Assembly: GCA_016188475.1 (NCBI GenBank)
Contig: JACPHT010000007.1
Coordinates: 80,467-144,466 of the forward strand
Source: Candidatus Uhrbacteria bacterium
GTDB taxonomy: Bacteria > Patescibacteriota > Patescibacteriia > UBA9934 > GWF2-40-263
Direction of reading: 5' to 3'
Length of the DNA stretch: 64,000 nt
Under the pieces are notes generated by a model. That model ran no database searches. It was not told the origin of the DNA and saw only the letters and a program-made list of their open reading frames with translations. Below, piece after piece: positions 1 through 64,000 of the stretch (within the stretch, counting starts at the first letter, position 1; every line of letters starts with the position of its first letter). The position numbers and the translations under genes were made by a program.

Positions 1-32
1 TTTAAAGAGTAAAGTAAAAAGACTTCCTCTCG

Positions 33-113
33 TCATTGCGAGTCAGGCCTAAAGGCCTGACGAAGCAATCTCTGTCTTAACAGATTGCTTCGTCGTCCGA
101 CTCCTCGCAATGA
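33..113. mobile_element. MITE-like element, family B (81 bp; TIRs tcattgcgag/ctcgcaatga; internal palindrome gaagcaatct..agattgcttc)
   Basis: The terminal inverted repeats and internal palindrome recur at 10520-10714 with the same end sequences. Confidence 0.5.
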
Positions 114-125
114 CAAAAAAAATTT

Positions 126-1862
126 ATGGATATTCATAATGAAATCAAAAAAGGAATTGCGTGCGATTCTGTTAACAAACCGCATTCGGCAGTTGGCCGA
201 GCGGTTTGTATTTCAGTCCATCCTGGTAAAATGTTCCTGTTGCCTTTCTTGCATTGGTTCAACACGAGATATAAAGGACGTTACAAATTTGCGCGTCTTG
301 TTTTTTTACTAGATTTATTCTTGATCGGAATCGCTGTCGCGCTCGCGATTGTCTCAATTATAGGATTTTTATTTGTTCCAAAAAGTTTTGAAGATGGAAT
401 TGTATTTGAATCATCTGTCGCGCCAACAGAAGTTGTTTCTGGTTCACCTTCAACACTTATAATTCGATATACAAACAAAACAAAAGAAGAACTTCGAAAT
501 GCGAAAGTTGAAATTAAATATCCAAAATATTTCCTCTTGCAAGAAACTTCTCCGGAAGAAATTGGCATAATTCCAATCGGTGGATCAGGAACAATTCATA
601 TAAAAGGGACAATGTTTGGAGATGTTGGAGGTGAACAAACTTTTCAAACACGTTTGTCATTTGTTCATGGAGAAAAATTTGATGTGTTTGGAGAGAAAAC
701 CGACACTTACGTCTTTTCGCCTTCAAGTTCCGCGCTTTCACTTTCACTTGAATTGCCAGACAAAATGGTCGCTTATCAACCAATTGAAGGAATCATTCAC
801 TACAAAAATACAAGCGAAATTAATTTTCCAAAAATCAGCATTAAACCAATTTGGCCAAAAGAATTTATTTTCACAAAAGGACAATTCGAGGTGCCGACAG
901 TAAAAAGTGGTGAAAAAGGAGAGGTAAAATTCGAAGGGATTTTACAAAACCCTCAAGACGAAATAACTTTTATTTTTGAACCATCATTCACTTTTGGAAA
1001 AGACAAATATAAACAAGAAACACTACAACATACAGCGCCAATTATTCCGCTTCCTTTGACTTTGAATCATAGTGTTGAAAAACAAACCGTTCGTCCTGGA
1101 GAAGATATAAAATTTACAATTCAATACGAAAACATTTCCGATGTGGAACTTTCAAATGTTTCTTTCACAATGGACGCGCAAAGTCCGTTTGTGAAAAAAT
1201 CTTCTGTTGTTTCACGCGAAAAAATCGCTCCAAAAGAAACCGGGACTGTTGAGATAACTACAACACTCCGAAAAACAATCGCTCAAAGCGAAACAAGTGT
1301 TTATGAAAATTTGAAAATACCAAGCCGACCAACAGCGACTTATACAATAAAAGAAGATGTGGAATCGACCGTGACGTCAAAAGGCGCGACAATCGAGTCT
1401 CAACTTACAACTCCGATAATTTTCGATTCTTTTGCTCGCTACACAACTGCAACCGGTGACCAAATCGGACGTGGACCAATTCCGCCACAATCCGGCAAAG
1501 AAACAACGTATTGGATTTTCTGGCATGTAAGCGGAACAACAAACGAACTTTCAAACGTCGAAATCACTGGAATATTGCCAGCAAATGTTAGATTTACAGG
1601 ACGACAAACAGTGTCCCAAAACAAAGGTGTTGAATACGATCCAAACACAAGAGAAATTAGCTGGAAATCAGATTCTGTTATGCCAACACTCTCCCCAACA
1701 AGCAAAATCGTGGGCATTGCTTTTGAACTCGGTGTAACGCCGACTGTGGATAATTTAACCCATGAATTATTGGGCCAAATTCAGCTAAATGCCACAGACG
1801 GATGGACTGGAGCTATAATAAACACTTCAAAACCTGATATTTCAGCTCTTTTAACAAAATAA
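126..1862 (+). CDS. hypothetical membrane-anchored protein with repeated beta-sandwich (DUF11/CARDB-like) segments; start may be the ATG at 231
   Basis: Long ORF with one N-terminal TM helix (LVFLLDLFLIGIAVALAIVSIIGFLFV) and repetitive Thr/Ser/Val-rich segments. No Shine-Dalgarno sequence is evident upstream. Confidence 0.55.
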   Translation: MDIHNEIKKGIACDSVNKPHSAVGRAVCISVHPGKMFLLPFLHWFNTRYKGRYKFARLVFLLDLFLIGIAVALAIVSIIGFLFVPKSFEDGIVFESSVAPTEVVSGSPSTLIIRYTNKTKEELRNAKVEIKYPKYFLLQETSPEEIGIIPIGGSGTIHIKGTMFGDVGGEQTFQTRLSFVHGEKFDVFGEKTDTYVFSPSSSALSLSLELPDKMVAYQPIEGIIHYKNTSEINFPKISIKPIWPKEFIFTKGQFEVPTVKSGEKGEVKFEGILQNPQDEITFIFEPSFTFGKDKYKQETLQHTAPIIPLPLTLNHSVEKQTVRPGEDIKFTIQYENISDVELSNVSFTMDAQSPFVKKSSVVSREKIAPKETGTVEITTTLRKTIAQSETSVYENLKIPSRPTATYTIKEDVESTVTSKGATIESQLTTPIIFDSFARYTTATGDQIGRGPIPPQSGKETTYWIFWHVSGTTNELSNVEITGILPANVRFTGRQTVSQNKGVEYDPNTREISWKSDSVMPTLSPTSKIVGIAFELGVTPTVDNLTHELLGQIQLNATDGWTGAIINTSKPDISALLTK

Positions 1863-1897
1863 AACATAAAGGGTATCCAAATAACAGGCTTTTCTGT

Positions 1898-1922
1898 CAT
1901 CTCGCTACCAGGTAGCGAGATG
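1898..1922. repeat. palindrome D (catctcgctacc-a-ggtagcgagatg), copy 1 of 4
   Basis: 12-bp perfect inverted repeat. The same core tctcgctaccWggtagcgaga recurs at 12414, 12536 and 31873. Confidence 0.7.
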
Positions 1923-2065
1923 AGGCCATTGACAAAAAGCCTGTTTTTTGTTATCGTTTTGGGTCAATTTGAAGGGTGGCCGTTAGCTGTTAGCCGCTAG
2001 CCGTTAGTGCGGAATACTCGTTTCCAGAGCTAAAGGCTAAGGGCTAAGAGCTATATTTTCCCAGT

Positions 2066-3220
2066 ATGAAAATCGCAATGATTGGACAAAAAGGCATCCC
2101 GGCTCGGGCTGGTGGAATTGAGCGTCACGTTGAAGAGCTCTCCGCTGAACTTGCCGCGCGCGGACATGAAGTCCTCGTATTTTGTCGTTCGTGGTATGTC
2201 TGGCCAATTCGAAATCATCGCGGAGTTCGATGTATAAAAGCGCCAACAATTTCCACAAAACACTTGGACGCGATTGTTCACACATTTTTTTCTATTATCA
2301 AAGCCGCGCGTGAAAAGGTTGATATTTTTCATATCCACGGAGTTGGTCCATCTATTCTCTGTTGGCTTCCAAAACTTCTTCGTCCATCAGCGAGTGTGAT
2401 TGTAACTTTTCACAGTATTGACCGCCACAATGAAAAATGGGGATGGTTCGCGCGACAAATGCTTTCACTTGGTGAACGCATGGCTGTCACATTTCCAGAT
2501 GCAACAATCGCTGTTTCTAAAACCCTTGAAGCATATTGCAGAATGTCTCATGGCATTAATGCAAAGTATATTCCAAACGGCGCGCAGATTCCGCAAGCAG
2601 ACGCTGACTCAACAATTGTCACGGCTTTCGGTTTGGAACCAGGAAAATATCTGATGATGTGTTCACGCTTGATTCGTCTGAAAGCCGCGCACACGCTTAT
2701 GGACGCGTGGAAACAACTTCGTTCAGAACGTCCTGATCTCACATCAAATTTCAAACTTGCGATTGTCGGCGGGAGCGCGCGAACTGATGATTATGTCAGA
2801 TCGCTTTGTAACATGGCGCGAACTGATAATTCGATTGTTATGACAGGAACACAAACAGGTTCAACACTGCACGCGCTATTTCTCAATAGCTACGCTTGTG
2901 TGCACCCTTCTGAAGTTGAAGGGCTTCCAATCGCGGTGCTTGAAGGAATGAGCTATGGAAAATGCGTTCTTGGTTCTGATATTCCAGGAAACATGGAACT
3001 TCTTGAACAACATGGATTGACATTTATTCGAGGAAACGTTCAAAATCTAAAAACAAAAATTGTGTATATGCTCGAGCATCCGGAAGAAATCCGAGGGATC
3101 GGAAAACTTTCTCGAGAACACATTGCTAAACACTATGATTGGAAAGATATCGCTGAAACAACTGAATATCTATACGAACTTGTCCAACTTGAACCGGAAT
3201 TGAAAAACGCGAAAGCATAA
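2066..3220 (+). CDS. family 4 (GT4) glycosyltransferase
   Basis: N-terminal MKIAMIGQKGIPARAGGIERHVEEL and C-terminal EX7E motif (EVEGLPIAVLEGMSYGKCV), typical of GT-B fold group-1 transferases. Confidence 0.85.
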   Translation: MKIAMIGQKGIPARAGGIERHVEELSAELAARGHEVLVFCRSWYVWPIRNHRGVRCIKAPTISTKHLDAIVHTFFSIIKAAREKVDIFHIHGVGPSILCWLPKLLRPSASVIVTFHSIDRHNEKWGWFARQMLSLGERMAVTFPDATIAVSKTLEAYCRMSHGINAKYIPNGAQIPQADADSTIVTAFGLEPGKYLMMCSRLIRLKAAHTLMDAWKQLRSERPDLTSNFKLAIVGGSARTDDYVRSLCNMARTDNSIVMTGTQTGSTLHALFLNSYACVHPSEVEGLPIAVLEGMSYGKCVLGSDIPGNMELLEQHGLTFIRGNVQNLKTKIVYMLEHPEEIRGIGKLSREHIAKHYDWKDIAETTEYLYELVQLEPELKNAKA

Positions 3221-3223
3221 AAA

Positions 3224-3258
3224 CTCCTGCTGAAAAAGCGGGAGTTTTTGTTTTCTTT
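3224..3258 (+). terminator. rho-independent terminator (ctcctgc-tgaaaaa-gcgggag + T-run)
   Basis: GC hairpin followed by tttttgtttt directly after the GT4 stop codon. An identical 40-bp module is repeated at 3531-3573. Confidence 0.75.
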
Positions 3259-3291
3259 ACAAAGAAATAAATTGATTTATAATGTCTTTGT

Positions 3292-3537
3292 ATGAATGAT
3301 GTAACAACAAATGAAGTTATTGATTTCCTAAAGGAACATATGATGATGAAGGAGGAAGTCGAAACAATAATTGAAGAAAAGTTGCAGGCAACGGAATCGC
3401 GAATACTTTCTTCTGTTGATCGTTTTGCTAAACTACACGAAACACTTGATCAAGAATTGGTGATGATGAGAAGTCAATATAATCGGCTTGAAGAACACCT
3501 TGAAATCGTGGAACAAAAACTCGGTATCCCAGCATAA
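3292..3537 (+). CDS. small hypothetical coiled-coil protein (81 aa)
   Basis: ORF bracketed by two identical terminator modules. Charged heptad-like sequence. No recognisable homology. Confidence 0.35.
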   Translation: MNDVTTNEVIDFLKEHMMMKEEVETIIEEKLQATESRILSSVDRFAKLHETLDQELVMMRSQYNRLEEHLEIVEQKLGIPA

Positions 3538-3571
3538 AAACTCCTGCTGAAAAAGCGGGAGTTTTTGTTTT
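3537..3571 (+). terminator. rho-independent terminator, exact duplicate of the 3224-3258 module
   Basis: gcataaaaactcctgctgaaaaagcgggagtttttgtttt occurs twice (3219-3262 and 3531-3573). Confidence 0.7.
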
Positions 3572-3592
3572 GCTATGAATTACGAAACGTCG

Positions 3593-3756
3593 TTATTCCC
3601 TGAGCTTGTCGAAGGGAGTCGAGGAGGAGTAAAGAAGCCAACCGCTTGGCTTCGTACCTCTAAGACGGGTTGGACGATGTCTGGCTGAAAGCCAGACCGT
3701 ACAACGCCAACGACGAAAAGCTTAAAATTTATTCCTTCGACAGGCTCAGGAGATAA
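3593..3756. mobile_element. MITE-like element family A, long form (~165 bp)
   Basis: TIRs ttattccctgagcttgtcgaaggg / ccttcgacaggctcagg. Internal hairpins gaagccaaccgcttggcttc and gtctggctgaaagccagac. Near-identical copy at 26292-26456. Confidence 0.75.
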
Positions 3757-3774
3757 ATTTTTTAATTTCGTAGT

Positions 3775-4992
3775 TCACAGCCACTTTACTACTTCCCTAT
3801 AAATCCCCATCAGTCGACGGTAATGTTCGTCCAACCTAAATTTTTGTTCAACAGTTTGCCGTGCGGCGCACGACATTTGTTTTTGCAAATTCGAATCGTG
3901 AAACAATCTAATCACTGCTTCAGCCCAGCCATGCAAATGAGTCGGCTGAACTAAAAATCCGTTCACTCGATCTTCAACAATTTCCGAAACTCCTCCAACA
4001 TCGCTTGCGATAACTGGCTTGCCATATGACATAGCCTCAAGCGCAACAAGCGGAAATACTTCGTGCATTCGTGAAGGAATCAAAACAGCACATGCCTTTT
4101 CATAAATCTGACGTAACTCGTCTCCAGTTCTAAATCCCAAAAAGTGAACATTGGGAGCGTCGAGCGCCAAATTGTGAAGATATTCCATTTGCGGACCGCG
4201 ACCTACGATATTGAATGAAATGTCAGGAAGCAACTTCGCAATATGAATGATCGTATCTATTCCCTTTTCTTCACTTAACCGCCCAACAAAAAGAAACGAA
4301 CCATCGTGTGCAAAAACTGGTTGTACTCTGCTCGCATCAATGCCGTAGTGATTCACGCGTATTTTCTCGCTTGAAAATCCTCTAAGTATCATCTGACGTT
4401 TAATATAAGCAGATGGAGCAATAAAAATTGCCACGTGTTTTTCGTAGATTCGCAACAAACGATGAAACTTATACACCGCCGTTTGCGCGAATGAAGCCAA
4501 CATTGAATTTTTGTGAAAACGCGAAAACGTACCGCGCACAATTCCAACATTTCTAAAATCTTTTCCGCAACCTTCAGCCCAAATTCCGTATTGAGGTGAA
4601 ATCAAATGATGATCGTGCACTGTCATAACAACTGGAATTTTTTGATCTGAAAGCGTGTGTAAAATTGACGGAGAAATTTGGGTATAGATGTTGTGAATAT
4701 GACAAAGATCTGGTTTTTCATTTGCAATAAGTTCTGCTAGTTTTCGTCGAGCTGAAAGCGAATAAAACATGTGGCCAAAAGTGTGAAGACCATTCAAGTC
4801 CAATGTCACGTTTTCAGTTTGCACTTCAGATGGGAAATATTTCTCAAACGGAGTTTCGATATTTTCCGGATACTTCATAGCAAACGGGATCACCGTATGT
4901 CCTTGTTCTTCAAGCCAACTCGAAAGAGAGAGCATGTAAATTTCAGCTCCTCCGCGAGGATAATAAAATTTGTTGGCTTGGATAATTTTCAT
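3775..4992 (-). CDS. family 4 (GT4) glycosyltransferase
   Basis: EX7E motif EVFPLVALEAMSYGKPVIASDVGG; GT-B N-terminal Rossmann segment. Confidence 0.85.
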   Translation of the reverse strand: MKIIQANKFYYPRGGAEIYMLSLSSWLEEQGHTVIPFAMKYPENIETPFEKYFPSEVQTENVTLDLNGLHTFGHMFYSLSARRKLAELIANEKPDLCHIHNIYTQISPSILHTLSDQKIPVVMTVHDHHLISPQYGIWAEGCGKDFRNVGIVRGTFSRFHKNSMLASFAQTAVYKFHRLLRIYEKHVAIFIAPSAYIKRQMILRGFSSEKIRVNHYGIDASRVQPVFAHDGSFLFVGRLSEEKGIDTIIHIAKLLPDISFNIVGRGPQMEYLHNLALDAPNVHFLGFRTGDELRQIYEKACAVLIPSRMHEVFPLVALEAMSYGKPVIASDVGGVSEIVEDRVNGFLVQPTHLHGWAEAVIRLFHDSNLQKQMSCAARQTVEQKFRLDEHYRRLMGIYREVVKWL

Positions 4993-5004
4993 ATTCTGCC
5001 ACGG

Positions 5005-6537
5005 CTAAAGCCGTAGGCTACTACTCTTAAAGCTATAAACTATTCCGCCGTAAAGCCACAAATAAAATGCCAAAGTTCGAATCTCAAAAATCGTGGAAGT
5101 AAACGCGTTAAACGCAACTCCAAGCATTATCGCGGCAAAACCGATTGCCAAGCCTTTCACATATTCATCGTTTGACGTGCGATAAATCAAAAGCGCTTTG
5201 CGAAATAACGCGATGTAAAGCCAAAGATAAAATACGATCCCAAGTGTGCCAGCCTCTCCCCAGAGTGAAAACCAGTTGTTGTCAATAAATCCTCCTGTTC
5301 CATAAACACCAAACGGGAGTCCAAGCTGATCATAAACACTTGTATTGTGAAGCGCGGCAACTGCCCCTCCTCCAAACTGCCCTGGTCCCCAGCCTAAAAT
5401 TGGTGAAGTAGCAACAACCGATGTTGGTGTATGAACATACCAAAACACTCTGCCTAATCCGTAGTATTCTCCTCTCCAGCGAGAATAACTAAACACTTCA
5501 AAAAATCTTTCTGGAAGTGTTTGACCAGGAACATCCGCAAGAAAACCGACTGTAAGCCCAGAAGCGGCAAGATAGCCAAGCACAATAAATATCGAAGCCA
5601 AAAGTCCTGCGAGAACTTTTTTGTCTCTCTTGATTATCAAACCAATAAACAAAAATCCGATTAAAAACGCAAACCATGACGAGCGCGAATAAGTCATGAC
5701 AAGAGCTGGAATACCAAGCGCGAACACCCACCAAACAATCGGTGGAATTTTGTTTGCGCGTTTGGTCATTGTGAAAAAAAATCCACTCGCGAGAATCAAA
5801 AAGAAATACAAATAATTTCCAAGACGATCATAACGCCCAAGCGTTGAAAACACGCGCGAGCCAGGATCCCAAAATTGTTCAACACCTTCTGTCAAAGTAA
5901 TCTCACCAAATGTTTTGCTGTCAGACGGCAGTAAAAGTTGATCAAGTGTTTCGCCTGCGAAAGATTGAACAATGCCAAGCGCTGATTGAAACAAAACGAT
6001 CGCAAACAAAACGATCGTCAATTTTTTTACGAACGATTTTGATGGCTGTAAATATACGACAAGAAAAAACACAAGCATGAAGCGAAGAATCTGACGAAGA
6101 CCAAGAAACGCGATCGGTAAAGGAACAAAATGAATCGCTGCCGCGGCAATGAGTGACAAAACAAATAAAATGAACGGTGCGTCAAGTGTTGTTTTTTTTA
6201 TGTGAATTTCACCGCGTAAAATTTTTATTAAAACAACAAACGCGACAAGATAAATCAAACCCTCGGAAAAATATCGCGCGAAAACGTAAATGTTGTCTGG
6301 AATGAATTTGAGAATGAAAGATTCAAACGGAAGATACGCGGCCAAAAACCCAAGTGTGAATAAAGGACGAACAAAAGTTACAATCACGACAATAATTAAA
6401 AATAAAAATGCGATAGCAAAAGAAGCGGAAAAAAAAGTTTGGATCAAAAGAAAAAAAGCAAGCAAACAAAACAAAGCGATTACTGCGCGTCTAGTTTGTT
6501 CTTCAGACTTAAAATAAATAGTTCGAAGGTTGAGCAT
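5005..6537 (-). CDS. O-antigen ligase/polymerase-like (Wzy_C family) polytopic membrane protein
   Basis: Roughly 10-12 TM helices plus the YSRSSWFAFLIGFL loop region typical of the O-antigen ligase family. Sits next to GT4 genes. Confidence 0.6.
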   Translation of the reverse strand: MLNLRTIYFKSEEQTRRAVIALFCLLAFFLLIQTFFSASFAIAFLFLIIVVIVTFVRPLFTLGFLAAYLPFESFILKFIPDNIYVFARYFSEGLIYLVAFVVLIKILRGEIHIKKTTLDAPFILFVLSLIAAAAIHFVPLPIAFLGLRQILRFMLVFFLVVYLQPSKSFVKKLTIVLFAIVLFQSALGIVQSFAGETLDQLLLPSDSKTFGEITLTEGVEQFWDPGSRVFSTLGRYDRLGNYLYFFLILASGFFFTMTKRANKIPPIVWWVFALGIPALVMTYSRSSWFAFLIGFLFIGLIIKRDKKVLAGLLASIFIVLGYLAASGLTVGFLADVPGQTLPERFFEVFSYSRWRGEYYGLGRVFWYVHTPTSVVATSPILGWGPGQFGGGAVAALHNTSVYDQLGLPFGVYGTGGFIDNNWFSLWGEAGTLGIVFYLWLYIALFRKALLIYRTSNDEYVKGLAIGFAAIMLGVAFNAFTSTIFEIRTLAFYLWLYGGIVYSFKSSSLRL

Positions 6538-6603
6538 GATAATAGTATAACAAAAATCCGGCTGTTCAGCAGTTCGCTGATACAGCCGGTGAGTTGATAG
6601 TCG

Positions 6604-8679
6604 CTACGGAGCGACACAGACGAACTTGACAGTCACAGTCTGGGACGTCTTCGCGTCGAGCGAAATGAAGTCTTCGCCGACCACGCCGCCAGAGACTGAT
6701 GCAGTTCCGTATGCGGCACACGTGCCGTCGAGTCCTGCCGCTTCGTTGTATGCAGTCACCTTTGACGTGCCGTCGACCGGTTCGCATGAAGTGTGTAGGC
6801 GCGCCGCAATCGTTCCGGTCCCGCTTGTCAGAATCTGGAGCGAGAACTTCGTTCCAGCCGCCGCGTCAGGCACGACCACGACTTCCGAACCCGAGAACGT
6901 TGTCTTGAGAGTTTTCGCGCCAGTGTTCGTCCAGCACTGATACGAGTCGATCGAGTTGGCCGCGTTGGGTTCCGTTGCCATGTCGATCTCTGTCTCGACA
7001 CCGCACGGAATTTTAAGCGCGTTCGCGCACGAGTCGCAGGCCGGAGTAACTCCGTCCGCGAGGAACTCTGTGTCGCCGTCGCAGTTGTCATCGTACGGCG
7101 TTATACAGACTTCCTCGACGTCAGGATTAACCTCAGAGTTGTCGTCATCGCAATCGCCGTACGCGCACGCGGCTCCATCTCCGTAGAACATGTCCGTGTC
7201 GCAGTATCCATCAGCGTCGTCGTCGCATCCCTCGTCGGTTTCCCCGTTGCAGTCGTTGTCGACTCCATCGCAGACTTCGAGCCCTTCAGGACTGATGCTG
7301 GCGTTTGCATCATTGCAATCGCCTTCATCGCACGCGGCGCCTGAACCTACGTTCAGATTGTCGTCGCAGTATCCATCAGCGTCGTCGTCGCATCCCTCGT
7401 CAGTCACACCATCGCAAGTGTCGTCCTTGCCATTGCAGACTTCGGAGTTGAGCTTCTTCGTGAGGTCTTCCTCTGCCGAGCAAACAGCAGACGACCCGTC
7501 AGCGGAGCAAGTGTTATAAGTCCCAGAGACCTTACAGACCCCCACTCCGTCCGAACATGCGTCGCCGAGGCCGAAGCCCTCGTCCACCTCGCCGTCGCAG
7601 TCGTTGTCCACATAGTCGCACATCTCCACTGCGTCCGGAGAAATATCCGAGTTCGTGTCATCGCAGTCACTTGCTGTGCACGTCGCGCCAGCTCCAACGG
7701 TCATAGTGCTGTCGCACCAGCCGTCGAGATCGTCGTCGCAGTCTTCGTCGATCGCGCCGTCGCAGTCGTTGTCGACTCCGTCACAGATTTCCGTGACATT
7801 CATGCCGACTTCGTCGCACTCGACTCCGAGCCCGTCAGCAGTGCACACGACAACGCCGTTTTCGCAGAAGTCCGCGTCAACGTCGTCGCAGGCAGATCCG
7901 AGCGTCGGAAAGTCTTCGTCAGCCGCTCCGTCGCAGTCATCGTCCGCGCCATTGCATGTTTCAGCTATGTTCTCGACGCTTTCATTCAAGCACTCTGTCT
8001 CGAGCTGGGAATCGGAGCACGTGAGCGTTCCGTTCTCGCACGAATCCGAATCTGCTCCATCGCACGCGACGCCCAGATCGAACGTCTCGTCAGTGTCGCC
8101 GTCGCAGTCGTTGTCCATGTCGTCGCACAACTCTGTCGACGCCTTTGTCATGTCCGCTTCGGCCGTGCATAGACAGGAATTAAATTTGCAATAGTTGACT
8201 CCCTTGTCTTCGCATGGTGTACCTTCCATGACGGTGCAATCAGCGTAGGCAAAGAAGCAAATTCCTCCCAGATCGGACTTATCGCTCGCTTCTGTAGTGA
8301 TACACGTCGGATCGAGATTGTCATTATCTGGATTCACAGCGTCGCACTCTTCGTCATTGGCACACTGAACGTATGCGCACGCCTTGATCGCATCCTCGCC
8401 GAGCTCCGGGTAGGTACATCCATCGTCCGACTCGTAGTAGTGGCAGAATCCATCGGGGTCGCAGATGAGGCGTTGACCAGGACCATACGCATTGCACGTA
8501 GGATCGTCCGGACCAGTGCATTCCTGCGGATCGCCGGTTTCCGGATCTATCTTGAGGGCGCTGTTGCTCGCTGAGAGTCCGGTGGATCCGGAACCTCCCG
8601 TGTTGGAATTGCTGGAATCGCATCCTGCCAAAGCCGAGATGCACCCTAGAACGAACAGGAACAAGAACAGGTTTCTCAT
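6604..8679 (-). CDS. secreted lipoprotein with many MopE-type putative metal-binding Cys/Asp repeats (CxDxDNDCDGxxDE)
   Basis: Lipobox MRNLFLFLFVLGCISALAGC. At least 8 repeats such as CDDTNSDISPDAVEMCDYVDNDCDGEVDEG. ~62% GC; strong SD aagaggag before the ATG. Confidence 0.8.
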   Translation of the reverse strand: MRNLFLFLFVLGCISALAGCDSSNSNTGGSGSTGLSASNSALKIDPETGDPQECTGPDDPTCNAYGPGQRLICDPDGFCHYYESDDGCTYPELGEDAIKACAYVQCANDEECDAVNPDNDNLDPTCITTEASDKSDLGGICFFAYADCTVMEGTPCEDKGVNYCKFNSCLCTAEADMTKASTELCDDMDNDCDGDTDETFDLGVACDGADSDSCENGTLTCSDSQLETECLNESVENIAETCNGADDDCDGAADEDFPTLGSACDDVDADFCENGVVVCTADGLGVECDEVGMNVTEICDGVDNDCDGAIDEDCDDDLDGWCDSTMTVGAGATCTASDCDDTNSDISPDAVEMCDYVDNDCDGEVDEGFGLGDACSDGVGVCKVSGTYNTCSADGSSAVCSAEEDLTKKLNSEVCNGKDDTCDGVTDEGCDDDADGYCDDNLNVGSGAACDEGDCNDANASISPEGLEVCDGVDNDCNGETDEGCDDDADGYCDTDMFYGDGAACAYGDCDDDNSEVNPDVEEVCITPYDDNCDGDTEFLADGVTPACDSCANALKIPCGVETEIDMATEPNAANSIDSYQCWTNTGAKTLKTTFSGSEVVVVPDAAAGTKFSLQILTSGTGTIAARLHTSCEPVDGTSKVTAYNEAAGLDGTCAAYGTASVSGGVVGEDFISLDAKTSQTVTVKFVCVAP

Positions 8680-8772
8680 CGCTCACTCCTCTTTGAAGAA
8701 CTATGCGGAAACCACGGCCGCACACCGCTCGGAGAGACTGATCAACCCCGACAATAATTCGTATTAATATCG

Positions 8773-8846
8773 TTATTCCCTGAGCCTGTCGAAGGGATAA
8801 CGACTATACTTATTAAATTTATTCCTTCGACAGGCTCAGGAAATAA
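8773..8846. mobile_element. MITE-like element family A, short form
   Basis: ttattccctgagcctgtcgaaggg ... ccttcgacaggctcaggaaataa inverted pair. Confidence 0.75.
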
Positions 8847-8971
8847 ATTTCACAGTATCTTTAGAAGGAAAATACGTTCTATTGCCGAAATTGTTCGTCT
8901 CAAAAAAATGGGACGGGCGCGAGAGAGGAAGTTAGCACATCCCCCGCGCCTCGTCCAGAGAAAGAAAGAAC

Positions 8972-10366
8972 CTACTGGCAGATCTCGAAATCCTCCAAGA
9001 AAAAGAGAAAATCGAGGCCAGGAACCAGCACTGTCACATCGCCGGGAGTTCCGCTGACTTCATCGCCGGTCAGATCGTCAATCACTGTCGTGTACTGACC
9101 TCCGACCCAGAACGTAAACGGATTGCCGTCCTCCACAACGTAGCTGTTTGTGTGAAGAACACCGCCGTTCTCGAGTTCGGCGCAGAGGTTCTTTGCCGTG
9201 ATGAAGAGATTGTTCTGATTGAAGAAGATACCTCCGTAACCGTCGTCTGTTTCGTAAAAGCCGGCCACTCCGCACTCGAATCCATCTTCTGCAGGAAATT
9301 CCTTTGGAAGAAAACACTCGAGTTCGATAGTTACGTCGGTATAGACGCAACCGTCTTCACCTTCGCACACTTCGGTCGTGAGCTTATCGTTGTCGTCGCA
9401 GAGATTCTTTCCAGGCCCGACTTCGTCGATCTTGCCGTCGCAATCGTTGTCTTCTCCGTCGCAGATTTCTCCGCCATCCGGATAAGAGTGGCTTTCCGCG
9501 TCGTCGCAGTCTGTCTTGTCTAGCACATAACCATTCTCGACAGAACAGCCAAGCTTTGACTCAAGCGGATCGCCGAACCCATCACCATCAGCGTCGAGAT
9601 AGAATGCGATCTTGACCCCCTCGTCTGTCAGTCCGTCGCAGTCGTTGTCAGCTTTGTCACAGACTTCAATCGCATCCGGATAGCTTGACGAGTCGTCGTC
9701 ATCGCAGTCGCTCGCGTTTCCGACGTAATCATTCGGCTGATCGCAAGCGGACAGTGCGACTTCTTCGTCACCGAATCCGTCGCTGTCCTCGTCGACGTAC
9801 CACGACTTCTGCGTCGTGTCGTCGAGCGACGTGTCTTCGTCGTCGATGTCTTCGTCGCAATCGTTGTCCAAGCCGTCGCAGACTTCGGTCGCGCTCGGAT
9901 TGACGTCCTTGTTCGAGTCGTCGCAGTCTCCGCCAACAGCGACAAGAAAGTTCGCGCCATCACATCCGTCAACGATCGACTGATCAGAGTCTCCGAATCC
10001 GTCATTGTCAGAATCGAGATACCAGACACTGCCCGTTGATTCGTCAACCACTCCGTTGCAGTTCTGATCCACATTGTCGCAGACCTCTGTTGCGTTCGGG
10101 TGAATAGCCGAAACATTGTCGTTGCAGTCCTGCATGAGCTCGTTTTCCGCATTGCCGCAGAACCCGTCGTTGTCCTGATCTTCACACACGAAAACCGGAG
10201 GACTTGAGGTGTCAGGCTCTGGCAGAGCCGAGTCAACACCCGGCTGTGGCGATTCGATGGCGTCCTGGCCGGAATATTCCGCTTCCAGGTTGCCGAATGG
10301 ATTGCTATCGCAACTGGCCGAGGCCAGTGCGAGAGCGACAAGAGCAGAACCGAGCATCTTGCACAT
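8972..10366 (-). CDS. secreted lipoprotein with MopE-type repeats (FxDxDGDGFGD + CDDxxxxxxPxAxExCDxxDNDCDG)
   Basis: Start chosen at MCKMLGSALVALALASASC (SD aaggagag 6 nt upstream). Repeats WYLDSDNDGFGD, WYVDEDSDGFGD, FYLDADGDGFGD. Confidence 0.75.
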   Translation of the reverse strand: MCKMLGSALVALALASASCDSNPFGNLEAEYSGQDAIESPQPGVDSALPEPDTSSPPVFVCEDQDNDGFCGNAENELMQDCNDNVSAIHPNATEVCDNVDQNCNGVVDESTGSVWYLDSDNDGFGDSDQSIVDGCDGANFLVAVGGDCDDSNKDVNPSATEVCDGLDNDCDEDIDDEDTSLDDTTQKSWYVDEDSDGFGDEEVALSACDQPNDYVGNASDCDDDDSSSYPDAIEVCDKADNDCDGLTDEGVKIAFYLDADGDGFGDPLESKLGCSVENGYVLDKTDCDDAESHSYPDGGEICDGEDNDCDGKIDEVGPGKNLCDDNDKLTTEVCEGEDGCVYTDVTIELECFLPKEFPAEDGFECGVAGFYETDDGYGGIFFNQNNLFITAKNLCAELENGGVLHTNSYVVEDGNPFTFWVGGQYTTVIDDLTGDEVSGTPGDVTVLVPGLDFLFFLEDFEICQ

Positions 10367-10519
10367 TGACCTCTCCTTGTTGTGCAGACCACACATCATG
10401 GCCTGATTTCAAGCTGTTTTCCAATAAAAATAGCCTAAAACCATTCCACGATGAACGCATATGTTTATCATTTTGTTGGAAATATGTCAATAGCGTGTAG
10501 AAAAAACATCCAATTTCAG

Positions 10520-10714
10520 TCATTGCGAGCGAAGCGAAGCAATCTGACCCGCAAGGTCTCATCCCAAGCCCTTCGACTTCGACAAATTTATAGCCTGAGC
10601 TTGTCGAAGGCTTAATTTGTCTTCGCTCAGTGTAAACTCCGTGAGCCGAAGGCGAACATGGTCGAGGGATCTCGCGTGATTGCTTCGTCGTCGCTTTGCT
10701 CCTCCTCGCAATGA
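10520..10714. mobile_element. MITE family B copy carrying a nested family-A element
   Basis: Same TIRs as 33-113 (tcattgcgag ... ctcctcgcaatga) with ccttcgacttcgacaaatttatagcctgagcttgtcgaaggc inserted inside. Confidence 0.55.
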
Positions 10715-10811
10715 CAACTATATTCCAAAAACTAAAGAGACCCCGGACAAACACTTGCAGTGTGCAAGTGAATGCCGGGGTCAGAAAGAAGAAAGGGGAC
10801 AAGTGAGGACA

Positions 10812-11792
10812 TTAGAACTGTATCAGAGCAGAACATCCTTGTCCATTGGGTGCAGACCATGTCTCGACATCCTCGGTGGTATAAACCACCCCCAGGAAGA
10901 TAACCTGGATAGAAACATCGTCGAGGATGCTGGCCGTGCGATCGTTGCCCATGCACAGCCACGAATCAGCCGGGTCGCCTTCGGCCACGTTGAAACGTAG
11001 GCCGAGGAAATTATCCGCGTCGTCGAACGACGCTTCGAAATACAGTCCACTCGAGTCGGACGTCGCGGCCTTGCCTTCAGTCCACCATCCGCCGAGATCA
11101 GACTCGACGGTGTAGACCTGATAGGACAGCACGCGATTCGCGGAAGAACCGTACCGGATCGTGATCGAGAGGTCCGCCTTCGGATCCTCCTGAACCGGCG
11201 CGGTCTCGTCGTCACAGTCGCTGTCAACACCGTCGCCAGGCTCGTCCTCGGCGCCCGGGTGGATGTCCGCGTTCGAGTCGTTGCAGTCGTTGTTGTTTCC
11301 CGAGTACCCCTTTTCGGAGCACACATACAACTCATCACCTGATCCGTACCCGTCGCCGTCCTCGTCGAGATAGACCACGATCGTTTCGAGTCCTTCGTCA
11401 GTCTCGCCGTCGCAGTCGTTGTCGATCTCGTCGCACAGCTCGGTCGCGCCAGTGTGGATGAAATATCCATCCACTAGCCCGTCCTTGTTTGCGTCGTCCG
11501 GGCTGTCGTTGCAGTCCTGCGACGAGCAGTAGCCATCGCCGTCGAGATCCTGACAGTCGGACGTCTCGGGCTCGGCCGCAGGCTCTTCGACAGGTTCGAC
11601 AGCCGGCTCGGACGTGGGCTTCTCGGGTTCGGCCGCAGGCTCCTCGACCGCGGGCTCGGTCTGATCGACCGCTCCCTCGTCGTCCACGTACTCGGCCTCG
11701 ATCCCTCCGCCACAGCCAGTGTTGAGAACGTTGATGGCAAAGATCGCCAAAGTCGCCAGCACCAGAGCGAGAACGGAATAGTTCTTCTTCAT
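10812..11792 (-). CDS. secreted lipoprotein, MopE-type repeats plus a C-terminal beta-rich domain shared with the 12626-13522 protein
   Basis: MKKNYSVLALVLATLAIFAINVLNTGC lipobox. C-terminal ~120 aa alignable with the 12626 gene (DLGGWW..SWLC.GN..AS). Confidence 0.75.
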   Translation of the reverse strand: MKKNYSVLALVLATLAIFAINVLNTGCGGGIEAEYVDDEGAVDQTEPAVEEPAAEPEKPTSEPAVEPVEEPAAEPETSDCQDLDGDGYCSSQDCNDSPDDANKDGLVDGYFIHTGATELCDEIDNDCDGETDEGLETIVVYLDEDGDGYGSGDELYVCSEKGYSGNNNDCNDSNADIHPGAEDEPGDGVDSDCDDETAPVQEDPKADLSITIRYGSSANRVLSYQVYTVESDLGGWWTEGKAATSDSSGLYFEASFDDADNFLGLRFNVAEGDPADSWLCMGNDRTASILDDVSIQVIFLGVVYTTEDVETWSAPNGQGCSALIQF

Positions 11793-11940
11793 TGCTAGTT
11801 CCTTTCTTTTGTTCCCTCCGGGGAACTCTGAACGGGAGCGTGCGAGCGAGAATGGTGACACACCAATCAAGCTATTTTGCACGCCACAGAGAGTCGTCCC
11901 CGGAAGGGTGTCGATCTCTGCGCTAGGAACACAATTCAAT

Positions 11941-12008
11941 TTTATTCCCTGAGCCAGTCGAAGGGATAAAATTGCTTATACTGCCTTCGACAAGCTCAGG
12001 CAATAATT
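11941..12008. mobile_element. MITE-like element family A, short form
   Basis: tttattccctgagccagtcgaaggg ... ccttcgacaagctcaggcaataat. Confidence 0.75.
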
Positions 12009-12036
12009 ATGGACATAGCGCAGAAATCGAGCTTAT

Positions 12037-12213
12037 GGACATCACATTATGACTCCGCACTCCATAAAGAATGAAAAATGGTAATCTGCTTGTTTTTCGC
12101 GTGGAAAATTTCTCACCGTATCTATTGATACGGCTCAAATTTTTCAACGCTCCAAAACTGTGCATCTCACTCATTTTTCATCTTTCTAAGTGCGGTTTCG
12201 TAATGTGGTGTCC
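12037..12213. mobile_element. MITE-like element family C (~177 bp), diverged copy
   Basis: Alignable over its length with 36001-36180 (ctccataaa..tgtttttcgc..ctcacNgtatctatNgataccgct..gctccaaaac..tttctaagt). TIRs ggacatcacattatga / tgtggtgtcc. Confidence 0.65.
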
Positions 12214-12413
12214 ATAAAAGGTACAATTTGTTCATTTTCAGAACAGATTATAATACCACTTTTTGACGATTTTGTCAATAGCCGAATTACGCTAAATATA
12301 TGAAAAAATAAGCCGATTTTTAGATATTTTTAGGAATTGTTTAAAATTTTTGACAAATACCCATTCGACTCCGGTAAATTTATTGCCTTAATCTGTCGTA
12401 AACCAACCATTTC

Positions 12414-12556
12414 TCTCGCTACCTGGTAGCGAGATGGGAATACAAGCTCAGGCAGTAATTTGCCTTCTTTCAGGAAATATTCGATTTCAGTAATAAAGTA
12501 AACAAAAAAGCCTGCTGGTTGAGAAGCAACCATTTCTCTCGCTACCTGGTAGCGAG
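12414..12556. repeat. two copies of palindrome D inside a 35-bp direct repeat (aaccatttctctcgctacctggtagcgagatgNgaata) 122 bp apart
   Basis: Exact duplicates at 12414-12434 and 12536-12556. Confidence 0.7.
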
Positions 12557-12625
12557 ATGAGAATAAAAACACCCACCGACAGAGACGTTGCAGGTTTGCA
12601 ACGTTCTGACGATGGGCAGATAGAA

Positions 12626-13522
12626 CTAGGGACTGCAGTTTGCCGCAGTCGAGATCTTGAGCAAGGCCGAGCATCCGGAGGCAGTGCCGCCCGGAGCCGA
12701 CCAGGTCATAAACGATCCCTTCGTGTACGTGATCCCCTTGTACACGACCGTGATCCCCGCATCCTGATCAAGAGACGCGGTCGAACCGTTTCCAGCGCAG
12801 AGCCAGGACGTTGCGGGATTGCCTTCCGAGACGTTGACGCGGAAACCGCAAATCCCATCCGGAACAGCGTCGAGCGAAAGTCCCACAGACGTGGTGGTGG
12901 AGCTTGCGCTCTTGTCCCACCAGCCGCCCAGGTCCGACTTGTCGTCGTACACCTGCACGTTCAATGTCCTCGGCGCGTTGTCAGGGTAGCTGACCGTGAA
13001 CGTCGCGGTGGTTCCAGAGGTGACCGGCGGAGTTGCAGGACACGCCTCGTCCACCACGCCGTCGCAGTCGTTGTCCACCTTGTCGCAGAGCTCAACTGCA
13101 CCCGGATAAATGTTCGCGTTGTACGGCGCGCAATCCTGCGGTCCGTCCGGGTATCCGTCCTTGTCCGAGTCCGTCGTCGCAGGCGGGTTCGGCGGCGTGG
13201 CACAACCTTCGTCCGTGACTCCGTCGCAGTTGTCGTCCTTGCCGTTGCACATTTCCGTTGCCCACGGGTGGATGAGAACGTTGTTGTCGTTGCAGTCCTT
13301 GCTCGAGAGCACCCCATCGTCGTCGTTGTCAACGAGCGTCGGAGCCGGCGTCGGGGTCGTGTCCTCTTCGACCGGCGGAGTGGAAGTGTCCTTCTCCGGA
13401 GCCGGTGGCGAGTACGCATCCGAACCACCTTCGTCTTCGATGTCCGCAGTGACTCCGCCGCAACCTGCGGCGGTCAGGCACAGAGCGGCCGCAAGGGCCG
13501 CAAGCACCAGGAACCGCTTCAT
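12626..13522 (-). CDS. secreted lipoprotein with MopE-type repeats and the shared C-terminal domain
   Basis: MKRFLVLAALAAALCLTAAGC lipobox. SD aagaggag. DCNDNNVLIHPWATEMCNGKDDNCDGVTDEG repeat. Confidence 0.8.
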   Translation of the reverse strand: MKRFLVLAALAAALCLTAAGCGGVTADIEDEGGSDAYSPPAPEKDTSTPPVEEDTTPTPAPTLVDNDDDGVLSSKDCNDNNVLIHPWATEMCNGKDDNCDGVTDEGCATPPNPPATTDSDKDGYPDGPQDCAPYNANIYPGAVELCDKVDNDCDGVVDEACPATPPVTSGTTATFTVSYPDNAPRTLNVQVYDDKSDLGGWWDKSASSTTTSVGLSLDAVPDGICGFRVNVSEGNPATSWLCAGNGSTASLDQDAGITVVYKGITYTKGSFMTWSAPGGTASGCSALLKISTAANCSP

Positions 13523-13603
13523 TGTAGACTCCTCTTTGTTTTCTCAGGTCATCCCTTTTGGCACTCACCCGAGTGCCTTTGGGAAACCAGGGTGTTTAGT
13601 ATC

Positions 13604-13673
13604 AATATTCCCTGAGGAAGGCCAATTACGGCCTTCGACAGGCTCAGGCAGTAATTGGCCGGAGTCGAAGGGC
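13604..13673. mobile_element. MITE-like element family A
   Basis: atattccctgagg...gccttcgacaggctcaggcagtaat...gtcgaaggg. Confidence 0.65.
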
Positions 13674-13753
13674 TTTGATTTCAAACATCCTAGTTTCCCA
13701 TTTTGATTTTTCAATTTACTTTCTCCTCATATCAGAAGTCGAATTATTATTAC

Positions 13754-13789
13754 CGCCTTCGACAGGCTCAGGCAATAATTCTACTTTTG
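13754..13789. mobile_element. MITE family A solo TIR
   Basis: gccttcgacaggctcaggcaataat. Confidence 0.6.
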
Positions 13790-14048
13790 GTATGAGAACT
13801 CCACACGAGAACCGTGTGGAGTAGATTGTGAAGTGGGACCTGCTCCGTCCTCGTCAGCCAGATGGCGTCAGAGAAACGGAGCAGGGTTGCCCAAGATGCG
13901 GGGAGGAGGCCGCCTAGGGACTATTTCCAAATGCGCGATCTTGCCTCTCACGGGCGCCCTGGCATCTCTTCAACGTACACTTCGGTACGTTTTCAGAGTT
14001 GCCAGCCCGTTCAAGGCAATCTCATCGCATTTGGAAATAGTCTTTGCA

Positions 14049-15518
14049 CTAGCGGATGGCGGAGCCGGTACCTCCACCGAAGGTGAGTGTGAGCATCCCC
14101 AAAGGCTCGACTCCGATAGCCTTGAAAGAACTGCCATCGTCGCGTCCCTGGGTGCCGACTTGCTCGGCGCCGCCTTCGAGACTGATATGAACCGGGACAC
14201 GGAACGAACCGAACTGTGGCGAGAACTCGTAGGCAACTCCTCCGGTCGCGCCACGGCTCTTCGCGTTCACGCCGAGAACGTCGCCGCCCGACTCGTGTTC
14301 GACGAACCTGACGATCGGGCCCACGGAGTGAGCAGAACCGCGCGAGAGCTTGAAGAGCGATTCGACGCCGGCAGTCCAGATGAACCCGTTTTCCGTGTTT
14401 CCCTTCGGAGCCACTTCGTACGGGACACCGACGGCCGCGAGAGCGCGATAGAGTCCACTCTCGAGCTCAGCGCCAACGTGGCCGCCGAGCAGGATAGTCG
14501 GAGCAAGGCCCGGACGAGCAGTCTTGCCGCCCTTGAGCGACACAGAGCTCTGGCCTATGAGAGCGAAACCCACATCGACTCCAGCCGAGACACCTGTGGT
14601 GTGAGCGTACTCAGCGCTTCCCAACGCTAACTGAGCATGCTTTTCTGCACTGTCAGCCAATTCGTAAGCGCGCTTCGTGCCTTGACGTGTCGTGTCAATA
14701 GCACTTTCAATCCTCTGAATTTCTCGCCCAAGGTAATCATCGCCATCTTTGCGCTCATTGGTCTCGTCCTTGAGCGCCTTGTCCAAGCCGGCCAGATCCC
14801 CGACGAGTCCGATGAGCTCACTGCCGACCTTGTCAACTCGGCCACCGAGTTCGGTGAGTCCGGCCTCGGTATTTCCGAGCCGCTCTTCGAACAGTGGGTC
14901 TGCGGGCTTGGAAGCCGTGCCAGAAGTAGCAGCACTGGAGGACGTTCCGCCAGAAGCGGACGTCGCACCAGCACCAGTCGCCTTCTTCGCGCCGCTACCA
15001 GACGATCCACACCGACGCTTACTGCCTTCGCGCAGTTCAGCGTCGTATGAGTCCTTATCGTCCTGATCGAGCACCTCGCGGACGCCGTCGCAGTTCGTGT
15101 CCATGAAGTAGCTTCCCCACTCCATGACGAACTTCCCGCTCGAATAGTTGACGATGCACTTGTCAGCGTTCGCGTCGCACGCCTCGATTTCCTTGAGAAC
15201 GTTCGAGACGCACTTGGCACTGGAGCACTTGAAGGCCTTGATATTGGCCGGCACCTCGAGATCAGACCCGTCGCAGTCGTTGTCGATCCCGTCGCCCAGA
15301 ACCTCATTCGCGCCCGGGTTGACGGCCTTGTCAGCGTCATTGCAGTCTACGATTCCGATCAGCTTGTCGCCGCGATCCGGGTCTGCCACGCACCAGCCAT
15401 CCTTGTCCGAATCCTTGCCGCAATCGGCCGGAGGATGCACGGGCTTCGCGACCGCGTTGAGCACGTTGAGGCACGTTAGCACTACCAAAGACACCAGCAC
15501 CAGACTGAACTTCTTCAT
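14049..15518 (-). CDS. secreted protein with one MopE-type motif, central coiled-coil region and C-terminal beta-rich domain
   Basis: Signal peptide MKKFSLVLVSLVVLTCLNVLNAVA. Motif DCNDADKAVNPGANEVLGDGIDNDCDGSDLE. GC-rich. Confidence 0.7.
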   Translation of the reverse strand: MKKFSLVLVSLVVLTCLNVLNAVAKPVHPPADCGKDSDKDGWCVADPDRGDKLIGIVDCNDADKAVNPGANEVLGDGIDNDCDGSDLEVPANIKAFKCSSAKCVSNVLKEIEACDANADKCIVNYSSGKFVMEWGSYFMDTNCDGVREVLDQDDKDSYDAELREGSKRRCGSSGSGAKKATGAGATSASGGTSSSAATSGTASKPADPLFEERLGNTEAGLTELGGRVDKVGSELIGLVGDLAGLDKALKDETNERKDGDDYLGREIQRIESAIDTTRQGTKRAYELADSAEKHAQLALGSAEYAHTTGVSAGVDVGFALIGQSSVSLKGGKTARPGLAPTILLGGHVGAELESGLYRALAAVGVPYEVAPKGNTENGFIWTAGVESLFKLSRGSAHSVGPIVRFVEHESGGDVLGVNAKSRGATGGVAYEFSPQFGSFRVPVHISLEGGAEQVGTQGRDDGSSFKAIGVEPLGMLTLTFGGGTGSAIR

Positions 15519-15620
15519 CGTAAAAATCCTTTCCCCCTCAAGGGAACTTCTGATTGACAAGCGCTTCAGCGAAGAACTCCTTCGCTTGTTCGCTTGCCGC
15601 AGAGCCGTCCCCTCAAGGGA

Positions 15621-15725
15621 TGATTCGATCTCTGCGACAAGTAGATGTCAGATGTCGGAGGTCAGATGTCGGATTTCTGACTTCCGACTTCTGATTTCTG
15701 ACTCCCGTTTGTCGCAGAGATCGAT
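15621..15725. repeat. ~105-bp imperfect palindrome (outer arms tcgatctctgcgacaa / ttgtcgcagagatcga; inner tcagatgtcgga x2 / tccgacttctga)
   Basis: Perfect 16-bp outer inverted repeat enclosing tandem and inverted 12-mers. Upstream of the 14049-15518 gene. Confidence 0.6.
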
Positions 15726-15778
15726 TTTTATTGAATGATCACGGACACAAGGTCGGTGTCTAGAAGATTGATTATCAC

Positions 15779-15850
15779 ACCCTTCGACTTCGGCAAATTT
15801 ATTGCCTGAGCCAGTCGAAGGCATAAATTTGCCTTCGCTCAGGGAATATA
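15779..15850. mobile_element. MITE-like element family A
   Basis: cccttcgacttcggcaaatttattgcctgagccagtcgaaggc...gccttcgctcagggaata. Confidence 0.7.
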
Positions 15851-16027
15851 TCAATATCCTTGATTCCGCCGTGTATCCTCAAGTGGTTCGACATCCATCA
15901 CATAGCAAGGAGGAGATGCTACGGACGGACATCAAACCGCTTCAGAACACAGTTTTTGCCATATTCAGAACGTCGTAATATAACACAAATCAACAAAATT
16001 GTCAAGAGCCTTGCTTAAACCAAAAAG

Positions 16028-16050
16028 CCCCTTTTTGGGGCTTTGCGAGT
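16028..16050. terminator. hairpin terminator (aaagcccc-tttttg-gggcttt)
   Basis: Immediately downstream of the wzz-like stop codon on the minus strand. Confidence 0.6.
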
Positions 16051-16070
16051 GAAATTACAGCTTTTGTCGC

Positions 16071-16706
16071 TTATTCGTGAACAAACTGATGCCTTTTTCG
16101 AAGACGTTCGGATTGCAGTAAAACATAGGCGATGCCGACAAAGCCGGCCAAGAAGAATCCTGACAGAATGTTGGCAAGCACATTTGGTTTGACAGGCCAG
16201 CGAGAGTTGAGTGGCGCGTCAATCAATCTAACTTGAACATTTCCACCGGACGTAAATTCACCAACACGATTTGTTAAAACAAACGCAACAGCGCGAACAA
16301 TTTGCTCGGCTTGTTTTATATCTTGATGATAAGCCGAAATCGTGAGCAAACCCGATCCGCGCGAAACAGTCGCTGAAACAGTTTTTTTCCACGCGCGGCG
16401 GCTTTGAACATCGTCTGTTGGAAACGCGTCTTCATCAATGTTGAAACCACTATCCATGACTTGATCAAAAAATGTGCTCGTATAAATAATCGTTGAAAGA
16501 TTTTCAGCGATGCGCTCTTCGGAACGAGACGCGGTGTAGGCATCAACTTGAGTTCCGATATTTTGTAAAATAAGCAAACGCGCAGTTGAAGCGTAGCGAA
16601 GCGGTTGAACAAATGAAATGATAAGCGACAAAACAAGTCCGAGCAAACCAAACATGATTATTGTTTGCCAAGCATTTGTTAGATCGCGTAAATGGTTGGA
16701 GGGCAT
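16071..16706 (-). CDS. Wzz/chain-length-determinant family protein (polysaccharide co-polymerase, short form)
   Basis: N- and C-terminal TM helices flanking a periplasmic domain. GNVQVRLIDAP segment. Polysaccharide-locus context. Confidence 0.6.
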   Translation of the reverse strand: MPSNHLRDLTNAWQTIIMFGLLGLVLSLIISFVQPLRYASTARLLILQNIGTQVDAYTASRSEERIAENLSTIIYTSTFFDQVMDSGFNIDEDAFPTDDVQSRRAWKKTVSATVSRGSGLLTISAYHQDIKQAEQIVRAVAFVLTNRVGEFTSGGNVQVRLIDAPLNSRWPVKPNVLANILSGFFLAGFVGIAYVLLQSERLRKRHQFVHE

Positions 16707-16750
16707 AAAAATTGTTTGTCATCTCGACAGTCAAGCAAAAACATTATATC

Positions 16751-17803
16751 TCACTTCCCTACTTCTCCCAAAATCACTTCAACTGTTTTCACTTCTCCCG
16801 CGCGATCAAAAGTAACAGAAACTTTATCGCCAGCTTTGTATTCCTCAAGAATTTCGTCCAATCCATTTTCATAATTTATTGATTCGCCGTTTAAAGTTTG
16901 CAAAATATCGCCAATTTGAAATCCTTTATTTTTTGTATTTCCGTAAACAAGCGCGCCGTTTTTTAATCCTCTACTTTCCTCGCGCGCAATGTCAATTTGA
17001 TGACTTAAATCAATGTAGCTCACTCCAAGCGAAGCGCGAGAAATTTTTTTCGTCTCGAGCAAAGAATGAAACGCCGGCAAAATACTTTCAAACGGAAGAA
17101 CAACTCGATCTTGTCCAAAACCGATTATATCCCCGCTTAAATTGAAAACGATAAATCCTTCTGAAATTTCTTTGTCCAACAAAAAACGTCGTTGCGGTTT
17201 GTCAGATGAAACAGCTACGGCTTTTGGCCAGGTGTGTTCAGTTATGGTTGCCGGCAAAAACGCGCTGGATGATTCAACAACAAACACCTGTTCTCCAACG
17301 CGTGTTTCTCTTCCCTTTCCAAAAGACACAACTGACAAATTGTTTGCGTCAAGTTTCAAAAATAAAGTTTGCGTGACCGAATCATAAGCGCTTTCAACAA
17401 CCGAATACATTTCACCATTCGCTCGAACGCGCGAAGTTTTGAAAGATGAAACGCGAGTTGGATCAACAGACGCAATCGCAACCCAGCCGTCTGTTGTGAG
17501 AACAACACCTCTATCAAAAAGATCGTCTGAAGAATAACCAAGCGGCCCGGCCATTGTTCGGTAAACTTCAACCACACTTGGAAGTGATGATTCAACTAAA
17601 CCTTCGACTGCTTCATTATATGAAGACGGAACATTGCGAGGTTTTTTTTGGTCAACACGAAGCGGCGCTGTTAATTCTGAAAGTTCAAACGCGTAATCAG
17701 AAAGATATGAAGATGTCCAAACAGTGCCCAAAATACCGCTCATTGTTCCAAGAACGATCGCAAGGATTACTGTATAGATGAGTGACTTCCAAGATGAGGG
17801 CAT
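16751..17803 (-). CDS. HtrA-like trypsin-fold protein with C-terminal PDZ domain, catalytic His/Ser motifs not evident (possible pseudo-protease)
   Basis: N-terminal TM anchor. PDZ-like segment GLKNGALVYGNTKNKGFQIGDILQTLNGESI. No GNSGG or TNxHV motifs, unlike the bona fide HtrA at 34385. Confidence 0.5.
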   Translation of the reverse strand: MPSSWKSLIYTVILAIVLGTMSGILGTVWTSSYLSDYAFELSELTAPLRVDQKKPRNVPSSYNEAVEGLVESSLPSVVEVYRTMAGPLGYSSDDLFDRGVVLTTDGWVAIASVDPTRVSSFKTSRVRANGEMYSVVESAYDSVTQTLFLKLDANNLSVVSFGKGRETRVGEQVFVVESSSAFLPATITEHTWPKAVAVSSDKPQRRFLLDKEISEGFIVFNLSGDIIGFGQDRVVLPFESILPAFHSLLETKKISRASLGVSYIDLSHQIDIAREESRGLKNGALVYGNTKNKGFQIGDILQTLNGESINYENGLDEILEEYKAGDKVSVTFDRAGEVKTVEVILGEVGK

Positions 17804-17831
17804 AAGGAAGATGGGTTAGAGGATCCAAAAA

Positions 17832-17907
17832 TTTATCTCCTGAGCCAGTCGAAGGAATAAATATAAGAACATACCGCATTACTGCCTTCGACAGGCTCAG
17901 GCAATAA
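17832..17907. mobile_element. MITE-like element family A
   Basis: tttatctcctgagccagtcgaagg ... gccttcgacaggctcaggcaataat. Confidence 0.75.
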
Positions 17908-17938
17908 TCTTTCTAGCCTTCGACTGTTCGGCACAACA

Positions 17939-18703
17939 TCATAACCAATTCGCGCTGGCAACAATCAATATAAGCAAAATTGCGGCCGTAATTAGATATC
18001 GAAGCGCGACTTGTTTGGAGAGCTTATGGCGAACTTCAGCTCGTGTCAATCCAAGAAAGATATAAAAAAATAATGTGATGAGAGCGGCATTTGTGTATAA
18101 ACCGCTTGGCAAAAACGCTAGAGTTACAAAAAACTCTGTTGTTAGAATGGAGCCGGCGATCGTATACGGCCTTGATTTCGACTCGTCAGCTTTACTTACC
18201 CAAAGTGTTCCATAGAGAATAAAAATCGAGAGTAGAAAAAAAATGATCGCAAGCGCCCAAAGAGGTGTTTGAGCAAGAAGATTGACTCCGTAAGCGACTG
18301 ACGTTATAAAAAAAATAGTGAGGACGTTTAACAAGAGAGTAAGATATTCGATTGAATATGGTTGGTACTGGCTTGGAAGATGTGTGAATTGAAAAATATA
18401 TTCTGCAAAAAGAACAAGAAACAAAACTGTCAAAATAGCCAAAGTTAAAGATAGAGTTTGTTGCTCAAACAAAAAAATCATTCCAAAAGACGAGAGTAAA
18501 TACAAACTTGGCGTTCCAAGAAAATGCCAAAATTGAAATGTTCGAATTTTGAAGTGAAGAAGACGCGCGTATAAAAGCGCAATTAAAATAACTGTTAGGG
18601 CAAGACTCAAAACAGGCGAAGTGCGCGACAAAAAAAGCGACGCAAAACCAAGCGAAGCAATTAGTCCGATTGCAAATGGTGTGATGCGATGAATGAGGAT
18701 CAT
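17939..18703 (-). CDS. hypothetical polytopic membrane protein (~8 TM)
   Basis: Continuous hydrophobic helices; no recognisable motif. Confidence 0.5.
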   Translation of the reverse strand: MILIHRITPFAIGLIASLGFASLFLSRTSPVLSLALTVILIALLYARLLHFKIRTFQFWHFLGTPSLYLLSSFGMIFLFEQQTLSLTLAILTVLFLVLFAEYIFQFTHLPSQYQPYSIEYLTLLLNVLTIFFITSVAYGVNLLAQTPLWALAIIFFLLSIFILYGTLWVSKADESKSRPYTIAGSILTTEFFVTLAFLPSGLYTNAALITLFFYIFLGLTRAEVRHKLSKQVALRYLITAAILLILIVASANWL

Positions 18704-18878
18704 ACCTGTCGTTTGTTGCCAAGAGACAAATGGGCCGACTTTTTCTTGGCCTTATACATAGAGTGGAGGCAGAAAAAGCGTCCCGTAACTGTCTCTTGTG
18801 GACCATTGTGGTTTATTGGCTGGTTGAAGGCTGAAGAGTAAGGTTTATAAGATCTGTGGTACAACCGCTACTTCTGTA

Positions 18879-19625
18879 TTATTCTCCTTTAATTTCCGCA
18901 GCTATTTTCCCGCGTACAATAACAGAACCGTCTTTATATTCAATATCCTGAATCTGCACATATGATTCGAGCATCTTATTTCCATTAGCAAGCCGATCTT
19001 GAATAATTGATCGCAAAAACAAGTTCGTCAATGAATCAGGTATAAACAAAGAGCCAATCTTGAGTTCTTCAGGAACGAGTTCGATCTTCCCATCTTTCAC
19101 GTTTGCTTTTATTGAAAACAAAATCGCTGAACCGGATTTGGAATTTTCAAGCGGTAAAAATAAAGTCAAACCTTTGTCTTGCGAAATTGTAACTTGAGAA
19201 AAAGACGAATCAATAAATCCATCGGCCGCATTTTCAAGAATATCACGCAAAGAAGCTGTAAGAGAAGATTCGCTAAGTGAAAGTGAAATCACTTCATTCA
19301 CAGAACCTGCCGCAAGTTTTGACAAAACTTGCTCCTCAATAACTTTTTCTACAGGAACGCCTGGAGAAACCAATCGTCCTGGCTCTGGTTTTTGATATGT
19401 AAATTGAGTGAACACTGGAATATACACAATTCCAGTTGAAGCAAGCGCCCATGCGATTGCCGTGGAGAATAAAACTATCAAAATAAAAAAAATAGCAAAA
19501 CAACTCCGAAATGGATGACGTTGTTTTGTTGAACCAATCTCTTTAATCACCTCCCCTTTCATCTGTTGCAATTCTTCTCTAACATCTGAACCTTTTTCGA
19601 TACGGGACATATATCTATATTCCAT
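18879..19625 (-). CDS. hypothetical membrane-anchored protein
   Basis: Single TM helix (FAIFFILIVLFSTAIAWALAS) followed by a soluble domain. Confidence 0.5.
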   Translation of the reverse strand: MEYRYMSRIEKGSDVREELQQMKGEVIKEIGSTKQRHPFRSCFAIFFILIVLFSTAIAWALASTGIVYIPVFTQFTYQKPEPGRLVSPGVPVEKVIEEQVLSKLAAGSVNEVISLSLSESSLTASLRDILENAADGFIDSSFSQVTISQDKGLTLFLPLENSKSGSAILFSIKANVKDGKIELVPEELKIGSLFIPDSLTNLFLRSIIQDRLANGNKMLESYVQIQDIEYKDGSVIVRGKIAAEIKGE

Positions 19626-19716
19626 GAGCCTGGTGAAGGGAATAATATGCGAAATAATATTTACTGCCTTCGACAGGCTCAGGTAATAACTTAACCTTCG
19701 ACAGGCTCAGGCAATA
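19622..19716. mobile_element. MITE family A, composite (one left TIR, two right TIRs)
   Basis: gagcctggtgaaggg ... gccttcgacaggctcaggtaataa ... ccttcgacaggctcaggcaataa. Confidence 0.65.
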
Positions 19717-19723
19717 ACTTTTG

Positions 19724-20131
19724 TCAATATTCTTGTATCCAAGTTTCAAATAGCTTTTGCGCTTTTTCATTATCTTGCGCTTTCAGCGCGGCCTGCATTT
19801 GGCTAAGTATAACTGCGCGTTCAAGATGAATATCTTTTTGATCAGCTGGAACGCGAAGCGCGAGCAATTCAGAAAGTGTACTTTCAACCAAAACTAATCT
19901 GGCAATATCATTTTCAGCGGCTTCATACGATTCAACAAATTTTTTCCCAATCTTTTTTATACTGCTTGTATATTCTTGTGATGAAACAGGTGTGATTGTT
20001 TGTTGTTGAGTTGATTCAGTTGTCTTTCGCGAATCTGTCAAACTAAAAAACATAAAAACAACAAGTCCAACTGTGAGCAACACAAGAATCGGGAGAAAAA
20101 AAGATCTGTGGTGATGGTGAAATATCATCAT
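19724..20131 (-). CDS. hypothetical membrane-anchored protein
   Basis: N-terminal TM helix (FLPILVLLTVGLVVFMFF); no recognisable motif. Confidence 0.45.
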   Translation of the reverse strand: MMIFHHHHRSFFLPILVLLTVGLVVFMFFSLTDSRKTTESTQQQTITPVSSQEYTSSIKKIGKKFVESYEAAENDIARLVLVESTLSELLALRVPADQKDIHLERAVILSQMQAALKAQDNEKAQKLFETWIQEY

Positions 20132-21207
20132 ACTGAATCTTTGAATGCGTCTTCAACCACAACCGCAACCATTGTTGCAAGAGGAATCGCAAGAATCGCG
20201 CCAATAATTCCTCCAACTTTCAAACCAATCAGAAGTGCGAGAATACTTAATATCGGACTAAGGCCAGTAACTTTTTGCATGATCTTTGGAACAAGAACAT
20301 TATTTTCTATTTGTTGGATAACTAAATACAAAATAACAGTTGCAACTCCAATTACAGTCGATTGCGCAAATCCGATGATCGCGGCTGGAATCAGCGAAAC
20401 TATCGGCCCAACATAAGGAACGATCTCAAAAAGCCCGGCAATGACAGCGAGTAAAAGCGCATACGGAACGCCAAGCAATTTAAGACCAATGTAAACAACC
20501 AAGCCTACAAAAAATCCAAGAATGATTTGTCCGCGAAGCCATGCTCCGATTTTAGCCTGCATTTTTTTGAGCATCTGCGTGATATATGGCTGATATTCAA
20601 CTGGCGCGAGAGTTTTGAAATACTTGCGCATGCTGTCTTCTTCAACAACTAAATAAAACGCAAGCACGAGCACAATCAAAAGCGCGGCAAGGCCGCCAAA
20701 AAAACCTTTGACAGTTGTGAAAAGAGAACTTGCTGACGCATTTATGTTTTGTTGAAATGATTGAATGCTGGCTGTAATACTTTCAAGAATTTGATGTTTC
20801 GCTTGGAACTGAACAAAAAAATCAAATATGTCTGTTGAACGCGATGAGATATTTTGAACAAGTTGAACTGACTGTTCGGCAATGATCGGAGCTAAGACAA
20901 CGATAATAACTGAAGCAAGCGCGAGGAGAATTGTATAAACAATTAGAACAGCAAGACCGCGAGGAATACGATGCTTCGCAAACCAATCTGCGAACGGATC
21001 AATAACCGAGGCAAGCATGATTGCGACAACCAATATCGCAACGATCTCGCGAACAAACCACAAAAACCATAAACCAAGAATAATCGCGACTGCTTTTATA
21101 AAAGTTCCGGTTGAGATACTGATTGTATTGGATCGCATATAGTGAAAGTATAACACAAAGTGACGGAGTGATGGAGTGAAACAAAAAACACCCCGAACTT
21201 TTTTCAA
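20128..21207 (-). CDS. AI-2E family transporter (UPF0118/PerM-like)
   Basis: 8-TM topology with a conserved C-terminal region typical of the AI-2E family. Start may be the internal Met at 21138. Confidence 0.65.
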   Translation of the reverse strand: MKKVRGVFCFTPSLRHFVLYFHYMRSNTISISTGTFIKAVAIILGLWFLWFVREIVAILVVAIMLASVIDPFADWFAKHRIPRGLAVLIVYTILLALASVIIVVLAPIIAEQSVQLVQNISSRSTDIFDFFVQFQAKHQILESITASIQSFQQNINASASSLFTTVKGFFGGLAALLIVLVLAFYLVVEEDSMRKYFKTLAPVEYQPYITQMLKKMQAKIGAWLRGQIILGFFVGLVVYIGLKLLGVPYALLLAVIAGLFEIVPYVGPIVSLIPAAIIGFAQSTVIGVATVILYLVIQQIENNVLVPKIMQKVTGLSPILSILALLIGLKVGGIIGAILAIPLATMVAVVVEDAFKDSV

Positions 21208-21232
21208 AGTTTAAGGGTGAGAGAGTTGAAGA

Positions 21233-22144
21233 TCATTTTGCAGATTCTGCGACAGTTAATGTGGGCACTGGCCCTGCTGCCTGCGCTGGTTCTTCAAACG
21301 CGAAGCCGTAACTTCCCGCGATCTTGTCTAAAACTTTCATAGCTGTAACACAGAACGAGTGCAAATCCTTTGAATGATGTGCCATAATATCATGTTCGAC
21401 TTCAGCGAGAATCTTCGCAAAACGCTTGGCAAGCATGATATTGACCGAGTGAGCAAAGATGAAGTCGTGCGACAAATACCTGTAACCGACTTTCACGACA
21501 CATTTGCCGGTATGAAACTCGATCTTCGACATTCCATTTCCGAATTCAACACCCGCCGAGTCGTAGACTGCCAGAAACTTGTGTAGTACCTCTCCAACCG
21601 GAATCTGTTGACCGCGCAGTCCCATGCACTGCACACATTCGACACCTTCTACTGAAATAAACCCGGGCCGAATGTTCGAATAGATTTCTGTCGGAATCTT
21701 TCCGCTATCACCATCGAGTTGCAACAAGTGATCGAAAATACTCGCGACCACTTTTTCTACACCTTCACGAATCTCGTCGTCGCTTGGAAAACGCGCGAGC
21801 TCTTCGGAAAGCCTCGCTGACGTGATCGCAAGAATTGGTGAAAAGACAGTAACGAGCTTTAATCGCGAACCACTGTCAAGCCCCTTCGGAAGCACTGGAG
21901 TTAACATCCCCTCGTCAAGACTGAAGCACAGAAAGTATCTGCCTGGCACGAACTTGATTTTGTTCTGTATGCAAATGTCTGCGACCTTCCATCCAGAAGG
22001 ATTGCTCTTTGGTATTGTTACTATGTTAGTAACTTGAATTTCGCCGTCTTCTGTTACTTTCACAATCCAGCTCAATGCTACCGCGGCTTTTGTTGGATCA
22101 GGCCGCGCACCTCGAACAATGTGTTTCCTTCTTGACATTCTCAC
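21233..22144 (-). CDS. hypothetical protein (GC-elevated, ~52%)
   Basis: Clean 303-aa ORF; no recognisable domain. Confidence 0.45.
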   Translation of the reverse strand: MRMSRRKHIVRGARPDPTKAAVALSWIVKVTEDGEIQVTNIVTIPKSNPSGWKVADICIQNKIKFVPGRYFLCFSLDEGMLTPVLPKGLDSGSRLKLVTVFSPILAITSARLSEELARFPSDDEIREGVEKVVASIFDHLLQLDGDSGKIPTEIYSNIRPGFISVEGVECVQCMGLRGQQIPVGEVLHKFLAVYDSAGVEFGNGMSKIEFHTGKCVVKVGYRYLSHDFIFAHSVNIMLAKRFAKILAEVEHDIMAHHSKDLHSFCVTAMKVLDKIAGSYGFAFEEPAQAAGPVPTLTVAESAK

Positions 22145-22196
22145 CTCCTTGTTCGACGTTTAAGTCAATAAATGCCCAAAAAGACTTTATCAAAGA

Positions 22197-22225
22197 TTGA
22201 CAAAAACGCAAAATCGAAGTATTCT
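22197..22225 (+). promoter_or_regulatory. candidate sigma70-type promoter for ssrA (TTGACA-17 nt-TATTCT)
   Basis: Consensus -35 and near-consensus -10 with 17-nt spacing, ~60 nt upstream of the tmRNA 5' end. Confidence 0.35.
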
Positions 22226-22285
22226 TGGCCGACGAGCATTGGAATTATTTCCGATATCTAATCTCCGATTTCCAACCTCTTAATT

Positions 22286-22676
22286 GGGGCTGATCGGTAT
22301 CGATGGAAGTCCCTTACATTGTGATCAAGCCGAGCAGGCGCGGCTTCTCGTAAATCAATCCGCGCAAGACGATAAATGCAAACAACGTCATTGCGAAAAT
22401 CAAGAACGCGCTTCGCGTTCCAACATTCGCTCCTGTTCTCGCTTAATACCCGAGAACCGTCCGCCTCGGTGATGCTCAATAATCGAATCGCGGCGTCATA
22501 AATGTGAGCTGGAAAGTGCAGTCGTTGGTCTCGCACTTTCGAGAATTGCGATCAACACCTGCACGCGCATTTGTTTCCACTTCAAGCGCGCGCTTGTAAA
22601 CAAGTGGAAATGAGCTTGGAAAAATCGCAATGTGAAGCCTTACCAGACCGGGGTTCAATTCCCCGCAGCTCCACCA
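22286..22676 (+). ncRNA. ssrA: tmRNA (SsrA)
   Basis: 5' GGGGCTGAT... pairs with the 3' ...GGTTCAATTCCCCGCAGCTCCACCA tRNA-Ala-like T-arm, acceptor and encoded CCA. Internal reading frame gcaaacaacgtc...gctcctgttctcgcttaa suggests a tag ending ...FAPVLA (tentative). smpB lies 3 kb downstream. Confidence 0.8.
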
Positions 22677-22682
22677 ACTAAA

Positions 22683-22712
22683 ATTCCCGACAAACGTCGG
22701 GAATTTTAGTTA
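22683..22712 (+). terminator. rho-independent terminator (ttcccgac-aaac-gtcgggaa-tttt)
   Basis: Hairpin plus T-run immediately after the tmRNA CCA. Confidence 0.75.
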
Positions 22713-22879
22713 TATGTTAAGGGGAATTGAACGTGAAAGGTGCTTGAGTGAAACGGAAGTTTCCCTCAATAGGATGATGTGGAGGAATGGGTAACGCCTT
22801 CCAACCATTATCCTTAGTATTTTTACTTTTGTCATCCTGAAGAAGGTACTGCCACTCCTGGTGTCATGAACGAGAGCCA

Positions 22880-22956
22880 ATTATCCCTTCGACAAGCTCA
22901 GGGAATAATTGGCCGAGTCGAAAGCTAAGTTATTGACTGAGCCTGTCGAAGGCCAT
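22880..22956. mobile_element. MITE-like element family A
   Basis: aattatcccttcgacaagctcagggaataatt ... ttgactgagcctgtcgaaggccataa. Confidence 0.7.
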
Positions 22957-23078
22957 AACTTTACGCTCAAAACCTTGACAAACTGACACAAATTTGCTTT
23001 ACTGAAAGGTAAAAATTGATTATATTTTAGTTCAATTTTGCTCTTGTTATTTGCAAACTTGTGAGCGAATCTCCTTGA

Positions 23079-23192
23079 GATTTTGAAATGAGCAGCGCAT
23101 TGAGTGGCTGAAATACCAATTGTTGCGCTAACAGATATTCAATGCGCTGCTCATAACGAGTTAGACCTCGTCGCGTAGGACACGCGATTCAA
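23079..23192 (+). promoter_or_regulatory. structured leader candidate: nested perfect stems (12 bp outer, 14 bp inner) in the 5'UTR of the 23218 gene
   Basis: tgagattttgaa/ttcaaaatctca and gagcagcgcattga/tcaatgcgctgctc, plus two small hairpins. Ends 25 nt before the SD aaaggagg. Confidence 0.3.
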
Positions 23193-23217
23193 AATCTCAA
23201 TCAGAAAGGAGGGCGCT

Positions 23218-23877
23218 ATGCCCCGTCGTCAAGAGTTTTGGGGATGGATCGTTTTCATCCTCGGCGCTGGGGCATATCTGCCCATAGCGATTGGAGGATG
23301 GCAACATCCAGCGGAAGTGAACATCGCGTCGTACAGCATCTGGCTCATAATCTCTGGCATGTTGCTGTACTCGTCTCACTCGCAGGGTTTTGCATGTTGG
23401 CGTATGCCTCTCGGGTTTTTCTTCGGGAATGGGTCGCTACTCGTTCTTGGGTTTATCCGAGGAGGGTACACGTTCAACCTCGGCCCCGCGGAGACACTCG
23501 CGCTATACGGCGTGATTGGTACGCTGTCGGTGTGGGTTACCGTGGGAACGATGACGAAAAAATGGAAGTCCCGTATTCTCTTCCTGGGAGGAGTTACGGC
23601 GGACATCCTCTCGTTTTACCCGCAGCTCAAGCAGTACCTGCTTCCGCATGAACCGCCTACGCACCTGATGATACTCGGCTGGTGTCTATGGATTCTCATG
23701 GCCTTCATCAACATCATTCTGGTCGAAGAGTTCTTCAAAAAACTCATGATGACTAGAGCGACGTATGAACTGCACTATAAGAAACCCAAGGATGCGCTAC
23801 TAATTGCCGAGGAATCTATCTTCTCCATCGAGAATGGCGCGTTCATGATCGTCACGGTTCTCGTGATGATCCGATAG
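23218..23877 (+). CDS. hypothetical 6-TM membrane protein (GC ~53%)
   Basis: SD aaaggagggcgct then ATG; six hydrophobic helices. Confidence 0.55.
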   Translation: MPRRQEFWGWIVFILGAGAYLPIAIGGWQHPAEVNIASYSIWLIISGMLLYSSHSQGFACWRMPLGFFFGNGSLLVLGFIRGGYTFNLGPAETLALYGVIGTLSVWVTVGTMTKKWKSRILFLGGVTADILSFYPQLKQYLLPHEPPTHLMILGWCLWILMAFINIILVEEFFKKLMMTRATYELHYKKPKDALLIAEESIFSIENGAFMIVTVLVMIR

Positions 23878-23981
23878 CAAAGACAAGCTCTCGGCGCAAC
23901 TCAAGGCCCCCGTGGTAGCAATATCACCACGCGGGGCCTTTTTAGTTTATACAAAAAAGACGTTCTTCGTCTGAAGTAACG

Positions 23982-25793
23982 TCAGGTTGCCGTTGATTGA
24001 GTCAACAGCTTTTCGTCTGCCTCCTTAAATATCTTCTCGACTTGCGCGATAGCGATCGGATGATAGCCCGATCGAGCATTTTTGAATATCTGCTGTGCCA
24101 GTGTGAGTTCAACTCGGTTGCACGACAGCGCGCGATAGATCGGAAGAATGAACTTCATCCGACCGACTTGAGTGAGCAGTCTTTCAACCGCCTCGCCAAT
24201 GTCGTTGTTCATGAATTTTGTCTCGAGACAGAACAAGAGATACGACCAGCGAACTTCGATGTTTATTGCATGTGCAAGACCGAATTGCAGAAGCGACTCT
24301 GCGAAACTCGCGGGAAGTTCGCGTGAAAGCGACTGAAGGTACAATACCCACTGGTTGGGACTCCATGCGTGGGAATCGATCGGCACCGTGTTGCATTGAG
24401 CGTCAGTCAACGCGACTGATGCCTTCTGCGATTTCACGCGCGGAGCATTGATAGGCACACCTTCCCCATCCCACCAGTCAAGGTGATGCACATTGTCGAG
24501 CACGCCCGGTAATTCACAGTCAACGAAATCAAGAAAATAGGCCGTTTCTATCGAAGTGAACTTGAACACCTCAATGTAGCTTCGAATGAACTTGTCGAAA
24601 CGAGCACGACCGACAGCTTCCTCGAGCATCTGAACGAACATCGCTCCTTTGACGTACGGAATGATCGAGAAAATGTCGTCCGGATCGTCATCTTGTGTAA
24701 GTTCAACGTGCAACTTCGTCCACGCTTGCTTGCCTGTCGCGAAAAAGCGATCCATATCTCGCTTGAGATCTCGCTCCTGAATCGCCATATGCAGAAGCGC
24801 TTCTTCTTTGCCGTAGATCTCTTCGAGAATGCGATGTTCGAAGTAGGTCGTCCAGCCTTCGTTCAGCCAGAAGTCTCCCCAACTGGCGTTTGTGATGAGA
24901 TTGCCTGTCCACGCGTGCGCAAGTTCGTGCGCGATGACGAATGCCATCGAACCGGTTCCTGTCACGATGGTTGGTGATAGAAACGCGAGTCGCGGATTCT
25001 CCATTCCGCCGTACGGAAACGAAGGCGGAAGCACGAGCATATCGAACCGACCCCATTCGTACGGACCGGCCAAACGCTCGGCCGCTTCCATGATCTTGCC
25101 GATATCCTTGAATTCGGCTTTTGCGGCTTCGACCATTTCTTTTTCAGCGTACACGCGACACCGATCCGTTATGTCTCTTTCTTCCAGATCGCCGACAGCA
25201 AGCGAAACGAGATATGCCGGAATCGGCTGTTGCATTTTCCATCGCTCGACAACACGCCCTTCGAACTCTCTCCAATCGCTTCGAGAGATGTGACTTGCGC
25301 CCATGAGTGCGCGTAGTTCTTTCGGAACAACGATCGTTGCGTCGAAAGTAAAACGAACTTCTGGAGTCCCCTGACACGGCAAGAAACTTCTCGTGTGCAA
25401 GCACTGACCTTGCGTGAACATGAACGGATGACGTTTGCCACTCGTCTGTTCTTTGGTAAGCCACTGCAAGCCGGAAGCCGTTGGACTGGTCTTGTACGCG
25501 ATGTGAATCATCCTGTTCTCAGGAACAACGAACTGAATTCCGTCGCCAATGACAGGATGATCTCCGATCCGCGAGAAATCGAGGTCAATGAAACGATTGT
25601 CTTTGACTTCTTTGATGTAAATGCCGCGCAAGTCAAGAGTTGTTAGTCCAGACTTGTCGAACGTGATTAGAACAGTGCAGTTAAGAACACGCTCTGCAAA
25701 GTCCACCTCAACGTGCCAGCGCACATGTCTCATCTTTGGCTGACCATAAGAGTAGTGAGAATGAGGATCAAATCGAACGGTTTCGTTTGCCAT
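23982..25793 (-). CDS. M1-family zinc aminopeptidase
   Basis: HELAHAWTGN...EGWTTYFE (HEXXH-X18-E) and GAMEN-like GGMEN motif. SD aggagg before MANETV. Confidence 0.85.
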   Translation of the reverse strand: MANETVRFDPHSHYSYGQPKMRHVRWHVEVDFAERVLNCTVLITFDKSGLTTLDLRGIYIKEVKDNRFIDLDFSRIGDHPVIGDGIQFVVPENRMIHIAYKTSPTASGLQWLTKEQTSGKRHPFMFTQGQCLHTRSFLPCQGTPEVRFTFDATIVVPKELRALMGASHISRSDWREFEGRVVERWKMQQPIPAYLVSLAVGDLEERDITDRCRVYAEKEMVEAAKAEFKDIGKIMEAAERLAGPYEWGRFDMLVLPPSFPYGGMENPRLAFLSPTIVTGTGSMAFVIAHELAHAWTGNLITNASWGDFWLNEGWTTYFEHRILEEIYGKEEALLHMAIQERDLKRDMDRFFATGKQAWTKLHVELTQDDDPDDIFSIIPYVKGAMFVQMLEEAVGRARFDKFIRSYIEVFKFTSIETAYFLDFVDCELPGVLDNVHHLDWWDGEGVPINAPRVKSQKASVALTDAQCNTVPIDSHAWSPNQWVLYLQSLSRELPASFAESLLQFGLAHAINIEVRWSYLLFCLETKFMNNDIGEAVERLLTQVGRMKFILPIYRALSCNRVELTLAQQIFKNARSGYHPIAIAQVEKIFKEADEKLLTQSTAT

Positions 25794-25818
25794 TTGGCAC
25801 CTCCTGCGCAAAACCCTA

Positions 25819-26265
25819 TCACTCTTTCATCTTTTCGCGCAACTGCCTGTCTACATCCCGCTTTTTTATGGCCGCGCGCTTCTCATATTTCTTTTTTCCG
25901 CGAGCCACAGCAAATTCAAGTTTAACTAAATTTCCTTTCAAATAAAGACTCGTTGGAATAAGCGTCAAGCCCTCGGATTTTCTTTTTCCAATGAGCCGAT
26001 TGAGCTCTCGTTTGTGAATTAGAACCTTTCGATCGCGTGTTGGATCGTATTCTTGTTGAACACCAGCGGCCGGTGGATATTTTGATATGTGAGCGTTCTT
26101 TAGCCAGAGTGTTGTGCCGCGAATATCAAGAAAAGCTCCTTTGAGTTGAACAGAACCAGCCTTGACTGATTTGACTTCAGGACCTGTTAAAACCAAACCT
26201 CCCTCGAATTTATCAAGGAGGTCGTAATCGAATCGCGCGTGTTTGTTGATCGCAAGAGGTGGCAT
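25819..26265 (-). CDS. smpB: SsrA-binding protein SmpB
   Basis: HARFDYDLLDKFEGGLVLTGPEVKSVK...LWLKNAHISKY...VLIHKRELNRL...LIPTSLYLK is the canonical SmpB sequence. Confidence 0.9.
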   Translation of the reverse strand: MPPLAINKHARFDYDLLDKFEGGLVLTGPEVKSVKAGSVQLKGAFLDIRGTTLWLKNAHISKYPPAAGVQQEYDPTRDRKVLIHKRELNRLIGKRKSEGLTLIPTSLYLKGNLVKLEFAVARGKKKYEKRAAIKKRDVDRQLREKMKE

Positions 26266-26291
26266 AATATATTGTAAATTAAATTACGTCG

Positions 26292-26456
26292 TTATCCCCT
26301 GAGCTTGTCGAAGGGAGTCGAGGAGGAGTAAAGAAGCCAACTGCTTGGCTTCGTACCTCCGAGACGGGTTGGACGATGTCTGGCAAAAAGCCAGACCGTA
26401 CAACACCAACGACGAATTCGTCAAAAATTTATTCCTTCGACAAGCTCAGGAAATAA
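26292..26456. mobile_element. MITE-like element family A, long form (second copy)
   Basis: About 95% identical to 3593-3756. Differences fall in the hairpin loops (ccgc->ctgc, ctgaaag->caaaaag) while the stems are preserved. Confidence 0.75.
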
Positions 26457-26655
26457 ATTTATTAACTCCACTTTACACGAATACTTGCCCTTCGACCATT
26501 CAATTTGTCATAGCCATCCAGAGTTAAATAGAATGGCGACAAGCCCAGTTAGAAGCAATGCTCCTAACTGGTCAAGCTCAGGACTGCGCGTTGTCACATT
26601 CCATGACAACGCTTGTATTTTTTCACTGTTTTGCCTATACTGCCATCATCAAATT

Positions 26656-27207
26656 ATGCGTATCCATCGTCATCGTCAGAGAAAATCATCGCTCAACATA
26701 CAAAAATACAAAGCAAACGATCGTATTCGTTCCGAAGAAGTCCGTGTCATTGATGAAAACGGTCAGGCTCTTGGTGTTATGCCAACAGCAAAAGCCATTG
26801 CGCTTGCTCAAGAAAAAGAGCTTGATTTGGTTGAAGTGTCACCTCTTGCTATTCCGCCTGTTTGCAAAATTCTGGACAACGGACAATTCAAATATCAAAA
26901 AGAAAAAGAAGCTAAAAAACAAAAAGCTCAATCAAAAGAAGTTGAAATGAAAGTGATTCGTCTTTCTGTTCGTATTGGAGACCACGATTTTGAAGTGCGC
27001 CTAAAACAGGCTGGAAAATTCTTGGATCGCGGCGATAAAGTAAAAATCGAACTTCCAATGCGTGGACGCGAAAAAGCTCACAGAGACGTTGCTGAAGAAG
27101 TTATGAAACGATTCGAAAGCGGTTTACGTGTAAATTACAAACTTCGCGTTGACGAAGAACTTAAATATCTTGGAGGACGATTTACAATAATCGTGGCCAA
27201 GTCTTGA
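26656..27207 (+). CDS. infC: translation initiation factor IF-3
   Basis: EVRVIDENGQALGV...LDLVEVSPLAIPPVCKILDNGQFKYQKEK and C-terminal domain. ATG at 26656 assumed; a non-ATG start further upstream is possible. Confidence 0.85.
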   Translation: MRIHRHRQRKSSLNIQKYKANDRIRSEEVRVIDENGQALGVMPTAKAIALAQEKELDLVEVSPLAIPPVCKILDNGQFKYQKEKEAKKQKAQSKEVEMKVIRLSVRIGDHDFEVRLKQAGKFLDRGDKVKIELPMRGREKAHRDVAEEVMKRFESGLRVNYKLRVDEELKYLGGRFTIIVAKS

Positions 27208-27258
27208 CAGTAAACCAGCATTTCTTTATACTTCGCGCGTTATCAATATCATTCTGGT

Positions 27259-27447
27259 ATGAAAATCAAAACACATAAATCCATCTCAAAACGGTTCAAA
27301 GTCACGAAAACCGGAAAAGTCATCAAACGTTATTGCGGACAGGATCATTTTAATAGTCGAGATCCGGGAAAAATCACACGCAAGAAACGTCGCGACAAAA
27401 CTTTTGTGTCGCACGCAAAGGCTGTAAAAACTTTAATTTCAAACTAA
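27259..27447 (+). CDS. rpmI: ribosomal protein L35
   Basis: MKIKTHKSISKRFKVTKTGKV, 62 aa, between infC and rplT. Confidence 0.9.
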   Translation: MKIKTHKSISKRFKVTKTGKVIKRYCGQDHFNSRDPGKITRKKRRDKTFVSHAKAVKTLISN

Positions 27448-27448
27448 T

Positions 27449-27793
27449 ATGCCAAGAGTTAAACGAGGGGTCCAGCACGTCAAACGACGCAAGAGCCTGC
27501 TCTCAAAAACAAAAGGAATGATGTGGCGACGCAAGTCAAGCATTCGTGCCGCGCGACCAGCAATGCTTAAGGCCGGAGTTTACGCTTACCGCGATCGTCG
27601 AAACAAAAAACGGGCGTTTCGAAGACTTTGGCAGATTCGTCTGAATGCCGCGCTTCGCCCACTTGATACTACATACAGCCGATTTATTGATGGTTTGAAA
27701 AAGTCTAGTATCACGCTTGATCGAAAAATTCTTTCAGGACTTGCCAAAGATCATCCTGAAGTGTTCAAAAAAGTGGTTGAAGCAGTGAAATAG
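27449..27793 (+). CDS. rplT: ribosomal protein L20
   Basis: MPRVKRGVQHVKRRKSLL...AYRDRRNKKRAFRRLWQIRLNAA. Confidence 0.9.
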   Translation: MPRVKRGVQHVKRRKSLLSKTKGMMWRRKSSIRAARPAMLKAGVYAYRDRRNKKRAFRRLWQIRLNAALRPLDTTYSRFIDGLKKSSITLDRKILSGLAKDHPEVFKKVVEAVK

Positions 27794-27799
27794 TTGACA

Positions 27800-27830
27800 A
27801 AATAGCACTTCTGTGCTATTTTTGTTTGTT
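27800..27830 (+). terminator. rho-independent terminator (aatagcac-ttct-gtgctatt-tttg)
   Basis: Hairpin plus T-run after the rplT stop. Confidence 0.7.
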
Positions 27831-27867
27831 CCGGAATGGGTTCCGGACAAAGATTGGAGGATAAACA

Positions 27868-28563
27868 ATGGCAAATTCATTGAGGATCCTTCCGGATCCG
27901 CTCGAAGTTGGACAAGGTTTCATAGTCAAACTCAGAATCGACGCCGCCGAAGCAAATCAGGGCGACAAGTACATGCTTGTGATCACAGACCCTTCCGCGC
28001 CTGTTGTGATAGACATCCACACTGATGAGATTACAACGAAATCAGGCCACTCTGCTGTTCTCACGTTCGAAAGTGTGGACGGATTTCAGGCCATTGGACA
28101 TTTCACATTCTTTGCAGTGAACGAATCCGATCCGCTCAAACCGATCCCAGGCACACAGCTTGAATTCGATGTGGACCTGCCGGCTCCGATTCCAACTCCA
28201 GCTCCAGCGCCGACACCACCTGCTCCGCCAGTTGTTCCTCCTGTTGTTCCAACTCCTGCTGTTGCAACTCCGGCGGCTTCCACTACTACCGCACCTTCCA
28301 CCTCTTCTTCAACCTCTCCTTCAGCTTGGCGCTTCATGAGCCACGGAGTGAGCTGGGTCACAGCTTTCGTGGTCGTGCTCGCCGCGCTCGTGATCGGCAT
28401 AGGGATACTGTTCATGCCGGCGTGGGCCATCTGGCTCATTGCGAAAAACGGCAACTCGCAGAACGTCCAACCGATTTCTGCTAGCTCGAGTGGTCAGACC
28501 ATCAACCCCACTTGTAAAGTGGGTTGTAGCGCTGTGGGAAATCTCTACTTTCCCAGGCAATAG
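27868..28563 (+). CDS. hypothetical protein: N-terminal domain, Pro/Thr-rich linker, one TM helix, short Cys-containing tail (GC ~55%)
   Basis: APIPTPAPAPTPPAPPVVPPVVPTP linker and the VTAFVVVLAALVIGIGILF helix. Confidence 0.5.
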   Translation: MANSLRILPDPLEVGQGFIVKLRIDAAEANQGDKYMLVITDPSAPVVIDIHTDEITTKSGHSAVLTFESVDGFQAIGHFTFFAVNESDPLKPIPGTQLEFDVDLPAPIPTPAPAPTPPAPPVVPPVVPTPAVATPAASTTTAPSTSSSTSPSAWRFMSHGVSWVTAFVVVLAALVIGIGILFMPAWAIWLIAKNGNSQNVQPISASSSGQTINPTCKVGCSAVGNLYFPRQ

Positions 28564-28570
28564 TTCTCAT

Positions 28571-28606
28571 GACGGTCGTTCCGGAATCTCCGAACGATCG
28601 TTTTTT
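28571..28606 (+). terminator. terminator hairpin (acggtcgttccgg-aatctc-cgaacgatcgt + T6)
   Basis: Follows the 27868-28563 stop codon. Confidence 0.65.
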
Positions 28607-28625
28607 ATTAACTGAACCCGCTTAT

Positions 28626-28688
28626 CATTATTGCCTGAGCTTGCTTGCCGACCATAGCCTCTAGCGAAGGTTGGTCGAAGGCAGTAAT
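28626..28688. mobile_element. MITE family A variant with 30-bp internal insertion
   Basis: cattattgcctgagcttgcttgccgaccatagcctctagcgaaggttggtcgaaggcagtaata. Confidence 0.55.
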
Positions 28689-28705
28689 ATACGAATCAAT
28701 AGTTT

Positions 28706-29410
28706 ATGTCTCAAACTAGAATCAACAAATATCTTTCTGAAAATGGATATTGCTCACGCCGTGAAGCAGACCGACTTATTGAACTCGGTCAAGTTTTTAT
28801 AAACAACAAACGCGCACAGCTCGGCGACAAAGTTTCTGAAAACGATGATGTGCGTGTGCATGGTCGCAACAAAAAATCACCACCGGAAAAAATTTATATC
28901 ATGCTCAATAAGCCAGCCGGAGTTATAGTCACAACTGACCAGAACAAAAGAGACAACGTAATTGATTTTATAAACATCCAAGAGCGCATCTTCCCTGTTG
29001 GCAGACTTGATGTGAAAAGCGAAGGGCTTTTACTTTTGACAAATGATGGAGTGCTTGCAAACAGACTCATGCATCCAAAATACGAACATGAAAAAGAATA
29101 TGTTGTTTTGGTTGATCGACCTCTTGACATAAAAGACATAAAAAAGTTACAAACTGGAGTGAAACTTGATGACGGAGTAACGCTCCCTGCAAAAGTCCGA
29201 AAAATGGATGATAAGCGTTTTGCAATAATTTTGCGAGAAGGACGAAACCGGCAAATCCGACGAATGTGCGAAGCGATCGGGTATCGCGTTGAAGCTCTTA
29301 CACGAACACGAATTCTCACACTTCGAATGCCATCAACTTATCCTGTTGGAAATTGGCGCTCGCTGACTGAATCGGAAATTCGAGAATTAAAAAAAGCGGT
29401 TGGAGAATAA
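28706..29410 (+). CDS. RsuA/RluB-family pseudouridine synthase (S4 domain + catalytic domain)
   Basis: MSQTRINKYLSENGYCSRREADRLI (S4), catalytic VGRLDVKSEGLLLLTNDG, GRNRQIRRM. Confidence 0.85.
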   Translation: MSQTRINKYLSENGYCSRREADRLIELGQVFINNKRAQLGDKVSENDDVRVHGRNKKSPPEKIYIMLNKPAGVIVTTDQNKRDNVIDFINIQERIFPVGRLDVKSEGLLLLTNDGVLANRLMHPKYEHEKEYVVLVDRPLDIKDIKKLQTGVKLDDGVTLPAKVRKMDDKRFAIILREGRNRQIRRMCEAIGYRVEALTRTRILTLRMPSTYPVGNWRSLTESEIRELKKAVGE

Positions 29411-29475
29411 TTTTGTTTCCTCTTCTGCGGCATGCGCACAAAAGTTTGCGCGCAGTTGCACAGGAGGAAACGAAA

Positions 29476-30402
29476 GTGAAAGATTCTCGAATTCCAAAGA
29501 TCGTCAGCACATGTTTTGCGTCTGGAGCAATCACGCTTCTTACACTACTCATCGCGGCTCCGTCGCTCGGAGTTCTCTGGTCAGTGCTAGTCAGCGTGAT
29601 AGTCGGAGGATCAGTCGGATACTTCGGCTTTCAGTTCCGCGAAGTTCTGCGCGCAATTCCGAAAGCGGCCAGCGCAAGCATTCCGGCTGTGTTGCGTGTC
29701 TTCAGCAAAATACGCGAGTTCTTTTCAAAGCCACGACCGTTCCTGTTTGGAGATTTGTTGGTTAGTGCAGTCTCGTCCTTCTTGTTTGTGACGAATAATC
29801 ATTCAACAAGGCTGAACGAGCGTGGACTACTGATCCTTGGAAGTTTATTTGTGTTCACTTTCTTCATTGCAATCGCATTGTTTCAAGTATTATTTCTGGG
29901 TATGCCATTAGAGTGGAGAGATTCAACATCAGAAAAGTGGAATCTACGAAGGAAATCTTCACTAGAAATCAACAAGGTACTAAATGCGAACTTCCCGCAA
30001 GAAGTTCTCTTTGCATCAATAAGCTGGAAACACATGCTCGAACTTCACTTGGACGCGCTCATGAATGTCGTCATAGGTGTATTCCTCATTGTCGTTTACT
30101 TAATAGTCGGAATCACAGCTATTGCGCCAGTAGCCATCTACTTCAGCGGAAAGTTCTTCTGGTATCTTTTCAAGATCATCCACTCGGATCACAGACTCAT
30201 CTGCGGTGTGAACGGACCTCTTGGCGGACTCGCGGTATTCTTCGCTCTTTGGGCCTATCATGGATCCAACTTCGCGGCGATTCCGGCATTGGAAAAAATC
30301 GCATTCGTCATGGTCGCCGGCGTAGTCTCTATCAGCCTAGGACTCGTCGCTCATTTCTTCATTGGCCTGCGTTGGCTCAAAAAGCTCGCACAAGAAATTT
30401 GA
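29476..30402 (+). CDS. hypothetical polytopic membrane protein
   Basis: GTG start preceded by SD aggagga. Roughly 8 hydrophobic helices. Confidence 0.5.
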   Translation: MKDSRIPKIVSTCFASGAITLLTLLIAAPSLGVLWSVLVSVIVGGSVGYFGFQFREVLRAIPKAASASIPAVLRVFSKIREFFSKPRPFLFGDLLVSAVSSFLFVTNNHSTRLNERGLLILGSLFVFTFFIAIALFQVLFLGMPLEWRDSTSEKWNLRRKSSLEINKVLNANFPQEVLFASISWKHMLELHLDALMNVVIGVFLIVVYLIVGITAIAPVAIYFSGKFFWYLFKIIHSDHRLICGVNGPLGGLAVFFALWAYHGSNFAAIPALEKIAFVMVAGVVSISLGLVAHFFIGLRWLKKLAQEI

Positions 30403-30418
30403 TAACAGGGGGTGAAAC

Positions 30419-30805
30419 ATGCTACGGCCGATTCATGTGTTCATTGTTGGCGGAACTTGGGGTCAAGTGCCTCTGAAAGACACGAAAGAGTGGTGCGAGC
30501 TGATCGCTTTCAAGGCAAGAGATGCAAGGTGTGAATATGGAGATCGTGAGCTGATCGCCTCAAGCGTTAAGATCATCGACGACTTGAACGACGGAGATTT
30601 GCGCTCTTATTTAATGTCTATGAACAATAAGGTCGTCGTGTTCTTCAACTCACGCGGCAATCTCAGCGCGGCCAGGACGTTCAAGAAAAGCTGTCCATCT
30701 GCTTCAGTCTATGTGATGACCGCCCTCATTCCTACCGACGAGGTGACGATCCTCAATAAGGATATTCTAATCGACGTTCCAAGCCTTGGCCCTTTCCTTC
30801 GATAA
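30419..30805 (+). CDS. hypothetical protein (128 aa)
   Basis: SD gggggtg before the ATG; terminator immediately downstream. Confidence 0.45.
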   Translation: MLRPIHVFIVGGTWGQVPLKDTKEWCELIAFKARDARCEYGDRELIASSVKIIDDLNDGDLRSYLMSMNNKVVVFFNSRGNLSAARTFKKSCPSASVYVMTALIPTDEVTILNKDILIDVPSLGPFLR

Positions 30806-30821
30806 CCAGACCTCTCTCTCT

Positions 30822-30858
30822 CCGCCATTCGATTAGCTCATGGCGGATTTTTTTATAA
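30822..30858. terminator. bidirectional terminator (ccgccat-tcgattagctc-atggcgg + T7)
   Basis: Lies between convergent genes. Confidence 0.65.
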
Positions 30859-31482
30859 AATTTCAACATCACCATGAGCGATAATTTGATCACCATTCAC
30901 TTCAACAGCAGAACCATTTGGAATAGCATAAATAGGCAATTCTTTTTTGTTGGCAATAATAATCTTTCTTTCTTTGACCGGATCGTAATGCACATGTGAT
31001 ACAAATGAAACAAACCCGAAACCTGAAAGATCAGTCAGTCCGACAATATTTTTATCCGCGTCTTCACCGCCCCAGCTAGCCGCTCCAATACTCGGCGAGG
31101 CAAGAATTGTGCCAGCGCTTGTTCCGCCGTATATTACGCCTTTATTTCGCACAAGATCTTGAACAATTTCTATGAAACCAGTTTTGCGTGCGACATCAAG
31201 AAGATAAAAAGTGTTTCCGCCATTTACCCAAATCACGTCAGCGTTTGAGAGCTCACGCGCGATTTGTTCTTTTGTTTTATATTTCAACGCGTACCAAATT
31301 GGATTTATGCCAACAGCCGCGAAATCATCCATTGACTCACAAGTATAAAATTTATTTTCTTCAACGTCCGACGCTGTTGGAATGAAGTATAATTTTGTTT
31401 GCTCTGGAGACTTGTTCAAAAATTTCAAAAATGGTTTTTGAAGACTCTTGGACACACAAGAAGATGTTAGGAAGAGTTTCAT
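30853..31482 (-). CDS. peptidase S51 (dipeptidase E / cyanophycinase-like, class I glutamine-amidotransferase fold)
   Basis: IYGGTSAGTILASPSIG nucleophile elbow and overall S51 length and layout. Confidence 0.6.
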   Translation of the reverse strand: MKLFLTSSCVSKSLQKPFLKFLNKSPEQTKLYFIPTASDVEENKFYTCESMDDFAAVGINPIWYALKYKTKEQIARELSNADVIWVNGGNTFYLLDVARKTGFIEIVQDLVRNKGVIYGGTSAGTILASPSIGAASWGGEDADKNIVGLTDLSGFGFVSFVSHVHYDPVKERKIIIANKKELPIYAIPNGSAVEVNGDQIIAHGDVEIL

Positions 31483-31537
31483 ACGAAAAACATTCTAACA
31501 AACACGATAAAGTTTGCATAGTGGTAAAAAATAAAGA

Positions 31538-31582
31538 ATCACACTTAACTACCGATCGGTAGTTAAGTGTGATTTGTTTTTT
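31538..31582. terminator. perfect 16-bp stem hairpin (atcacacttaactacc/ggtagttaagtgtgat) with flanking T-runs on both strands
   Basis: Bidirectional terminator-like structure. Confidence 0.55.
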
Positions 31583-31665
31583 TAAAAATTACATATCTAA
31601 GTTTCAACTCATACGAAGTCAAACTCCTAAAAATTCAAACCAGTTCCGTTGTTTACATAAAAAAG

Positions 31666-31693
31666 ATGGCTGACAAAAATCAGCCATCTTTTC
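31666..31693 (-). terminator. terminator hairpin directly 3' of tRNA-Asp (agatggctga-caaaaa-tcagccatct + T-run on minus strand)
   Basis: Abuts the tRNA 3' end. Confidence 0.6.
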
Positions 31694-31771
31694 TGGCGGA
31701 CCGGACGGGATTCGAACCCGCGATCTTCTCCGTGACAGGGAGACGTGTTAACCGGGCTACACCACCGATCC
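31694..31771 (-). tRNA. tRNA-Asp (GTC), CCA encoded
   Basis: Reverse complement ggatcggtggtgtagcccggttaacacgtctccctGTCacggagaag..gcgggttcgaatcccgtccggtccgcca has a canonical cloverleaf. Confidence 0.9.
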
Positions 31772-31872
31772 ATATAAACGAACGGCGGAATAGTAACATA
31801 ATCGCCTTAATCAATGCAAGAGAAGTGATTGACAATCACATTCGTTTATGGTAAATTCTTTCCTTCTTATTC

Positions 31873-31893
31873 TCTCGCTACCAGGTAGCGAGA
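31873..31893. repeat. palindrome D copy 4, immediately upstream of the 31903 ORF
   Basis: tctcgctaccaggtagcgaga 10 nt before the SD-like aaaggagt. Confidence 0.7.
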
Positions 31894-31902
31894 TATTGAA
31901 TA

Positions 31903-32157
31903 ATGAAAGGAGTAATCATGGAACATGGAAAAGGATACGGCATCAGAATTGAACGTGCGGAAACAACTGGCGTGACGCTTTATCTCACACATGACGGCAT
32001 AGACACTGGCACATCAATGTCTTACTTGATCAATAATGTCACGATCGAAAATCTCATCAACACGATCAGATCGTGGTACATGTTCGGCGCTCTTAACAAA
32101 ATTGAGGATCGCGACAAACTCATCGAAGCTGCGCGCAGGATGTGGCTCCCAAACTAA
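31903..32157 (+). CDS. small hypothetical protein (84 aa)
   Basis: ORF preceded by palindrome D; no homology recognised. Confidence 0.4.
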   Translation: MKGVIMEHGKGYGIRIERAETTGVTLYLTHDGIDTGTSMSYLINNVTIENLINTIRSWYMFGALNKIEDRDKLIEAARRMWLPN

Positions 32158-32236
32158 CTGATCCGGTACCTTTTCACAAAGGCGCTGGGTCTTTTTCTTT
32201 TTTGGGTTTTAGGTAATATATAATCAAACCATAAAT

Positions 32237-32905
32237 ATGAAATACAAAAACGCAATTATTTCAATCATCATAATCATCTTAATTCTGGCCATCGCAGTTA
32301 TCTTTTGGACACAGCAAAAAATCGATTCAGACAAAACTTCATGGAACTCAAACCTACTAACATCCGTTTTTCGGCCACAGCTAATCGCTGAAGCAGAACG
32401 CGGTTCTTCTTCATTTATTCGTCTGACATGGCAAAAACCAGAAACAACCTACAATCATTTTCTAATCACAGTCACTAATCCGCAAACAGACTGGTCGCGG
32501 ACTGAATCAGGCGAACATGAGCGAGTAAGTTTGGACGTTTCCGATCTCGAACCTGATACAACATATACATTTAGTGTTCGAGCATGCGGTGATCCGGATT
32601 GCAAAACCTGGATCACGTCAAATGAAAAACCAAGGGCGCGAACTGAAAAAATGTATTGGAAATTTGTTGAAACAAAATTTTCTGACAGCCTTCCAATAAA
32701 AGAAGGTTGGGAGTCAAACATTGATTTAGAACGATCTGTCTTTCTTACGATCGATAACAAACTTTGGACTGAAAATAAAGACGACTGGCAAATCGCCAAT
32801 GTTTATGTCCAATCAAAACCGACATACAAAATTGTTTTGAAACTGATCTCAAGTGTTGAGGATGAAAAAGAAAAAACGCTCTTTGCGGAACTGTTGAATC
32901 CATGA
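32237..32905 (+). CDS. membrane-anchored protein with fibronectin-III-like domain
   Basis: N-terminal TM helix IISIIIIILILAIAVIFW. LTWQKPETTYNHFLITVTNPQ..DTTYTFSVRACG resembles FN3. Confidence 0.5.
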   Translation: MKYKNAIISIIIIILILAIAVIFWTQQKIDSDKTSWNSNLLTSVFRPQLIAEAERGSSSFIRLTWQKPETTYNHFLITVTNPQTDWSRTESGEHERVSLDVSDLEPDTTYTFSVRACGDPDCKTWITSNEKPRARTEKMYWKFVETKFSDSLPIKEGWESNIDLERSVFLTIDNKLWTENKDDWQIANVYVQSKPTYKIVLKLISSVEDEKEKTLFAELLNP

Positions 32906-32907
32906 CT

Positions 32908-32985
32908 ACTGCCTTCGACAGGCTCAGGCAATAACTTAGCCTTCGACCGTTCGACAAGCTCACGAGAGACCAGCTCAGGCAATAG
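32908..32985. mobile_element. MITE family A remnant overlapping the pyk stop codon
   Basis: gccttcgacaggctcaggcaataa ... cgacaagctcacgagagaccagctcaggcaatag. The last TIR supplies codons ...ITIA plus stop of pyk. Confidence 0.6.
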
Positions 32986-34378
32986 TGATGATATCGAACG
33001 CTTCGCCGTGACGACCTCCCAATACAACGGCAAGCCGCATTCCATTGTGAACTTTCTTATCTGATTTAAGAATACGAAGCGCTCGCGCAACAAATGTTTT
33101 CTCGCGAACATTTTTTAATACAAAGGTCTCGCTCCCCCATCGAAGTGAAACTTGACGAGCCTGCATTTGCGTCGGACATGCGATAAATAACGGAATTTCT
33201 GGATGAAAACGAAGAACGGTTTCTGACCAGTCTGCCAACTCTATTGAAACCAACACGCCGTCAATCGTTTGTTGTTCTGCCGCAAGTTTTACAGCTTGAG
33301 CAACTGATCCGACAACGTCTTTCACAGCCGGAGAATCAAAAACAACATCATCAAATGGAGATACTTCAGCCTCTTTCACAATTGTTGCCATCGTTTTTAC
33401 CGCGGCAAGCGGAAACTTCCCTGATGCGGTTTCACCAGAGAGCATAACAGCGTCAGTATGATCAAACACAGCATTTGCAACATCTGATACTTCAGCGCGA
33501 GTTGGACGCGGATTGCGAATCATTGAGTCAAGCATTTGCGTTGCAACAATCACTGGTTTTCCTTTGGCTCGACATTTTTCAATTAGCTGCTTTTGTCGAA
33601 TTGGAACTTCTTCCGCTGGAATCTCAATTCCCAAATCACCTCGCGCGATCATCACGCCATCGGCCTCATTCAAAATTTCATCAAACGCTTCTATTGCTTC
33701 ATACTTCTCGATTTTTACGATAACGCGCGGAGTAACTTGTCCTGCTTGAACAACTTTTTTGATCAACTTTTTAAGTTGTCGAACATCTGCTGAAGTTTTC
33801 ACAAATGAAAGCGCAATCCATTCAACACCGATCTGAACAGCGAACTCAACATCGTCTCGATCTTTTTGCGTTAGAGATGAAACCGAAAGTTTTGAATCTG
33901 GAAAATTTAATCCTTTGTGCGATGTCACTGTTCCTCCATTTTCAACTTTTGCGTGAATATCTTTCCCAATAACTTTTATTATTTTCAATTCTATCAAACC
34001 ATCATCTATCAAAAAACGATGGCCAACTTTAACATCTTTATGTAATTGTTTGTAAGTAATTGGAATCTTTGAACCTTTATATTCGTCAATTTCTGTTGAA
34101 AAAATATATGTCTCGCTGTTTTTGAGTGTAACACCGTCTGCGGGTAATTCACCTAACCGAATTTTCGGACCTTGCAAATCACCTATTATTGGAACAAACT
34201 TTTTGGCAGAATCAGCAGCTCGCCTGACGCTTCGTAAAAGTTCACGATGTCCTGCGTGTGTTCCGTGAGAAAAATTCAAACGCGCAACGTCCATACCTGC
34301 TCTCATCATTGTTTTAAGCGTTGTTTCTTTTTCGCACGCTGGACCTATCGTGCACACAATTTTTGTTCGTCGAAGCAT
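32975..34378 (-). CDS. pyk: pyruvate kinase
   Basis: MLRRTKIVCTIGPA..., MVARGDLGIEIPAEEV, 467 aa. Confidence 0.9.
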   Translation of the reverse strand: MLRRTKIVCTIGPACEKETTLKTMMRAGMDVARLNFSHGTHAGHRELLRSVRRAADSAKKFVPIIGDLQGPKIRLGELPADGVTLKNSETYIFSTEIDEYKGSKIPITYKQLHKDVKVGHRFLIDDGLIELKIIKVIGKDIHAKVENGGTVTSHKGLNFPDSKLSVSSLTQKDRDDVEFAVQIGVEWIALSFVKTSADVRQLKKLIKKVVQAGQVTPRVIVKIEKYEAIEAFDEILNEADGVMIARGDLGIEIPAEEVPIRQKQLIEKCRAKGKPVIVATQMLDSMIRNPRPTRAEVSDVANAVFDHTDAVMLSGETASGKFPLAAVKTMATIVKEAEVSPFDDVVFDSPAVKDVVGSVAQAVKLAAEQQTIDGVLVSIELADWSETVLRFHPEIPLFIACPTQMQARQVSLRWGSETFVLKNVREKTFVARALRILKSDKKVHNGMRLAVVLGGRHGEAFDIITIA

Positions 34379-34384
34379 AAAATT

Positions 34385-35506
34385 TTATTCGTTTTTATAT
34401 TCAACCAATATCACTGAAATTTTTTGCAAAACAGTATTTCGCAAAATTTCAAGTTCGATTGTTTCACCAGGACGTCTTACTGAAACAAGTTTTGAAAGCG
34501 AATTATCCTGCGACAGTCGCGTGCCATCAATACTTACAATTATGTCTCCGTCTTTCAAACCAGCGATCTCTGCCGGACTTCCCGGAATCACTCCATGTTG
34601 ACCTGGTTGTGTTCCTTCCACAATCAAAGCGCCAAGTTCAAAACTAGAATTTTGTTGTGTGAGTTCAGATTTTTGAATCAGAACGTAGCGAACGCCAAGC
34701 CATGGTCGAACGATATGGCCAAACTCACGAACATCTTCAATCGCTCGTTTTGCTTGATTGATCGGAATCGCAAAAGCGATTGATTCCCCTTCCATACTCA
34801 CTGCCGTATTGATTCCGATTATTTCACCTTTCAAATTTATAAGTGGACCTCCTGAATTTCCGGGATTGATCGCGGCGTCTGTTTGTATTGCTTGTTCAAT
34901 TACGTCAGTATTCACAGCAGAACCCGCAACAACATGACGATTGATTCCTGAAATCACACCCTTTGTAACAGTGTTTCGAAATTCTGAAAGTGTGTTTCCT
35001 ATCGCAATAACTGTTTGTCCGATTTGTATTTTGTCAGAATCTCCAAGTTGCGCAATTGGAAATTCACTCCCGTCAACTTTCAGAACTGCGACATCTTGAA
35101 ACGGATCTGTATCAATAAGTTCGGCTTTTAATTCTTCTCCATTGTTTGTAATTACTGTGAGCGAAGTTCCAAGTTCATCAACGACATGACGATTCGTTAG
35201 CACATATCCATCAGCGCTATAAAAAAAACCAGATCCGCTGGAAATTTCAGCGTCGTCTTTTTTGACTATGATACTGACAACAGACGGAGTGACACGTTCG
35301 ACAACAGCGATAGTCGCGTTCTCCTCTTCCATGAGTTCGACAATGTTTTTCTCAACTCGCGCTTCGGAAAATTTTGGCTGAAAAAAATTTGATGATGAAA
35401 ATGGTCCCCAAAAAATAAAACCTCCGACAGCTCCGGAAACCGCACCGACAACAGCGGCAATAGCAAGCCCGAGAATCAATATCATTTGCAAACGTTTATC
35501 ATTCAT
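34385..35506 (-). CDS. HtrA/DegP-family serine protease with PDZ domain
   Basis: Catalytic triad motifs VLTNRHVV, DVAVLKVD, GNSGGPLINLKGEIIGINT; C-terminal PDZ. Confidence 0.85.
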   Translation of the reverse strand: MNDKRLQMILILGLAIAAVVGAVSGAVGGFIFWGPFSSSNFFQPKFSEARVEKNIVELMEEENATIAVVERVTPSVVSIIVKKDDAEISSGSGFFYSADGYVLTNRHVVDELGTSLTVITNNGEELKAELIDTDPFQDVAVLKVDGSEFPIAQLGDSDKIQIGQTVIAIGNTLSEFRNTVTKGVISGINRHVVAGSAVNTDVIEQAIQTDAAINPGNSGGPLINLKGEIIGINTAVSMEGESIAFAIPINQAKRAIEDVREFGHIVRPWLGVRYVLIQKSELTQQNSSFELGALIVEGTQPGQHGVIPGSPAEIAGLKDGDIIVSIDGTRLSQDNSLSKLVSVRRPGETIELEILRNTVLQKISVILVEYKNE

Positions 35507-35997
35507 ACTTTTTTCTTTCGCTTTGAGGCACGAAGTTCTCGTTTCTTTTCACCTAAAAGTTTTTTTAATTCGGACTCAAAAGTTTTCACATCTTCAAACG
35601 ACCTGTAAACGGAGGCAAACCTAATATACGCGACCTTATCGAACAATCTTAAATGTTTCATGACAATATCGCCGAGTTCTGCTGTTGTGAGTTGACCGCG
35701 TCGTTTCTTTTGAATATCGCGTTCGATCTTGTGAACCAATTTTTGAAAACCAACATCTGTGTATGGACGTTTTTCCAAAGCCTTTTCAAGACCTCGAGAA
35801 AGTTTTTCGCGGGAATAATTTTCACGACGTCCGTCGCGTTTCACAACAGTTAAATCCAAAAGTTCAATCTCTTCCAAAGTTGAAAATCTAAAACCACAGC
35901 GCTCGCATTCGCGCCTTCGACGCACACTCACGCCATCAGTTGAAATACGTGAATCAATGACTTTGGTATCTTTGTGATTGCAAACCGCGCATCGCAT
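35503..35997 (-). CDS. nrdR: transcriptional repressor NrdR
   Basis: MRCAVCNHKDTKVIDSR...CERCGFRFST zinc ribbon plus ATP-cone. Confidence 0.9.
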   Translation of the reverse strand: MRCAVCNHKDTKVIDSRISTDGVSVRRRRECERCGFRFSTLEEIELLDLTVVKRDGRRENYSREKLSRGLEKALEKRPYTDVGFQKLVHKIERDIQKKRRGQLTTAELGDIVMKHLRLFDKVAYIRFASVYRSFEDVKTFESELKKLLGEKKRELRASKRKKKV

Positions 35998-36000
35998 ATA

Positions 36001-36180
36001 TAGACATCACACTATGAAACAGGACTCCATAAACATCCAAAATTGTGCATGACTTGTTTTTCGCATTGAAAACTCCTCACGGTATCTATGGATACCGCTG
36101 TGGTTTTTCAATGCTCCAAAACCGCGTTCTGCGCAATTTTGTTTTATTTCTAAGTCCTGTTTCATAGTGTGATGTCTATA
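36001..36180. mobile_element. MITE-like element family C (180 bp, 26-bp perfect TIRs tagacatcacactatgaaacaggact)
   Basis: Perfect TIRs. Homologous to 12037-12213. Begins 4 bp upstream of the nrdR start codon. Confidence 0.75.
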
Positions 36181-36199
36181 GTAAACGCATTATAACAAA

Positions 36200-36228
36200 A
36201 AAGGCGGCTACTGGTTAGCCGCTTTTTC
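36200..36228 (-). terminator. ftsZ terminator (gcggcta-accag-tagccgc + T-run on minus strand)
   Basis: Directly after the ftsZ stop codon. Confidence 0.65.
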
Positions 36229-37512
36229 TTACATCATTTTCTTTCTGATAAATGCTGGGATTTCAATTTCTTCTTCTTCTGTTTGCGCCTTTACTGACAC
36301 GGAATTTTTGTTAATTTGTTTATGTTCTATTTTTGGTTCTGGCTGTTTTATTGCAATAGGTTCTTGATGTTGCTCTGCTGGTTTATGGGAAAAACGTGGC
36401 GATGGAGCAGTAGCTTTGTGAATGGATTGATGTATTGCGGTCGGCTGTTCATCACGCTCACGAACGCGCAAGAAAGAATTCGGCGACCACATTCCTTGCG
36501 CTTGAACTTCAACAGCTCCTGGTGATGTTGCGCGACGTTCACGAGAATCAAAACCTGTTGCTACAACAGTGATTCTAATTTCATCATCAAGATCATCATT
36601 GATGTTTGCACCGAAAATAATTTTCGCGTCTTCATCTGCTGATCCTGTGATGACTTTGGCGGCTTCTGCAACTTCATGCATACCCAAATCACTTCCACCT
36701 GAAATTGTAAATAGAATTCCTTTGGCACCATCGATCGAGAGTTCAAGCAATGGGCTCGCAATAGCCTGTTTTGCCGCTTCTACGGCTCTGTTTTCTCCTG
36801 ATGCACGACCGATCCCCATCAAAGCAGAACCTGACAATTCCATTATAGCTTTCACGTCGGCGTAATCAACATTGATAAGTCCAGGAATTGTAATGAGTTC
36901 AGCGATTCCTTTGACACCTTGGCGCAACACATCGTCAACAACAGTGAACGCTTCCATAAGCGATGTTTTTTTGTCGATAATCTGCAAAACTCTGTCATTT
37001 GGAATCGTAATAATTGCGTCAACGTGCTGAAGTAATTTATCAAAAGCCTCTTCTGCGATTCGTCTTCGTTGCGCGCCTTCAAATGTAAATGGTTTTGTTA
37101 CAACAGCAACAGTGAGGGCACCCATATCCTTTGCAAGTTTTGCAACTTCAGGACTTCCTCCAGAGCCAGTTCCGCCTCCAAGTCCGCAAGTCAAAAACAC
37201 CATATCAGAACCATTGAGCGCATCGCGAATTTCATTTTGATTTTCTTCAGCGGCTCGAGCGCCAATATCTGGATTCATTCCTGCACCAAGTCCGCGAGTG
37301 ATGGTCTTTCCTATTGCAATTTTTTTTGGCGCAAGATTTTGGTTCAGATCCTGCACGTCAGTATTGATCGCAATAAACTCAACACCCTTAATGTTGTCAC
37401 AGATCATCCGATTAATCGCCGCTCCTCCTCCTCCTCCGATTCCAATGACTTTAATTTTCGCAAATGTTTCTATGTCAGGTTTAACTTGTGCCATATTTTG
37501 GGACATCCGCAA
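36229..37512 (-). CDS. ftsZ: cell division protein FtsZ
   Basis: GGGTGSG tubulin signature; IKVIGIGGGGGAAINRM. Confidence 0.9.
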   Translation of the reverse strand: MRMSQNMAQVKPDIETFAKIKVIGIGGGGGAAINRMICDNIKGVEFIAINTDVQDLNQNLAPKKIAIGKTITRGLGAGMNPDIGARAAEENQNEIRDALNGSDMVFLTCGLGGGTGSGGSPEVAKLAKDMGALTVAVVTKPFTFEGAQRRRIAEEAFDKLLQHVDAIITIPNDRVLQIIDKKTSLMEAFTVVDDVLRQGVKGIAELITIPGLINVDYADVKAIMELSGSALMGIGRASGENRAVEAAKQAIASPLLELSIDGAKGILFTISGGSDLGMHEVAEAAKVITGSADEDAKIIFGANINDDLDDEIRITVVATGFDSRERRATSPGAVEVQAQGMWSPNSFLRVRERDEQPTAIHQSIHKATAPSPRFSHKPAEQHQEPIAIKQPEPKIEHKQINKNSVSVKAQTEEEEIEIPAFIRKKMM

Positions 37513-37777
37513 AAATCGCGATCTTTCGTCTCACGGGGCCCAACCACCACCTCAACGTAGCTATCGCTACGTCTCGGAGGTTGGTTTCCCCGTTCAACGA
37601 AATCTCATTAAGTTTTGCAAATGTCTTGATTTATAAATTTCTAAATCATTGAACACATATTGTGTTCAAATTCTGCTTACTTGAGCACAAAAATTCATTA
37701 ACACTTTAAGTGTCGCTCAAAAGAATGTCAAGAAAATAAAAAAGAGGTTGTGCACAACCCCTTCTTGACTCATGTCT

Positions 37778-39040
37778 TCAAGGTTTTATCGACTTAAACA
37801 ACTTCTTCAAACCACTTGTAACTTTTCCCATGTTTCCACCAAATGACTTAAAAATCTTTCCAAAGTTTCCATTCCCCTTTGTTCCACGAATGTTGTATCC
37901 CCACAAAACAAGACCGATCGCAGTACTCAAACCAGGATCGTTTGCTCGATCAATAACAGACGTTATACCAATTGCGTTCCCCAATGAAACAGGAAGACGC
38001 AAAGTTGCTTTTGCCGCTTCAGACATTCCTGAAAGTTTCGCTCCAGCCCCTGTCAAAATTACTCCCGCTGGCAACATTCCAGATCTTTCGACTTTCTTTA
38101 ATTCTTTATCAACATGTTCAAAAATTTCCTGTGCGCGGGCCTGTGTGATATCAGCGATAAATTTGCGACCGACAATTTCATCTTCAGGCGCGCCAAGTTC
38201 TGCTAAATTTATTTCGTCTTTTTTGTTTACTTCTTCAGGTGTGCACGTTGCATAACGAAGCTTAACTTGTTCAGCAACATCAATCGAAGTTCTAAGGCCA
38301 ATCGCAATATCCGATGTGATGTGATCGGATCCGATTGGTAAAACAGAGGTGTGAAGCACGTCACCTTCTTCATAAACAACCAAAGAAGTTGTTGACGCAC
38401 CTATATTTACAACACAAACTCCCAATTCCTTTTGTCTGTCTGACACAACCGCTTCTGCTGTTGCAAGAATCGAAAACACCAAATCTTCGATGTTCATTCC
38501 GGTTCGATATACTGCCTTTGTTAAATTTTTTATTTGTGAACCAAGACCTTGAATTATAAGCGCGTCAACCTCGAGACGAATGCCATTCATTCCAACAGGA
38601 TCTTTCACTCCACGCTGACCATCAACAATAAAACTTTTTGGAATAACGTGAATGATTTCGTAATTTGTCGGAGTTGCAACAGTTCTCGCGGCTTCGATCG
38701 CTCGTTCGACATCTTCTTCGCGAATTTCTCCATCGCTTCTTCCAACTCCGATAACACCTCTTGATTCTTGTGAAATTATATGACCGCCACTTATTCCAAC
38801 CCAAGCAGAATTTATCGGGACTCCAGTTATTCTTTCTGCTTGCTCAAGCGCGCGAGAAACCGAAGAAACTGCATCTTCCAAATTAGTTATTGTTCCTTTA
38901 TTTACACCACTTGATGGAACTTCAACAGCTCCGATGATGTGCATCTGCTCTTTTCCGTCTGAAGTCGGAACAAGCTTCCCAACCGCCACTCGAACAGCAT
39001 GTGAACCAACATCAAGTCCTGTATAGATTTCTTCGGTCAT
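37778..39040 (-). CDS. ftsA: cell division protein FtsA
   Basis: Actin-like ATPase; LDVGSHAVRVAVG; sits upstream of ftsZ. Confidence 0.85.
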   Translation of the reverse strand: MTEEIYTGLDVGSHAVRVAVGKLVPTSDGKEQMHIIGAVEVPSSGVNKGTITNLEDAVSSVSRALEQAERITGVPINSAWVGISGGHIISQESRGVIGVGRSDGEIREEDVERAIEAARTVATPTNYEIIHVIPKSFIVDGQRGVKDPVGMNGIRLEVDALIIQGLGSQIKNLTKAVYRTGMNIEDLVFSILATAEAVVSDRQKELGVCVVNIGASTTSLVVYEEGDVLHTSVLPIGSDHITSDIAIGLRTSIDVAEQVKLRYATCTPEEVNKKDEINLAELGAPEDEIVGRKFIADITQARAQEIFEHVDKELKKVERSGMLPAGVILTGAGAKLSGMSEAAKATLRLPVSLGNAIGITSVIDRANDPGLSTAIGLVLWGYNIRGTKGNGNFGKIFKSFGGNMGKVTSGLKKLFKSIKP

Positions 39041-39067
39041 ACGAATAAATGAAGTATAACTCGTCTA

Positions 39068-39424
39068 TTAAAACAAACGCAAGGAAAAAATAATCACACC
39101 AATCACGAGCGCGACCAAAGACATGAGTAAAACAGTTGCCGCCATGATGTCCTTAATGTCACGAACGATTGGGTGAATTCTTGGCTTGAAAGTGTCAACG
39201 ATGCGTTCAAAAACGCTGTTGATAAGTTCTAGGGTTAGCACAAGACCGATCAAAAGCAAAAGAACTATCCATTCAAAAACGCTTACTCTAAACCAAATTG
39301 CAAACAAAACTATTGCAACAGCGGCGAACGATTGTAAACGAAAACTTTGTTCATTTTTGAACACAACTCTCACACCTCGAAGCGCGTGAGAAAAACTTTT
39401 TATTAGACGGCTAACGCTTATCAT
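39068..39424 (-). CDS. dgkA: diacylglycerol/undecaprenol kinase DgkA family
   Basis: 118 aa, 3 TM, ELINSVFERIVD motif. Confidence 0.8.
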   Translation of the reverse strand: MISVSRLIKSFSHALRGVRVVFKNEQSFRLQSFAAVAIVLFAIWFRVSVFEWIVLLLLIGLVLTLELINSVFERIVDTFKPRIHPIVRDIKDIMAATVLLMSLVALVIGVIIFSLRLF

Positions 39425-39833
39425 ATAACTGGTTCAAAATTTTTGTCTGCAATGAAAACATTTTTTTCGCATCTTTTGACGTTTGATGATCATATTCAAA
39501 AAGATGCAACAGCCCGTGAACAATCAAAAACGAAATTTCATCTCGAGCTCCTCGCCCTGCTTCCTTTGCCTGTTTTTTTGCTTGCGAATATGAAATAAGA
39601 ATCTCTCCACTATTTTTTTCAAGAGAAAAAGATAGAACGTCTGTTACTGAATCTTTTCCCCTGTAAACACGATTCGCAAAACGGATTGTTTTATTGTTTA
39701 CAAACGCGATTGATGCTTCGTAGTTTTTCGCTTTAACAAATCTTCCAACAACACGCAAAATCTTTTCAAGTGCGACTTGCGGAAACCGTTCCCCACCTTT
39801 AAGCAAAGCTTGATTCAATTCAGCGCGAATCAT
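39411..39833 (-). CDS. ybeY: rRNA maturation endoribonuclease YbeY
   Basis: HGLLHLFEYDH zinc-binding motif. Confidence 0.85.
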   Translation of the reverse strand: MIRAELNQALLKGGERFPQVALEKILRVVGRFVKAKNYEASIAFVNNKTIRFANRVYRGKDSVTDVLSFSLEKNSGEILISYSQAKKQAKEAGRGARDEISFLIVHGLLHLFEYDHQTSKDAKKMFSLQTKILNQLYDKR

Positions 39834-40822
39834 AATACGACTTCTTTCAAGCTATTGATTATCATCTGAAAAGTCTGCACATAATCAACAGTGGTTTTTG
39901 TAGAAACATCGTATTTGAACGATAAAACTTTGGTTCCAATAACTACTATCGCGGATCTCTTATCTTGGGTCGTGTAAAATTCCTTCCCTGTCTTGGTTGT
40001 GGTTTTTACAACATTTTCCTGTCCGCCTTGTTCTTCAATCCAATTTGAAATTGTTTGCGAAAACGCTTCTTGAGTTTGAGAAATAACACTGACAGCAAAA
40101 GTTTCACCAGTTGTAGTAATAATTGAAACTGATAAATTTTCACCGGCTTGTGTTTCCCAAATTGATGGATACATCAACTCAATGTTTGGCTGAATTGTTG
40201 TTCTTGAAACAAAACCGGCTTCGAGCAATGTTCCAGGGGATTTGGCACTCGGGTTGTAAAGATGAAACACTTCGTTACCATCCAAAAATCCATCAAGGTC
40301 AGTGTCTGGAAGATTCGGATTTGTTTTATAAATTATTGTTTCTTCAATATCTGTTAATCCATCTGAATCTGAATCTTTCCCTGGAACAATTTCATTTGTA
40401 AACGGACTTTCAACTGCTGGTTCGGGTTCTGGCTCCGGTGCTGGTATTGGCTCTGGTTCAGGACGCGGTGTTGGTTGTGTTTCTGAAGTTGGCTTGATTT
40501 GACTTTCAGTTTTTGGTTGAGATGTTCGCAAAAGGATATATCCTACAACAATCAAAGCAAGAAGAATTACAGCTCCGGCAATAAGCAATGCTTTTGTTGA
40601 TGACGAAAATTCCTTTTTAACCTGTAATATCGGAACTGATTTTGGAAGTGGTTGAGATGTCGCCGGAGAAATAGGCGACGATGACGGTTTTTGTTGAATT
40701 TTTGGTTCAACAACTTTTGTTTCTTTGCCATGACGATATTGCTCGGGCATCGTAAAAATCCTCGCGTCCGGTATCGCTTTTTTCTGTTCTTGATTTTCTA
40801 TTTTCAATTGTGTTTCCTGCAT
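39830..40822 (-). CDS. membrane-anchored Pro-rich protein with TSP3-like Ca-binding motifs (DSDSDGLTDIEE, DTDLDGFLDGNE)
   Basis: TM helix ALLIAGAVILLALIVVGYIL. PEPEPIPAPEPEPEP linker. D-x-D-x-DG-x-x-D-x-x-E loops. Confidence 0.6.
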   Translation of the reverse strand: MQETQLKIENQEQKKAIPDARIFTMPEQYRHGKETKVVEPKIQQKPSSSPISPATSQPLPKSVPILQVKKEFSSSTKALLIAGAVILLALIVVGYILLRTSQPKTESQIKPTSETQPTPRPEPEPIPAPEPEPEPAVESPFTNEIVPGKDSDSDGLTDIEETIIYKTNPNLPDTDLDGFLDGNEVFHLYNPSAKSPGTLLEAGFVSRTTIQPNIELMYPSIWETQAGENLSVSIITTTGETFAVSVISQTQEAFSQTISNWIEEQGGQENVVKTTTKTGKEFYTTQDKRSAIVVIGTKVLSFKYDVSTKTTVDYVQTFQMIINSLKEVVL

Positions 40823-40867
40823 AATATTCCCTTACCACTTTCACCCTTTCTCCCTTGTTTTTTATCC

Positions 40868-41482
40868 TTAACTTCCTGCTGGAACTTCCAATAACTTCCC
40901 TGGTCCGTTTGGGTCGTATCCGGCTTTCACTTCATTTCCATCCAAAAACCCATCGCCATCTGAATCTGAATTCAAAGGGTTTGTTCCATAAACTTCAAGC
41001 TCTTCACGATCAAACAAAAAGTCTCCGTCAGTATCTGAACTTTTTGGACTTGTGCCAAGTTGAGCTTCTTGCAAATCAGAGAGTCCATCTTTGTCTGTGT
41101 CAACTTCAGGTTGTACAATTTCAGGCGCTGGTTCTGTTTCAATAGCGGATGATGGTTGCTGTGTTTCTGTTTTGGTTGTTTCTTCAGCTCCAGGTTCTTG
41201 TGGAGTTACTGGAGTTCGGGAGCTTAAAATTCGCCATGAAATTAAAAATGCTCCGCCGATTACAACCAAAATCGCGAGAATAATAATTATTGTTTTTATG
41301 TGGCTCCCACTACCGCCTGAAGATTGTTTTTGCAATGGTTCTACAGATGGAGAAACTGATTGAACCACTGGCTGAACTGCCGGTTGAACTGTTTGCTGAG
41401 CAGTAGGCGGAGCCACATGAGGCGCGGCCTCATCTGTTTTTTCAAAAATGTCTTCAGTGGGTTTTTGCAAATCTTCAAACAT
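40868..41482 (-). CDS. paralogous membrane-anchored protein with TSP3-like motifs
   Basis: DTDKDGLSDLQE, DTDGDFLFDREE, DSDGDGFLDGNE; TM helix IIIILAILVVIGGAFLI. Confidence 0.6.
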   Translation of the reverse strand: MFEDLQKPTEDIFEKTDEAAPHVAPPTAQQTVQPAVQPVVQSVSPSVEPLQKQSSGGSGSHIKTIIIILAILVVIGGAFLISWRILSSRTPVTPQEPGAEETTKTETQQPSSAIETEPAPEIVQPEVDTDKDGLSDLQEAQLGTSPKSSDTDGDFLFDREELEVYGTNPLNSDSDGDGFLDGNEVKAGYDPNGPGKLLEVPAGS

Positions 41483-41521
41483 AGGTTTTTGGTGTTAGGT
41501 TTTGGGTTTTGAAAAAAATAA

Positions 41522-42319
41522 TTACTTTAATTTTCCAGCGCCGTTTGGATTATAACCTGCGGCAATTTCTTGGCTGTCACTATATCCATCTCCATCAGTA
41601 TCAGCTTTGTATTGATCAGTGCCGTACAATTTTTCTTGCGTATTATCCAGATCGTCAAAATCCGGATCATCCACCAAAATCCATTCTTCCTTGCACAATA
41701 CAATTCGGTCTTCGTCAATTAATTTATCACAAATCCGTGAATCTTGTTTTTGATTCGCCTCTTTAACAACGATCAAAAGTTCACATTCAGACGGATTTTT
41801 TCCAAGCGAAGCGCAATTTTCCGCTGTGATAGGCTCTAAACCGTAGTGGCATCCTGATCGTTTGTTCTCGTTTTGTATTTTATCACACAACTTCACATTT
41901 TGAGCAGAAACTGCCAGAGCATAATTCACACTGTCCGAGCAAAGTCTTTTCCATTCTTCGTTAACGATATTTTCACAAACCGAAATATCTTTTTTATCAA
42001 CTCCAAGTTCCCAAACGCAAGAGTCGTAACTTTTGTCTGTTAAGCCTTCACAAAACAAAACATTTCCGGTTTGCGAAGCGAGTTTTTGCATTTGTTGTTG
42101 TACGCATTCTTGTTTGTTTACTGCTGATTCACACGTCTGTTCAATCGCGGCGCGCTGATTTTCGACTTGCTTTGTTTGCAATGCCGTGTCATTTCTTCCG
42201 ATGATCAATCGAATCGCTCCAATCACCAAAAACACAGCAATTAAAACTCCGCCAGCGATAATCACCACAGGTTTCCAAGAAATTTGTTTTTGTTCGGATG
42301 GATAGTCTGAGAAAGGCAT
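41522..42319 (-). CDS. paralogous membrane-anchored Cys-rich protein with C-terminal TSP3-like motif
   Basis: Start set at MPFSDYP. The ORF-track N-terminal 42 aa are MITE-encoded. DTDGDGYSDSQE near the C-terminus. Confidence 0.55.
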   Translation of the reverse strand: MPFSDYPSEQKQISWKPVVIIAGGVLIAVFLVIGAIRLIIGRNDTALQTKQVENQRAAIEQTCESAVNKQECVQQQMQKLASQTGNVLFCEGLTDKSYDSCVWELGVDKKDISVCENIVNEEWKRLCSDSVNYALAVSAQNVKLCDKIQNENKRSGCHYGLEPITAENCASLGKNPSECELLIVVKEANQKQDSRICDKLIDEDRIVLCKEEWILVDDPDFDDLDNTQEKLYGTDQYKADTDGDGYSDSQEIAAGYNPNGAGKLK

Positions 42320-42354
42320 AGAAGAAAAGGAGAGGCATTTTCGTTTTTTAATGT

Positions 42355-42422
42355 CCCTTCGACTTCGGCAATTATTGCCTGAGCCTGTCGAAGGCCGTAA
42401 TTGCCTTCGCTCAGGGAATAAT
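42355..42422. mobile_element. MITE-like element family A
   Basis: cccttcgacttcggcaattattgcctgagcctgtcgaaggc...gccttcgctcagggaataat. Confidence 0.75.
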
Positions 42423-42429
42423 ATGCTTA

Positions 42430-45400
42430 TCAAGGCACAGGACAATACTCAAATGTGATATTAGAAAAATTCATTGTTCCGGTTCCGTTGAAGATTGTCT
42501 GAATCGGCATCAAGGTTTGCTTGTTCTGACACGCGAAAGTTTCAGGCAAAGGCAATTCAACATTTTGACCGACAGGAGTAATGGAAGTTTCTGAACTTGA
42601 TTCTGTTCCCTTTGTCGCAGTAACTGTTGTTTTTGATTCCAAAACGGATTCGATTATTTTGTTATACATTCCCTTGATTCCGTCAGCCGTTGTAGCTTGA
42701 TATGCAAAGTTTCCTTCCGTGCAATCATTTTTGTCTGCCATTTCTTTACCTGCACATTTCAAACTAGACAAATGTTCCATGTAGGCAATTTGAGTTGTGT
42801 TATCAGATATAACTGCGGAATAAAAAGTGATGTCGCCTGACTTTATGTGATCAAAAATCATTCCGTCTGCATAACGAGCTTCTGCAATACAAGCCTCTGT
42901 TCCTTCATACGGGACCCATATTCCATCTTCCTTGTTGTAATTTTTTTTGTTGTCCCCAATCATTTTATTACACTTAAGTTTATCATCATTGTCATTTATA
43001 ATTGCTTTTTCTGGAGGATACTTACTGTAATCGCCCAAAGCGTGATTCGCTTCTCCGTCTGCTAATAAAATTACAAACTTTTGATTTTCCGGCGCTGATT
43101 GTTCATCAAGAATCTTTATGGCTTTTTGGATCGCGGAACCAGTCAAAGTCCAACCTCCAAAATTGTCTTTGTATGTGTCAATGATATTTTTAAGTGTTTC
43201 TTTGTTTCCAGGATTGTTCGGCACTAAACTCGTCTCAAGCTCTGGATGAAGCGCAATCACGTCGTCTTGAACATTGTGATTGTAGTCAACACCATATCCG
43301 TAAGTCACCAAACCGATTCTAATTTTTCCGTCAGTGCCTTGGTACGCATCATACAAGTCATCAATGGCTTGTTTTGCCGCTTCTGTCACAATATCAATTC
43401 GACGGTTTGGCGCACTTGCACTTTTTCCGTCTGGACCAAGTTTCATTGTTCCAGTTAAATCCGTCACAAACACAATATCAATGTTCGGTTCAGTCACGTT
43501 TGAATTATCAATGTTTGCCGTAATCTTTGTGCCAACACTGCAAGCAGGCAAAAGCAAAACAGCATTATCAGGCGATAATTTTTCTTTGTTGAAATAACTG
43601 TACAGATCAACACTTGGAAGCGGTTGAGCGCCGGAAAGTTCGCTTTGCACCAAAATTCCTGTTTTCTTCAGAGTGAACGGACACGAGCCAGAACAATCGC
43701 TCGCGCAAACAGGCGCTACGCACTGGCTGTCTGTTCCGCAAACGAATTTGTTTGCAGATGCGTTGTATTCCGCTGGTGTTTTGTTTGGTGGTTGAAGTGT
43801 ACACGGTTTGCCGTTATTAGCACCGCCATTACAAACACCCAAATATTGGCATGTGTATCCAGCACTGCAAGCGCCTGTCGGGCCTAATTTAAGCGCGTCA
43901 GATTTCGAACAATTTCCGGCTTTTACAGGTTCTGCTCCAGTATCATAATTAAAACACCAATACGGCTGATCATTACCATCACAAAATTCATTTCCGTTTT
44001 TAATTCCATCACCGCAATACGAACCGGACAAAGTCTTGTACTGACATTGCCAATTGCAATAATTACATGTGTTATCGTATGAAGCCTCGCAAGGATTCAA
44101 ATCGTTTGGCCCAACATTATCTATTCCGTTGTCGCACGCCTCAACTCCGCTATAAACATATTCATCGCCGCAAAAATTTTTCTTACAACCGTTTGTACAA
44201 CTGTCATTGTTAGATTTATTTCCATCGTCGCATTCTTCAGTTCCTTCTATTTTTCCATTACCGCAAACTTGATCCCCGCCTTGACAGGAAGAAAAACCGG
44301 GCCATGAACAATCGTTTTTACAAACGCGAGTTCGAGTGAGTTCGTATGTGAAATCTGAACATTTCTTGCTGCCACATTGGGCGTTGTTTGAACATGGAGT
44401 TCCGATATCATCTACACCCAAACATTTCGAGTTGTTACATTTTCCGCTTTCGCATTGATTATTATTGCCACACTGTTTCCCAACGTCTTTTGCTTCAACA
44501 CAAACTTTACTGCTTCCGCATGCTTGTTTTTGATTGCCACCACCGCAAGCTCCTGACGGACAATCGCTGTCAGTTTCGCAAGTTGTTTTATTATCAGTAC
44601 AAAGTTTCCCGGCCCATTGTTGTGACCCACCATCACACTCTTCCGGCCCGTTCACAATTTTGTCTCCGCATGAAAGCCCTGGTTGCTTACAATCGTACGT
44701 GCAAGTTTTACCCGGATCGTCACCATATTGCCCATTTGAAGACTCGCATGAATTTATCTTTGCCCAGCTCTGATTTCCAAGCGACGCAAAATTTTCAATT
44801 GAACCGCAATCGCATTGTTCACCACCTGCCAAATATCCATCTCCACACAAAAACGCTTTTGTAAATGTACAATCAGAACCGCAATGTCCGTAAGTTCCGT
44901 TTTGCGCTCCATCATCACATATTTCGCTTCCTTCAAGAACTCCGTTACCGCACGCAAAATCGATCTTAGGAGAACCAGCGGCTTGTGCTTCAGCAACAGT
45001 TTGATAATTTGAACAATCATCTTTACAAGAAACATTCACATATCCGTCAGAAAGATATTCCGCTTTGACTTGTCCTGGCTCGCAGGTTTCATTTTGTCCC
45101 ACAACTCCGTCTCCGCACACAGCTGAAATTCCCCAGCTTGCAGTGTCAGCGCAGAAAAGTGGATTTGAAACAAACCCTTTCGGAACTGCGGCAAGTCCGC
45201 TTAAGTATTCAGCGACAACTGTCACATCGTCTGTGTCAAATTGATCTATTGCAAAATTCCAAGGCGAATCACCGTATTCCAATTGAGTAAACAATTTGTA
45301 TTTTTCTCCGTATTTATTTTGATAACCATAAACATGCGATCCTTTTGGACAAACAAATTTTCCTTGCAATCCATTGAAGCAAGTCAATGGATCGAAGCCC

Positions 45401-48400
45401 TCGCCCTGCGACTTGCAACCTTGCCAGAACTCATCGATCGGATCTTTGGGTAATGTTGAACCAACCGCGTTTGATAAAACCGCGTTCCATGATTCCCATT
45501 TGCTTACACTCATTGCAGGAACATACGTTCCTTGTTGAACTTCAGGATATCCTTCAACACATGATTCAGTTCCAGGACACTGTGAGTCTGTTGAGCAACC
45601 TTGATTTTTTGTAACTGAACAATGTTTGTTTTGTGATCCATATTTGTTCAAAGCGGAAATTGTTGTTGTGATATCTGTCAATCTCTGCATGTCGTTTTGT
45701 AATTTTGATTTGTCATTATCACAAAACGCATTCTTAGCTGACGCGAGTGGACATTCAGCCGCTGACGCTGGTTTATTTTTTGTGATTGTACACTCATCGT
45801 TCTCAAACGTTTCCAAACATTCTCCATCCCAAGCGCAGTTTATAAAATCTCCTTCATCATTTTGTACATAAGAATTTCCGATCTTGCACAAACCAACATT
45901 ACTCACCTCTGTTGTGTTCGCGTTAAATTTCCAGTGATCAAAAATCTGCGCAAAAATTTCTTTGGCATCAGCTCCGGCGTTTGGATTATATGAAACAACG
46001 TAAATGTTTGGATAAATTACATTTCCATTTTTGTTCGCGGCAGTAATATAAGCTGTGTTTCCTGATTGAATAGCTTGATATCCGTCTATTTCTAATTCCT
46101 TGTAAGTTCCAGTAAATTTTTGCGACTCAAACCAAGCTATTGGTGAAAGATAATTTGGATTTTGAAACACGCGCACACCAATCGCGTCAGGAGTGCCTTG
46201 TACTTTGAAGAAAAGTTCTTGTAAAAGTCCGGCAGTCGCGACAGAAGTTACATCAACCGGATCAGCAAGCGAAGGAAGATCATCTGTTGTTCCATCTAAG
46301 CCGCGATCTCTACAATAATAGAAACCAAAGTTAGATGGTTTTGTTGGGTCTGTTTTTTCAATGTATGGAAATCCGAGTGTGGAATTCAAAGCAGGCCATG
46401 GATTTTCGCAAACAAGAGCCGTAACCTCAAGCGATCCCGATGTCTGCTTTCCAGATGTTGTTGGAACATTAAATGTGTCTTTGTTAATTTTCGCAGTCGC
46501 TATTACATGTTCAAGTCCATTATTGCCGACAGATGAAAATTTTGACTTTTCAAGTTTACCGATATCGCCATTTGCAAGATCAACTATATTTTCGGACTTG
46601 CCAGTTGCGTATGAAGAACCCCAATCCCAAGTCCACGAGTAACTTAATGTTGTGTTGATCGGCTCATAAACTCCGAGCCCGTCGCGATATGTTAAAGCCT
46701 GCGCTTCAAACTCGTGCGTTTCATCTTTCTTTGAAAAGAAACCTGAACTTGCTGATTCATATTGTTGTTTATTGACTTTTCCGTTGTCTGCAACACTCAC
46801 TGAATCAAGCAAACATACTTGTGATCCGATTTTGAATTGATTTGTTGTTGAACCGAATTCGCACGTATTTCCAATACACAAACCAACTCCGTTTTCGCTT
46901 AAAACTCCAAAAGGTGTTCCGTCTGAAGTGTTTTTGTCACCGACAATTATTAGCTGATATTCTGAATCTTTTTCCAAAAGATCGTTGTATTCAAGCACGA
47001 TTTTTTGACCGCCGGATATGTCAACGGTTTTGAAAGTCACAGGCGCAAGACATTTATTCCCAGCGGCTGAAACATCTTTTCCAAACAAATTCCAAAATCC
47101 ATTTTTCAAAACACTCCAAATTTTCGCAAACAAGCCTGAAGGCGCTTCTCCGCTTGTTACAAATTGATAGTTCGACGGACAAAGAGACGGGTTGGCATAA
47201 ATGTACTTTCCGTTTTTTGCAAACAGCTCAAGTCTGATATTTGAAATTTCTCCGTTGTCAATCTTTCCATTGTTGTTTTTGTCAACAGCGCCAAATGTTT
47301 TTGGATCCATTTTCTGATCAAACTGAACTGACACTGCTGTGTTTCGACAATATCCCTGATTTCCTGGACCGTTTCCAGACGGCGGTTGATAAGGCGGTTT
47401 CTTCTTCGGACGCACAAAACAACAACTTCCTGATCCGCATCCGAGCTTTGTTGTATCTCCGCACGCCTGATCCGACTCGCACGAACAATCAACTTTCAAA
47501 GTCGCGTCACCTTTCACATTTTCTGCTTCAGCGGTGATAGTCGAAACAGCATAACCTGTTGTTTTATCAACTTCTTTTGGGGCATTGTTGTTGATTTGCG
47601 CCGCGGCATATCCGCCTATCGCAAGCGACTGACCGGCTGATACATCACATTCTTCGCTAGTTTGAATTTTACCATCGCCGCAAAATGACGGAGGGTCATA
47701 TTGCGCTGACGCGCCTTCATTCAAACACTTGGCGTTGCAACCATCGCCGGATTTATTATTGCCGTCATCGCACTCCTCTCCTTTTCCAATCTTGCTATCG
47801 CTACAAAATGACGGGGTTCCGTACTCTAATGAAGCGCCTTCGTCAAGACATTTTTCACTGCATCCGTCTCCTGAAACCGCATTGCCATCATCACAGTCTT
47901 CTCCAGATTCGACTTTTGAATTTCCGCATTTTGAAAAAACATTTTCTTTCGCGATCGCACCTTCAAACAAACATTGGCTTGAACAACCGTCACCGTTTTT
48001 TGTATTTCCGTCATCACAATCTTCACCTCCTGTTTGAGGTGAAAAGTCAACGGTTCCATCTCCACAAGTTGCGCCAACTGAAGACGAACCATTATTTAAA
48101 CATGTCGAGCCGCATCCGTCGCCTGAAACAGTATTCCCGTCATCGCATTGTTCTCCAGCGTCAACAATTTTATTTCCGCAAGTTAAAGACGATCCTTCTT
48201 TCAAACAACTTGAGGAACATCCGTCTCCAGAGTTTGTATTTTTGTCATCGCATTCTTCAGCTTCATTTTTTCCATCTCCGTTGTAATCGACAATTCCATC
48301 TCCGCAAACCGCTTGCGTGTGTTTAATTGTTGCGCCAGCATTCAAGCATTGCGATGTACACCACTCTGGAAGCGACGTTGCAAGTTCGATTGCTCCATTT

Positions 48401-51400
48401 TGCAACATAAACGCCACATCCTGCGCTGTTCCTCCTTGAGCGGCTTTATAATTGTCAGGAGTGTCTTTTGATGTCCACGCGTTCCAAGTGTAACTTGAAT
48501 TCTGTAAAGCCTGTCCGGAAGCGTCGCAATCATCTGGCGCGCCGTAAGTTGTCGCGTTGTATTCTTGTTTTTGTCCGACGTAATTTAATGTTTTCAAATC
48601 TGGAGAAACATTGATTGAATCAATACCGCAACTTATATCAGAATTTTTTGTTTTGAATTTCCACGAAAAATCCGTGCCATAATTCGCGCCAGAATCTTTT
48701 AACGGAACATTGGAAGTTGACTTGATTGAAGAACCATTCAAAACAATTCGATACCATGTGTTCGCGGCCATTACTGAACCTGCTTTATAATCAACAAACA
48801 AAGTTTTGGTTTCTTTGTTGTAAGTAACGTTTTGAATCAAATCTGTTTTTTTAAGCTCATTCGCCTCGCAAATAGAATCTTCACACTCATAAAGCGTTAC
48901 CGCAGAAGCTGCAACAGTTGATGGATCAATATCTGTATTGAAACGCGCCCAAGGCTGTGCGTTCACGCAAGCTGTTGAACAATTTGGGAAAAACGCGTCA
49001 ACTTTTGGATCGCTAAAATCGATTTTCAAATCTCCAGTATCCTTTGGTTTATTTACGGCGTTTGTAACTTCAGCTTTAATCTTTGCAGGATTTCCTTTTG
49101 TCTCTTCTGTTGCTTTAACTTTTGAAGAACACAGTGCAGTGCCAACTGTCGGGTCTTGCACGGTTGCGCCAGGAAAATTTGATGACCAATCGATTGTTTG
49201 TCCATCGCATGAAATTGTGAGACATTGATGCTCTTTAGAAATTAACTGCGATGTGTAACCAACACTTTGATCGTCAACTGTTGCTGTAAAATCTGCTGGT
49301 GAAACATTCACTCCGCCGACTTCGCACAATTCATTTTGACCTGCTGTTCTGAAATCCCAAACATAATCCTTTTCCATGAACGCGCCGCCAACAGCATCAC
49401 TCGCGCGCACTCCGCCCTGACCTCCTTTCACAGTCACTTTGATATAAGCCGCTTGAGGAAGCAATTCCGAAGGTGTCCATGTAAACGCTATTTCGTCCGT
49501 CATTAACGAACCGTCGAGTTTTTGCCATGCTTTACAACTTCCATCAGATTTTTCCTCATTACATTTTTCAACAACAATGTTATCCGGCAATGACGTCTGA
49601 TCCATTTGTTTTGTAAATGCCGCAGTAACAACCGCGTTCAAACAAACCGATGACGAACCTTCCCAGTTTTTCCACGGACTTGGAGAAATTGTTTTATCAT
49701 CGCATGCGACTTTTATTGTTGGAGCTTCTGGAATTAAACCGGTTGAAACGCGATACGCAAAATGTGATTCTTTTGGCTTAAGACTGCAATCAGCTTGATT
49801 TGATTTACACGAACCATCATCGCAACAGAATGTGTTGGTCGGACAAGCAAAATTATTTTGACAATCTCCAACAGCAAAATTTACAGAGTTCGAAGTGTAA
49901 CCGGCTTGAGTTGTTGCGAAAACCGGCCCTGTTTTTGCTTGCGCTGGAACCAAAGCATCGGTCACTTTTGTATTTTCCCAAATGATGTAACCGGCTGATT
50001 GTTTGTCAAAAAATGTAACTGTTCCATCTTTAGTTCCCAAATTTTCTCCATAAGCTGTTACAAGTGTTTCAACAGGACCTGCAACAGGATCAAGTTTACA
50101 AACCGCAGGACCTGGAGCGCCGTCAACAATTACAAAATCAACACCGTTTGAAACCTCACCATCTTGACGTTTTAGCGAAAGTTTATATGCGCCAAAGACA
50201 ATTTGATCTCCAAATTCATTCGCGATTTGAAATTCTTCCGGAACTTTTACGATAACTGATGTGTTGTTCCAAAATTGATTGCCGCATTGCGCTGGAAATT
50301 GCGTGTCTCCAAGAGCCAACTTTCCAAGACCGCTTGTAAAATTCACTTGACCTTTCGATGTTCCAAAATCAGTTCCATAAATTGTCACGTATTGTCCGGC
50401 TGGTCCCCAATTTGGCGCTGATTCGCATTTCCCTCCTCCACACGTGTCGTCTTTCGCGCAGACTTTTCCATTGTTCACTCCACCACTACACGCTTTCCAA
50501 CCAGTTTCGACGTATGAAATGTTTGGTTTGGTTTCTGCTTTTGCGGAATCTAAAACAGCAAACGCAAGTTTGTTCGATCCAACACGAACTGAAACGCATT
50601 TTCCGTCTCCTTCAGCGCAAACTTTATTCGCAGAACAATACGCCAGTGTTTCACTGCACCAAGAAGTCGCGCACGAGTTCCCTGCTCCGCAATCACTATC
50701 TTGCGCACACAATTTTCCAGTTTCCTTTCCAACTGCGTCAATACATCGATAATCTCCGGTGAACGCTTGTGTGCTTACATTGCCAGATGACATGTTTGGC
50801 ACAACAGCCTTAACTTGTGTGTCAAGCCAAGCTGAATATCCAGCTGAAAGAAAATCTTTGAAATAAATGACTGACGACCCTTGCTTTGCTCCAAGTCCAA
50901 GTCCAGAAAAAGTTGTTCCTGTCGCGCTCTCGCCTTTTACAGGATCAACATCGCAAAGTCCCGGACGTTTCACAGCGTTTACATCAAAATCAGACGATAG
51001 CGGACCAAACGCATCGTTTGTTTTATCTTTTTTAACATCAGGTCCGGCTGTTGCAACTTCAATCGGCCCATCTTTTGCTCCAACTGGAAGTTGAACAACA
51101 ATCTCTTTGTCGCTCCATTTTGTTTTTCCATTGCAAGAATAAGCAGAAACACTCTTGCTTTCTTCAGGTTTGGATCCAAGAAATGTTATGTTTCCTCCAA
51201 CAGCGCCAAATCCCAAACCTTTGATTGTTACTAAACTTCCGATAGCGCCATCGCCCGGTGAAACAGAATCAATGCGAGGTTTGCTTACACAAACTTCATT
51301 TTCACACACAAGTCCTGGCGAGCATTCTGCTGTTTGTCCACACGTATCTGCCACACATTTGCCGCAATAAAAAACATTTGTTGGATCACCACCGCAGTTC

Positions 51401-52581
51401 ACTCCTGTTTCACCAAATTCTTCGTCAATCTCTGTATTGTCACAGTTTGCGGCTTTAACAACAGCTGAAATTTTTGTTGCTGTTGCTTTGTTGCCTGCGC
51501 AATCAAACGCAGAAGCCCAAAGAGGATAACTTTTGTTTGTAACGTATCCGATTGTGTCCCATTCAACATTCTCGTCTGTTGAAAAAATGTTTACCGTGTT
51601 GTTTCCAACAAGTTTTTGACTGGTTGACAGATCAAGTCCTGATGAATAAAGCGCTTCATCATCACTTACTGAGTAAAAATCTACACTTGAAACTCCTGTG
51701 TCGTCTTTTGTTTCGGCTTGCAAAATCTGAATCGTTCCAACAATAACGGATTGTCCATTCGTTGGAGTTTTCATGCTGATTGTCGGACCTTTTACATCAA
51801 CTCCATCGCCTGTTGTGAAAGAAAATTCATTCAGATTTCCAAACGTACTAAGTTCTGCGCCACTTGTTGACTTAAGAGCGGAATTGATCTTAAGCTCATA
51901 TTCCGTGTTTGCTGCAAAGCAATGCGATGTTGTATTTGGCGCCGGACAAAAAGCGGCTGGAGTGAATTTGACCACGCTTCCTTTTGTTGCAAAAGTTCCA
52001 TCAACCGCGTTTCCACCTTTTTGTTTGATTGTAATTCCTTCTGAAATTGTTGAAGCATTAACGTTCTTTGAAAAAACAAGTTGGAGCTGAAGATTTCGAA
52101 TAGCACTCGCGCATTCTGTATTAACTGAATTGAGTTTGAACGAGGAAAGTGTCCCGTTGTCTGGATACGAACCTCCGCCTCCGCCTGTCCCTGTTGTAAC
52201 ACCCACTCCTGTTGTTTCAATAAGTTTGCCAATAATAAATTGGACTATTCCAAATGATGCCAAAACAATTATCAGTCCAACAATCGCCTGGCTTAAAATC
52301 TTTTTTGCTGTTTCAAGCCGTTTTGTGTTGCCGGCAGAGGTCATGTATAAAAATCCAGCGTAAACAATCATGGCAACCGCAATTATTCCAACAAAACTTA
52401 TTGCTGTTCTGATCAATCGAGCGATGATGAGCTGAATCGAAGGACCTGTTGCAAATCCGGCGTTTTGCGCGAACTCTTTCAAATCAACTCCTTGAGCAAA
52501 AACAGGAACAGCAACAATGAGCCCAACGCTCACAAGCGCGAGAATAAAACCTGACAGAAATGATTTATATTGATGTTTCAT
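42430..52581 (-). CDS. giant (3,383 aa) surface protein: VirB2/TrbC-pilin-like two-helix N-terminus, Ig-like/IPT regions, 6+ tandem Myxococcus-type cysteine-rich repeats (CGDG..ECDDGN..GDGCS..C), C-terminal vWA domain
   Basis: Uninterrupted 10.15-kb ORF. Repeats CGDGIVDYNGDGKNEAEECDDKNTNSGDGCSSSCL x6. vWA with DLTGT...LTGSAIQ...LLADGEAN. N-terminal LIIARLIRTAISFVGIIAVAMIVYAGFLYMTS. Confidence 0.85.
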   Translation of the reverse strand: MKHQYKSFLSGFILALVSVGLIVAVPVFAQGVDLKEFAQNAGFATGPSIQLIIARLIRTAISFVGIIAVAMIVYAGFLYMTSAGNTKRLETAKKILSQAIVGLIIVLASFGIVQFIIGKLIETTGVGVTTGTGGGGGSYPDNGTLSSFKLNSVNTECASAIRNLQLQLVFSKNVNASTISEGITIKQKGGNAVDGTFATKGSVVKFTPAAFCPAPNTTSHCFAANTEYELKINSALKSTSGAELSTFGNLNEFSFTTGDGVDVKGPTISMKTPTNGQSVIVGTIQILQAETKDDTGVSSVDFYSVSDDEALYSSGLDLSTSQKLVGNNTVNIFSTDENVEWDTIGYVTNKSYPLWASAFDCAGNKATATKISAVVKAANCDNTEIDEEFGETGVNCGGDPTNVFYCGKCVADTCGQTAECSPGLVCENEVCVSKPRIDSVSPGDGAIGSLVTIKGLGFGAVGGNITFLGSKPEESKSVSAYSCNGKTKWSDKEIVVQLPVGAKDGPIEVATAGPDVKKDKTNDAFGPLSSDFDVNAVKRPGLCDVDPVKGESATGTTFSGLGLGAKQGSSVIYFKDFLSAGYSAWLDTQVKAVVPNMSSGNVSTQAFTGDYRCIDAVGKETGKLCAQDSDCGAGNSCATSWCSETLAYCSANKVCAEGDGKCVSVRVGSNKLAFAVLDSAKAETKPNISYVETGWKACSGGVNNGKVCAKDDTCGGGKCESAPNWGPAGQYVTIYGTDFGTSKGQVNFTSGLGKLALGDTQFPAQCGNQFWNNTSVIVKVPEEFQIANEFGDQIVFGAYKLSLKRQDGEVSNGVDFVIVDGAPGPAVCKLDPVAGPVETLVTAYGENLGTKDGTVTFFDKQSAGYIIWENTKVTDALVPAQAKTGPVFATTQAGYTSNSVNFAVGDCQNNFACPTNTFCCDDGSCKSNQADCSLKPKESHFAYRVSTGLIPEAPTIKVACDDKTISPSPWKNWEGSSSVCLNAVVTAAFTKQMDQTSLPDNIVVEKCNEEKSDGSCKAWQKLDGSLMTDEIAFTWTPSELLPQAAYIKVTVKGGQGGVRASDAVGGAFMEKDYVWDFRTAGQNELCEVGGVNVSPADFTATVDDQSVGYTSQLISKEHQCLTISCDGQTIDWSSNFPGATVQDPTVGTALCSSKVKATEETKGNPAKIKAEVTNAVNKPKDTGDLKIDFSDPKVDAFFPNCSTACVNAQPWARFNTDIDPSTVAASAVTLYECEDSICEANELKKTDLIQNVTYNKETKTLFVDYKAGSVMAANTWYRIVLNGSSIKSTSNVPLKDSGANYGTDFSWKFKTKNSDISCGIDSINVSPDLKTLNYVGQKQEYNATTYGAPDDCDASGQALQNSSYTWNAWTSKDTPDNYKAAQGGTAQDVAFMLQNGAIELATSLPEWCTSQCLNAGATIKHTQAVCGDGIVDYNGDGKNEAEECDDKNTNSGDGCSSSCLKEGSSLTCGNKIVDAGEQCDDGNTVSGDGCGSTCLNNGSSSVGATCGDGTVDFSPQTGGEDCDDGNTKNGDGCSSQCLFEGAIAKENVFSKCGNSKVESGEDCDDGNAVSGDGCSEKCLDEGASLEYGTPSFCSDSKIGKGEECDDGNNKSGDGCNAKCLNEGASAQYDPPSFCGDGKIQTSEECDVSAGQSLAIGGYAAAQINNNAPKEVDKTTGYAVSTITAEAENVKGDATLKVDCSCESDQACGDTTKLGCGSGSCCFVRPKKKPPYQPPSGNGPGNQGYCRNTAVSVQFDQKMDPKTFGAVDKNNNGKIDNGEISNIRLELFAKNGKYIYANPSLCPSNYQFVTSGEAPSGLFAKIWSVLKNGFWNLFGKDVSAAGNKCLAPVTFKTVDISGGQKIVLEYNDLLEKDSEYQLIIVGDKNTSDGTPFGVLSENGVGLCIGNTCEFGSTTNQFKIGSQVCLLDSVSVADNGKVNKQQYESASSGFFSKKDETHEFEAQALTYRDGLGVYEPINTTLSYSWTWDWGSSYATGKSENIVDLANGDIGKLEKSKFSSVGNNGLEHVIATAKINKDTFNVPTTSGKQTSGSLEVTALVCENPWPALNSTLGFPYIEKTDPTKPSNFGFYYCRDRGLDGTTDDLPSLADPVDVTSVATAGLLQELFFKVQGTPDAIGVRVFQNPNYLSPIAWFESQKFTGTYKELEIDGYQAIQSGNTAYITAANKNGNVIYPNIYVVSYNPNAGADAKEIFAQIFDHWKFNANTTEVSNVGLCKIGNSYVQNDEGDFINCAWDGECLETFENDECTITKNKPASAAECPLASAKNAFCDNDKSKLQNDMQRLTDITTTISALNKYGSQNKHCSVTKNQGCSTDSQCPGTESCVEGYPEVQQGTYVPAMSVSKWESWNAVLSNAVGSTLPKDPIDEFWQGCKSQGEGFDPLTCFNGLQGKFVCPKGSHVYGYQNKYGEKYKLFTQLEYGDSPWNFAIDQFDTDDVTVVAEYLSGLAAVPKGFVSNPLFCADTASWGISAVCGDGVVGQNETCEPGQVKAEYLSDGYVNVSCKDDCSNYQTVAEAQAAGSPKIDFACGNGVLEGSEICDDGAQNGTYGHCGSDCTFTKAFLCGDGYLAGGEQCDCGSIENFASLGNQSWAKINSCESSNGQYGDDPGKTCTYDCKQPGLSCGDKIVNGPEECDGGSQQWAGKLCTDNKTTCETDSDCPSGACGGGNQKQACGSSKVCVEAKDVGKQCGNNNQCESGKCNNSKCLGVDDIGTPCSNNAQCGSKKCSDFTYELTRTRVCKNDCSWPGFSSCQGGDQVCGNGKIEGTEECDDGNKSNNDSCTNGCKKNFCGDEYVYSGVEACDNGIDNVGPNDLNPCEASYDNTCNYCNWQCQYKTLSGSYCGDGIKNGNEFCDGNDQPYWCFNYDTGAEPVKAGNCSKSDALKLGPTGACSAGYTCQYLGVCNGGANNGKPCTLQPPNKTPAEYNASANKFVCGTDSQCVAPVCASDCSGSCPFTLKKTGILVQSELSGAQPLPSVDLYSYFNKEKLSPDNAVLLLPACSVGTKITANIDNSNVTEPNIDIVFVTDLTGTMKLGPDGKSASAPNRRIDIVTEAAKQAIDDLYDAYQGTDGKIRIGLVTYGYGVDYNHNVQDDVIALHPELETSLVPNNPGNKETLKNIIDTYKDNFGGWTLTGSAIQKAIKILDEQSAPENQKFVILLADGEANHALGDYSKYPPEKAIINDNDDKLKCNKMIGDNKKNYNKEDGIWVPYEGTEACIAEARYADGMIFDHIKSGDITFYSAVISDNTTQIAYMEHLSSLKCAGKEMADKNDCTEGNFAYQATTADGIKGMYNKIIESVLESKTTVTATKGTESSSETSITPVGQNVELPLPETFACQNKQTLMPIQTIFNGTGTMNFSNITFEYCPVP

Positions 52582-52590
52582 GCATTTTAT

Positions 52591-52663
52591 CCCTTCGACT
52601 CCGGCAAAATTATTGCCTGAGCCTGTCGAAGGCTTTAATTTTGCCTTCGCTCAGGGAATAAAA
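52591..52663. mobile_element. MITE-like element family A
   Basis: Same architecture as 42355-42422. Confidence 0.75.
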
Positions 52664-52665
52664 TT

Positions 52666-54471
52666 TCACTTTACATTCCCCGGCAATGTGCCCGGTTCAT
52701 ACAATGTCTTACACGCGACAGCAGACGGCGATCCATTACAACAATACGGTTTACTTGAATTTGTTCCGTCACACGCGCCGCCAACTTGCATTGAAGGATA
52801 CATACAAATTTGATACGCGCTTTTTAGACCGTTTGTTACAACAGGATAATAATCATATCCGCCTTCAGCATTGCTTATAAAAGCAGGATGTCCAATTAGC
52901 ACTTTGGTTGTTTTTGCGTCAACATTATCTTCCTTATTTGATGAAAACCACATTGAATAAAGTGGATCCGGCCAAACAGAAACATTTGAACTATTCACAG
53001 TCGAGCCTTTCAGAAGTGTGCTGAATGCAATTTCAAGCGGTGCGTTTTGATCAATCTCTTGACCTCCAATTTCAGGTTTTAACGAAACAATTTTTGGAAC
53101 AGTGTCATTGATCGCGTCTGTTGTGTTGAACGACCAAGAGTAATTATCATTCAAAGCATTGTTTGCGCAAACTGCCAAATCTTTTTCTGATCCACAAGCT
53201 TTCCCATCTCCATTTCCATCAAGCGAATTTCCTGACGCGTCAGTCAATCCATCATATGAAACTCCAATAAGTTGCGCTTGCGGGGGATTGGAATTATCTA
53301 GTGTCGCCGCCTTGCCAGTGACACTCAAATCAGCGGTTGCTGGCAAGCAATAAATCACATCACCGCAGGGATCTTTTGAACACGCGTCAGTGCTTGTAAA
53401 CCCAACTGTTTTGTATCCATTGCTAATTTCATATGTTCCCTGAACATTTCCGGCAACATCTTTTTGAGTAATCGCGATGTTTGTAAATAATGGATTTTTT
53501 TCATCAATATAAGAACCTGTTGAAGACACTGGGTCCATTGCTTCATTGAATGTCATTTCTACAGTCACATTACGCGGTTCTTCTGACGAATTATTTGGAA
53601 TCACAGAAACAACTTTTGGCGGAGTGAGATCGATTTCTGTTGAAACCTCAAACGTCCATCCATATCCGGAGGAATAAGCTCCAACAAAAGCATTTGAGCC
53701 GTTTGCTTTTTTGATTCCTGGTTGAAGCGCGACAGTATAATTCGTGTCCGATGTTGGATTGCCAAGAAGATCAACGGGATCAAAAACGTAAATTGTATTC
53801 TGTTCGTTTGTCACAACTTTTACAGCATCCGTCCCGAGTTTTTTGTCTTTTCCTTTTGCTGTTTCAAAAATATAGACATTCGTGTTGTTAAGTCCGCTCT
53901 CGCCAGAAATGATGGATTTTGGATCTACGGCTTCTTTGAATGTAACGAAAATTTTTGTATTGCGAGGAATTTCAACCGCGTTGCGGGGAGGATAATGGCT
54001 TTCGACAATTCCTGCGCCAAGCGCGCCGGCAAGCGGTTCTTTATATTTTTCAATTACAGCCTTTGAAACAATCTGACCGGAAGTCGCGCCCAAAATCGCA
54101 TTTATGACAAACAACGCGATCGCGTATGAAGAAAAAATAATTAAAACTCCGATTGTTGCCTGAGTGATGATTTTTTTCGCCTTTTCCGTTTTTCCTGCTT
54201 CGCCTTGCGAAGTCATGTACAAAAATCCGGCGTACAGAACAAGAAGAACAAAAATGATTCCTAAAATTCCAAGAAAAGCGCGAATTAAACGCGCGATTAT
54301 TAGGATAATGTTTGTTTGTGGCAAACCAGATGCTTCGGCAGAAGTTTGAAGAAAATCCGTTTGCGCAAAAACAGGATGAGCAAGTCCGAAGAAAACAAAA
54401 ACGCACAGCACGCCAAAGCCTGCCGCGTAAACGGCAAATGAACGCAAGTATGTCCGACTATTATCGGTCAT
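52666..54471 (-). CDS. 601-aa surface protein, paralog of the giant protein N-terminus (pilin-like two-helix module + Ig-like domains)
   Basis: N-terminal IILIIARLIRAFLGILGIIFVLLVLYAGFLYMTSQGEAGKTEKAKKI parallels the giant protein. Confidence 0.8.
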   Translation of the reverse strand: MTDNSRTYLRSFAVYAAGFGVLCVFVFFGLAHPVFAQTDFLQTSAEASGLPQTNIILIIARLIRAFLGILGIIFVLLVLYAGFLYMTSQGEAGKTEKAKKIITQATIGVLIIFSSYAIALFVINAILGATSGQIVSKAVIEKYKEPLAGALGAGIVESHYPPRNAVEIPRNTKIFVTFKEAVDPKSIISGESGLNNTNVYIFETAKGKDKKLGTDAVKVVTNEQNTIYVFDPVDLLGNPTSDTNYTVALQPGIKKANGSNAFVGAYSSGYGWTFEVSTEIDLTPPKVVSVIPNNSSEEPRNVTVEMTFNEAMDPVSSTGSYIDEKNPLFTNIAITQKDVAGNVQGTYEISNGYKTVGFTSTDACSKDPCGDVIYCLPATADLSVTGKAATLDNSNPPQAQLIGVSYDGLTDASGNSLDGNGDGKACGSEKDLAVCANNALNDNYSWSFNTTDAINDTVPKIVSLKPEIGGQEIDQNAPLEIAFSTLLKGSTVNSSNVSVWPDPLYSMWFSSNKEDNVDAKTTKVLIGHPAFISNAEGGYDYYPVVTNGLKSAYQICMYPSMQVGGACDGTNSSKPYCCNGSPSAVACKTLYEPGTLPGNVK

Positions 54472-54510
54472 GACGAAAAGGGTGAAGTTGTGTATACATT
54501 TTAGCGTATT

Positions 54511-55551
54511 TTACAAAGAGATAATAGGAAGAGTGTGGATAGACGTTAACTTTTGTTTCAATTTTTTTGCGTTTCCATGACCTAACAGTCCAAAATAAGA
54601 TTGAAACGTTTCTTTTGTTGGATGCGACTCAATTCTCTGTAACATCCGTCGTCTTGTTACTGTTCGTAATGTTCGATGATCCGTAAAATGAACCCAACCG
54701 AGAAAATCAACGCCGGAGGTAAAAGTCTTCAAAAAAATCTTGTTTGGATGAAGTGTTAAATGAAGATCAAACAGTAAAAAGGAACGTATTGCTGGAATCA
54801 AAGACTTGAGAGATGTTTTGTCATCAGAGAGAAAAACAAAATCATCAGCATAACGAACATAGTGTTTGATATGAAGTTTGTGTTTCACAAATTGATCAAA
54901 CTGATTCATATAGATATTTGAAAAAAGTTGTGATGTGAGATTGCCAAGCGGAAGTCCGATATTCCGCTTATTTTTTGTTTCAAAACTTCCGATGATTTTT
55001 TCAAGAAGCCATATGATGTTTTTGTCTGGGATATACTCTCCAAGGATACGAATCAAAATTCTGTGATCAATACTCCAAAAAAATTGTTTAATATCGCATT
55101 TCAAGACCCAACACGTTCGAGTGTGATTCTGACTAACTTGATAAGCAAAAGCCCGAAATCTGTCGACCGCTTTATGTACTCCCTTCTCGTTTCGACATGA
55201 AAATGAATCGCTTATGAATGTCTTATCGAAAAACGAATACAATATGCGATATAATGCCCGATGTAATGTGCGATCTCGTACTGACGCTTTGTGAATTAAA
55301 CGACGTTTTGGATCTGTGATGACAAATGATTCGTATTTTGAATGTCTGTATGTCTTGTTTTTCAAATCTCTATGTAAATCCAGAAGATTATCCATCAAAT
55401 ACAACTCGAACTCCTGTATGTCTTTTCTTGACCGCTTACCAACAACAAATTCACTCCAAGCACAAAGTAAATTCTCTATCGATATTATCTCTTCAAATGT
55501 ATGATCGAACAAAATTTTGGACACGCAACTAAGTGTACCCCCCCCCCCCAA
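54511..55551 (-). CDS. diversity-generating retroelement (DGR) reverse transcriptase
   Basis: RT motifs with the DGR-diagnostic LPLGNLTSQLFSNIYMN (I/LGxxxSQ) and VRYADDFVFL. N-terminal LFDHTFEEIISIENLLCAWSEFVVGKRSR. ORF-track start is TTG inside a C12 tract; the GTG at 55524 is an alternative. Confidence 0.85.
   Translation of the reverse strand: MGGGGTLSCVSKILFDHTFEEIISIENLLCAWSEFVVGKRSRKDIQEFELYLMDNLLDLHRDLKNKTYRHSKYESFVITDPKRRLIHKASVRDRTLHRALYRILYSFFDKTFISDSFSCRNEKGVHKAVDRFRAFAYQVSQNHTRTCWVLKCDIKQFFWSIDHRILIRILGEYIPDKNIIWLLEKIIGSFETKNKRNIGLPLGNLTSQLFSNIYMNQFDQFVKHKLHIKHYVRYADDFVFLSDDKTSLKSLIPAIRSFLLFDLHLTLHPNKIFLKTFTSGVDFLGWVHFTDHRTLRTVTRRRMLQRIESHPTKETFQSYFGLLGHGNAKKLKQKLTSIHTLPIISL
55538..55549. 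repeat. C12 homopolymer (G12 on the minus strand) at the 5' end of the RT ORF, in the RT/avd divergent region
   Basis: cccccccccccc read directly from the sequence. Confidence 0.9.
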
Positions 55552-55593
55552 CGATTTTTACCGGTTTTAAGTAAAGTCAAGGAGTCGTACCTT

Positions 55594-55920
55594 TTGTGGT
55601 ACAAATTTTATCAGGACTTACCCAAAGTACATCGTCATTCTCTCGGTCAGCGCATTGATACTTTATTTGTTGAAGTGATTGAAGCGATATCGGCCGCCAG
55701 TTTTCTCTCACCGGCGGAGAAACATCCGTATGTTCGTCTCGCGATCAAAAAAGCGGACACCTTGCGCGTACTTCTTTTGGTGCTTTGGGAAACGAAATCT
55801 CTTGATGACAAAAAATACATTGCTCTTTCCGTAAAGTTGGACGAAGCCGGAAAAATGCTTGGCGGTTGGAACGGCCAGCTCGCAAAACAAAACTCTCCAG
55901 CGAAAGCCGGAGAGAAATGA
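55594..55920 (+). CDS. candidate DGR accessory variability determinant (Avd-like four-helix-bundle protein), divergent from the RT
   Basis: TTG start 9 nt after a perfect SD aaggag. LPKVHRHSLGQRIDTLFVEVIEAI resembles the bAvd / four-helix-bundle family (FPKEE.YGLTSQIRRA.VSIPSNI). Basic, 109 aa. The opposite-strand orientation is unusual. Confidence 0.45.
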   Translation: MWYKFYQDLPKVHRHSLGQRIDTLFVEVIEAISAASFLSPAEKHPYVRLAIKKADTLRVLLLVLWETKSLDDKKYIALSVKLDEAGKMLGGWNGQLAKQNSPAKAGEK

Positions 55921-55926
55921 AGAGAG

Positions 55927-56059
55927 TTGCGACACGGCGAACGCGAACCCGTTGTCACGATTCCACCTGTTGTCAGGCCTGTCGTTGTACGCGTTGAGCC
56001 AGCGACCATCGTCGTTACGGTTCGCGTTCAGCAAGTTCGGATCGCCGTCGGATTGCGCG
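55927..56059 (-). repeat. DGR template repeat (TR)
   Basis: 133 bp matching VR (56399-56531). All 14 internal mismatches are at minus-strand adenines. The minus-strand frame is AAC-rich (LNANRNDDGRWLNAYNDRPDNRWNRDNGFAFAV). Confidence 0.85.
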
Positions 56060-56300
56060 AAACATCTTCCATATCACCACCCCTCGAATACTCTCAGGGT
56101 TGAATCGAATCCGGCATTGCAATGCCTTAATGTCTCGCGCCAAGTATCTTCTTTTTTATTGAAGTTTCTGCATGCACCACTCTATCCGAAACCATGGCCG
56201 CGGATACTCTCGATGCATGGATACTGGGGTCGGTAGCGGAAAGCCTTAACCGTCCGCATATTCACCTACTGCCACGAATATTATAGCCGATTTTATATTT

Positions 56301-56344
56301 TATGAAAAAATTTAGCCCTGCTCCGACGGATCGGAACAGGGCTA
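56301..56344 (-). terminator. terminator of the DGR target gene (tagccctg-17 nt loop-cagggcta + T-run on minus strand)
   Basis: 8-bp stem with an internally palindromic loop. Lies about 60 bp downstream of the stop codon. Confidence 0.6.
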
Positions 56345-56359
56345 AGGGCTAAGTTCAAA

Positions 56360-56373
56360 GGGACAGAAGTCCC
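56360..56373 (-). other. small GC hairpin (gggac-agaa-gtccc) ~25 bp 3' of VR, candidate DGR homing-enhancing hairpin
   Basis: 5-bp GC stem with a 4-nt loop just past the invariant VR 3' end. Analogous in position to the hairpin/cruciform described for the Bordetella phage DGR. Confidence 0.3.
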
Positions 56374-56398
56374 GAGTATCTTAGTGTTGAGAACTGAC

Positions 56399-56531
56399 TT
56401 GCTACACGGCGAACGCGAACCCGTGGGCACGATTCCACCTGTCGGCAGGCCTGCCGTCGCACGCGCTGAGCCAGCGACCATCGCCGTAACGGTCCGCGCT
56501 CAGCAAGTCCGGAGCGCCGTCGGAGTCGTTG
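56399..56531 (-). repeat. DGR variable repeat (VR) at the 3' end of the target gene
   Basis: Encodes ...LSADRYGDGRWLSACDGRPADRWNRAHGFAFAV*. The 3' 25 nt (cacggcgaacgcgaaccc) has no adenine on the coding strand and is identical to TR (IMH-like). Confidence 0.85.
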
Positions 56532-57016
56532 ATGGGTTCGTGCATTGCGACGATCCACCACAGACCCATGGCTTCGATCTCCTTGTCCGTGAACTTCTCA
56601 CGGATGAGGCAGGCCAGTTCGGCGTTCGGCTTCGAGAGCTTGCGCTTGTCGGCCTCGGCGCGAATCTTCTTCGTGATCCGGTCGTTGCCCTCGAAGAGCA
56701 TGCCCTTGAGAACGGCGACTTCGGTCGTCACGCCGCTCGTCGGCTTGAAGTCCGGCGAACGGAGCACTTGCTTGGCGTAGTCGCCCACGCGGAAGCCTTT
56801 GCTCTCGAGTCGGGTGATCCAGTCCTCGCCGGTCGTGCCATCGCTGGTGACCGAGAAGTAGAGGACGCCGTCTTCCTCGCGCCACGAACGGATCGGTTCG
56901 GAAACCGAGAGTTCGTCGCGGAGAAAACGGAGCGCCATGTAATGGCCACCGAGCTTCTTCACGATGGCATTCAGTTGGCCGGCAGTGAGGTCGGAGGATG
57001 CGAATTCTTTGCTCAT
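56402..57016 (-). CDS. DGR target protein (204 aa) with C-type-lectin/FGE-like variable C-terminus; no signal peptide detected
   Basis: Strong SD aaggagac. C-terminal GLWW...DGRW...RWNR..GFAFAV matches the CLec-fold VR pattern. GC about 62%. Confidence 0.8.
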   Translation of the reverse strand: MSKEFASSDLTAGQLNAIVKKLGGHYMALRFLRDELSVSEPIRSWREEDGVLYFSVTSDGTTGEDWITRLESKGFRVGDYAKQVLRSPDFKPTSGVTTEVAVLKGMLFEGNDRITKKIRAEADKRKLSKPNAELACLIREKFTDKEIEAMGLWWIVAMHEPINDSDGAPDLLSADRYGDGRWLSACDGRPADRWNRAHGFAFAV

Positions 57017-57255
57017 GATTTTGTCTCCTTGGGCTAATTTGCCCGTTTCGTTTTCCTCTAATCCGAGGAGGAACCATGGCCAGTGTGGTCACAGCCAGAA
57101 ACCCTGAACAAAGTTGAAGGGCTTTTGACTATGACCATTCGCAAGACTTATCAAAGAACTAGGCTTCCAACTTTACATCAAAATGCCACTTTTGTCAATA
57201 GTTTAGCATGTTTTTGATCAATTTTTACTACTTTTATTAACACATTCTGCTTTCT

Positions 57256-58014
57256 TTACATCACTTTAATAACAACAGTTGAAACACCATACAGCAAAAC
57301 AACTGCGATTGATCCGATAAACCCTGTCATGATTTTTTGCCAAGCTTTTACATGCGACTCATCACGCATAGAAGAAATCATATAACTAAACCCACCGTGT
57401 AAAATCATATTAACAGCTAAAATTCCAAACAAAAGTAGCAAGACTCTAAAAATGCGAACTCCGGTTTCTAAAAATGAATATGCTTGAAGTGAAACTGGAA
57501 CAATTTCAATTGCGGCAAATGCTGGAAAAGCAATTCCGACTCCGACGATCATCAAAACAAACACAGCAAGCAAAGATTCAACGATTTGTTTTACTCGTGT
57601 TCCATCAGCGCGACCCTGCACGACTTTCATAGCCATTCCCATTGCCTTCCCCATGTCTTGTTTGCTTGTTACACCTGATTCTTCAACTACTTTTTTCACG
57701 ATTGATGTGAGTTCATCATCAGAAATTTGTTTTGGCAAATATGCTTCAAGAACAGCAATCTCTATTCGAGCTTGAGAAGCTAAATCCTCTCGCTTTGCGC
57801 TTTCATACGAATCAAGTCCGTCGCGCAACTGTTTCACTTGCGATCGAATCACACCCAAAATTTCTTCATCTGATAATTCATGTTGAACATCAATTTGTTT
57901 GTTTTTCATTGCAGAACGCAATAAACGCAACGTTGAAAGCGTTGCGTTGTTTTTGCTTTTCATTGCGTCTTTCATCGCGTTTGTGATTTGGTCAGAAAGA
58001 GACATAGAACCCAT
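57256..58014 (-). CDS. yqeY: GatB/YqeY-domain protein fused to a C-terminal two-helix VirB2/TrbC-pilin-like membrane module
   Basis: N-terminal 150 aa is YqeY-like (downstream of rpsU as in Firmicutes). C-terminal IFRVLLLLFGILAVNMILHGGFSYMISS parallels the N-terminal modules of the 42430 and 52666 proteins. Confidence 0.65.
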   Translation of the reverse strand: MGSMSLSDQITNAMKDAMKSKNNATLSTLRLLRSAMKNKQIDVQHELSDEEILGVIRSQVKQLRDGLDSYESAKREDLASQARIEIAVLEAYLPKQISDDELTSIVKKVVEESGVTSKQDMGKAMGMAMKVVQGRADGTRVKQIVESLLAVFVLMIVGVGIAFPAFAAIEIVPVSLQAYSFLETGVRIFRVLLLLFGILAVNMILHGGFSYMISSMRDESHVKAWQKIMTGFIGSIAVVLLYGVSTVVIKVM

Positions 58015-58050
58015 GATGTCAAATTACTAGTGAATGACTAATGACAAAAA

Positions 58051-58126
58051 TTTATCTCCTGAGCCTGTCGAAGGAATAAATTTTAGAACAGTTCATCTTT
58101 ATCCCTTCGACAAGCTCAGGGAATAA
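58051..58126. mobile_element. MITE-like element family A
   Basis: tttatctcctgagcctgtcgaagg ... cccttcgacaagctcagggaataa. Confidence 0.75.
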
Positions 58127-58149
58127 CGACGTTTCGTTTGACATTCTAT

Positions 58150-58395
58150 TTATCTCCCCCTTGATGGCTGACGAACTTCTTCCTTGAGTTGTCCAATGCG
58201 TGCCAGATATTCGCGTTTTTCTCGAATCTCAATTCGTCGTAAAGCGCTTTCGCGTTGTTTATTCTTGTTTGGTTTTGAAGCACGATAGCGAAGTTTGCGC
58301 ACTTCAAGCTGTTTGCCGCTCTGTTGCAAACGGCGGCTAAATCTGCGCAATAGACTTTCAAAGCTTTCACCTTTTTTTCGTTTCACGTCGACCAT
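58150..58395 (-). CDS. rpsU: ribosomal protein S21
   Basis: VKRKKGESFESLLRRFSRRLQQSG...RKLRYRASKPN. Start set at MVDV. Confidence 0.8.
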   Translation of the reverse strand: MVDVKRKKGESFESLLRRFSRRLQQSGKQLEVRKLRYRASKPNKNKQRESALRRIEIREKREYLARIGQLKEEVRQPSRGR

Positions 58396-58497
58396 ATAGT
58401 TAGAAGCTAGAAGCAAGAAGAAAGAAGTTAGAGAAGCTGAAGATTTAGAATTATGTTACGGCAAGATTATGCAGGATTTGGCTCATTTTTGTCAAGT

Positions 58498-59913
58498 CTA
58501 GCTGTCCGCGACTGGAGAATATCCTTCGGTTTTCACCCCTGGATCTTTTTGAAGTTTTCGTTCAACAACAGAAACGATCTTCTTCACATCAATTGTTTCT
58601 TGAGCGCCGGATTCCATGTCGCGAATGATGATCGTCCCATCAAGCACTTCTTTTTGACCAAGAATAAGTGTGAACTGAACCCCAAGTTTGTTTGCGACTT
58701 CAAGTTGGGCTTTGAGAGCGTTTTTCCCAACCGCTTCTGAAACTATAATTCCGGATTTTCGAAATTCTTCAAACAATTTTAGACCAACGCGCCGCGCGGC
58801 ATCACCGAGTTGCGCAAAAAATACATGAGCTTTCTTGTACTGTGGAGGATCAATATTTTTATCAGAAAGCGCTCGAACAATTCGATCAATTCCAAGAGCA
58901 AAACCGCACGCAGGTGTTGGTCGCCCGCCAATTAGCTCAACAAGCCCGTCATATCGTCCACCTCCACCAAGGGCGTTTTGTGCTTTCTCGCCCTCATCAT
59001 CAGCAAGCGTAAACTCAAACACTGTGTGCGTGTAGTAATCCAAACCGCGAACCAAGTGCGAATTCAACACATACGGCATTTCAACTTCATCCAAAAATTC
59101 CAAAACTTTCATGAAATGTTCTTTTGATTTTTCATCAAGCCAATCAAGAATCTGCGGGGCATCTTTAAGAAGTTCGATCGTCTCCGGCTCTTTACTATCA
59201 AGCAGGCGCAAAGGATTTTTTTGAAGACGACGTTTGTCGTCTTCTGGAAGTCGGCTTCTGAATTGTCGAAAATACGATACAAGTTCGGCAAGATAAGCCT
59301 GACGACATTCAGGCGTTCCTATTGAGTTTATTTGAACCGAAACATCAAGCCCAAGAGTTTCAAAAATTTTCTTTCCAATCAAAATTAGCTGTGCGTCAAT
59401 GATTGGCTCACTGCTTCCAAAGACTTCAAAACCTACCTGATAAAACTGACGAAATCGTCCAGCTTGCGGACGATCGTGTCGAAACATCGGCCCTTCGTAC
59501 CAAAGTTTCACTGGCTGTGGACGCTCTATCATTCCATGTTCGATGTAAGCGCGAGCGGCCGAAGCAGTCGCCTCTGGACGAAGCGCGACAGAACGATTCG
59601 ATGGATCTGTAAAAACGTACATTTCTTTTTCAACAACATCTGTTCCTTTTCCAAGGGTGCGTAAAAACAAATCCGATCGTTCCAAAATCGGAAGATCAAT
59701 TCGATCAAAAGTGTAAGATTCCGCAAGTGAACGCATTGCGTCGCGAACAAAATTCCATCTTCCCTGCTCTTCCGGCATTATGTCGCGAAATCCGCGTAAT
59801 AATTCCGGAGCGCCTTTTGACGATTTTTTTGATTCATCTTCGTCGCCCTCCTCTGTTTCAGGTTTCTTGACCGGCGTTTGAACTGGTTTTGGTGTATTTT
59901 TTCTGAATGGCAT
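58498..59913 (-). CDS. hisS: histidyl-tRNA synthetase (class IIa) with ~40-aa basic N-terminal extension
   Basis: RGFRDIMPEE (motif 1 region), RPEATASAARAY, GRFRQFYQVGFEVFG (motif 2), GGGRYDGL (motif 3). Confidence 0.85.
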   Translation of the reverse strand: MPFRKNTPKPVQTPVKKPETEEGDEDESKKSSKGAPELLRGFRDIMPEEQGRWNFVRDAMRSLAESYTFDRIDLPILERSDLFLRTLGKGTDVVEKEMYVFTDPSNRSVALRPEATASAARAYIEHGMIERPQPVKLWYEGPMFRHDRPQAGRFRQFYQVGFEVFGSSEPIIDAQLILIGKKIFETLGLDVSVQINSIGTPECRQAYLAELVSYFRQFRSRLPEDDKRRLQKNPLRLLDSKEPETIELLKDAPQILDWLDEKSKEHFMKVLEFLDEVEMPYVLNSHLVRGLDYYTHTVFEFTLADDEGEKAQNALGGGGRYDGLVELIGGRPTPACGFALGIDRIVRALSDKNIDPPQYKKAHVFFAQLGDAARRVGLKLFEEFRKSGIIVSEAVGKNALKAQLEVANKLGVQFTLILGQKEVLDGTIIIRDMESGAQETIDVKKIVSVVERKLQKDPGVKTEGYSPVADS

Positions 59914-60030
59914 AAATTTTTGTAAAGTCTTGGAGTCAAGAGAGTCTATTATGAGTCAACTAAGTCAATATGACAACGGAAATCGTTCTTCTTCAATAAC
60001 TCCGTTGACTTTATTGACTCCGTTGACTTT

Positions 60031-60630
60031 TTACAAATTATATTCCGGTGGTTCGAACGTTCCGAGTCGTGAGAGTGGAAGACCGCGAATCCACACTCGA
60101 CCGATAATTCCAGCTCGCTTCACGGTTCCAAACGCGCGCGAGTCTAAACTTTCATCACGATTATCTCCAAGTAAGAAGTATTCTTTTTCTCCTAATGTTA
60201 CGCGTGTTTTTCCGTCAGTACGATCTTCAACAATATATGATTCATCTAACACTTCACCGTTTGGATGTTCTGAAGTGTAAAGAATAATTTTTCCATTTGA
60301 AATTTCTATTGTTTCACCAGGCAAACCAATTACGCGTTTTATAAAAAACTGGCTCGGATCGCGCGGATAACGAAACACAATGATCTCTCCGCGGTCTGGT
60401 TCACGAAAACGATATGACAGCTCATCTATAATAAGGTATTCATGATCGTAAAAATTTGGTTCCATTGAAGCACCTTTGACGTAAAACGGCTGAATCAAAA
60501 AATAACGTATTGGAATTATGATAGCTGCTGAAATCGCAACGATCTGCACGACTTCCAAAATAAAAAAAACGATTGAACCTGTTACCAAGCCAAAACGTTC
60601 TTGAAGATGTTGTTCAAAAGCTGGAGCCAT
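60031..60630 (-). CDS. lepB: signal peptidase I
   Basis: GASMEPNF (Ser box), IVFRYP, FLLGDNRDESLDSRAFG. Confidence 0.85.
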   Translation of the reverse strand: MAPAFEQHLQERFGLVTGSIVFFILEVVQIVAISAAIIIPIRYFLIQPFYVKGASMEPNFYDHEYLIIDELSYRFREPDRGEIIVFRYPRDPSQFFIKRVIGLPGETIEISNGKIILYTSEHPNGEVLDESYIVEDRTDGKTRVTLGEKEYFLLGDNRDESLDSRAFGTVKRAGIIGRVWIRGLPLSRLGTFEPPEYNL

Positions 60631-60795
60631 AATTAATGTTAAACGCTAAAACTGTTTCCAGCCTATCATGGAAACGAAGTAATGACAAGAAATGGGTAGT
60701 GTATTGGTAGCCGCAGGCTTTAGCCTGCGTGAGATCATGAATTTTGCAACGGTCTCAAATCAAAAAAGCGCCAGAGCGGCGCCATGAGAGAATAT

Positions 60796-61308
60796 CTACG
60801 CGACAAGATCAGACGGTATTTCACACTCAAGAGCTCTTGAGAGTTTATCCGAGAGATTCTTGACGTTATTGTAAGTACCAGTCTCGATCCTTGTAATAAC
60901 AACTCTACATTTCCCGAGTCGCTTTGCGAGTTGTTCTTGCGTTAAATGAAGCTCAATTCTGCGTTTCGTAACGAATCTGCCAAGCGAGTTCTTCGCGCGT
61001 TTCTTTGTGAACCTAGGCACACCTTTATTGTATCCGTTTGGCGCTACCGAAACCAAATGTGACGGAACAACGAAATTGCCGAGGACTTCTTTCAAGCTAT
61101 CAAGTGTTCGTCGTCTTGGTAAATGACGTCCGACTTCGATATCCGAAAGTGTGTGTCTTGAAATACCTGCACGCGCGGCAACTTCCTTTTGAGTTAGGCC
61201 AAACTCTAGGCGTTTTGAGCGCAAAAAATTTCCGATAGTTTGAATCACAATTCCTGGTTCTGAGAAAAAGCGTTCAAGAGCATTTTTGTACCGCATTGTT
61301 CCCTCCAA
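60796..61308 (-). CDS. tandem HTH_XRE-domain transcriptional regulator
   Basis: Two Cro/C1-type HTH units (LTQKEVAARAGISRHTLSDIEVG and LTQEQLAKRLGKCRVVITRIETG). Confidence 0.7.
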   Translation of the reverse strand: MEGTMRYKNALERFFSEPGIVIQTIGNFLRSKRLEFGLTQKEVAARAGISRHTLSDIEVGRHLPRRRTLDSLKEVLGNFVVPSHLVSVAPNGYNKGVPRFTKKRAKNSLGRFVTKRRIELHLTQEQLAKRLGKCRVVITRIETGTYNNVKNLSDKLSRALECEIPSDLVA

Positions 61309-61383
61309 AAATGAATTAACACGAATAAATTAAATATGTCAACCATAGAATAGAAGTTGAAAAACTCTTTTAGGAAGCAAAAT

Positions 61384-61457
61384 TTTATTCCCTAATCCTG
61401 TCGAATGGGTAAAATTTGGCAAATTTGTATACAGCCTTCGACAAGCTCAGGCAATAA
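61384..61457. mobile_element. MITE-like element family A (diverged left TIR)
   Basis: ttttattccctaatcctgtcgaatgg ... gccttcgacaagctcaggcaataat. Confidence 0.65.
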
Positions 61458-61718
61458 TAGAAATATTTCAACAGCCTAGAATGATAGCTTGAAACATAGA
61501 TTATTTCATGTTAAAGTCACGCCCAGATGGACGTTTAGTGCCTTCGCCACGCAAATGACGTGGCTCGGAGCTAAACGCCTCGCCTGGAAATGCACAATCC
61601 TTCGGCTTGTCCATTTCGCTCACTCGGACGTTTAGCTCAGCTTCCGCCAGAGGCGGACCCGCCTTTGGCGGGGGTTACAAGCCCGAATGACCGAACAATA
61701 CAAACAAAATGACATGGT

Positions 61719-61795
61719 GGACGTTTAGCTCAGCTGGTTAGAGCGTCGCATTCACATTGCGAAGGTCGGAGGTTCAAGTCCTCCAACGTCCACCA
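61719..61795 (+). tRNA. tRNA-Val (CAC), CCA encoded
   Basis: ggacgtt-ta-gctcagctggttagagc-g-tcgca-ttCACat-tgcga-aggtc-ggaggttcaagtcctcc-aacgtcc-a-cca has a canonical cloverleaf. Confidence 0.85.
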
Positions 61796-61829
61796 TGTTA
61801 TTTTGAAATAGTCGTTCGGTCGTGCTGGC

Positions 61830-61883
61830 AGCGTCGCATTCACATTGCGAAGGTCGGAGGTTCAAGTCCTCCAACGTCCACCA
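61830..61883 (+). pseudogene. partial direct repeat of the tRNA-Val 3' two-thirds (anticodon arm to CCA)
   Basis: agcgtcgcattcacattgcgaaggtcggaggttcaagtcctccaacgtccacca is identical to tRNA positions 26-76. The 5' part is replaced, so it cannot fold as a tRNA. Confidence 0.75.
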
Positions 61884-61959
61884 CGCAAAAACATCGACAC
61901 GTTCGGTGTTTTTACGTTCCTTGCCTTTTTGTCATCAGACCGATAAAATAGACACGGAA

Positions 61960-63588
61960 ATGACTATGGACAAACCGAAAATAGATTTGTTGAAACAGAA
62001 GTATCAACTCAACGCTCACAAGAAGAACAACCTTCTTGTTTTTGGTCGCGCAATGATTATCGTGCTTGCGATCGGTGCTGTAATTGGGGTTTCGTTTTCA
62101 TATCGCATCAGTTCGACGACAACAAGTTCAAACGATTTTCCAAAAATTTCACTTCTTTCAACGATTCGAAATTTTGTTGATGGAGATAAATTAAAAGGAG
62201 AAGAAAACGATCGAGTAAATTTGCTTCTTATGGGAATTGGCGGCGAAGGTCATGAAGGTCCTCAACTCACGGACACGATCATCTTTGCAAGTTTCCAGCC
62301 ATCAACCGGAAAAATTGGGTTGATGTCACTTCCGCGCGACATGACAGTTCCGATTCCCGGATATGGATATCGAAAAGTTAATCACGCAAACGCACTTGGG
62401 GAAGTAGACAAAACAGGATCGGGACCGAAACTTGCATCTCAAGTCATCGGACAAGTCTTAGATGAAGATATCCAATACTATTTTCGAGTTGACTTTAATG
62501 GCTTCGCACAGCTTATAGATCAAGTCGGAGGAATTGATGTTTATGTTGAACGCGGATTCACAGATGCGCAGTATCCGGTGTTAGGAAAAGAATATGATGA
62601 GTGTGGAGGACAAAACCAAGAAGCTGGAGAGGCTAAAGAGGCTGGAGCGGAAGGCTTCAGCCTTCCAGAAGTTGAAGAAGCTAAAGAATCTGGAGAAGTT
62701 TTATTGCCTTCGACAAGCTCAGGCAATATCGCTCCAAATTATTCATGTCGCTTTGAATCTTTAACTTTTCAAGAAGGCTGGACTCACATGAACGGAGACA
62801 CGGCTCTCAAGTTTGTTCGCTCGCGACACGGAACAAACGGTGAGGGATCTGATTTTTCGCGTTCAGCTCGTCAGCAAAAAGTTCTGCTAGCGATCAAGGA
62901 TAAAGTTTTTTCTGCTTCAACATTTCTGAATCCTGTTCGTATGAATCGAATCTTTGACACTCTCAAGCAAAACATTGCTACAAATTTAGATGTGTCAGAA
63001 ATTTTGCGTCTTGCTCGCGCGATTCAAAATCTTGATTCAAATCAACTTACACACAAAGTAATTGATGCATCTGACAATTCACCTCTTTACGCAACCACGC
63101 TAAATGGATCGTTTGTTCTTCTTCCAAAAAATGATGACTGGCGACCACTTCAAAAAATGGCTGAATATATTTTTACGTCAGATTCTGGTTACGAACGTTT
63201 CGCTTCAACGCCGAATGAAAAACCAAAGTTTGTAAAAGTTGAAATTCAAAATGGGACAAACATAACAGGCCTCGCGTTTAGAGCTTCACAAATGCTCGAT
63301 GGTCAAGGTTTTGATGTAATAAAAGTTGGAAACGCAATGTCAAGAAGTTATGAGCACACAGTAATCTATGACTTGACAAACGGAGCGCGAGCGAGTGAAC
63401 TCAAGGCCTTGAGCGATTTTCTGAAAGCAGATGTGACACTTTCCGCAACTGGTTGGATGGTAAGCGGAGAAGTTGTGCCAAAGGAAATTTCAGTTACAAG
63501 TGAAGAATTTGAAAAGCTCGCTACTGAAGAAAACATTGATTTCCTGATCATTCTTGGTGAAAATTCGTCGAGCTTGGTAATGCAATAA
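61960..63588 (+). CDS. LytR-CpsA-Psr (LCP) family cell-envelope phosphotransferase with an in-frame MITE-derived insert
   Basis: TM anchor; LCP core NLLLMGIGGEG...LMSLPRDM...HANALGE...FRVDFNGFAQLIDQVGGIDV; C-terminal LytR_C-like domain. The insert LLPSTSSGNIAP at 62700-62735 is encoded by a family-A TIR. Confidence 0.8.
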   Translation: MTMDKPKIDLLKQKYQLNAHKKNNLLVFGRAMIIVLAIGAVIGVSFSYRISSTTTSSNDFPKISLLSTIRNFVDGDKLKGEENDRVNLLLMGIGGEGHEGPQLTDTIIFASFQPSTGKIGLMSLPRDMTVPIPGYGYRKVNHANALGEVDKTGSGPKLASQVIGQVLDEDIQYYFRVDFNGFAQLIDQVGGIDVYVERGFTDAQYPVLGKEYDECGGQNQEAGEAKEAGAEGFSLPEVEEAKESGEVLLPSTSSGNIAPNYSCRFESLTFQEGWTHMNGDTALKFVRSRHGTNGEGSDFSRSARQQKVLLAIKDKVFSASTFLNPVRMNRIFDTLKQNIATNLDVSEILRLARAIQNLDSNQLTHKVIDASDNSPLYATTLNGSFVLLPKNDDWRPLQKMAEYIFTSDSGYERFASTPNEKPKFVKVEIQNGTNITGLAFRASQMLDGQGFDVIKVGNAMSRSYEHTVIYDLTNGARASELKALSDFLKADVTLSATGWMVSGEVVPKEISVTSEEFEKLATEENIDFLIILGENSSSLVMQ

Positions 63589-63591
63589 TTT

Positions 63592-64000
63592 ATGCCGGAA
63601 TACAAAATCCCAACGGTTGTGCTCATCGGACGCACGAACGTTGGAAAATCTACTCTTTTTAATCGCATGTTGGAAAAACCAAAAGCGCTTGTTTCCGATA
63701 TCCCAGGGACAACACGCGATAGAAACGAAGGTGAATGTGTTTGGCGTGGAAAAACAATCAGAATAGTAGACACTGGCGGACTCGATGTTGATAAAAAAGA
63801 TGAAATCGAACGCAACACAATCATCCAAGCTCAACACGCAATGAAACAAGCTGACCTTATTCTTTTTGTTCTTGACGCTAAAATCGGCCCGCTTCCTCAA
63901 GAACACACAATGGCCATTCAACTCAACAAATCTAAAGCCCCAGTAATAGTTGTCGCAAATAAAGCAGAAACTCATGCTGAACGATCTGGTGTTCAAAGTC
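63592..64000 (+). CDS. der: GTPase Der (EngA), N-terminal part; runs off the window
   Basis: VVLIGRTNVGKSTLFNRM (G1), DIPGTTRD (G2), DTGG (G3), NKAE (G4). Confidence 0.85.
   Translation, partial: MPEYKIPTVVLIGRTNVGKSTLFNRMLEKPKALVSDIPGTTRDRNEGECVWRGKTIRIVDTGGLDVDKKDEIERNTIIQAQHAMKQADLILFVLDAKIGPLPQEHTMAIQLNKSKAPVIVVANKAETHAERSGVQS

Follow-up and report, generated by a model that had tools for sequence, protein, structure and literature searches.

In the DGR of Bordetella phage BPP-1 (mtd-avd-TR-brt), avd is co-directional and lies upstream of the template repeat (TR), a spacer RNA is found between the TR and brt, and Avd is needed alongside the reverse transcriptase (RT) for cDNA synthesis. 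Patescibacteria/CPR are the group richest in DGRs. The regulation of DGR activity is a major question, since unrestrained mutagenesis of the target gene is costly. In the contingency loci of Haemophilus, Neisseria and Campylobacter, simple-sequence repeats (SSRs) of the poly-G/C or tetranucleotide kind stand just past the start codon; most known examples are genes for surface or restriction-modification functions in host-adapted pathogens, and in some H. influenzae genes two leader ATGs in different frames precede the tetranucleotide repeats. Homopolymers in promoter spacers are another known mechanism of phase variation (B. pertussis fim, N. meningitidis porA and opc). Repeats selected for phase variation are marked by an N-terminal position (Lin and Kussell, PMC3315296). 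Wu et al. (2018, NAR 46:11, PMC5758913) assigned 90% of CPR DGRs to architecture B3, an order TR-(avd)-RT in which avd is reversed; the passages searched make no mention of a 5′ overlap between avd and RT, of a repeat at their junction or of a hairpin following the TR.

We analysed a 64-kb stretch (the window, in whose coordinates all positions are given) of a Candidatus Uhrbacteria genome. The sequence indicates that this Patescibacteria/CPR genome has a complete DGR, apparently active and arranged as B3, with the order target/variable repeat (VR), TR, reversed avd, RT. The RT and the TR are on one strand, avd lies between them on the other, and the target gene with its VR is upstream. The RT (54511..55524, minus strand, 337 aa) has an intact ORF that matches Pfam RVT_1 above the cut-off (E = 2.6e-24), and over 50 loci have a homolog of it in the same cassette. 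Alignment placed the TR at 55927..56052 and the VR at 56402..56524, both on the minus strand, the VR forming the 3′ end of the target gene. The pair is ∼125 nt long and 90% identical, and all mismatches fall at TR adenines as read on the minus strand; related loci with a detectable TR/VR pair likewise show adenine-only mismatches. The target gene (56402..57016, minus strand, 204 aa; from the ORF list and its composition) has no Pfam or NCBIfam match and a GC content of 60–64%, as against 33–44% in its surroundings.

The initial annotation had called this layout atypical. We rejected that description, since order and strands are identical to those of B3 in the text cited above; moreover, every related locus that was fetched with sufficient flank showed the B3 layout, with avd between TR and RT in all of them and the order and strand of the TR unchanged. 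The locus shares with the BPP-1 DGR an RT, an Avd four-helix bundle, adenine-specific TR/VR differences and a target gene whose 3′ end holds the VR. It differs from BPP-1 in that avd is reversed, a terminator-like hairpin follows the TR inside the 3′ end of avd, and the 5′ end of avd holds a repeat. Only two relatives were found among viral contigs, so the cassette is not obviously phage-borne. An Rfam search of the cassette found no family, and exact-protein look-ups gave no match for the window Avd, for a 252-aa neighbour or for P0122.

Consensus scans identified three further elements, all on the minus strand. A 15-bp GC-rich hairpin followed by a T-run (56312..56345) lies ∼57 nt past the VR and could be either the terminator of the target gene or the inverted repeat that in other DGRs comes after the IMH. 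The sole promoter-like site of the region, TTTTCA-17-TATAAT (56280..56308, 10 of 12 matches), hints weakly at a promoter for the TR RNA, shuffled sequences also yielding about one match. The third element, a hairpin of sequence CTCTCCGGC-TTTC-GCTGGAGAG followed by TTTTGTTTTG (55883..55914), lies 13 nt 3′ of the TR and is antisense to the final avd codons (KQNSPAKAGEK). A hairpin with a U-run was present at this place in 42 of 55 related loci, whereas the opposite strand showed one in 4 of the 55 and shuffled sequences in 7, and its stems carry compensatory changes, making it a candidate terminator or 3′ structural element of the TR RNA. The initial annotation had pointed out that TR transcription would be antisense to avd; this concern is largely answered, because this conserved terminator-like hairpin and its U-run follow 13 nt after the TR.

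The proposal that the opposite-strand ORF encodes an Avd-like protein held up well. The protein (55501..55920, plus strand, 139 aa) matched the NCBIfam profile DivGenRetAVD (NF033474) with 57.9 bits (E = 1e-15) and the Pfam profile bAvd (PF22296) with 39.3 bits (E = 1e-9). Neither score reaches the curated cut-off (80 and 40, respectively), and the protein is thus, as judged by its profile matches, a significant but divergent member of the Avd family. Its database homologs have precomputed PF22296 matches. An AF2 model (pLDDT 83.7) predicted four long helices at residues 21–37, 48–66, 71–97 and 103–131, preceded by a disordered leader of residues 1–19. With Foldseek, the model superimposed on bAvd (4dwl) with a TM score of 0.91 and an rmsd of 1.5 Å at ∼15% sequence identity, and also matched the Avd chains of 8ub7. 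The predicted four-helix-bundle fold is therefore bAvd-like, and the model identifies the ORF as a genuine Avd.

Both start codons had to be moved. The avd frame is open from an ATG at 55501, the profile alignment begins as early as residue 20, and homologs of 137–142 aa span the full ORF. The initial annotation had instead started avd at a TTG at 55594 behind a perfect AAGGAG Shine–Dalgarno (SD) sequence; these motifs (55579..55596, plus strand) are avd codons K27–E28 and L32. We rejected the TTG as the main start because it would take 11 residues from the 17-residue helix 1 and is not conserved (it is CTC, for example, in related locus L001), while a truncated Avd might still be made from this internal TTG with its strong SD in the window's subclade, where it is found. 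For the RT, relatives have an ATG 6–7 codons ahead of a conserved histidine, and the window has GTG 55524 at that place; a TTG at 55551 was rejected as the RT start on the same grounds. The M-GGGG beginning of the RT in the initial annotation arose because the ORF had been extended to the first possible start. With the starts fixed from the sequence and the homologous starts in relatives, what had been described as a gap of ∼40 bp between divergent starts becomes a head-to-head coding overlap of 24 nt (55501..55524), in which the codon for RT His8 lies opposite the avd ATG, and that for Avd His8 opposite the RT GTG. Part of the conservation of the avd leader therefore reflects RT coding, since the leader overlaps the RT 5′ end.

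The uninterrupted C12 tract reported at 55538..55549 was confirmed; it reads as G12 on the RT strand. No other homopolymer in the window is as long, and no other G/C run there reaches 7; the remaining homopolymers are all A/T runs of no more than 8. Given the revised starts, the tract does not enter the RT coding sequence and sits in the proximal part of its 5′ leader, 13 nt ahead of the RT start codon; it falls inside avd codons 13–17 (T-P-P-P-Q), in the disordered leader before helix 1. At C12 the window avd is in frame, the ON state. The run opposes local codon usage: CCC makes up 2.9% of proline codons in neighbouring genes, and from their usage the probability of ACC CCC CCC CCC given TPPP is ∼1.6e-6. 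Codon-position variation in residues 20–31 equals that in the remainder of the protein, and the window sequence has no start codon between the repeat and avd residue 32. Translation of Avd must therefore pass through the repeat, because the segment after it is under coding constraint and no start intervenes. As the repeat-encoded segment is predicted by AF2 to be disordered, variable repeat lengths would be tolerated.

We then compared this junction among relatives. Of 61 non-redundant related junctions, 53 carried a simple repeat after the leader ATG of avd and before helix 1, and the repeat persisted at this one site down to 48% RT identity. In 43 genome loci (∼312 kb), ∼35 G/C runs of at least 8 were at the junction and only one was elsewhere. 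The repeats were C7–C13, (CT)6–7, (CA)13, (AACC)2 to ∼13, (AATC)10 and (AATCAGC)3; unit lengths were thus 1, 2, 4 or 7 nt, and none of the 53 had a unit of 3n nucleotides. Protein matches also imply 7-nt repeats. Of seven junctions without a repeat, five have an in-frame ATG, including L074, where the tract is interrupted (CCCTCCC).

Among relatives whose Avd bodies are 91–100% identical, the type of repeat, the number of copies and the frame all vary. L070, with C10, is in frame, and L057 and L062, with C9, are not; among the AACC arrays, 3 copies put avd out of frame and 2, 11 or 13 copies leave it in frame. L066 has (AATC)10 and L069 has (AACC)13 despite flanks that are 95–97% identical. 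Most of these flank-matched comparisons are between lineages rather than within populations. By contrast, identical long arrays were found within the pairs L063/L068 and L066/L071, and C12 is shared by the window and two further, independent assemblies of its strain, which are 100% identical to it over 3.9 kb and whose contigs end at the TR boundary, before the VR. Tract length, whose invariance the initial annotation had named as a refutation of phase variation, is therefore constant in three same-strain consensus sequences and different across relatives. If the repeat switches, it would do so too slowly to alter the consensus between these samples, because the same-strain tracts and the paired long arrays are identical.

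The reading that we consider moderately probable is that the junction repeat is a contingency locus, in which slipped-strand mispairing switches Avd and hence diversification. The suggestion in the initial annotation that RT and/or Avd might be phase-variable gains strong support from these comparisons, but its placement of the tract in an intergenic spacer does not stand. Since the tract is inside the 5′ coding region, gain or loss of Cs by mispairing during replication would shift the avd frame, and full-length Avd would be made only at permissive lengths, the 12 of the window being one. Because Avd and RT are both required for cDNA synthesis in the Bordetella phage system, switching of Avd would turn diversification of the target gene on and off in a heritable, reversible and stochastic manner. 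We infer from sequence comparison a high rate of length change within populations, a lack of functional Avd in out-of-frame alleles and control of DGR activity by the repeat. The locus shares with SSR contingency loci a non-triplet repeat in the first 5–20 codons, copy number and frame that vary between related strains, and the N-terminal enrichment signature (PMC3315296). L055 and L066 also have two leader ATGs in different frames upstream of their tetranucleotide arrays. It differs from the known SSR loci in the gene affected, a cofactor of a mutagenic RT, and in the host, environmental CPR bacteria. Full-text searches, whose coverage left out the CPR DGR survey of Paul et al. 2017, returned nothing relevant that links DGRs with repeat-based phase variation or Patescibacteria with SSRs; the repeat is thus apparently a new part of a locus whose layout was already known.

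An unlikely alternative, close to the idea of the initial annotation and able also to act alongside the avd frame switch, is that the repeat chiefly controls the RT, as a promoter spacer or as a 5′-leader or SD-like element, its length then tuning transcription or translation of the RT. The median distance from the end of the repeat to the RT start is 16 nt in relatives, and a −10-like hexamer comes right after the repeat in the window and in several relatives, 7 nt before the start (G12-TACACT-TAGTTGC-GTG in the window; G10-TATAAT-CTGTCAT-ATG in L016). The 12 Gs and 5 further nucleotides would make a 17-nt spacer, and a G/C run of ∼12 nt beside a −10-like hexamer upstream of the RT resembles the B. 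pertussis fim C-stretch and N. meningitidis porA and opc. Unlike those spacers, however, the repeat here is in the coding sequence of the opposite strand, and close relatives have arrays from 8 to 52 nt, (AACC)2 to 13, a range that a promoter spacer would not tolerate. The hexamer is missing from many loci, a sigma-70 consensus scan of the junction found no promoter for avd or RT, and the RT start and avd helix 1, whose spacing should be constant if the repeat were a promoter spacer, lie at varying distances among relatives. The absence of 3n units is accounted for by a coding-frame switch and is not explained by a spacer.

Slightly more doubtful is the view that the junction is a neutral hotspot, created by head-on divergent transcription or local DNA structure, in which Avd would not need the leader and would be made from a different start, and tract length would have no regulatory meaning. 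The leader is indeed disordered and poorly conserved, consensus tract length is stable within the strain, and gene callers prefer the internal TTG, which they choose even where the full avd ORF is in frame; called Avd lengths within 90% clusters are 108 aa as well as 137–142 aa. We dropped called length as a proxy for ON and OFF, since L075–L078 are in frame and yet are called at 108 aa. Against neutrality, residues 20–31 are constrained and fall in helix 1 although no start separates them from the repeat; a neutral repeat should favour 3n units or be purged, and all 53 repeats are non-3n; and the run opposes codon usage and persists at one site down to 48% RT identity.

The frames of the poly-C junctions bear on another reading, programmed recoding, to which we give little credence. 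Of 40 such junctions, 24 are in the +1 frame, with one C too many, 11 are in frame and 5 are +2; this split departs from the prediction of a simple ON/OFF random walk and so counts against the contingency-locus reading. CCC-C with tRNA-Pro in the P site is a known +1-prone site; a +1 ribosomal frameshift there, with poly-proline stalling, or slippage of RNA polymerase, would make the +1 state a functional allele of low expression. This is consistent with the +1 excess (p = 5e-4, uncorrected for shared ancestry) and with the usual lack of an alternative in-frame start upstream of the tract in +1 loci. Recoding, however, gives no account of the (CA)n, (CT)n, tetranucleotide and heptanucleotide repeats at the same site; tracts of 9–13 far exceed what a ribosomal shift site needs; and inspection by eye of L001, L013 and L016 showed no zero-frame stop or obvious stimulator past the tract. 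Transcriptional slippage at homopolymers produces mainly insertions, in A/T runs (PMC5574713), which disfavours the rescue of +1 alleles by RNA polymerase, as this needs a one-base deletion in a C run. We hold it equally improbable that all these elements combine into a conserved, multi-setting master switch of CPR DGRs, in which the repeat would set both the avd frame and the RT promoter spacer or leader, the +1 state would be decoded at a low level by tRNA-Pro slipping on CCC-C, and hypermutation would be tuned high, low or off by a second, independent hypermutable element.

That the homopolymer or its length is a sequencing or assembly artefact is very improbable: homopolymers of at least 10 are error-prone, particularly in short-read assemblies, a scaffold N-gap directly adjoins the tract in L017, and some MAG contigs have very low coverage, judging by their names, but the tract is exactly 12 in three independent assemblies, over 40 unrelated assemblies from different pipelines have a tract at this site, and the long tetranucleotide arrays recur in independent datasets (L063/L068 and L066/L071).

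For annotation, the frequent truncation of avd at the internal TTG by gene callers matters, and DGR surveys that judge activity by intact genes would misread out-of-frame avd alleles. If the contingency-locus reading is correct, a whole clade of Patescibacteria/CPR DGRs places an essential cofactor under a stochastic, heritable repeat switch, such that only a subpopulation would diversify its target gene at any one time. One hypermutable element would then govern another, and contingency-locus biology would reach environmental, ultra-small bacteria.

The window contains an uninterrupted run of 12 cytosines at 55538–55549, as the initial annotation had reported. A homopolymer scan showed that this C12 tract is the longest run of any base and the sole G/C homopolymer of at least 7 nt in the 64 kb; the remaining homopolymers are all A or T and no longer than 8 nt. 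The tract is surrounded by a complete diversity-generating retroelement (DGR), comprising a reverse transcriptase (RT), an Avd-like ORF, a template repeat (TR), a variable repeat (VR) and a target gene. On the minus strand, the 204-aa target gene (56402–57016) carries the VR at its 3′ end, the paired TR lies at ∼55927–56052, and the RT ORF (55524–54511; Pfam RVT_1, E = 2.6e-24) starts at GTG 55524. In the TR/VR alignment, 100% of the differences fall at minus-strand TR adenines. On the plus strand, avd (55501–55920) encodes 139 aa from ATG 55501, with C12 in codons 13–17, T-P-P-P-(Q). Rather than being separated by a gap of ∼40 bp, as had been described, the avd and RT coding sequences overlap head-to-head by 24 nt, with C12 inside avd and 13 nt upstream of the RT start codon.

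This arrangement depends on the start codons assigned to the two genes. Avd had previously been started at TTG 55594, after an AAGGAG, but the frame is open from ATG 55501. Hundreds of Avd homologs were found, many of them 137–142 aa long and covering 100% of the ORF, and these share the N-terminal consensus ML.LN..H..PP.RILPVL.KVKE.YLLW. The first position of the NCBIfam Avd profile aligns at residue 20. An AlphaFold2 model built from the homolog alignment (pLDDT 83.7) has a disordered leader (residues 1–19) followed by helices at 21–37, 48–66, 71–97 and 103–131; it matches Bordetella phage Avd (4dwl) with a TM score of 0.91 and an rmsd of 1.5 Å, bearing out the suggested four-helix bundle, and also matches the Avd chains in the bRT-Avd RNP (8ub7). 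Of the 17 residues in helix 1, 11 would be lost by starting at the TTG (residue 32), which is not kept in relatives. Residues 20–31 are translated, as their codon-position variation (0.38/0.20/0.54) is the same as in the undisputed body (0.32/0.19/0.49). For RT, relatives start at an ATG 6–7 codons ahead of a conserved His, in the motif M-[PS]-K-I-x-[FL]-x-H, where the window has GTG 55524; the start proposed initially, TTG 55551 with its ‘GGGG’, comes about when the ORF is extended to the earliest start available.

In the related loci L075–L078, avd is annotated as 108 aa from an internal TTG with a strong AAGGAG, though a full 137–139-aa ORF is in frame. Gene callers likely choose this TTG because the true avd start overlaps with RT, which is encoded on the opposite strand. 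Avd proteins of this clade are systematically shortened in public annotation. Annotated protein length is therefore unusable as a proxy for whether a repeat length keeps avd in frame (ON) or not (OFF).

The layout, first thought atypical, was compared across 54 loci encoding related RTs in GTDB genomes, nearly all Patescibacteria (CPR) MAGs. In every fetched locus with enough flank, avd was reversed and abutted or overlapped the RT 5′ end, and VR, TR and RT were all on one strand. Wu et al. 2018 (PMC5758913) use the name B3 for a TR-(avd)-RT architecture in which avd is reversed, and assign 90% of their CPR set to it. Therefore, the layout is already known and typical of the group. Six of the loci (L001, L002, L004, L005, L013 and L042) are in MAGs titled ‘uncultured Gammaproteobacteria bacterium’; their CPR-type DGR, with RT 60–76% identical to that of the window, suggests mislabelled or contaminated bins.

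TR transcription had been expected to run antisense to avd. A 9-bp hairpin followed by TTTTGTTTTG lies on the minus strand at 55914–55883, 13 nt 3′ of the TR and antisense to the last avd codons. A hairpin with U-run was present after the TR in 42/55 related loci, versus 4/55 on the opposite strand and 7/55 in shuffles, with 22 different stem hexamers and clear compensatory changes; it probably either terminates the TR RNA or forms a structural element at the 3′ end of the DGR RNA. Read antisense, this element gives KQNSPxKxGEK, the Avd tail that looks conserved and is predicted to be disordered. Just after the VR, a 15-bp GC-rich hairpin with a T-run (56345–56312, minus) could be the target terminator or a post-IMH inverted repeat, and the sigma-70-like site (10/12) immediately following it (56308–56280, minus) could be the TR-RNA promoter. 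From this candidate promoter and the post-TR hairpin, the TR RNA is probably a discrete transcript of ∼390 nt overlapping avd by only ∼38 nt, which largely removes the antisense problem. The candidate transcript folded modestly better than shuffles (z = −2.3) and matched no Rfam family.

A GC-rich island comprises the target (body 60%), VR (70%) and TR (59%) and adjoins the AT-rich RT (35%); the clade medians are 55% for target genes (18 related loci) and 39% for RT. A-depletion by spreading mutagenesis, or a separate origin of the target module, could produce such an island. Directly downstream of RT on the minus strand are a 601-aa Big_5-domain protein (52666–54471) and a giant 3383-aa protein (42430–52581) with an N-terminal pilin-like/TM segment, many Cys-rich DGNxxxGDGC repeats and a VWA domain (Pfam). 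Their N-terminal hydrophobic leaders are alike, and both may act at the cell surface or in host attachment in a CPR episymbiont.

Repeats were found at the homologous junction between the avd leader ATG and the Avd body in most relatives. Most of the 54 GTDB loci have poly-C (avd strand) of 7–13 nt; (CT)n or (CA)n takes its place in three loci and (AATCAGC)3 in one. The closest relatives, found by exact-protein look-up and one metagenome pattern scan (Avd body 91–100% identical to the window's), have (AACC)2, 3, 8–9, 11 or 13, (AATC)10, C9, C10 or an interrupted C-tract at the same site. Overall, 53 of 61 non-redundant junctions carry a repeat, with 41 mono-, 3 di-, 8 tetra- and 1 heptanucleotide units and none of 3 or 6 nt. 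Across 43 genome loci, G/C runs of at least 8 nt occurred ∼35 times at the junction versus once elsewhere in ∼312 kb (the automated count was 28 versus 8, where 7 of those 8 were junction tracts by coordinates). In L017, at around 4000–4010, a scaffold gap (N-run) is immediately beside the C10 tract, and contigs L081 and L082, from the same strain as the window, stop at the TR boundary (window ∼55912); the SSR and the TR/VR repeat thus appear to be assembly break points.

The frame from leader ATG to Avd body differs even between close relatives: C10 is in frame (L070) and C9 out of frame (L057, L062), while (AACC)2, 11 and 13 are in frame and (AACC)3 is not. L066 and L069 are 95–97% identical in their flanks, yet have (AATC)10 and (AACC)13, respectively. 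Five of the 7 repeat-free junctions have an in-frame ATG, one being L074 with its interrupted tract. In L055, L066, L071 and L073, ATGs in two different frames precede the tetranucleotide arrays (ATGATG... and ...AATGGTGGC), which could make two of the three repeat phases translatable; this resembles some contingency genes of H. influenzae, which are multi-start.

The repeat is also in conflict with codon usage. Of the 206 proline codons in genes of the window, just 6 are CCC, fewer than for any other proline codon; the chance of TPPP being written ACC-CCC-CCC-CCC is about 1.6e-6 from window codon usage, and CCC-CCC was not found for any other PP in those genes. According to Lin and Kussell (PMC3315296), selection for phase variation has as its signature a non-triplet repeat near the N-terminus that is maintained despite codon bias.

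The suggestion that the tract is phase-variable gains strong support from comparison, in that repeat length and frame vary among relatives, although the tract is inside avd rather than intergenic and is 12 nt long in all three same-strain consensus sequences. Within-strain variation was not seen at consensus level, because the two other same-strain assemblies, 100% identical to the window over 3.9 kb, also have 12, and some long arrays are identical between independent datasets.

An added role on the RT strand, as promoter spacer or leader, is possible because a -10-like hexamer directly follows the repeat, 7 nt before the RT start (G12-TACACT-TAGTTGC-GTG in the window, likewise in some relatives). 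In related loci, the median distance from the end of the repeat to the RT start codon is 16 nt. However, against a main role in RT expression, this spacing is not constant, arrays span 8–52 nt in close relatives and a promoter scan was negative at the junction. At the 40 poly-C junctions with a leader ATG, 24 were +1 (one C too many), 11 in frame and 5 +2 (chi-square versus uniform, p = 8e-4; +1 versus +2, p = 5e-4; conservative p = 0.004; all ignoring phylogeny). A symmetric random walk between ON and OFF would not give this +1 excess, for which slippage biased towards insertion, populations that stay mainly OFF and leaky +1 decoding on CCC-C are possible explanations. Ribosomal recoding at the tract cannot account for the repeats with di-, tetra- and heptanucleotide units that occupy this site in other loci. 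Slippage by RNA polymerase is disfavoured, since its main products at homopolymers are insertions in A/T runs (PMC5574713).

The DGR itself, Avd, the B3 layout and SSR phase variation as a mechanism are already known. Full-text literature searches, which included part of Wu et al. 2018 and had Paul et al. 2017 outside their scope, found no repeat in avd, phase-variable DGR components or Patescibacteria SSR contingency loci. On this comparative evidence we propose a slipped-strand switch of avd that would control diversification. Through mispairing at the repeat, the avd frame downstream of the short disordered leader would change, and only permissive lengths would give full-length Avd, the window's C12 being the ON state. 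We infer that switching would proceed at some rate within populations, that out-of-frame alleles would lose function and that DGR activity would be affected. In the Bordetella system, cDNA synthesis needs Avd together with RT; Avd switching would therefore gate diversification of the target.

What the first reader, a model, noticed from the sequence alone, without database searches (positions are those of the whole stretch)
57256..58014. Same pilin-like two-helix module in three proteins, including a YqeY fusion
The motif (I/L)xR(L/I)..(L/F)G(I/L)..(V/I)..(Y/H)(A/G)GF.YM(T/I)S within a hydrophobic hairpin is N-terminal in the giant protein and its 601-aa paralog. The same motif is C-terminal in a protein whose first 150 aa are a GatB/YqeY domain, encoded in the conserved rpsU-yqeY position. 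Fusing a translation-associated cytoplasmic domain to a pilin-like membrane module has, to my knowledge, not been described. It hints at a shared membrane-insertion or assembly pathway for this module, or at tethering of YqeY to the membrane.
Basis: partly seen in the sequence, partly recalled or inferred. Interest (0 to 1): 0.55.

Follow-up and report, generated by a model that had tools for sequence, protein, structure and literature searches.

The report
YqeY fused to a complete prepilin
In one clade of uncultivated Uhrbacteria, the widespread but poorly understood translation-linked protein YqeY is fused to a complete VirB2-like pilin precursor, signal peptide included, which should place YqeY at the inner face of the cell membrane beside two pilin-anchored surface proteins encoded downstream.

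Summary
ORF 57256..58014(-) has a full-length YqeY domain (Pfam E 6e-46) followed by about 105 hydrophobic residues. A profile built only from that tail in 38 orthologs finds just two other ORFs in the window: the 601-aa protein (E 5e-11) and the 3383-aa protein (E 5e-8). The next best hit has E 1.3. Across 5.8 billion proteins, all 120 listed hits of this profile are PF18895 T4SS_pilin proteins.

The tail is more than the two-helix module. It is an entire prepilin: positive n-region, 16-residue h-region, AxA site, acidic linker and helical hairpin. The AxA site has Ala at -1 in 118 of 118 homologs and A/V/T/S at -3 in 116.

The fusion arose once. Sister Uhrbacteria keep a plain 146-150 aa YqeY in the same lepB-hisS-rpsU-yqeY-[640 aa]-[giant] gene order.

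Most likely the protein inserts with YqeY in the cytoplasm. Signal peptidase I then probably cleaves it into a tail-anchored YqeY and an 85-aa pilin-like subunit. The cleavage is inferred, not shown.

I found no description of this architecture, and Pfam's threshold misses the pilin part. It is a new variant of known kinds, of moderate interest.

The parts
57568..57993 (-). YqeY domain (residues 8-149 of the 252-aa ORF; probable true start at Met4, coordinate 58005)
   Evidence: Pfam PF09424 E 5.7e-46, profile positions 2-143 of 143. The AF2 model is helical with pLDDT about 73-91 by 10-residue block, lowest near the junction with TM1. Orthologs start at MSL....
57523..57600 (-). Internal signal-peptide-like segment: n-region (R140, K142 in the last YqeY helix) plus a 16-residue h-region (residues 149-164)
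   Evidence: The n-region carries 2.5 K+R on average; the h-region is about 16 aa with almost no charge. AF2 helix 138-161 runs without a break from YqeY into the hydrophobic stretch. Plain YqeY proteins end exactly at the 'LL' where the h-region begins.
57514..57522 (-). AxA motif (A165-F166-A167), a putative signal peptidase I site with cleavage after Ala167
   Evidence: Position -1 is Ala in 118/118. Position -3 is A82, V30, T3, S1. Position +1 is never Pro. Flanking positions are variable. AF2 pLDDT is below 50 for residues 164-173. The motif aligns with the 'PVFAQ' sites of the 601-aa and giant heads.
57457..57513 (-). Acidic, variable linker (residues 168-186), predicted to lie outside the cell
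   Evidence: K+R 0.05 and D+E 2.1 per sequence; lowest conservation of the tail.
57259..57456 (-). Pilin hairpin: helix A (187-213, R..R cap, G197, GGF.YM), charged and His-rich loop (214-226), helix B (227-252, G231)
   Evidence: AF2 helices 174-213 and 220-251, pLDDT 82-91. PF18895 is the top Pfam family for the isolated tails (11 of 38, best E 2e-4). NCBIfam NF045849 matches 20 of 38 (best E 3e-6). A profile of the tails retrieves PF18895 proteins only.
54097..54471 (-). Head of the 601-aa protein: signal peptide (residues 1-36, VFA|Q) plus pilin hairpin (about 54-125)
   Evidence: PF18895 24.3 bits; tail-only HMM E 4.6e-11; BLASTP against the YqeY tail E 7e-7.
52222..52581 (-). Head of the 3383-aa protein: signal peptide (residues 1-29, VFA|Q) plus pilin hairpin (about 49-119)
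   Evidence: PF18895 32.6 bits on the first 300 aa; tail-only HMM E 4.9e-8; BLASTP against the YqeY tail E 7e-8 and against the 601-aa head E 4e-25.
58150..58416 (-). rpsU (bS21), immediately upstream of yqeY
   Evidence: Pfam Ribosomal_S21, weak (E 0.0024). An S21 homolog directly precedes yqeY in 18 of 19 fused loci (L017 has only 15 bases of upstream sequence) and in all 17 plain Uhrbacteria-type loci, plus Moranbacteria locus L080.
60031..60630 (-). lepB, signal peptidase I (candidate processing enzyme; its position is not specific to the fusion)
   Evidence: Pfam Peptidase_S26 E 6e-42. The lepB-hisS-rpsU-yqeY order is also present in unfused relatives.

Best explanation
The gene encodes a chimera of two known proteins. 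The first part is a complete, conserved YqeY domain. Its natural C-terminus runs directly into the second part, a complete VirB2-like (PF18895) pilin precursor made of signal peptide, short acidic linker and two-helix hairpin.

YqeY has no signal sequence of its own, so it stays in the cytoplasm. The internal signal peptide inserts N-in/C-out, as in ordinary prepilins. The hairpin then takes its usual orientation, with both ends outside and the charged loop inside. This gives a three-pass membrane protein with YqeY held flush against the inner face of the membrane.

The AxA site after the first hydrophobic segment is kept as strictly as the core of the domain. Signal peptidase I therefore most likely cuts after Ala167. 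That would leave a tail-anchored YqeY (residues 1-167) and an 85-residue mature pilin-like subunit. This subunit is of the same family as the membrane-anchoring heads of the 601-aa and 3383-aa surface proteins encoded downstream.

Shown: the homology of both parts, the signal-peptide anatomy, the single origin of the fusion and its retention. Inferred: the topology, the cleavage and any co-assembly with the neighbours.
For: - Both parts identified: YqeY E 5.7e-46. Isolated tails of orthologs hit PF18895 and NF045849 as top families.
- The tail-only profile finds PF18895 proteins among 5.8 billion sequences (top E 1.4e-10). Several of these 125-135 aa stand-alone pilins cover 95-98% of the tail, signal peptide included.
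- An exhaustive search of 1.84 billion representatives gives 2236 hits. All 10 that I scanned are PF18895 at E 1e-8 to 1e-13.
- hhalign against position-chosen heads: probability 97%, E 8.7e-11, aligned from the AxA region onward.
- Signal-peptide anatomy in 118 orthologs: n-region K+R 2.5; h-region 16 aa; -1 Ala 118/118; -3 small 116/118; +1 never Pro; early mature region K+R 0.05 and D+E 2.1.
- AF2: a continuous helix from YqeY into TM1, a disordered AxA region and a confident hairpin.
- Retention: 277 database proteins, about 250 aa each, down to 43% identity.
- Single origin: 19 species-level genomes have the fusion and all fall in one clade of the YqeY-domain tree. Plain-YqeY sisters keep the same gene order.
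- Plain YqeY proteins end at the 'LL' where TM1 starts.
Against: - No experiment or proteomic datum shows insertion, topology or cleavage.
- No dedicated predictor (SignalP, DeepTMHMM) was available.
- The invariant Ala167 could serve helix packing rather than cleavage.
- A signal peptide placed after a folded 148-residue domain is not a standard signal peptidase substrate.
- The query's own tail is below Pfam's gathering score (10.5-15.9 against 26.6 bits). Family assignment rests on profile-level evidence.
- No VirB4, VirB6 or other T4SS gene lies in the 64-kb window, so a pilus function is unsupported.
- Foldseek against the PDB returned only generic helical hairpins.
Confidence: 0.55

Rival explanations
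1. The protein is a permanent three-helix anchor and is not cleaved. It stays in one piece, and the pilin module serves only to tether YqeY. The module may also dock it laterally onto the homologous pilin heads of the two neighbouring surface proteins. The AxA motif would then be conserved for structural reasons.
For: The same anatomy as the best explanation. TM1 plus the c-region gives about 20 uncharged residues, enough to span a membrane. The helix is continuous with YqeY. The yqeY-640 aa-giant synteny is conserved.
Against: The strict -3/-1 pattern (118/118 Ala at -1) sits in an otherwise variable segment. An acidic, Lys/Arg-free stretch follows it. Both are the signature of a processed signal peptide, not of a plain anchor. 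The homologous sites in the stand-alone pilins and in the two heads are N-terminal signal peptides.
Confidence: 0.3
2. The fusion is an expression accident with no functional coupling. A stop codon was lost between yqeY and a small pilin gene. Signal peptidase, and then signal-peptide peptidase, separate the parts, so YqeY returns to the cytosol. On this view the fusion says nothing about what YqeY does.
For: The junction lies exactly at the natural YqeY C-terminus with no linker. The cleavage site is conserved. Both halves belong to families that normally work alone.
Against: The fusion has been kept through divergence to 43% identity, with no re-split among the 19 fused species-level genomes. 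No stand-alone ortholog of the tail appears among 1.84 billion representatives; the short top hits that I read are fragments of fused genes. yqeY lies next to pilin-headed genes even where unfused.
Confidence: 0.2
3. The tail is a generic pair of transmembrane helices whose resemblance to the pilin module comes from composition alone.
For: The single-sequence Pfam score is below threshold (E 0.67 in the full protein). The PDB sequence search finds only an unrelated ErbB3 helix at E 0.3.
Against: - Composition-adjusted BLASTP gives E 7e-7 and 7e-8.
- The tail-only HMM separates the two heads from all other window ORFs by 8-11 orders of magnitude.
- hhalign gives 97% probability.
- Every listed database hit of the tail profile carries PF18895.
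- Gly197, Gly231 and the GGF.YM...D...A pattern are shared with stand-alone pilins.
Confidence: 0.02
4. The long ORF is an assembly or frameshift artefact that joins two separate genes.
For: None found.
Against: The same continuous ORF occurs in 277 proteins from many independent assemblies and sources (NCBI, JGI, ENA, Logan) and in 19 species-representative genomes.
Confidence: 0.01

Closest known systems
VirB2/TrbC-like pilins of Patescibacteria (Pfam PF18895 T4SS_pilin; PMC12102498, PMC10633639)
   Same: Signal peptide with an AxA site, a short linker, two hydrophobic helices joined by a charged loop, and the shared GGF.YM/Gly pattern. The family is abundant in the same superphylum, often as gene arrays.
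   Different: Here the 'leader' in front of the hydrophobic core is a folded 148-residue cytoplasmic domain. The gene sits in a ribosomal-protein operon, not in a pilin array or near virB4. No T4SS genes lie in the window. The orthologs (30-80% identical) are better conserved than array paralogs, which the paper reports at about 25%.
Stand-alone YqeY (PF09424) of the rpsU-yqeY operon (Bacillota, Francisella; PMC13374519)
   Same: A full-length domain with the family's conserved motifs, in the same position directly after rpsU.
   Different: All other YqeY proteins examined are soluble and 146-150 aa long. This one continues into three membrane helices.
Deinococcus radiodurans GlnRS with a C-terminal YqeY domain (PMC1865053)
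   Same: A precedent for YqeY as a module fused to another protein. There it is reported to strengthen tRNA binding.
   Different: The partner there is a cytoplasmic aminoacyl-tRNA synthetase and YqeY is C-terminal. Here the partner is a membrane prepilin and YqeY is N-terminal.
OLE ribonucleoprotein complex of Bacillota (PMC12054373)
   Same: The paper reports preliminary evidence that YqeY binds OLE RNA, alongside bS21. From my own knowledge, not checked here, the complex is held at the membrane by the membrane protein OapA. This is the only other hint that YqeY acts at the membrane.
   Different: That association is non-covalent, depends on RNA and occurs in a different phylum. The authors describe the YqeY evidence as preliminary and unpublished.
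Pilin-headed and poly-pilin proteins of the same radiation
   Same: The PF18895 hairpin is used as a membrane module that carries passengers: giant C-terminal ectodomains, a PG_binding_1 domain, or 3-8 tandem hairpins.
   Different: In the examples I examined the passenger lies after the signal peptide and is therefore extracellular. Only in the YqeY fusion is the passenger in front of the signal peptide and so cytoplasmic.

Membership tests
YqeY / GatB_Yqey (PF09424) | Full-length match to the family profile above the curated cut-off | tested here: met
   156.6 bits against a cut-off of 27; residues 8-149 cover profile positions 2-143 of 143.
YqeY / GatB_Yqey (PF09424) | Position directly downstream of rpsU (typical, not strictly defining) | tested here: met
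   An S21 ORF lies 136-145 bp upstream. The same arrangement is found in 18 of 19 fused loci and all 17 plain Uhrbacteria-type loci, plus Moranbacteria locus L080.
PF18895 T4SS_pilin (sequence family of VirB2-like pilins) | Significant match to the family profile | tested here: met
   The query alone is below the gathering score (10.5 bits in the full protein, 15.9 for the tail; cut-off 26.6). At family level the match is significant:
- PF18895 is the top family for 11 of 38 tails (best E 2e-4), and NF045849 for 20 of 38 (best E 3e-6).
- The tail profile retrieves only PF18895 proteins (top E 1.4e-10 in 5.8e9 sequences).
- hhalign against local heads gives 97% probability, E 8.7e-11.
PF18895 T4SS_pilin (sequence family of VirB2-like pilins) | Two hydrophobic helices joined by a short charged loop | tested here: met
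   AF2 helices 174-213 and 220-251 with pLDDT 82-91. The loop carries 2.3 K+R and 1.3 His on average.
PF18895 T4SS_pilin (sequence family of VirB2-like pilins) | Preceded by a Sec-type signal peptide with a small-x-small site | tested here: met
   The n-h-c anatomy is present and AxA is conserved. Stand-alone pilins align over 95-98% of the tail, including this part. Here the signal peptide is internal.
Functional T4SS pilus subunit (VirB2-type major pilin) | Encoded with, or in a genome with, T4SS machinery (VirB4, VirB6, VirB3) | tested here: not met
   No such gene was found among the ORFs of the 64-kb window that were scanned against Pfam. The rest of the genome was not available. I therefore do not file this as a working pilus subunit, only as a member of the sequence family.
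Functional T4SS pilus subunit (VirB2-type major pilin) | Polymerises into an extracellular filament | not testable with these tools
   No multimer modelling or experiment was possible. Foldseek against the PDB gave no significant match (best E 1.1).
Sec-type cleavable signal peptide (signal peptidase I substrate) | Positive n-region, hydrophobic h-region, small residues at -3/-1, no Pro at +1 | tested here: met
   K+R 2.5; 16-aa h-region; -1 Ala 118/118; -3 A/V/T/S 116/118; +1 A/S/E/Q/V.
Sec-type cleavable signal peptide (signal peptidase I substrate) | Located at the N-terminus of the precursor | tested here: not met
   It starts at residue 136-149, after a folded domain. It may work like a signal peptide, but it is formally an internal signal-anchor.
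Sec-type cleavable signal peptide (signal peptidase I substrate) | Actually cleaved | not testable with these tools
   This needs N-terminal proteomics or expression of a tagged protein.

The most novel reading that the evidence does not exclude
YqeY acts at the membrane, and the fusion hard-wires a partnership that already exists in unfused relatives. In this reading the tRNA- and RNA-binding, bS21-associated YqeY domain is held at the cytoplasmic face of an assembly built from VirB2-like hairpins. There it couples translation to the insertion or secretion of the pilin-anchored 640-aa and giant surface proteins, which are encoded directly downstream in both fused and unfused genomes. This would give a first functional handle on YqeY. 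It would also parallel its reported presence in the OLE ribonucleoprotein complex, which to my knowledge is membrane-bound.
Probability: 0.12. Interest if true: 0.8.

Novelty: new variant of a known kind. Interest (0 to 1): 0.45.

Why it matters
YqeY is conserved across many bacteria and co-regulated with ribosomal protein bS21. A 2026 paper still calls it poorly understood (PMC13374519). A fusion that arose once and was then kept across a whole clade is classic 'Rosetta stone' evidence. It suggests that YqeY can work, and perhaps normally works, at the cytoplasmic face of the membrane, next to VirB2-like membrane modules.

The fusion also shows an unusual use of a prepilin. A folded cytoplasmic domain sits in front of a signal peptide that still looks cleavable. 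This can be tested directly with tagged constructs.

Finally, it adds to the picture that Patescibacteria use the T4SS-pilin hairpin as a general membrane-anchoring cassette for giant adhesins, tandem poly-pilins and now a cytoplasmic protein, rather than only as a pilus subunit.

The limits are clear. The organisms are uncultivated, nothing is shown experimentally, and a domain fusion in one lineage is a clue rather than a mechanism.

Tried and rejected
- Foldseek of the tail model against the PDB: best E 1.1, only generic helical hairpins (chemoreceptors, designed bundles, ATP synthase subunit c). Uninformative.
- Sequence search of the PDB with the tail profile: only an ErbB3 transmembrane helix at E 0.3, which is noise.
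- I looked for an ancestral rpsU-yqeY-small pilin arrangement. The best stand-alone pilin hit (P0124, Magasanikbacteria) sits in an array of about eight PF18895 genes next to rpsO, not next to yqeY. In unfused Uhrbacteria, yqeY is followed directly by the 640-aa gene. The origin of the tail, whether a captured small pilin or a duplicated head of the downstream gene, stays unresolved.
- The short top hits of the exhaustive search that I read (P0241, P0243, P0246, P0248, P0252) looked like stand-alone orthologs. They begin inside YqeY ('MGxAM...') and are fragments of fused genes.
- The HMM I built from stand-alone pilins (pil.hmm) was selected through the tail profile, so it is circular for the tail. 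I did not use it as evidence for the YqeY protein.
Only the relaxed form does.
- lepB lies two genes upstream, but this is not specific to the fusion. The same order occurs in unfused genomes.
- 'A Novel Pilus System in CPR Bacteria' (PMC13278184) concerns Ig-fold donor-strand pilins. The giant-gene preprint (10.1101/2023.11.21.568195) concerns Omnitrophota. Neither bears on this module.
- Exact look-up of the window's own protein (P0001) in the contig index found no record.

Full report
**What is in the window**

The ORF at 57256..58014 on the minus strand encodes 252 residues. Orthologs begin at the fourth residue (MSL...), so the true start is probably at 58005. Residues 8-149 match Pfam YqeY (PF09424) over the whole profile at E 5.7e-46.

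The gene order on the minus strand is as follows:
- signal peptidase I (lepB, 60031..60630)
- histidyl-tRNA synthetase (58498..59913)
- a weak ribosomal protein S21 match (rpsU, 58150..58416)
- the YqeY gene
- a diversity-generating retroelement
- a 601-aa ORF (52666..54471)
- a 3383-aa ORF (42430..52581)
- three TSP3-repeat ORFs, then ftsA, ftsZ, nrdR, an HtrA-like protease and pyruvate kinase

The 601-aa and 3383-aa proteins each start with a signal peptide ending in VFA|Q. A Pfam T4SS_pilin (PF18895) module follows, and then Ig-like domains. The giant protein also has TIG, DUF4215 and a VWA domain near its end.

**Is the shared module real?**

Yes.
- Pairwise BLASTP with composition adjustment aligns the last 107 residues of the YqeY protein collinearly with the first 125 residues of the 601-aa protein (27% identity, E 7e-7). 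It aligns them with the head of the giant protein at 30% identity, E 7e-8. The two heads are 41% identical to each other (E 4e-25).
- I cut the tails (from residue 146) out of 38 orthologs and built a profile from them alone. Against all 806 six-frame ORFs of the window it hits the YqeY ORF, the 601-aa ORF (E 4.6e-11) and the giant ORF (E 4.9e-8). Nothing else scores better than E 1.3.
- hhalign compared the tail alignment with an alignment of heads chosen purely by gene position: the first long ORF downstream of yqeY in 52 related loci plus the two window heads. It gives 97% probability, E 8.7e-11, over 93 columns.
With flexible spacers it matches exactly these three ORFs, and the core [YH][AG]GF.YM[TI]S is unique to them.

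**What family is it?**

The query's own tail scores below Pfam's gathering threshold for PF18895 (10.5 bits within the full protein, 15.9 bits alone, cut-off 26.6). At family level the assignment is clear:
- PF18895 is the most frequent Pfam match among the 38 isolated tails (11 members, best E 2e-4).
- The NCBIfam pilin-like conjugal transfer model NF045849 matches 20 of them (best E 3e-6).
- Searching 5.8 billion proteins with the tail profile gave 223 hits at E <= 0.01 (top 1.4e-10). All 120 listed are proteins of 112-181 aa carrying precomputed PF18895, and some also carry TrbC/VirB2 PF04956. Those that carry an organism name are mostly from Magasanikbacteria.
- Several of these hits cover 95-98% of the tail.
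- An exhaustive HMMER search of 1.84 billion cluster representatives gave 2236 hits at E <= 0.001. All ten that I scanned are PF18895 at E 1e-8 to 1e-13.

This family is the VirB2-like pilin of Patescibacteria. [quoted passage not shown]

**The tail is a whole prepilin, not just a hairpin**

In 118 aligned orthologs the tail has five parts:
- a positively charged stretch in the last YqeY helix (K+R 2.5)
- a 16-residue uncharged h-region
- a small-x-small motif: position -1 is Ala in 118 of 118; position -3 is A, V, T or S in 116; position +1 is never Pro
- a variable linker of about 19 residues with essentially no Lys or Arg (0.05) and about two acidic residues
- the hairpin, with invariant Arg190, Gly197 and Gly231 and nearly invariant Gly207, Arg217 and Asp218

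The residues flanking the AxA motif are among the least conserved of the protein, so the invariance of the motif stands out.

AlphaFold2 with 47 orthologs (mean pLDDT 80.7) gives one continuous helix, 138-161, from the YqeY domain into the hydrophobic segment. Residues 164-173 around the AxA motif have low confidence. The hairpin, 174-213 and 220-251, is confident. A model of the tail alone agrees.

Unfused YqeY proteins from sister genomes end at '...RLL' plus zero to two residues. That is exactly where the hydrophobic segment begins in the fused proteins, so there is no linker.

**How widespread is it, and how did it arise?**

The full-length protein has 277 relatives. The 120 listed are mostly 236-255 aa (range 192-321), and most cover 95-100% of the query, down to 43% identity. 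Where named, they are Candidatus Uhrbacteria or Patescibacteria.

A scan of one genome per species found the fused form in 19 genomes. Some of these are deposited under evidently wrong names such as 'uncultured Gammaproteobacteria' or 'Lentisphaerae'. Seventeen other Uhrbacteria-type loci have a plain yqeY ORF of 146-214 codons measured stop to stop, whose YqeY domain ends at the natural C-terminus; one of them (L022) is cut by its contig end. A Moranbacteria genome and the roughly 45 other genomes returned, mostly Bacillota, also have plain YqeY.

In nearly all fused loci and in most plain Uhrbacteria-type loci where enough downstream sequence is held, yqeY is followed by a roughly 640-aa pilin-headed ORF and then a giant pilin-headed ORF. 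It is preceded by rpsU and, where the locus reaches far enough, hisS and lepB. The other, mostly Bacillota, loci have no pilin neighbours.

In a neighbour-joining tree of the YqeY domain, all fused sequences form one clade. This tree uses simple distances and has no support values. The single 'plain' sequence inside that clade (L022) is cut off by the end of its contig.

So the fusion arose once, inside a lineage where yqeY already lay next to pilin-headed genes, and it has been kept since.

The exhaustive search found no stand-alone ortholog of the tail. The short top hits that I read (P0241, P0243, P0246, P0248, P0252) begin inside YqeY and are fragments of fused genes. Whether the tail came from a captured small pilin gene or from a duplicated head of the downstream gene remains open.

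**How it most likely works**

YqeY has no signal sequence, so it stays in the cytoplasm. The internal signal peptide has the same N-in/C-out polarity as in a normal prepilin, so the hairpin ends up in its usual orientation. The result is a three-pass protein with YqeY flush against the membrane. I consider this topology likely (about 0.8) but it is inferred.

The textbook -3/-1 pattern is invariant through deep divergence, and an acidic early mature region follows it. On that basis I think cleavage by signal peptidase I after Ala167 is more likely than not (about 0.5-0.6). Cleavage would give a tail-anchored YqeY and an 85-residue pilin-like protein. The main rival is an uncleaved anchor.

A third possibility is that the fusion is functionally neutral and YqeY is eventually released. 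That fits less well with its long retention and with the conserved neighbourhood.

I do not claim a pilus. No T4SS machinery gene was found among the window ORFs scanned against Pfam, and fold searches were uninformative.

**Comparison with what is known**

YqeY is still described as poorly characterised. Three things are reported about it:
- It resembles the tRNA-binding tail of GatB.
- It occurs as an appended domain of Deinococcus GlnRS (PMC1865053).
- It is co-regulated with bS21 (PMC13374519).

There is also preliminary evidence that YqeY and bS21 bind OLE RNA (PMC12054373). From my own knowledge, the OLE complex is membrane-associated. That is the only other hint of YqeY at a membrane.

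Within Patescibacteria the PF18895 hairpin turns out to be a versatile cassette:
- it heads giant surface proteins (P0315 at 3260 aa, P0326 at 2453 aa, and the two in this window)
- it follows a peptidoglycan-binding domain (P0354)
- it occurs as 3-8 tandem hairpins behind one signal peptide (for example P0244 and P0270; P0359 shows 8 matched stretches but was not read)

In the examples I examined the passenger is extracellular. The YqeY fusion is the only one I saw with a cytoplasmic passenger placed in front of the signal peptide.

I found no paper describing it. Because the pilin part falls below Pfam's threshold, the precomputed Pfam annotation of the listed orthologs shows only the YqeY/GatB domain.

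**Verdict**

The fused partner is a complete prepilin with a probably functional cleavage site. The association with the pilin-headed neighbours is older than the fusion.

It is a new domain architecture made of two known families, confined to one clade of uncultivated bacteria. Interest is moderate. It is a useful clue to YqeY biology and an odd use of a signal peptide, but nothing is demonstrated experimentally.

Noticed in passing
window 54511-57016: A diversity-generating retroelement lies between the YqeY gene and the 601-aa gene. Its parts are a reverse transcriptase (54511..55551, -), a bAvd-like ORF (55501..55920, +), a template repeat (55919-56052) and a variable repeat (56391-56524) at the 3' end of a 204-aa target ORF (56402..57016, -). 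Fourteen of the 18 mismatches are at template adenines. None of the related loci checked (19 fused and 17 plain Uhrbacteria-type, plus three others) has a homolog of this RT or target downstream of yqeY, so it looks like an insertion in this lineage. A relative with 91% identity (L085) has an ORF starting at the matching distance after yqeY.
   Followed up: partly
database proteins P0244, P0264, P0265, P0270; P0261, P0359 (only): 'Poly-pilin' proteins have one N-terminal signal peptide followed by 3-8 tandem PF18895 hairpins in a single chain of 283-820 aa. I have not seen these described. Two helices per unit keep the topology consistent.
   Followed up: partly
window 42430-54471 and loci L005-L059: A conserved pair of genes, about 640 aa and more than 3000 aa, each headed by a signal peptide plus a VirB2-like hairpin and followed by Ig-like domains. 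The pair lies directly downstream of yqeY across Uhrbacteria-type genomes. The hairpin seems to act as the membrane anchor of giant surface proteins.
   Followed up: partly
database protein P0354: Signal peptide, then a PG_binding_1 domain, then a PF18895 hairpin. This is another passenger on the pilin module, in this case extracellular.
   Followed up: no
window about 6000-16000: A G+C-rich block (52-56% against about 41% elsewhere) encodes at least four paralogous proteins with Cu-binding_MopE repeats (PF11617). Long antisense ORFs overlap them.
   Followed up: no
window 39830-42445: Three consecutive ORFs with bacterial TSP3 (calcium-binding) repeats lie directly downstream of the giant gene and upstream of ftsA and ftsZ.
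   Followed up: no
loci L008, L009, L012, L018, L020 and others: MAG records titled 'uncultured Gammaproteobacteria' or 'Lentisphaerae bacterium' carry the Uhrbacteria-type lepB-hisS-rpsU-yqeY-pilin locus. These are probably mislabelled or contaminated bins.
   Followed up: no
window 61818-61880 (+): An Rfam tRNA match at 35 bits sits next to tRNA-Val (61719-61795). ARAGORN does not call it, and it overlaps the GTG start of the LytR-family ORF (61822..63588). It may be a degenerate tRNA, or the ORF start may be miscalled.
   Followed up: no
window 22286-22676 (+): A tmRNA gene with tag peptide ANNVIAKIKNALRVPTFAPVLA.
   Followed up: no
The word-indexed search with the tail profile did not list the fused YqeY proteins themselves, because of its candidate cap. 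The exhaustive search did list them. Absence from the first tool is therefore not evidence of absence.
   Followed up: yes
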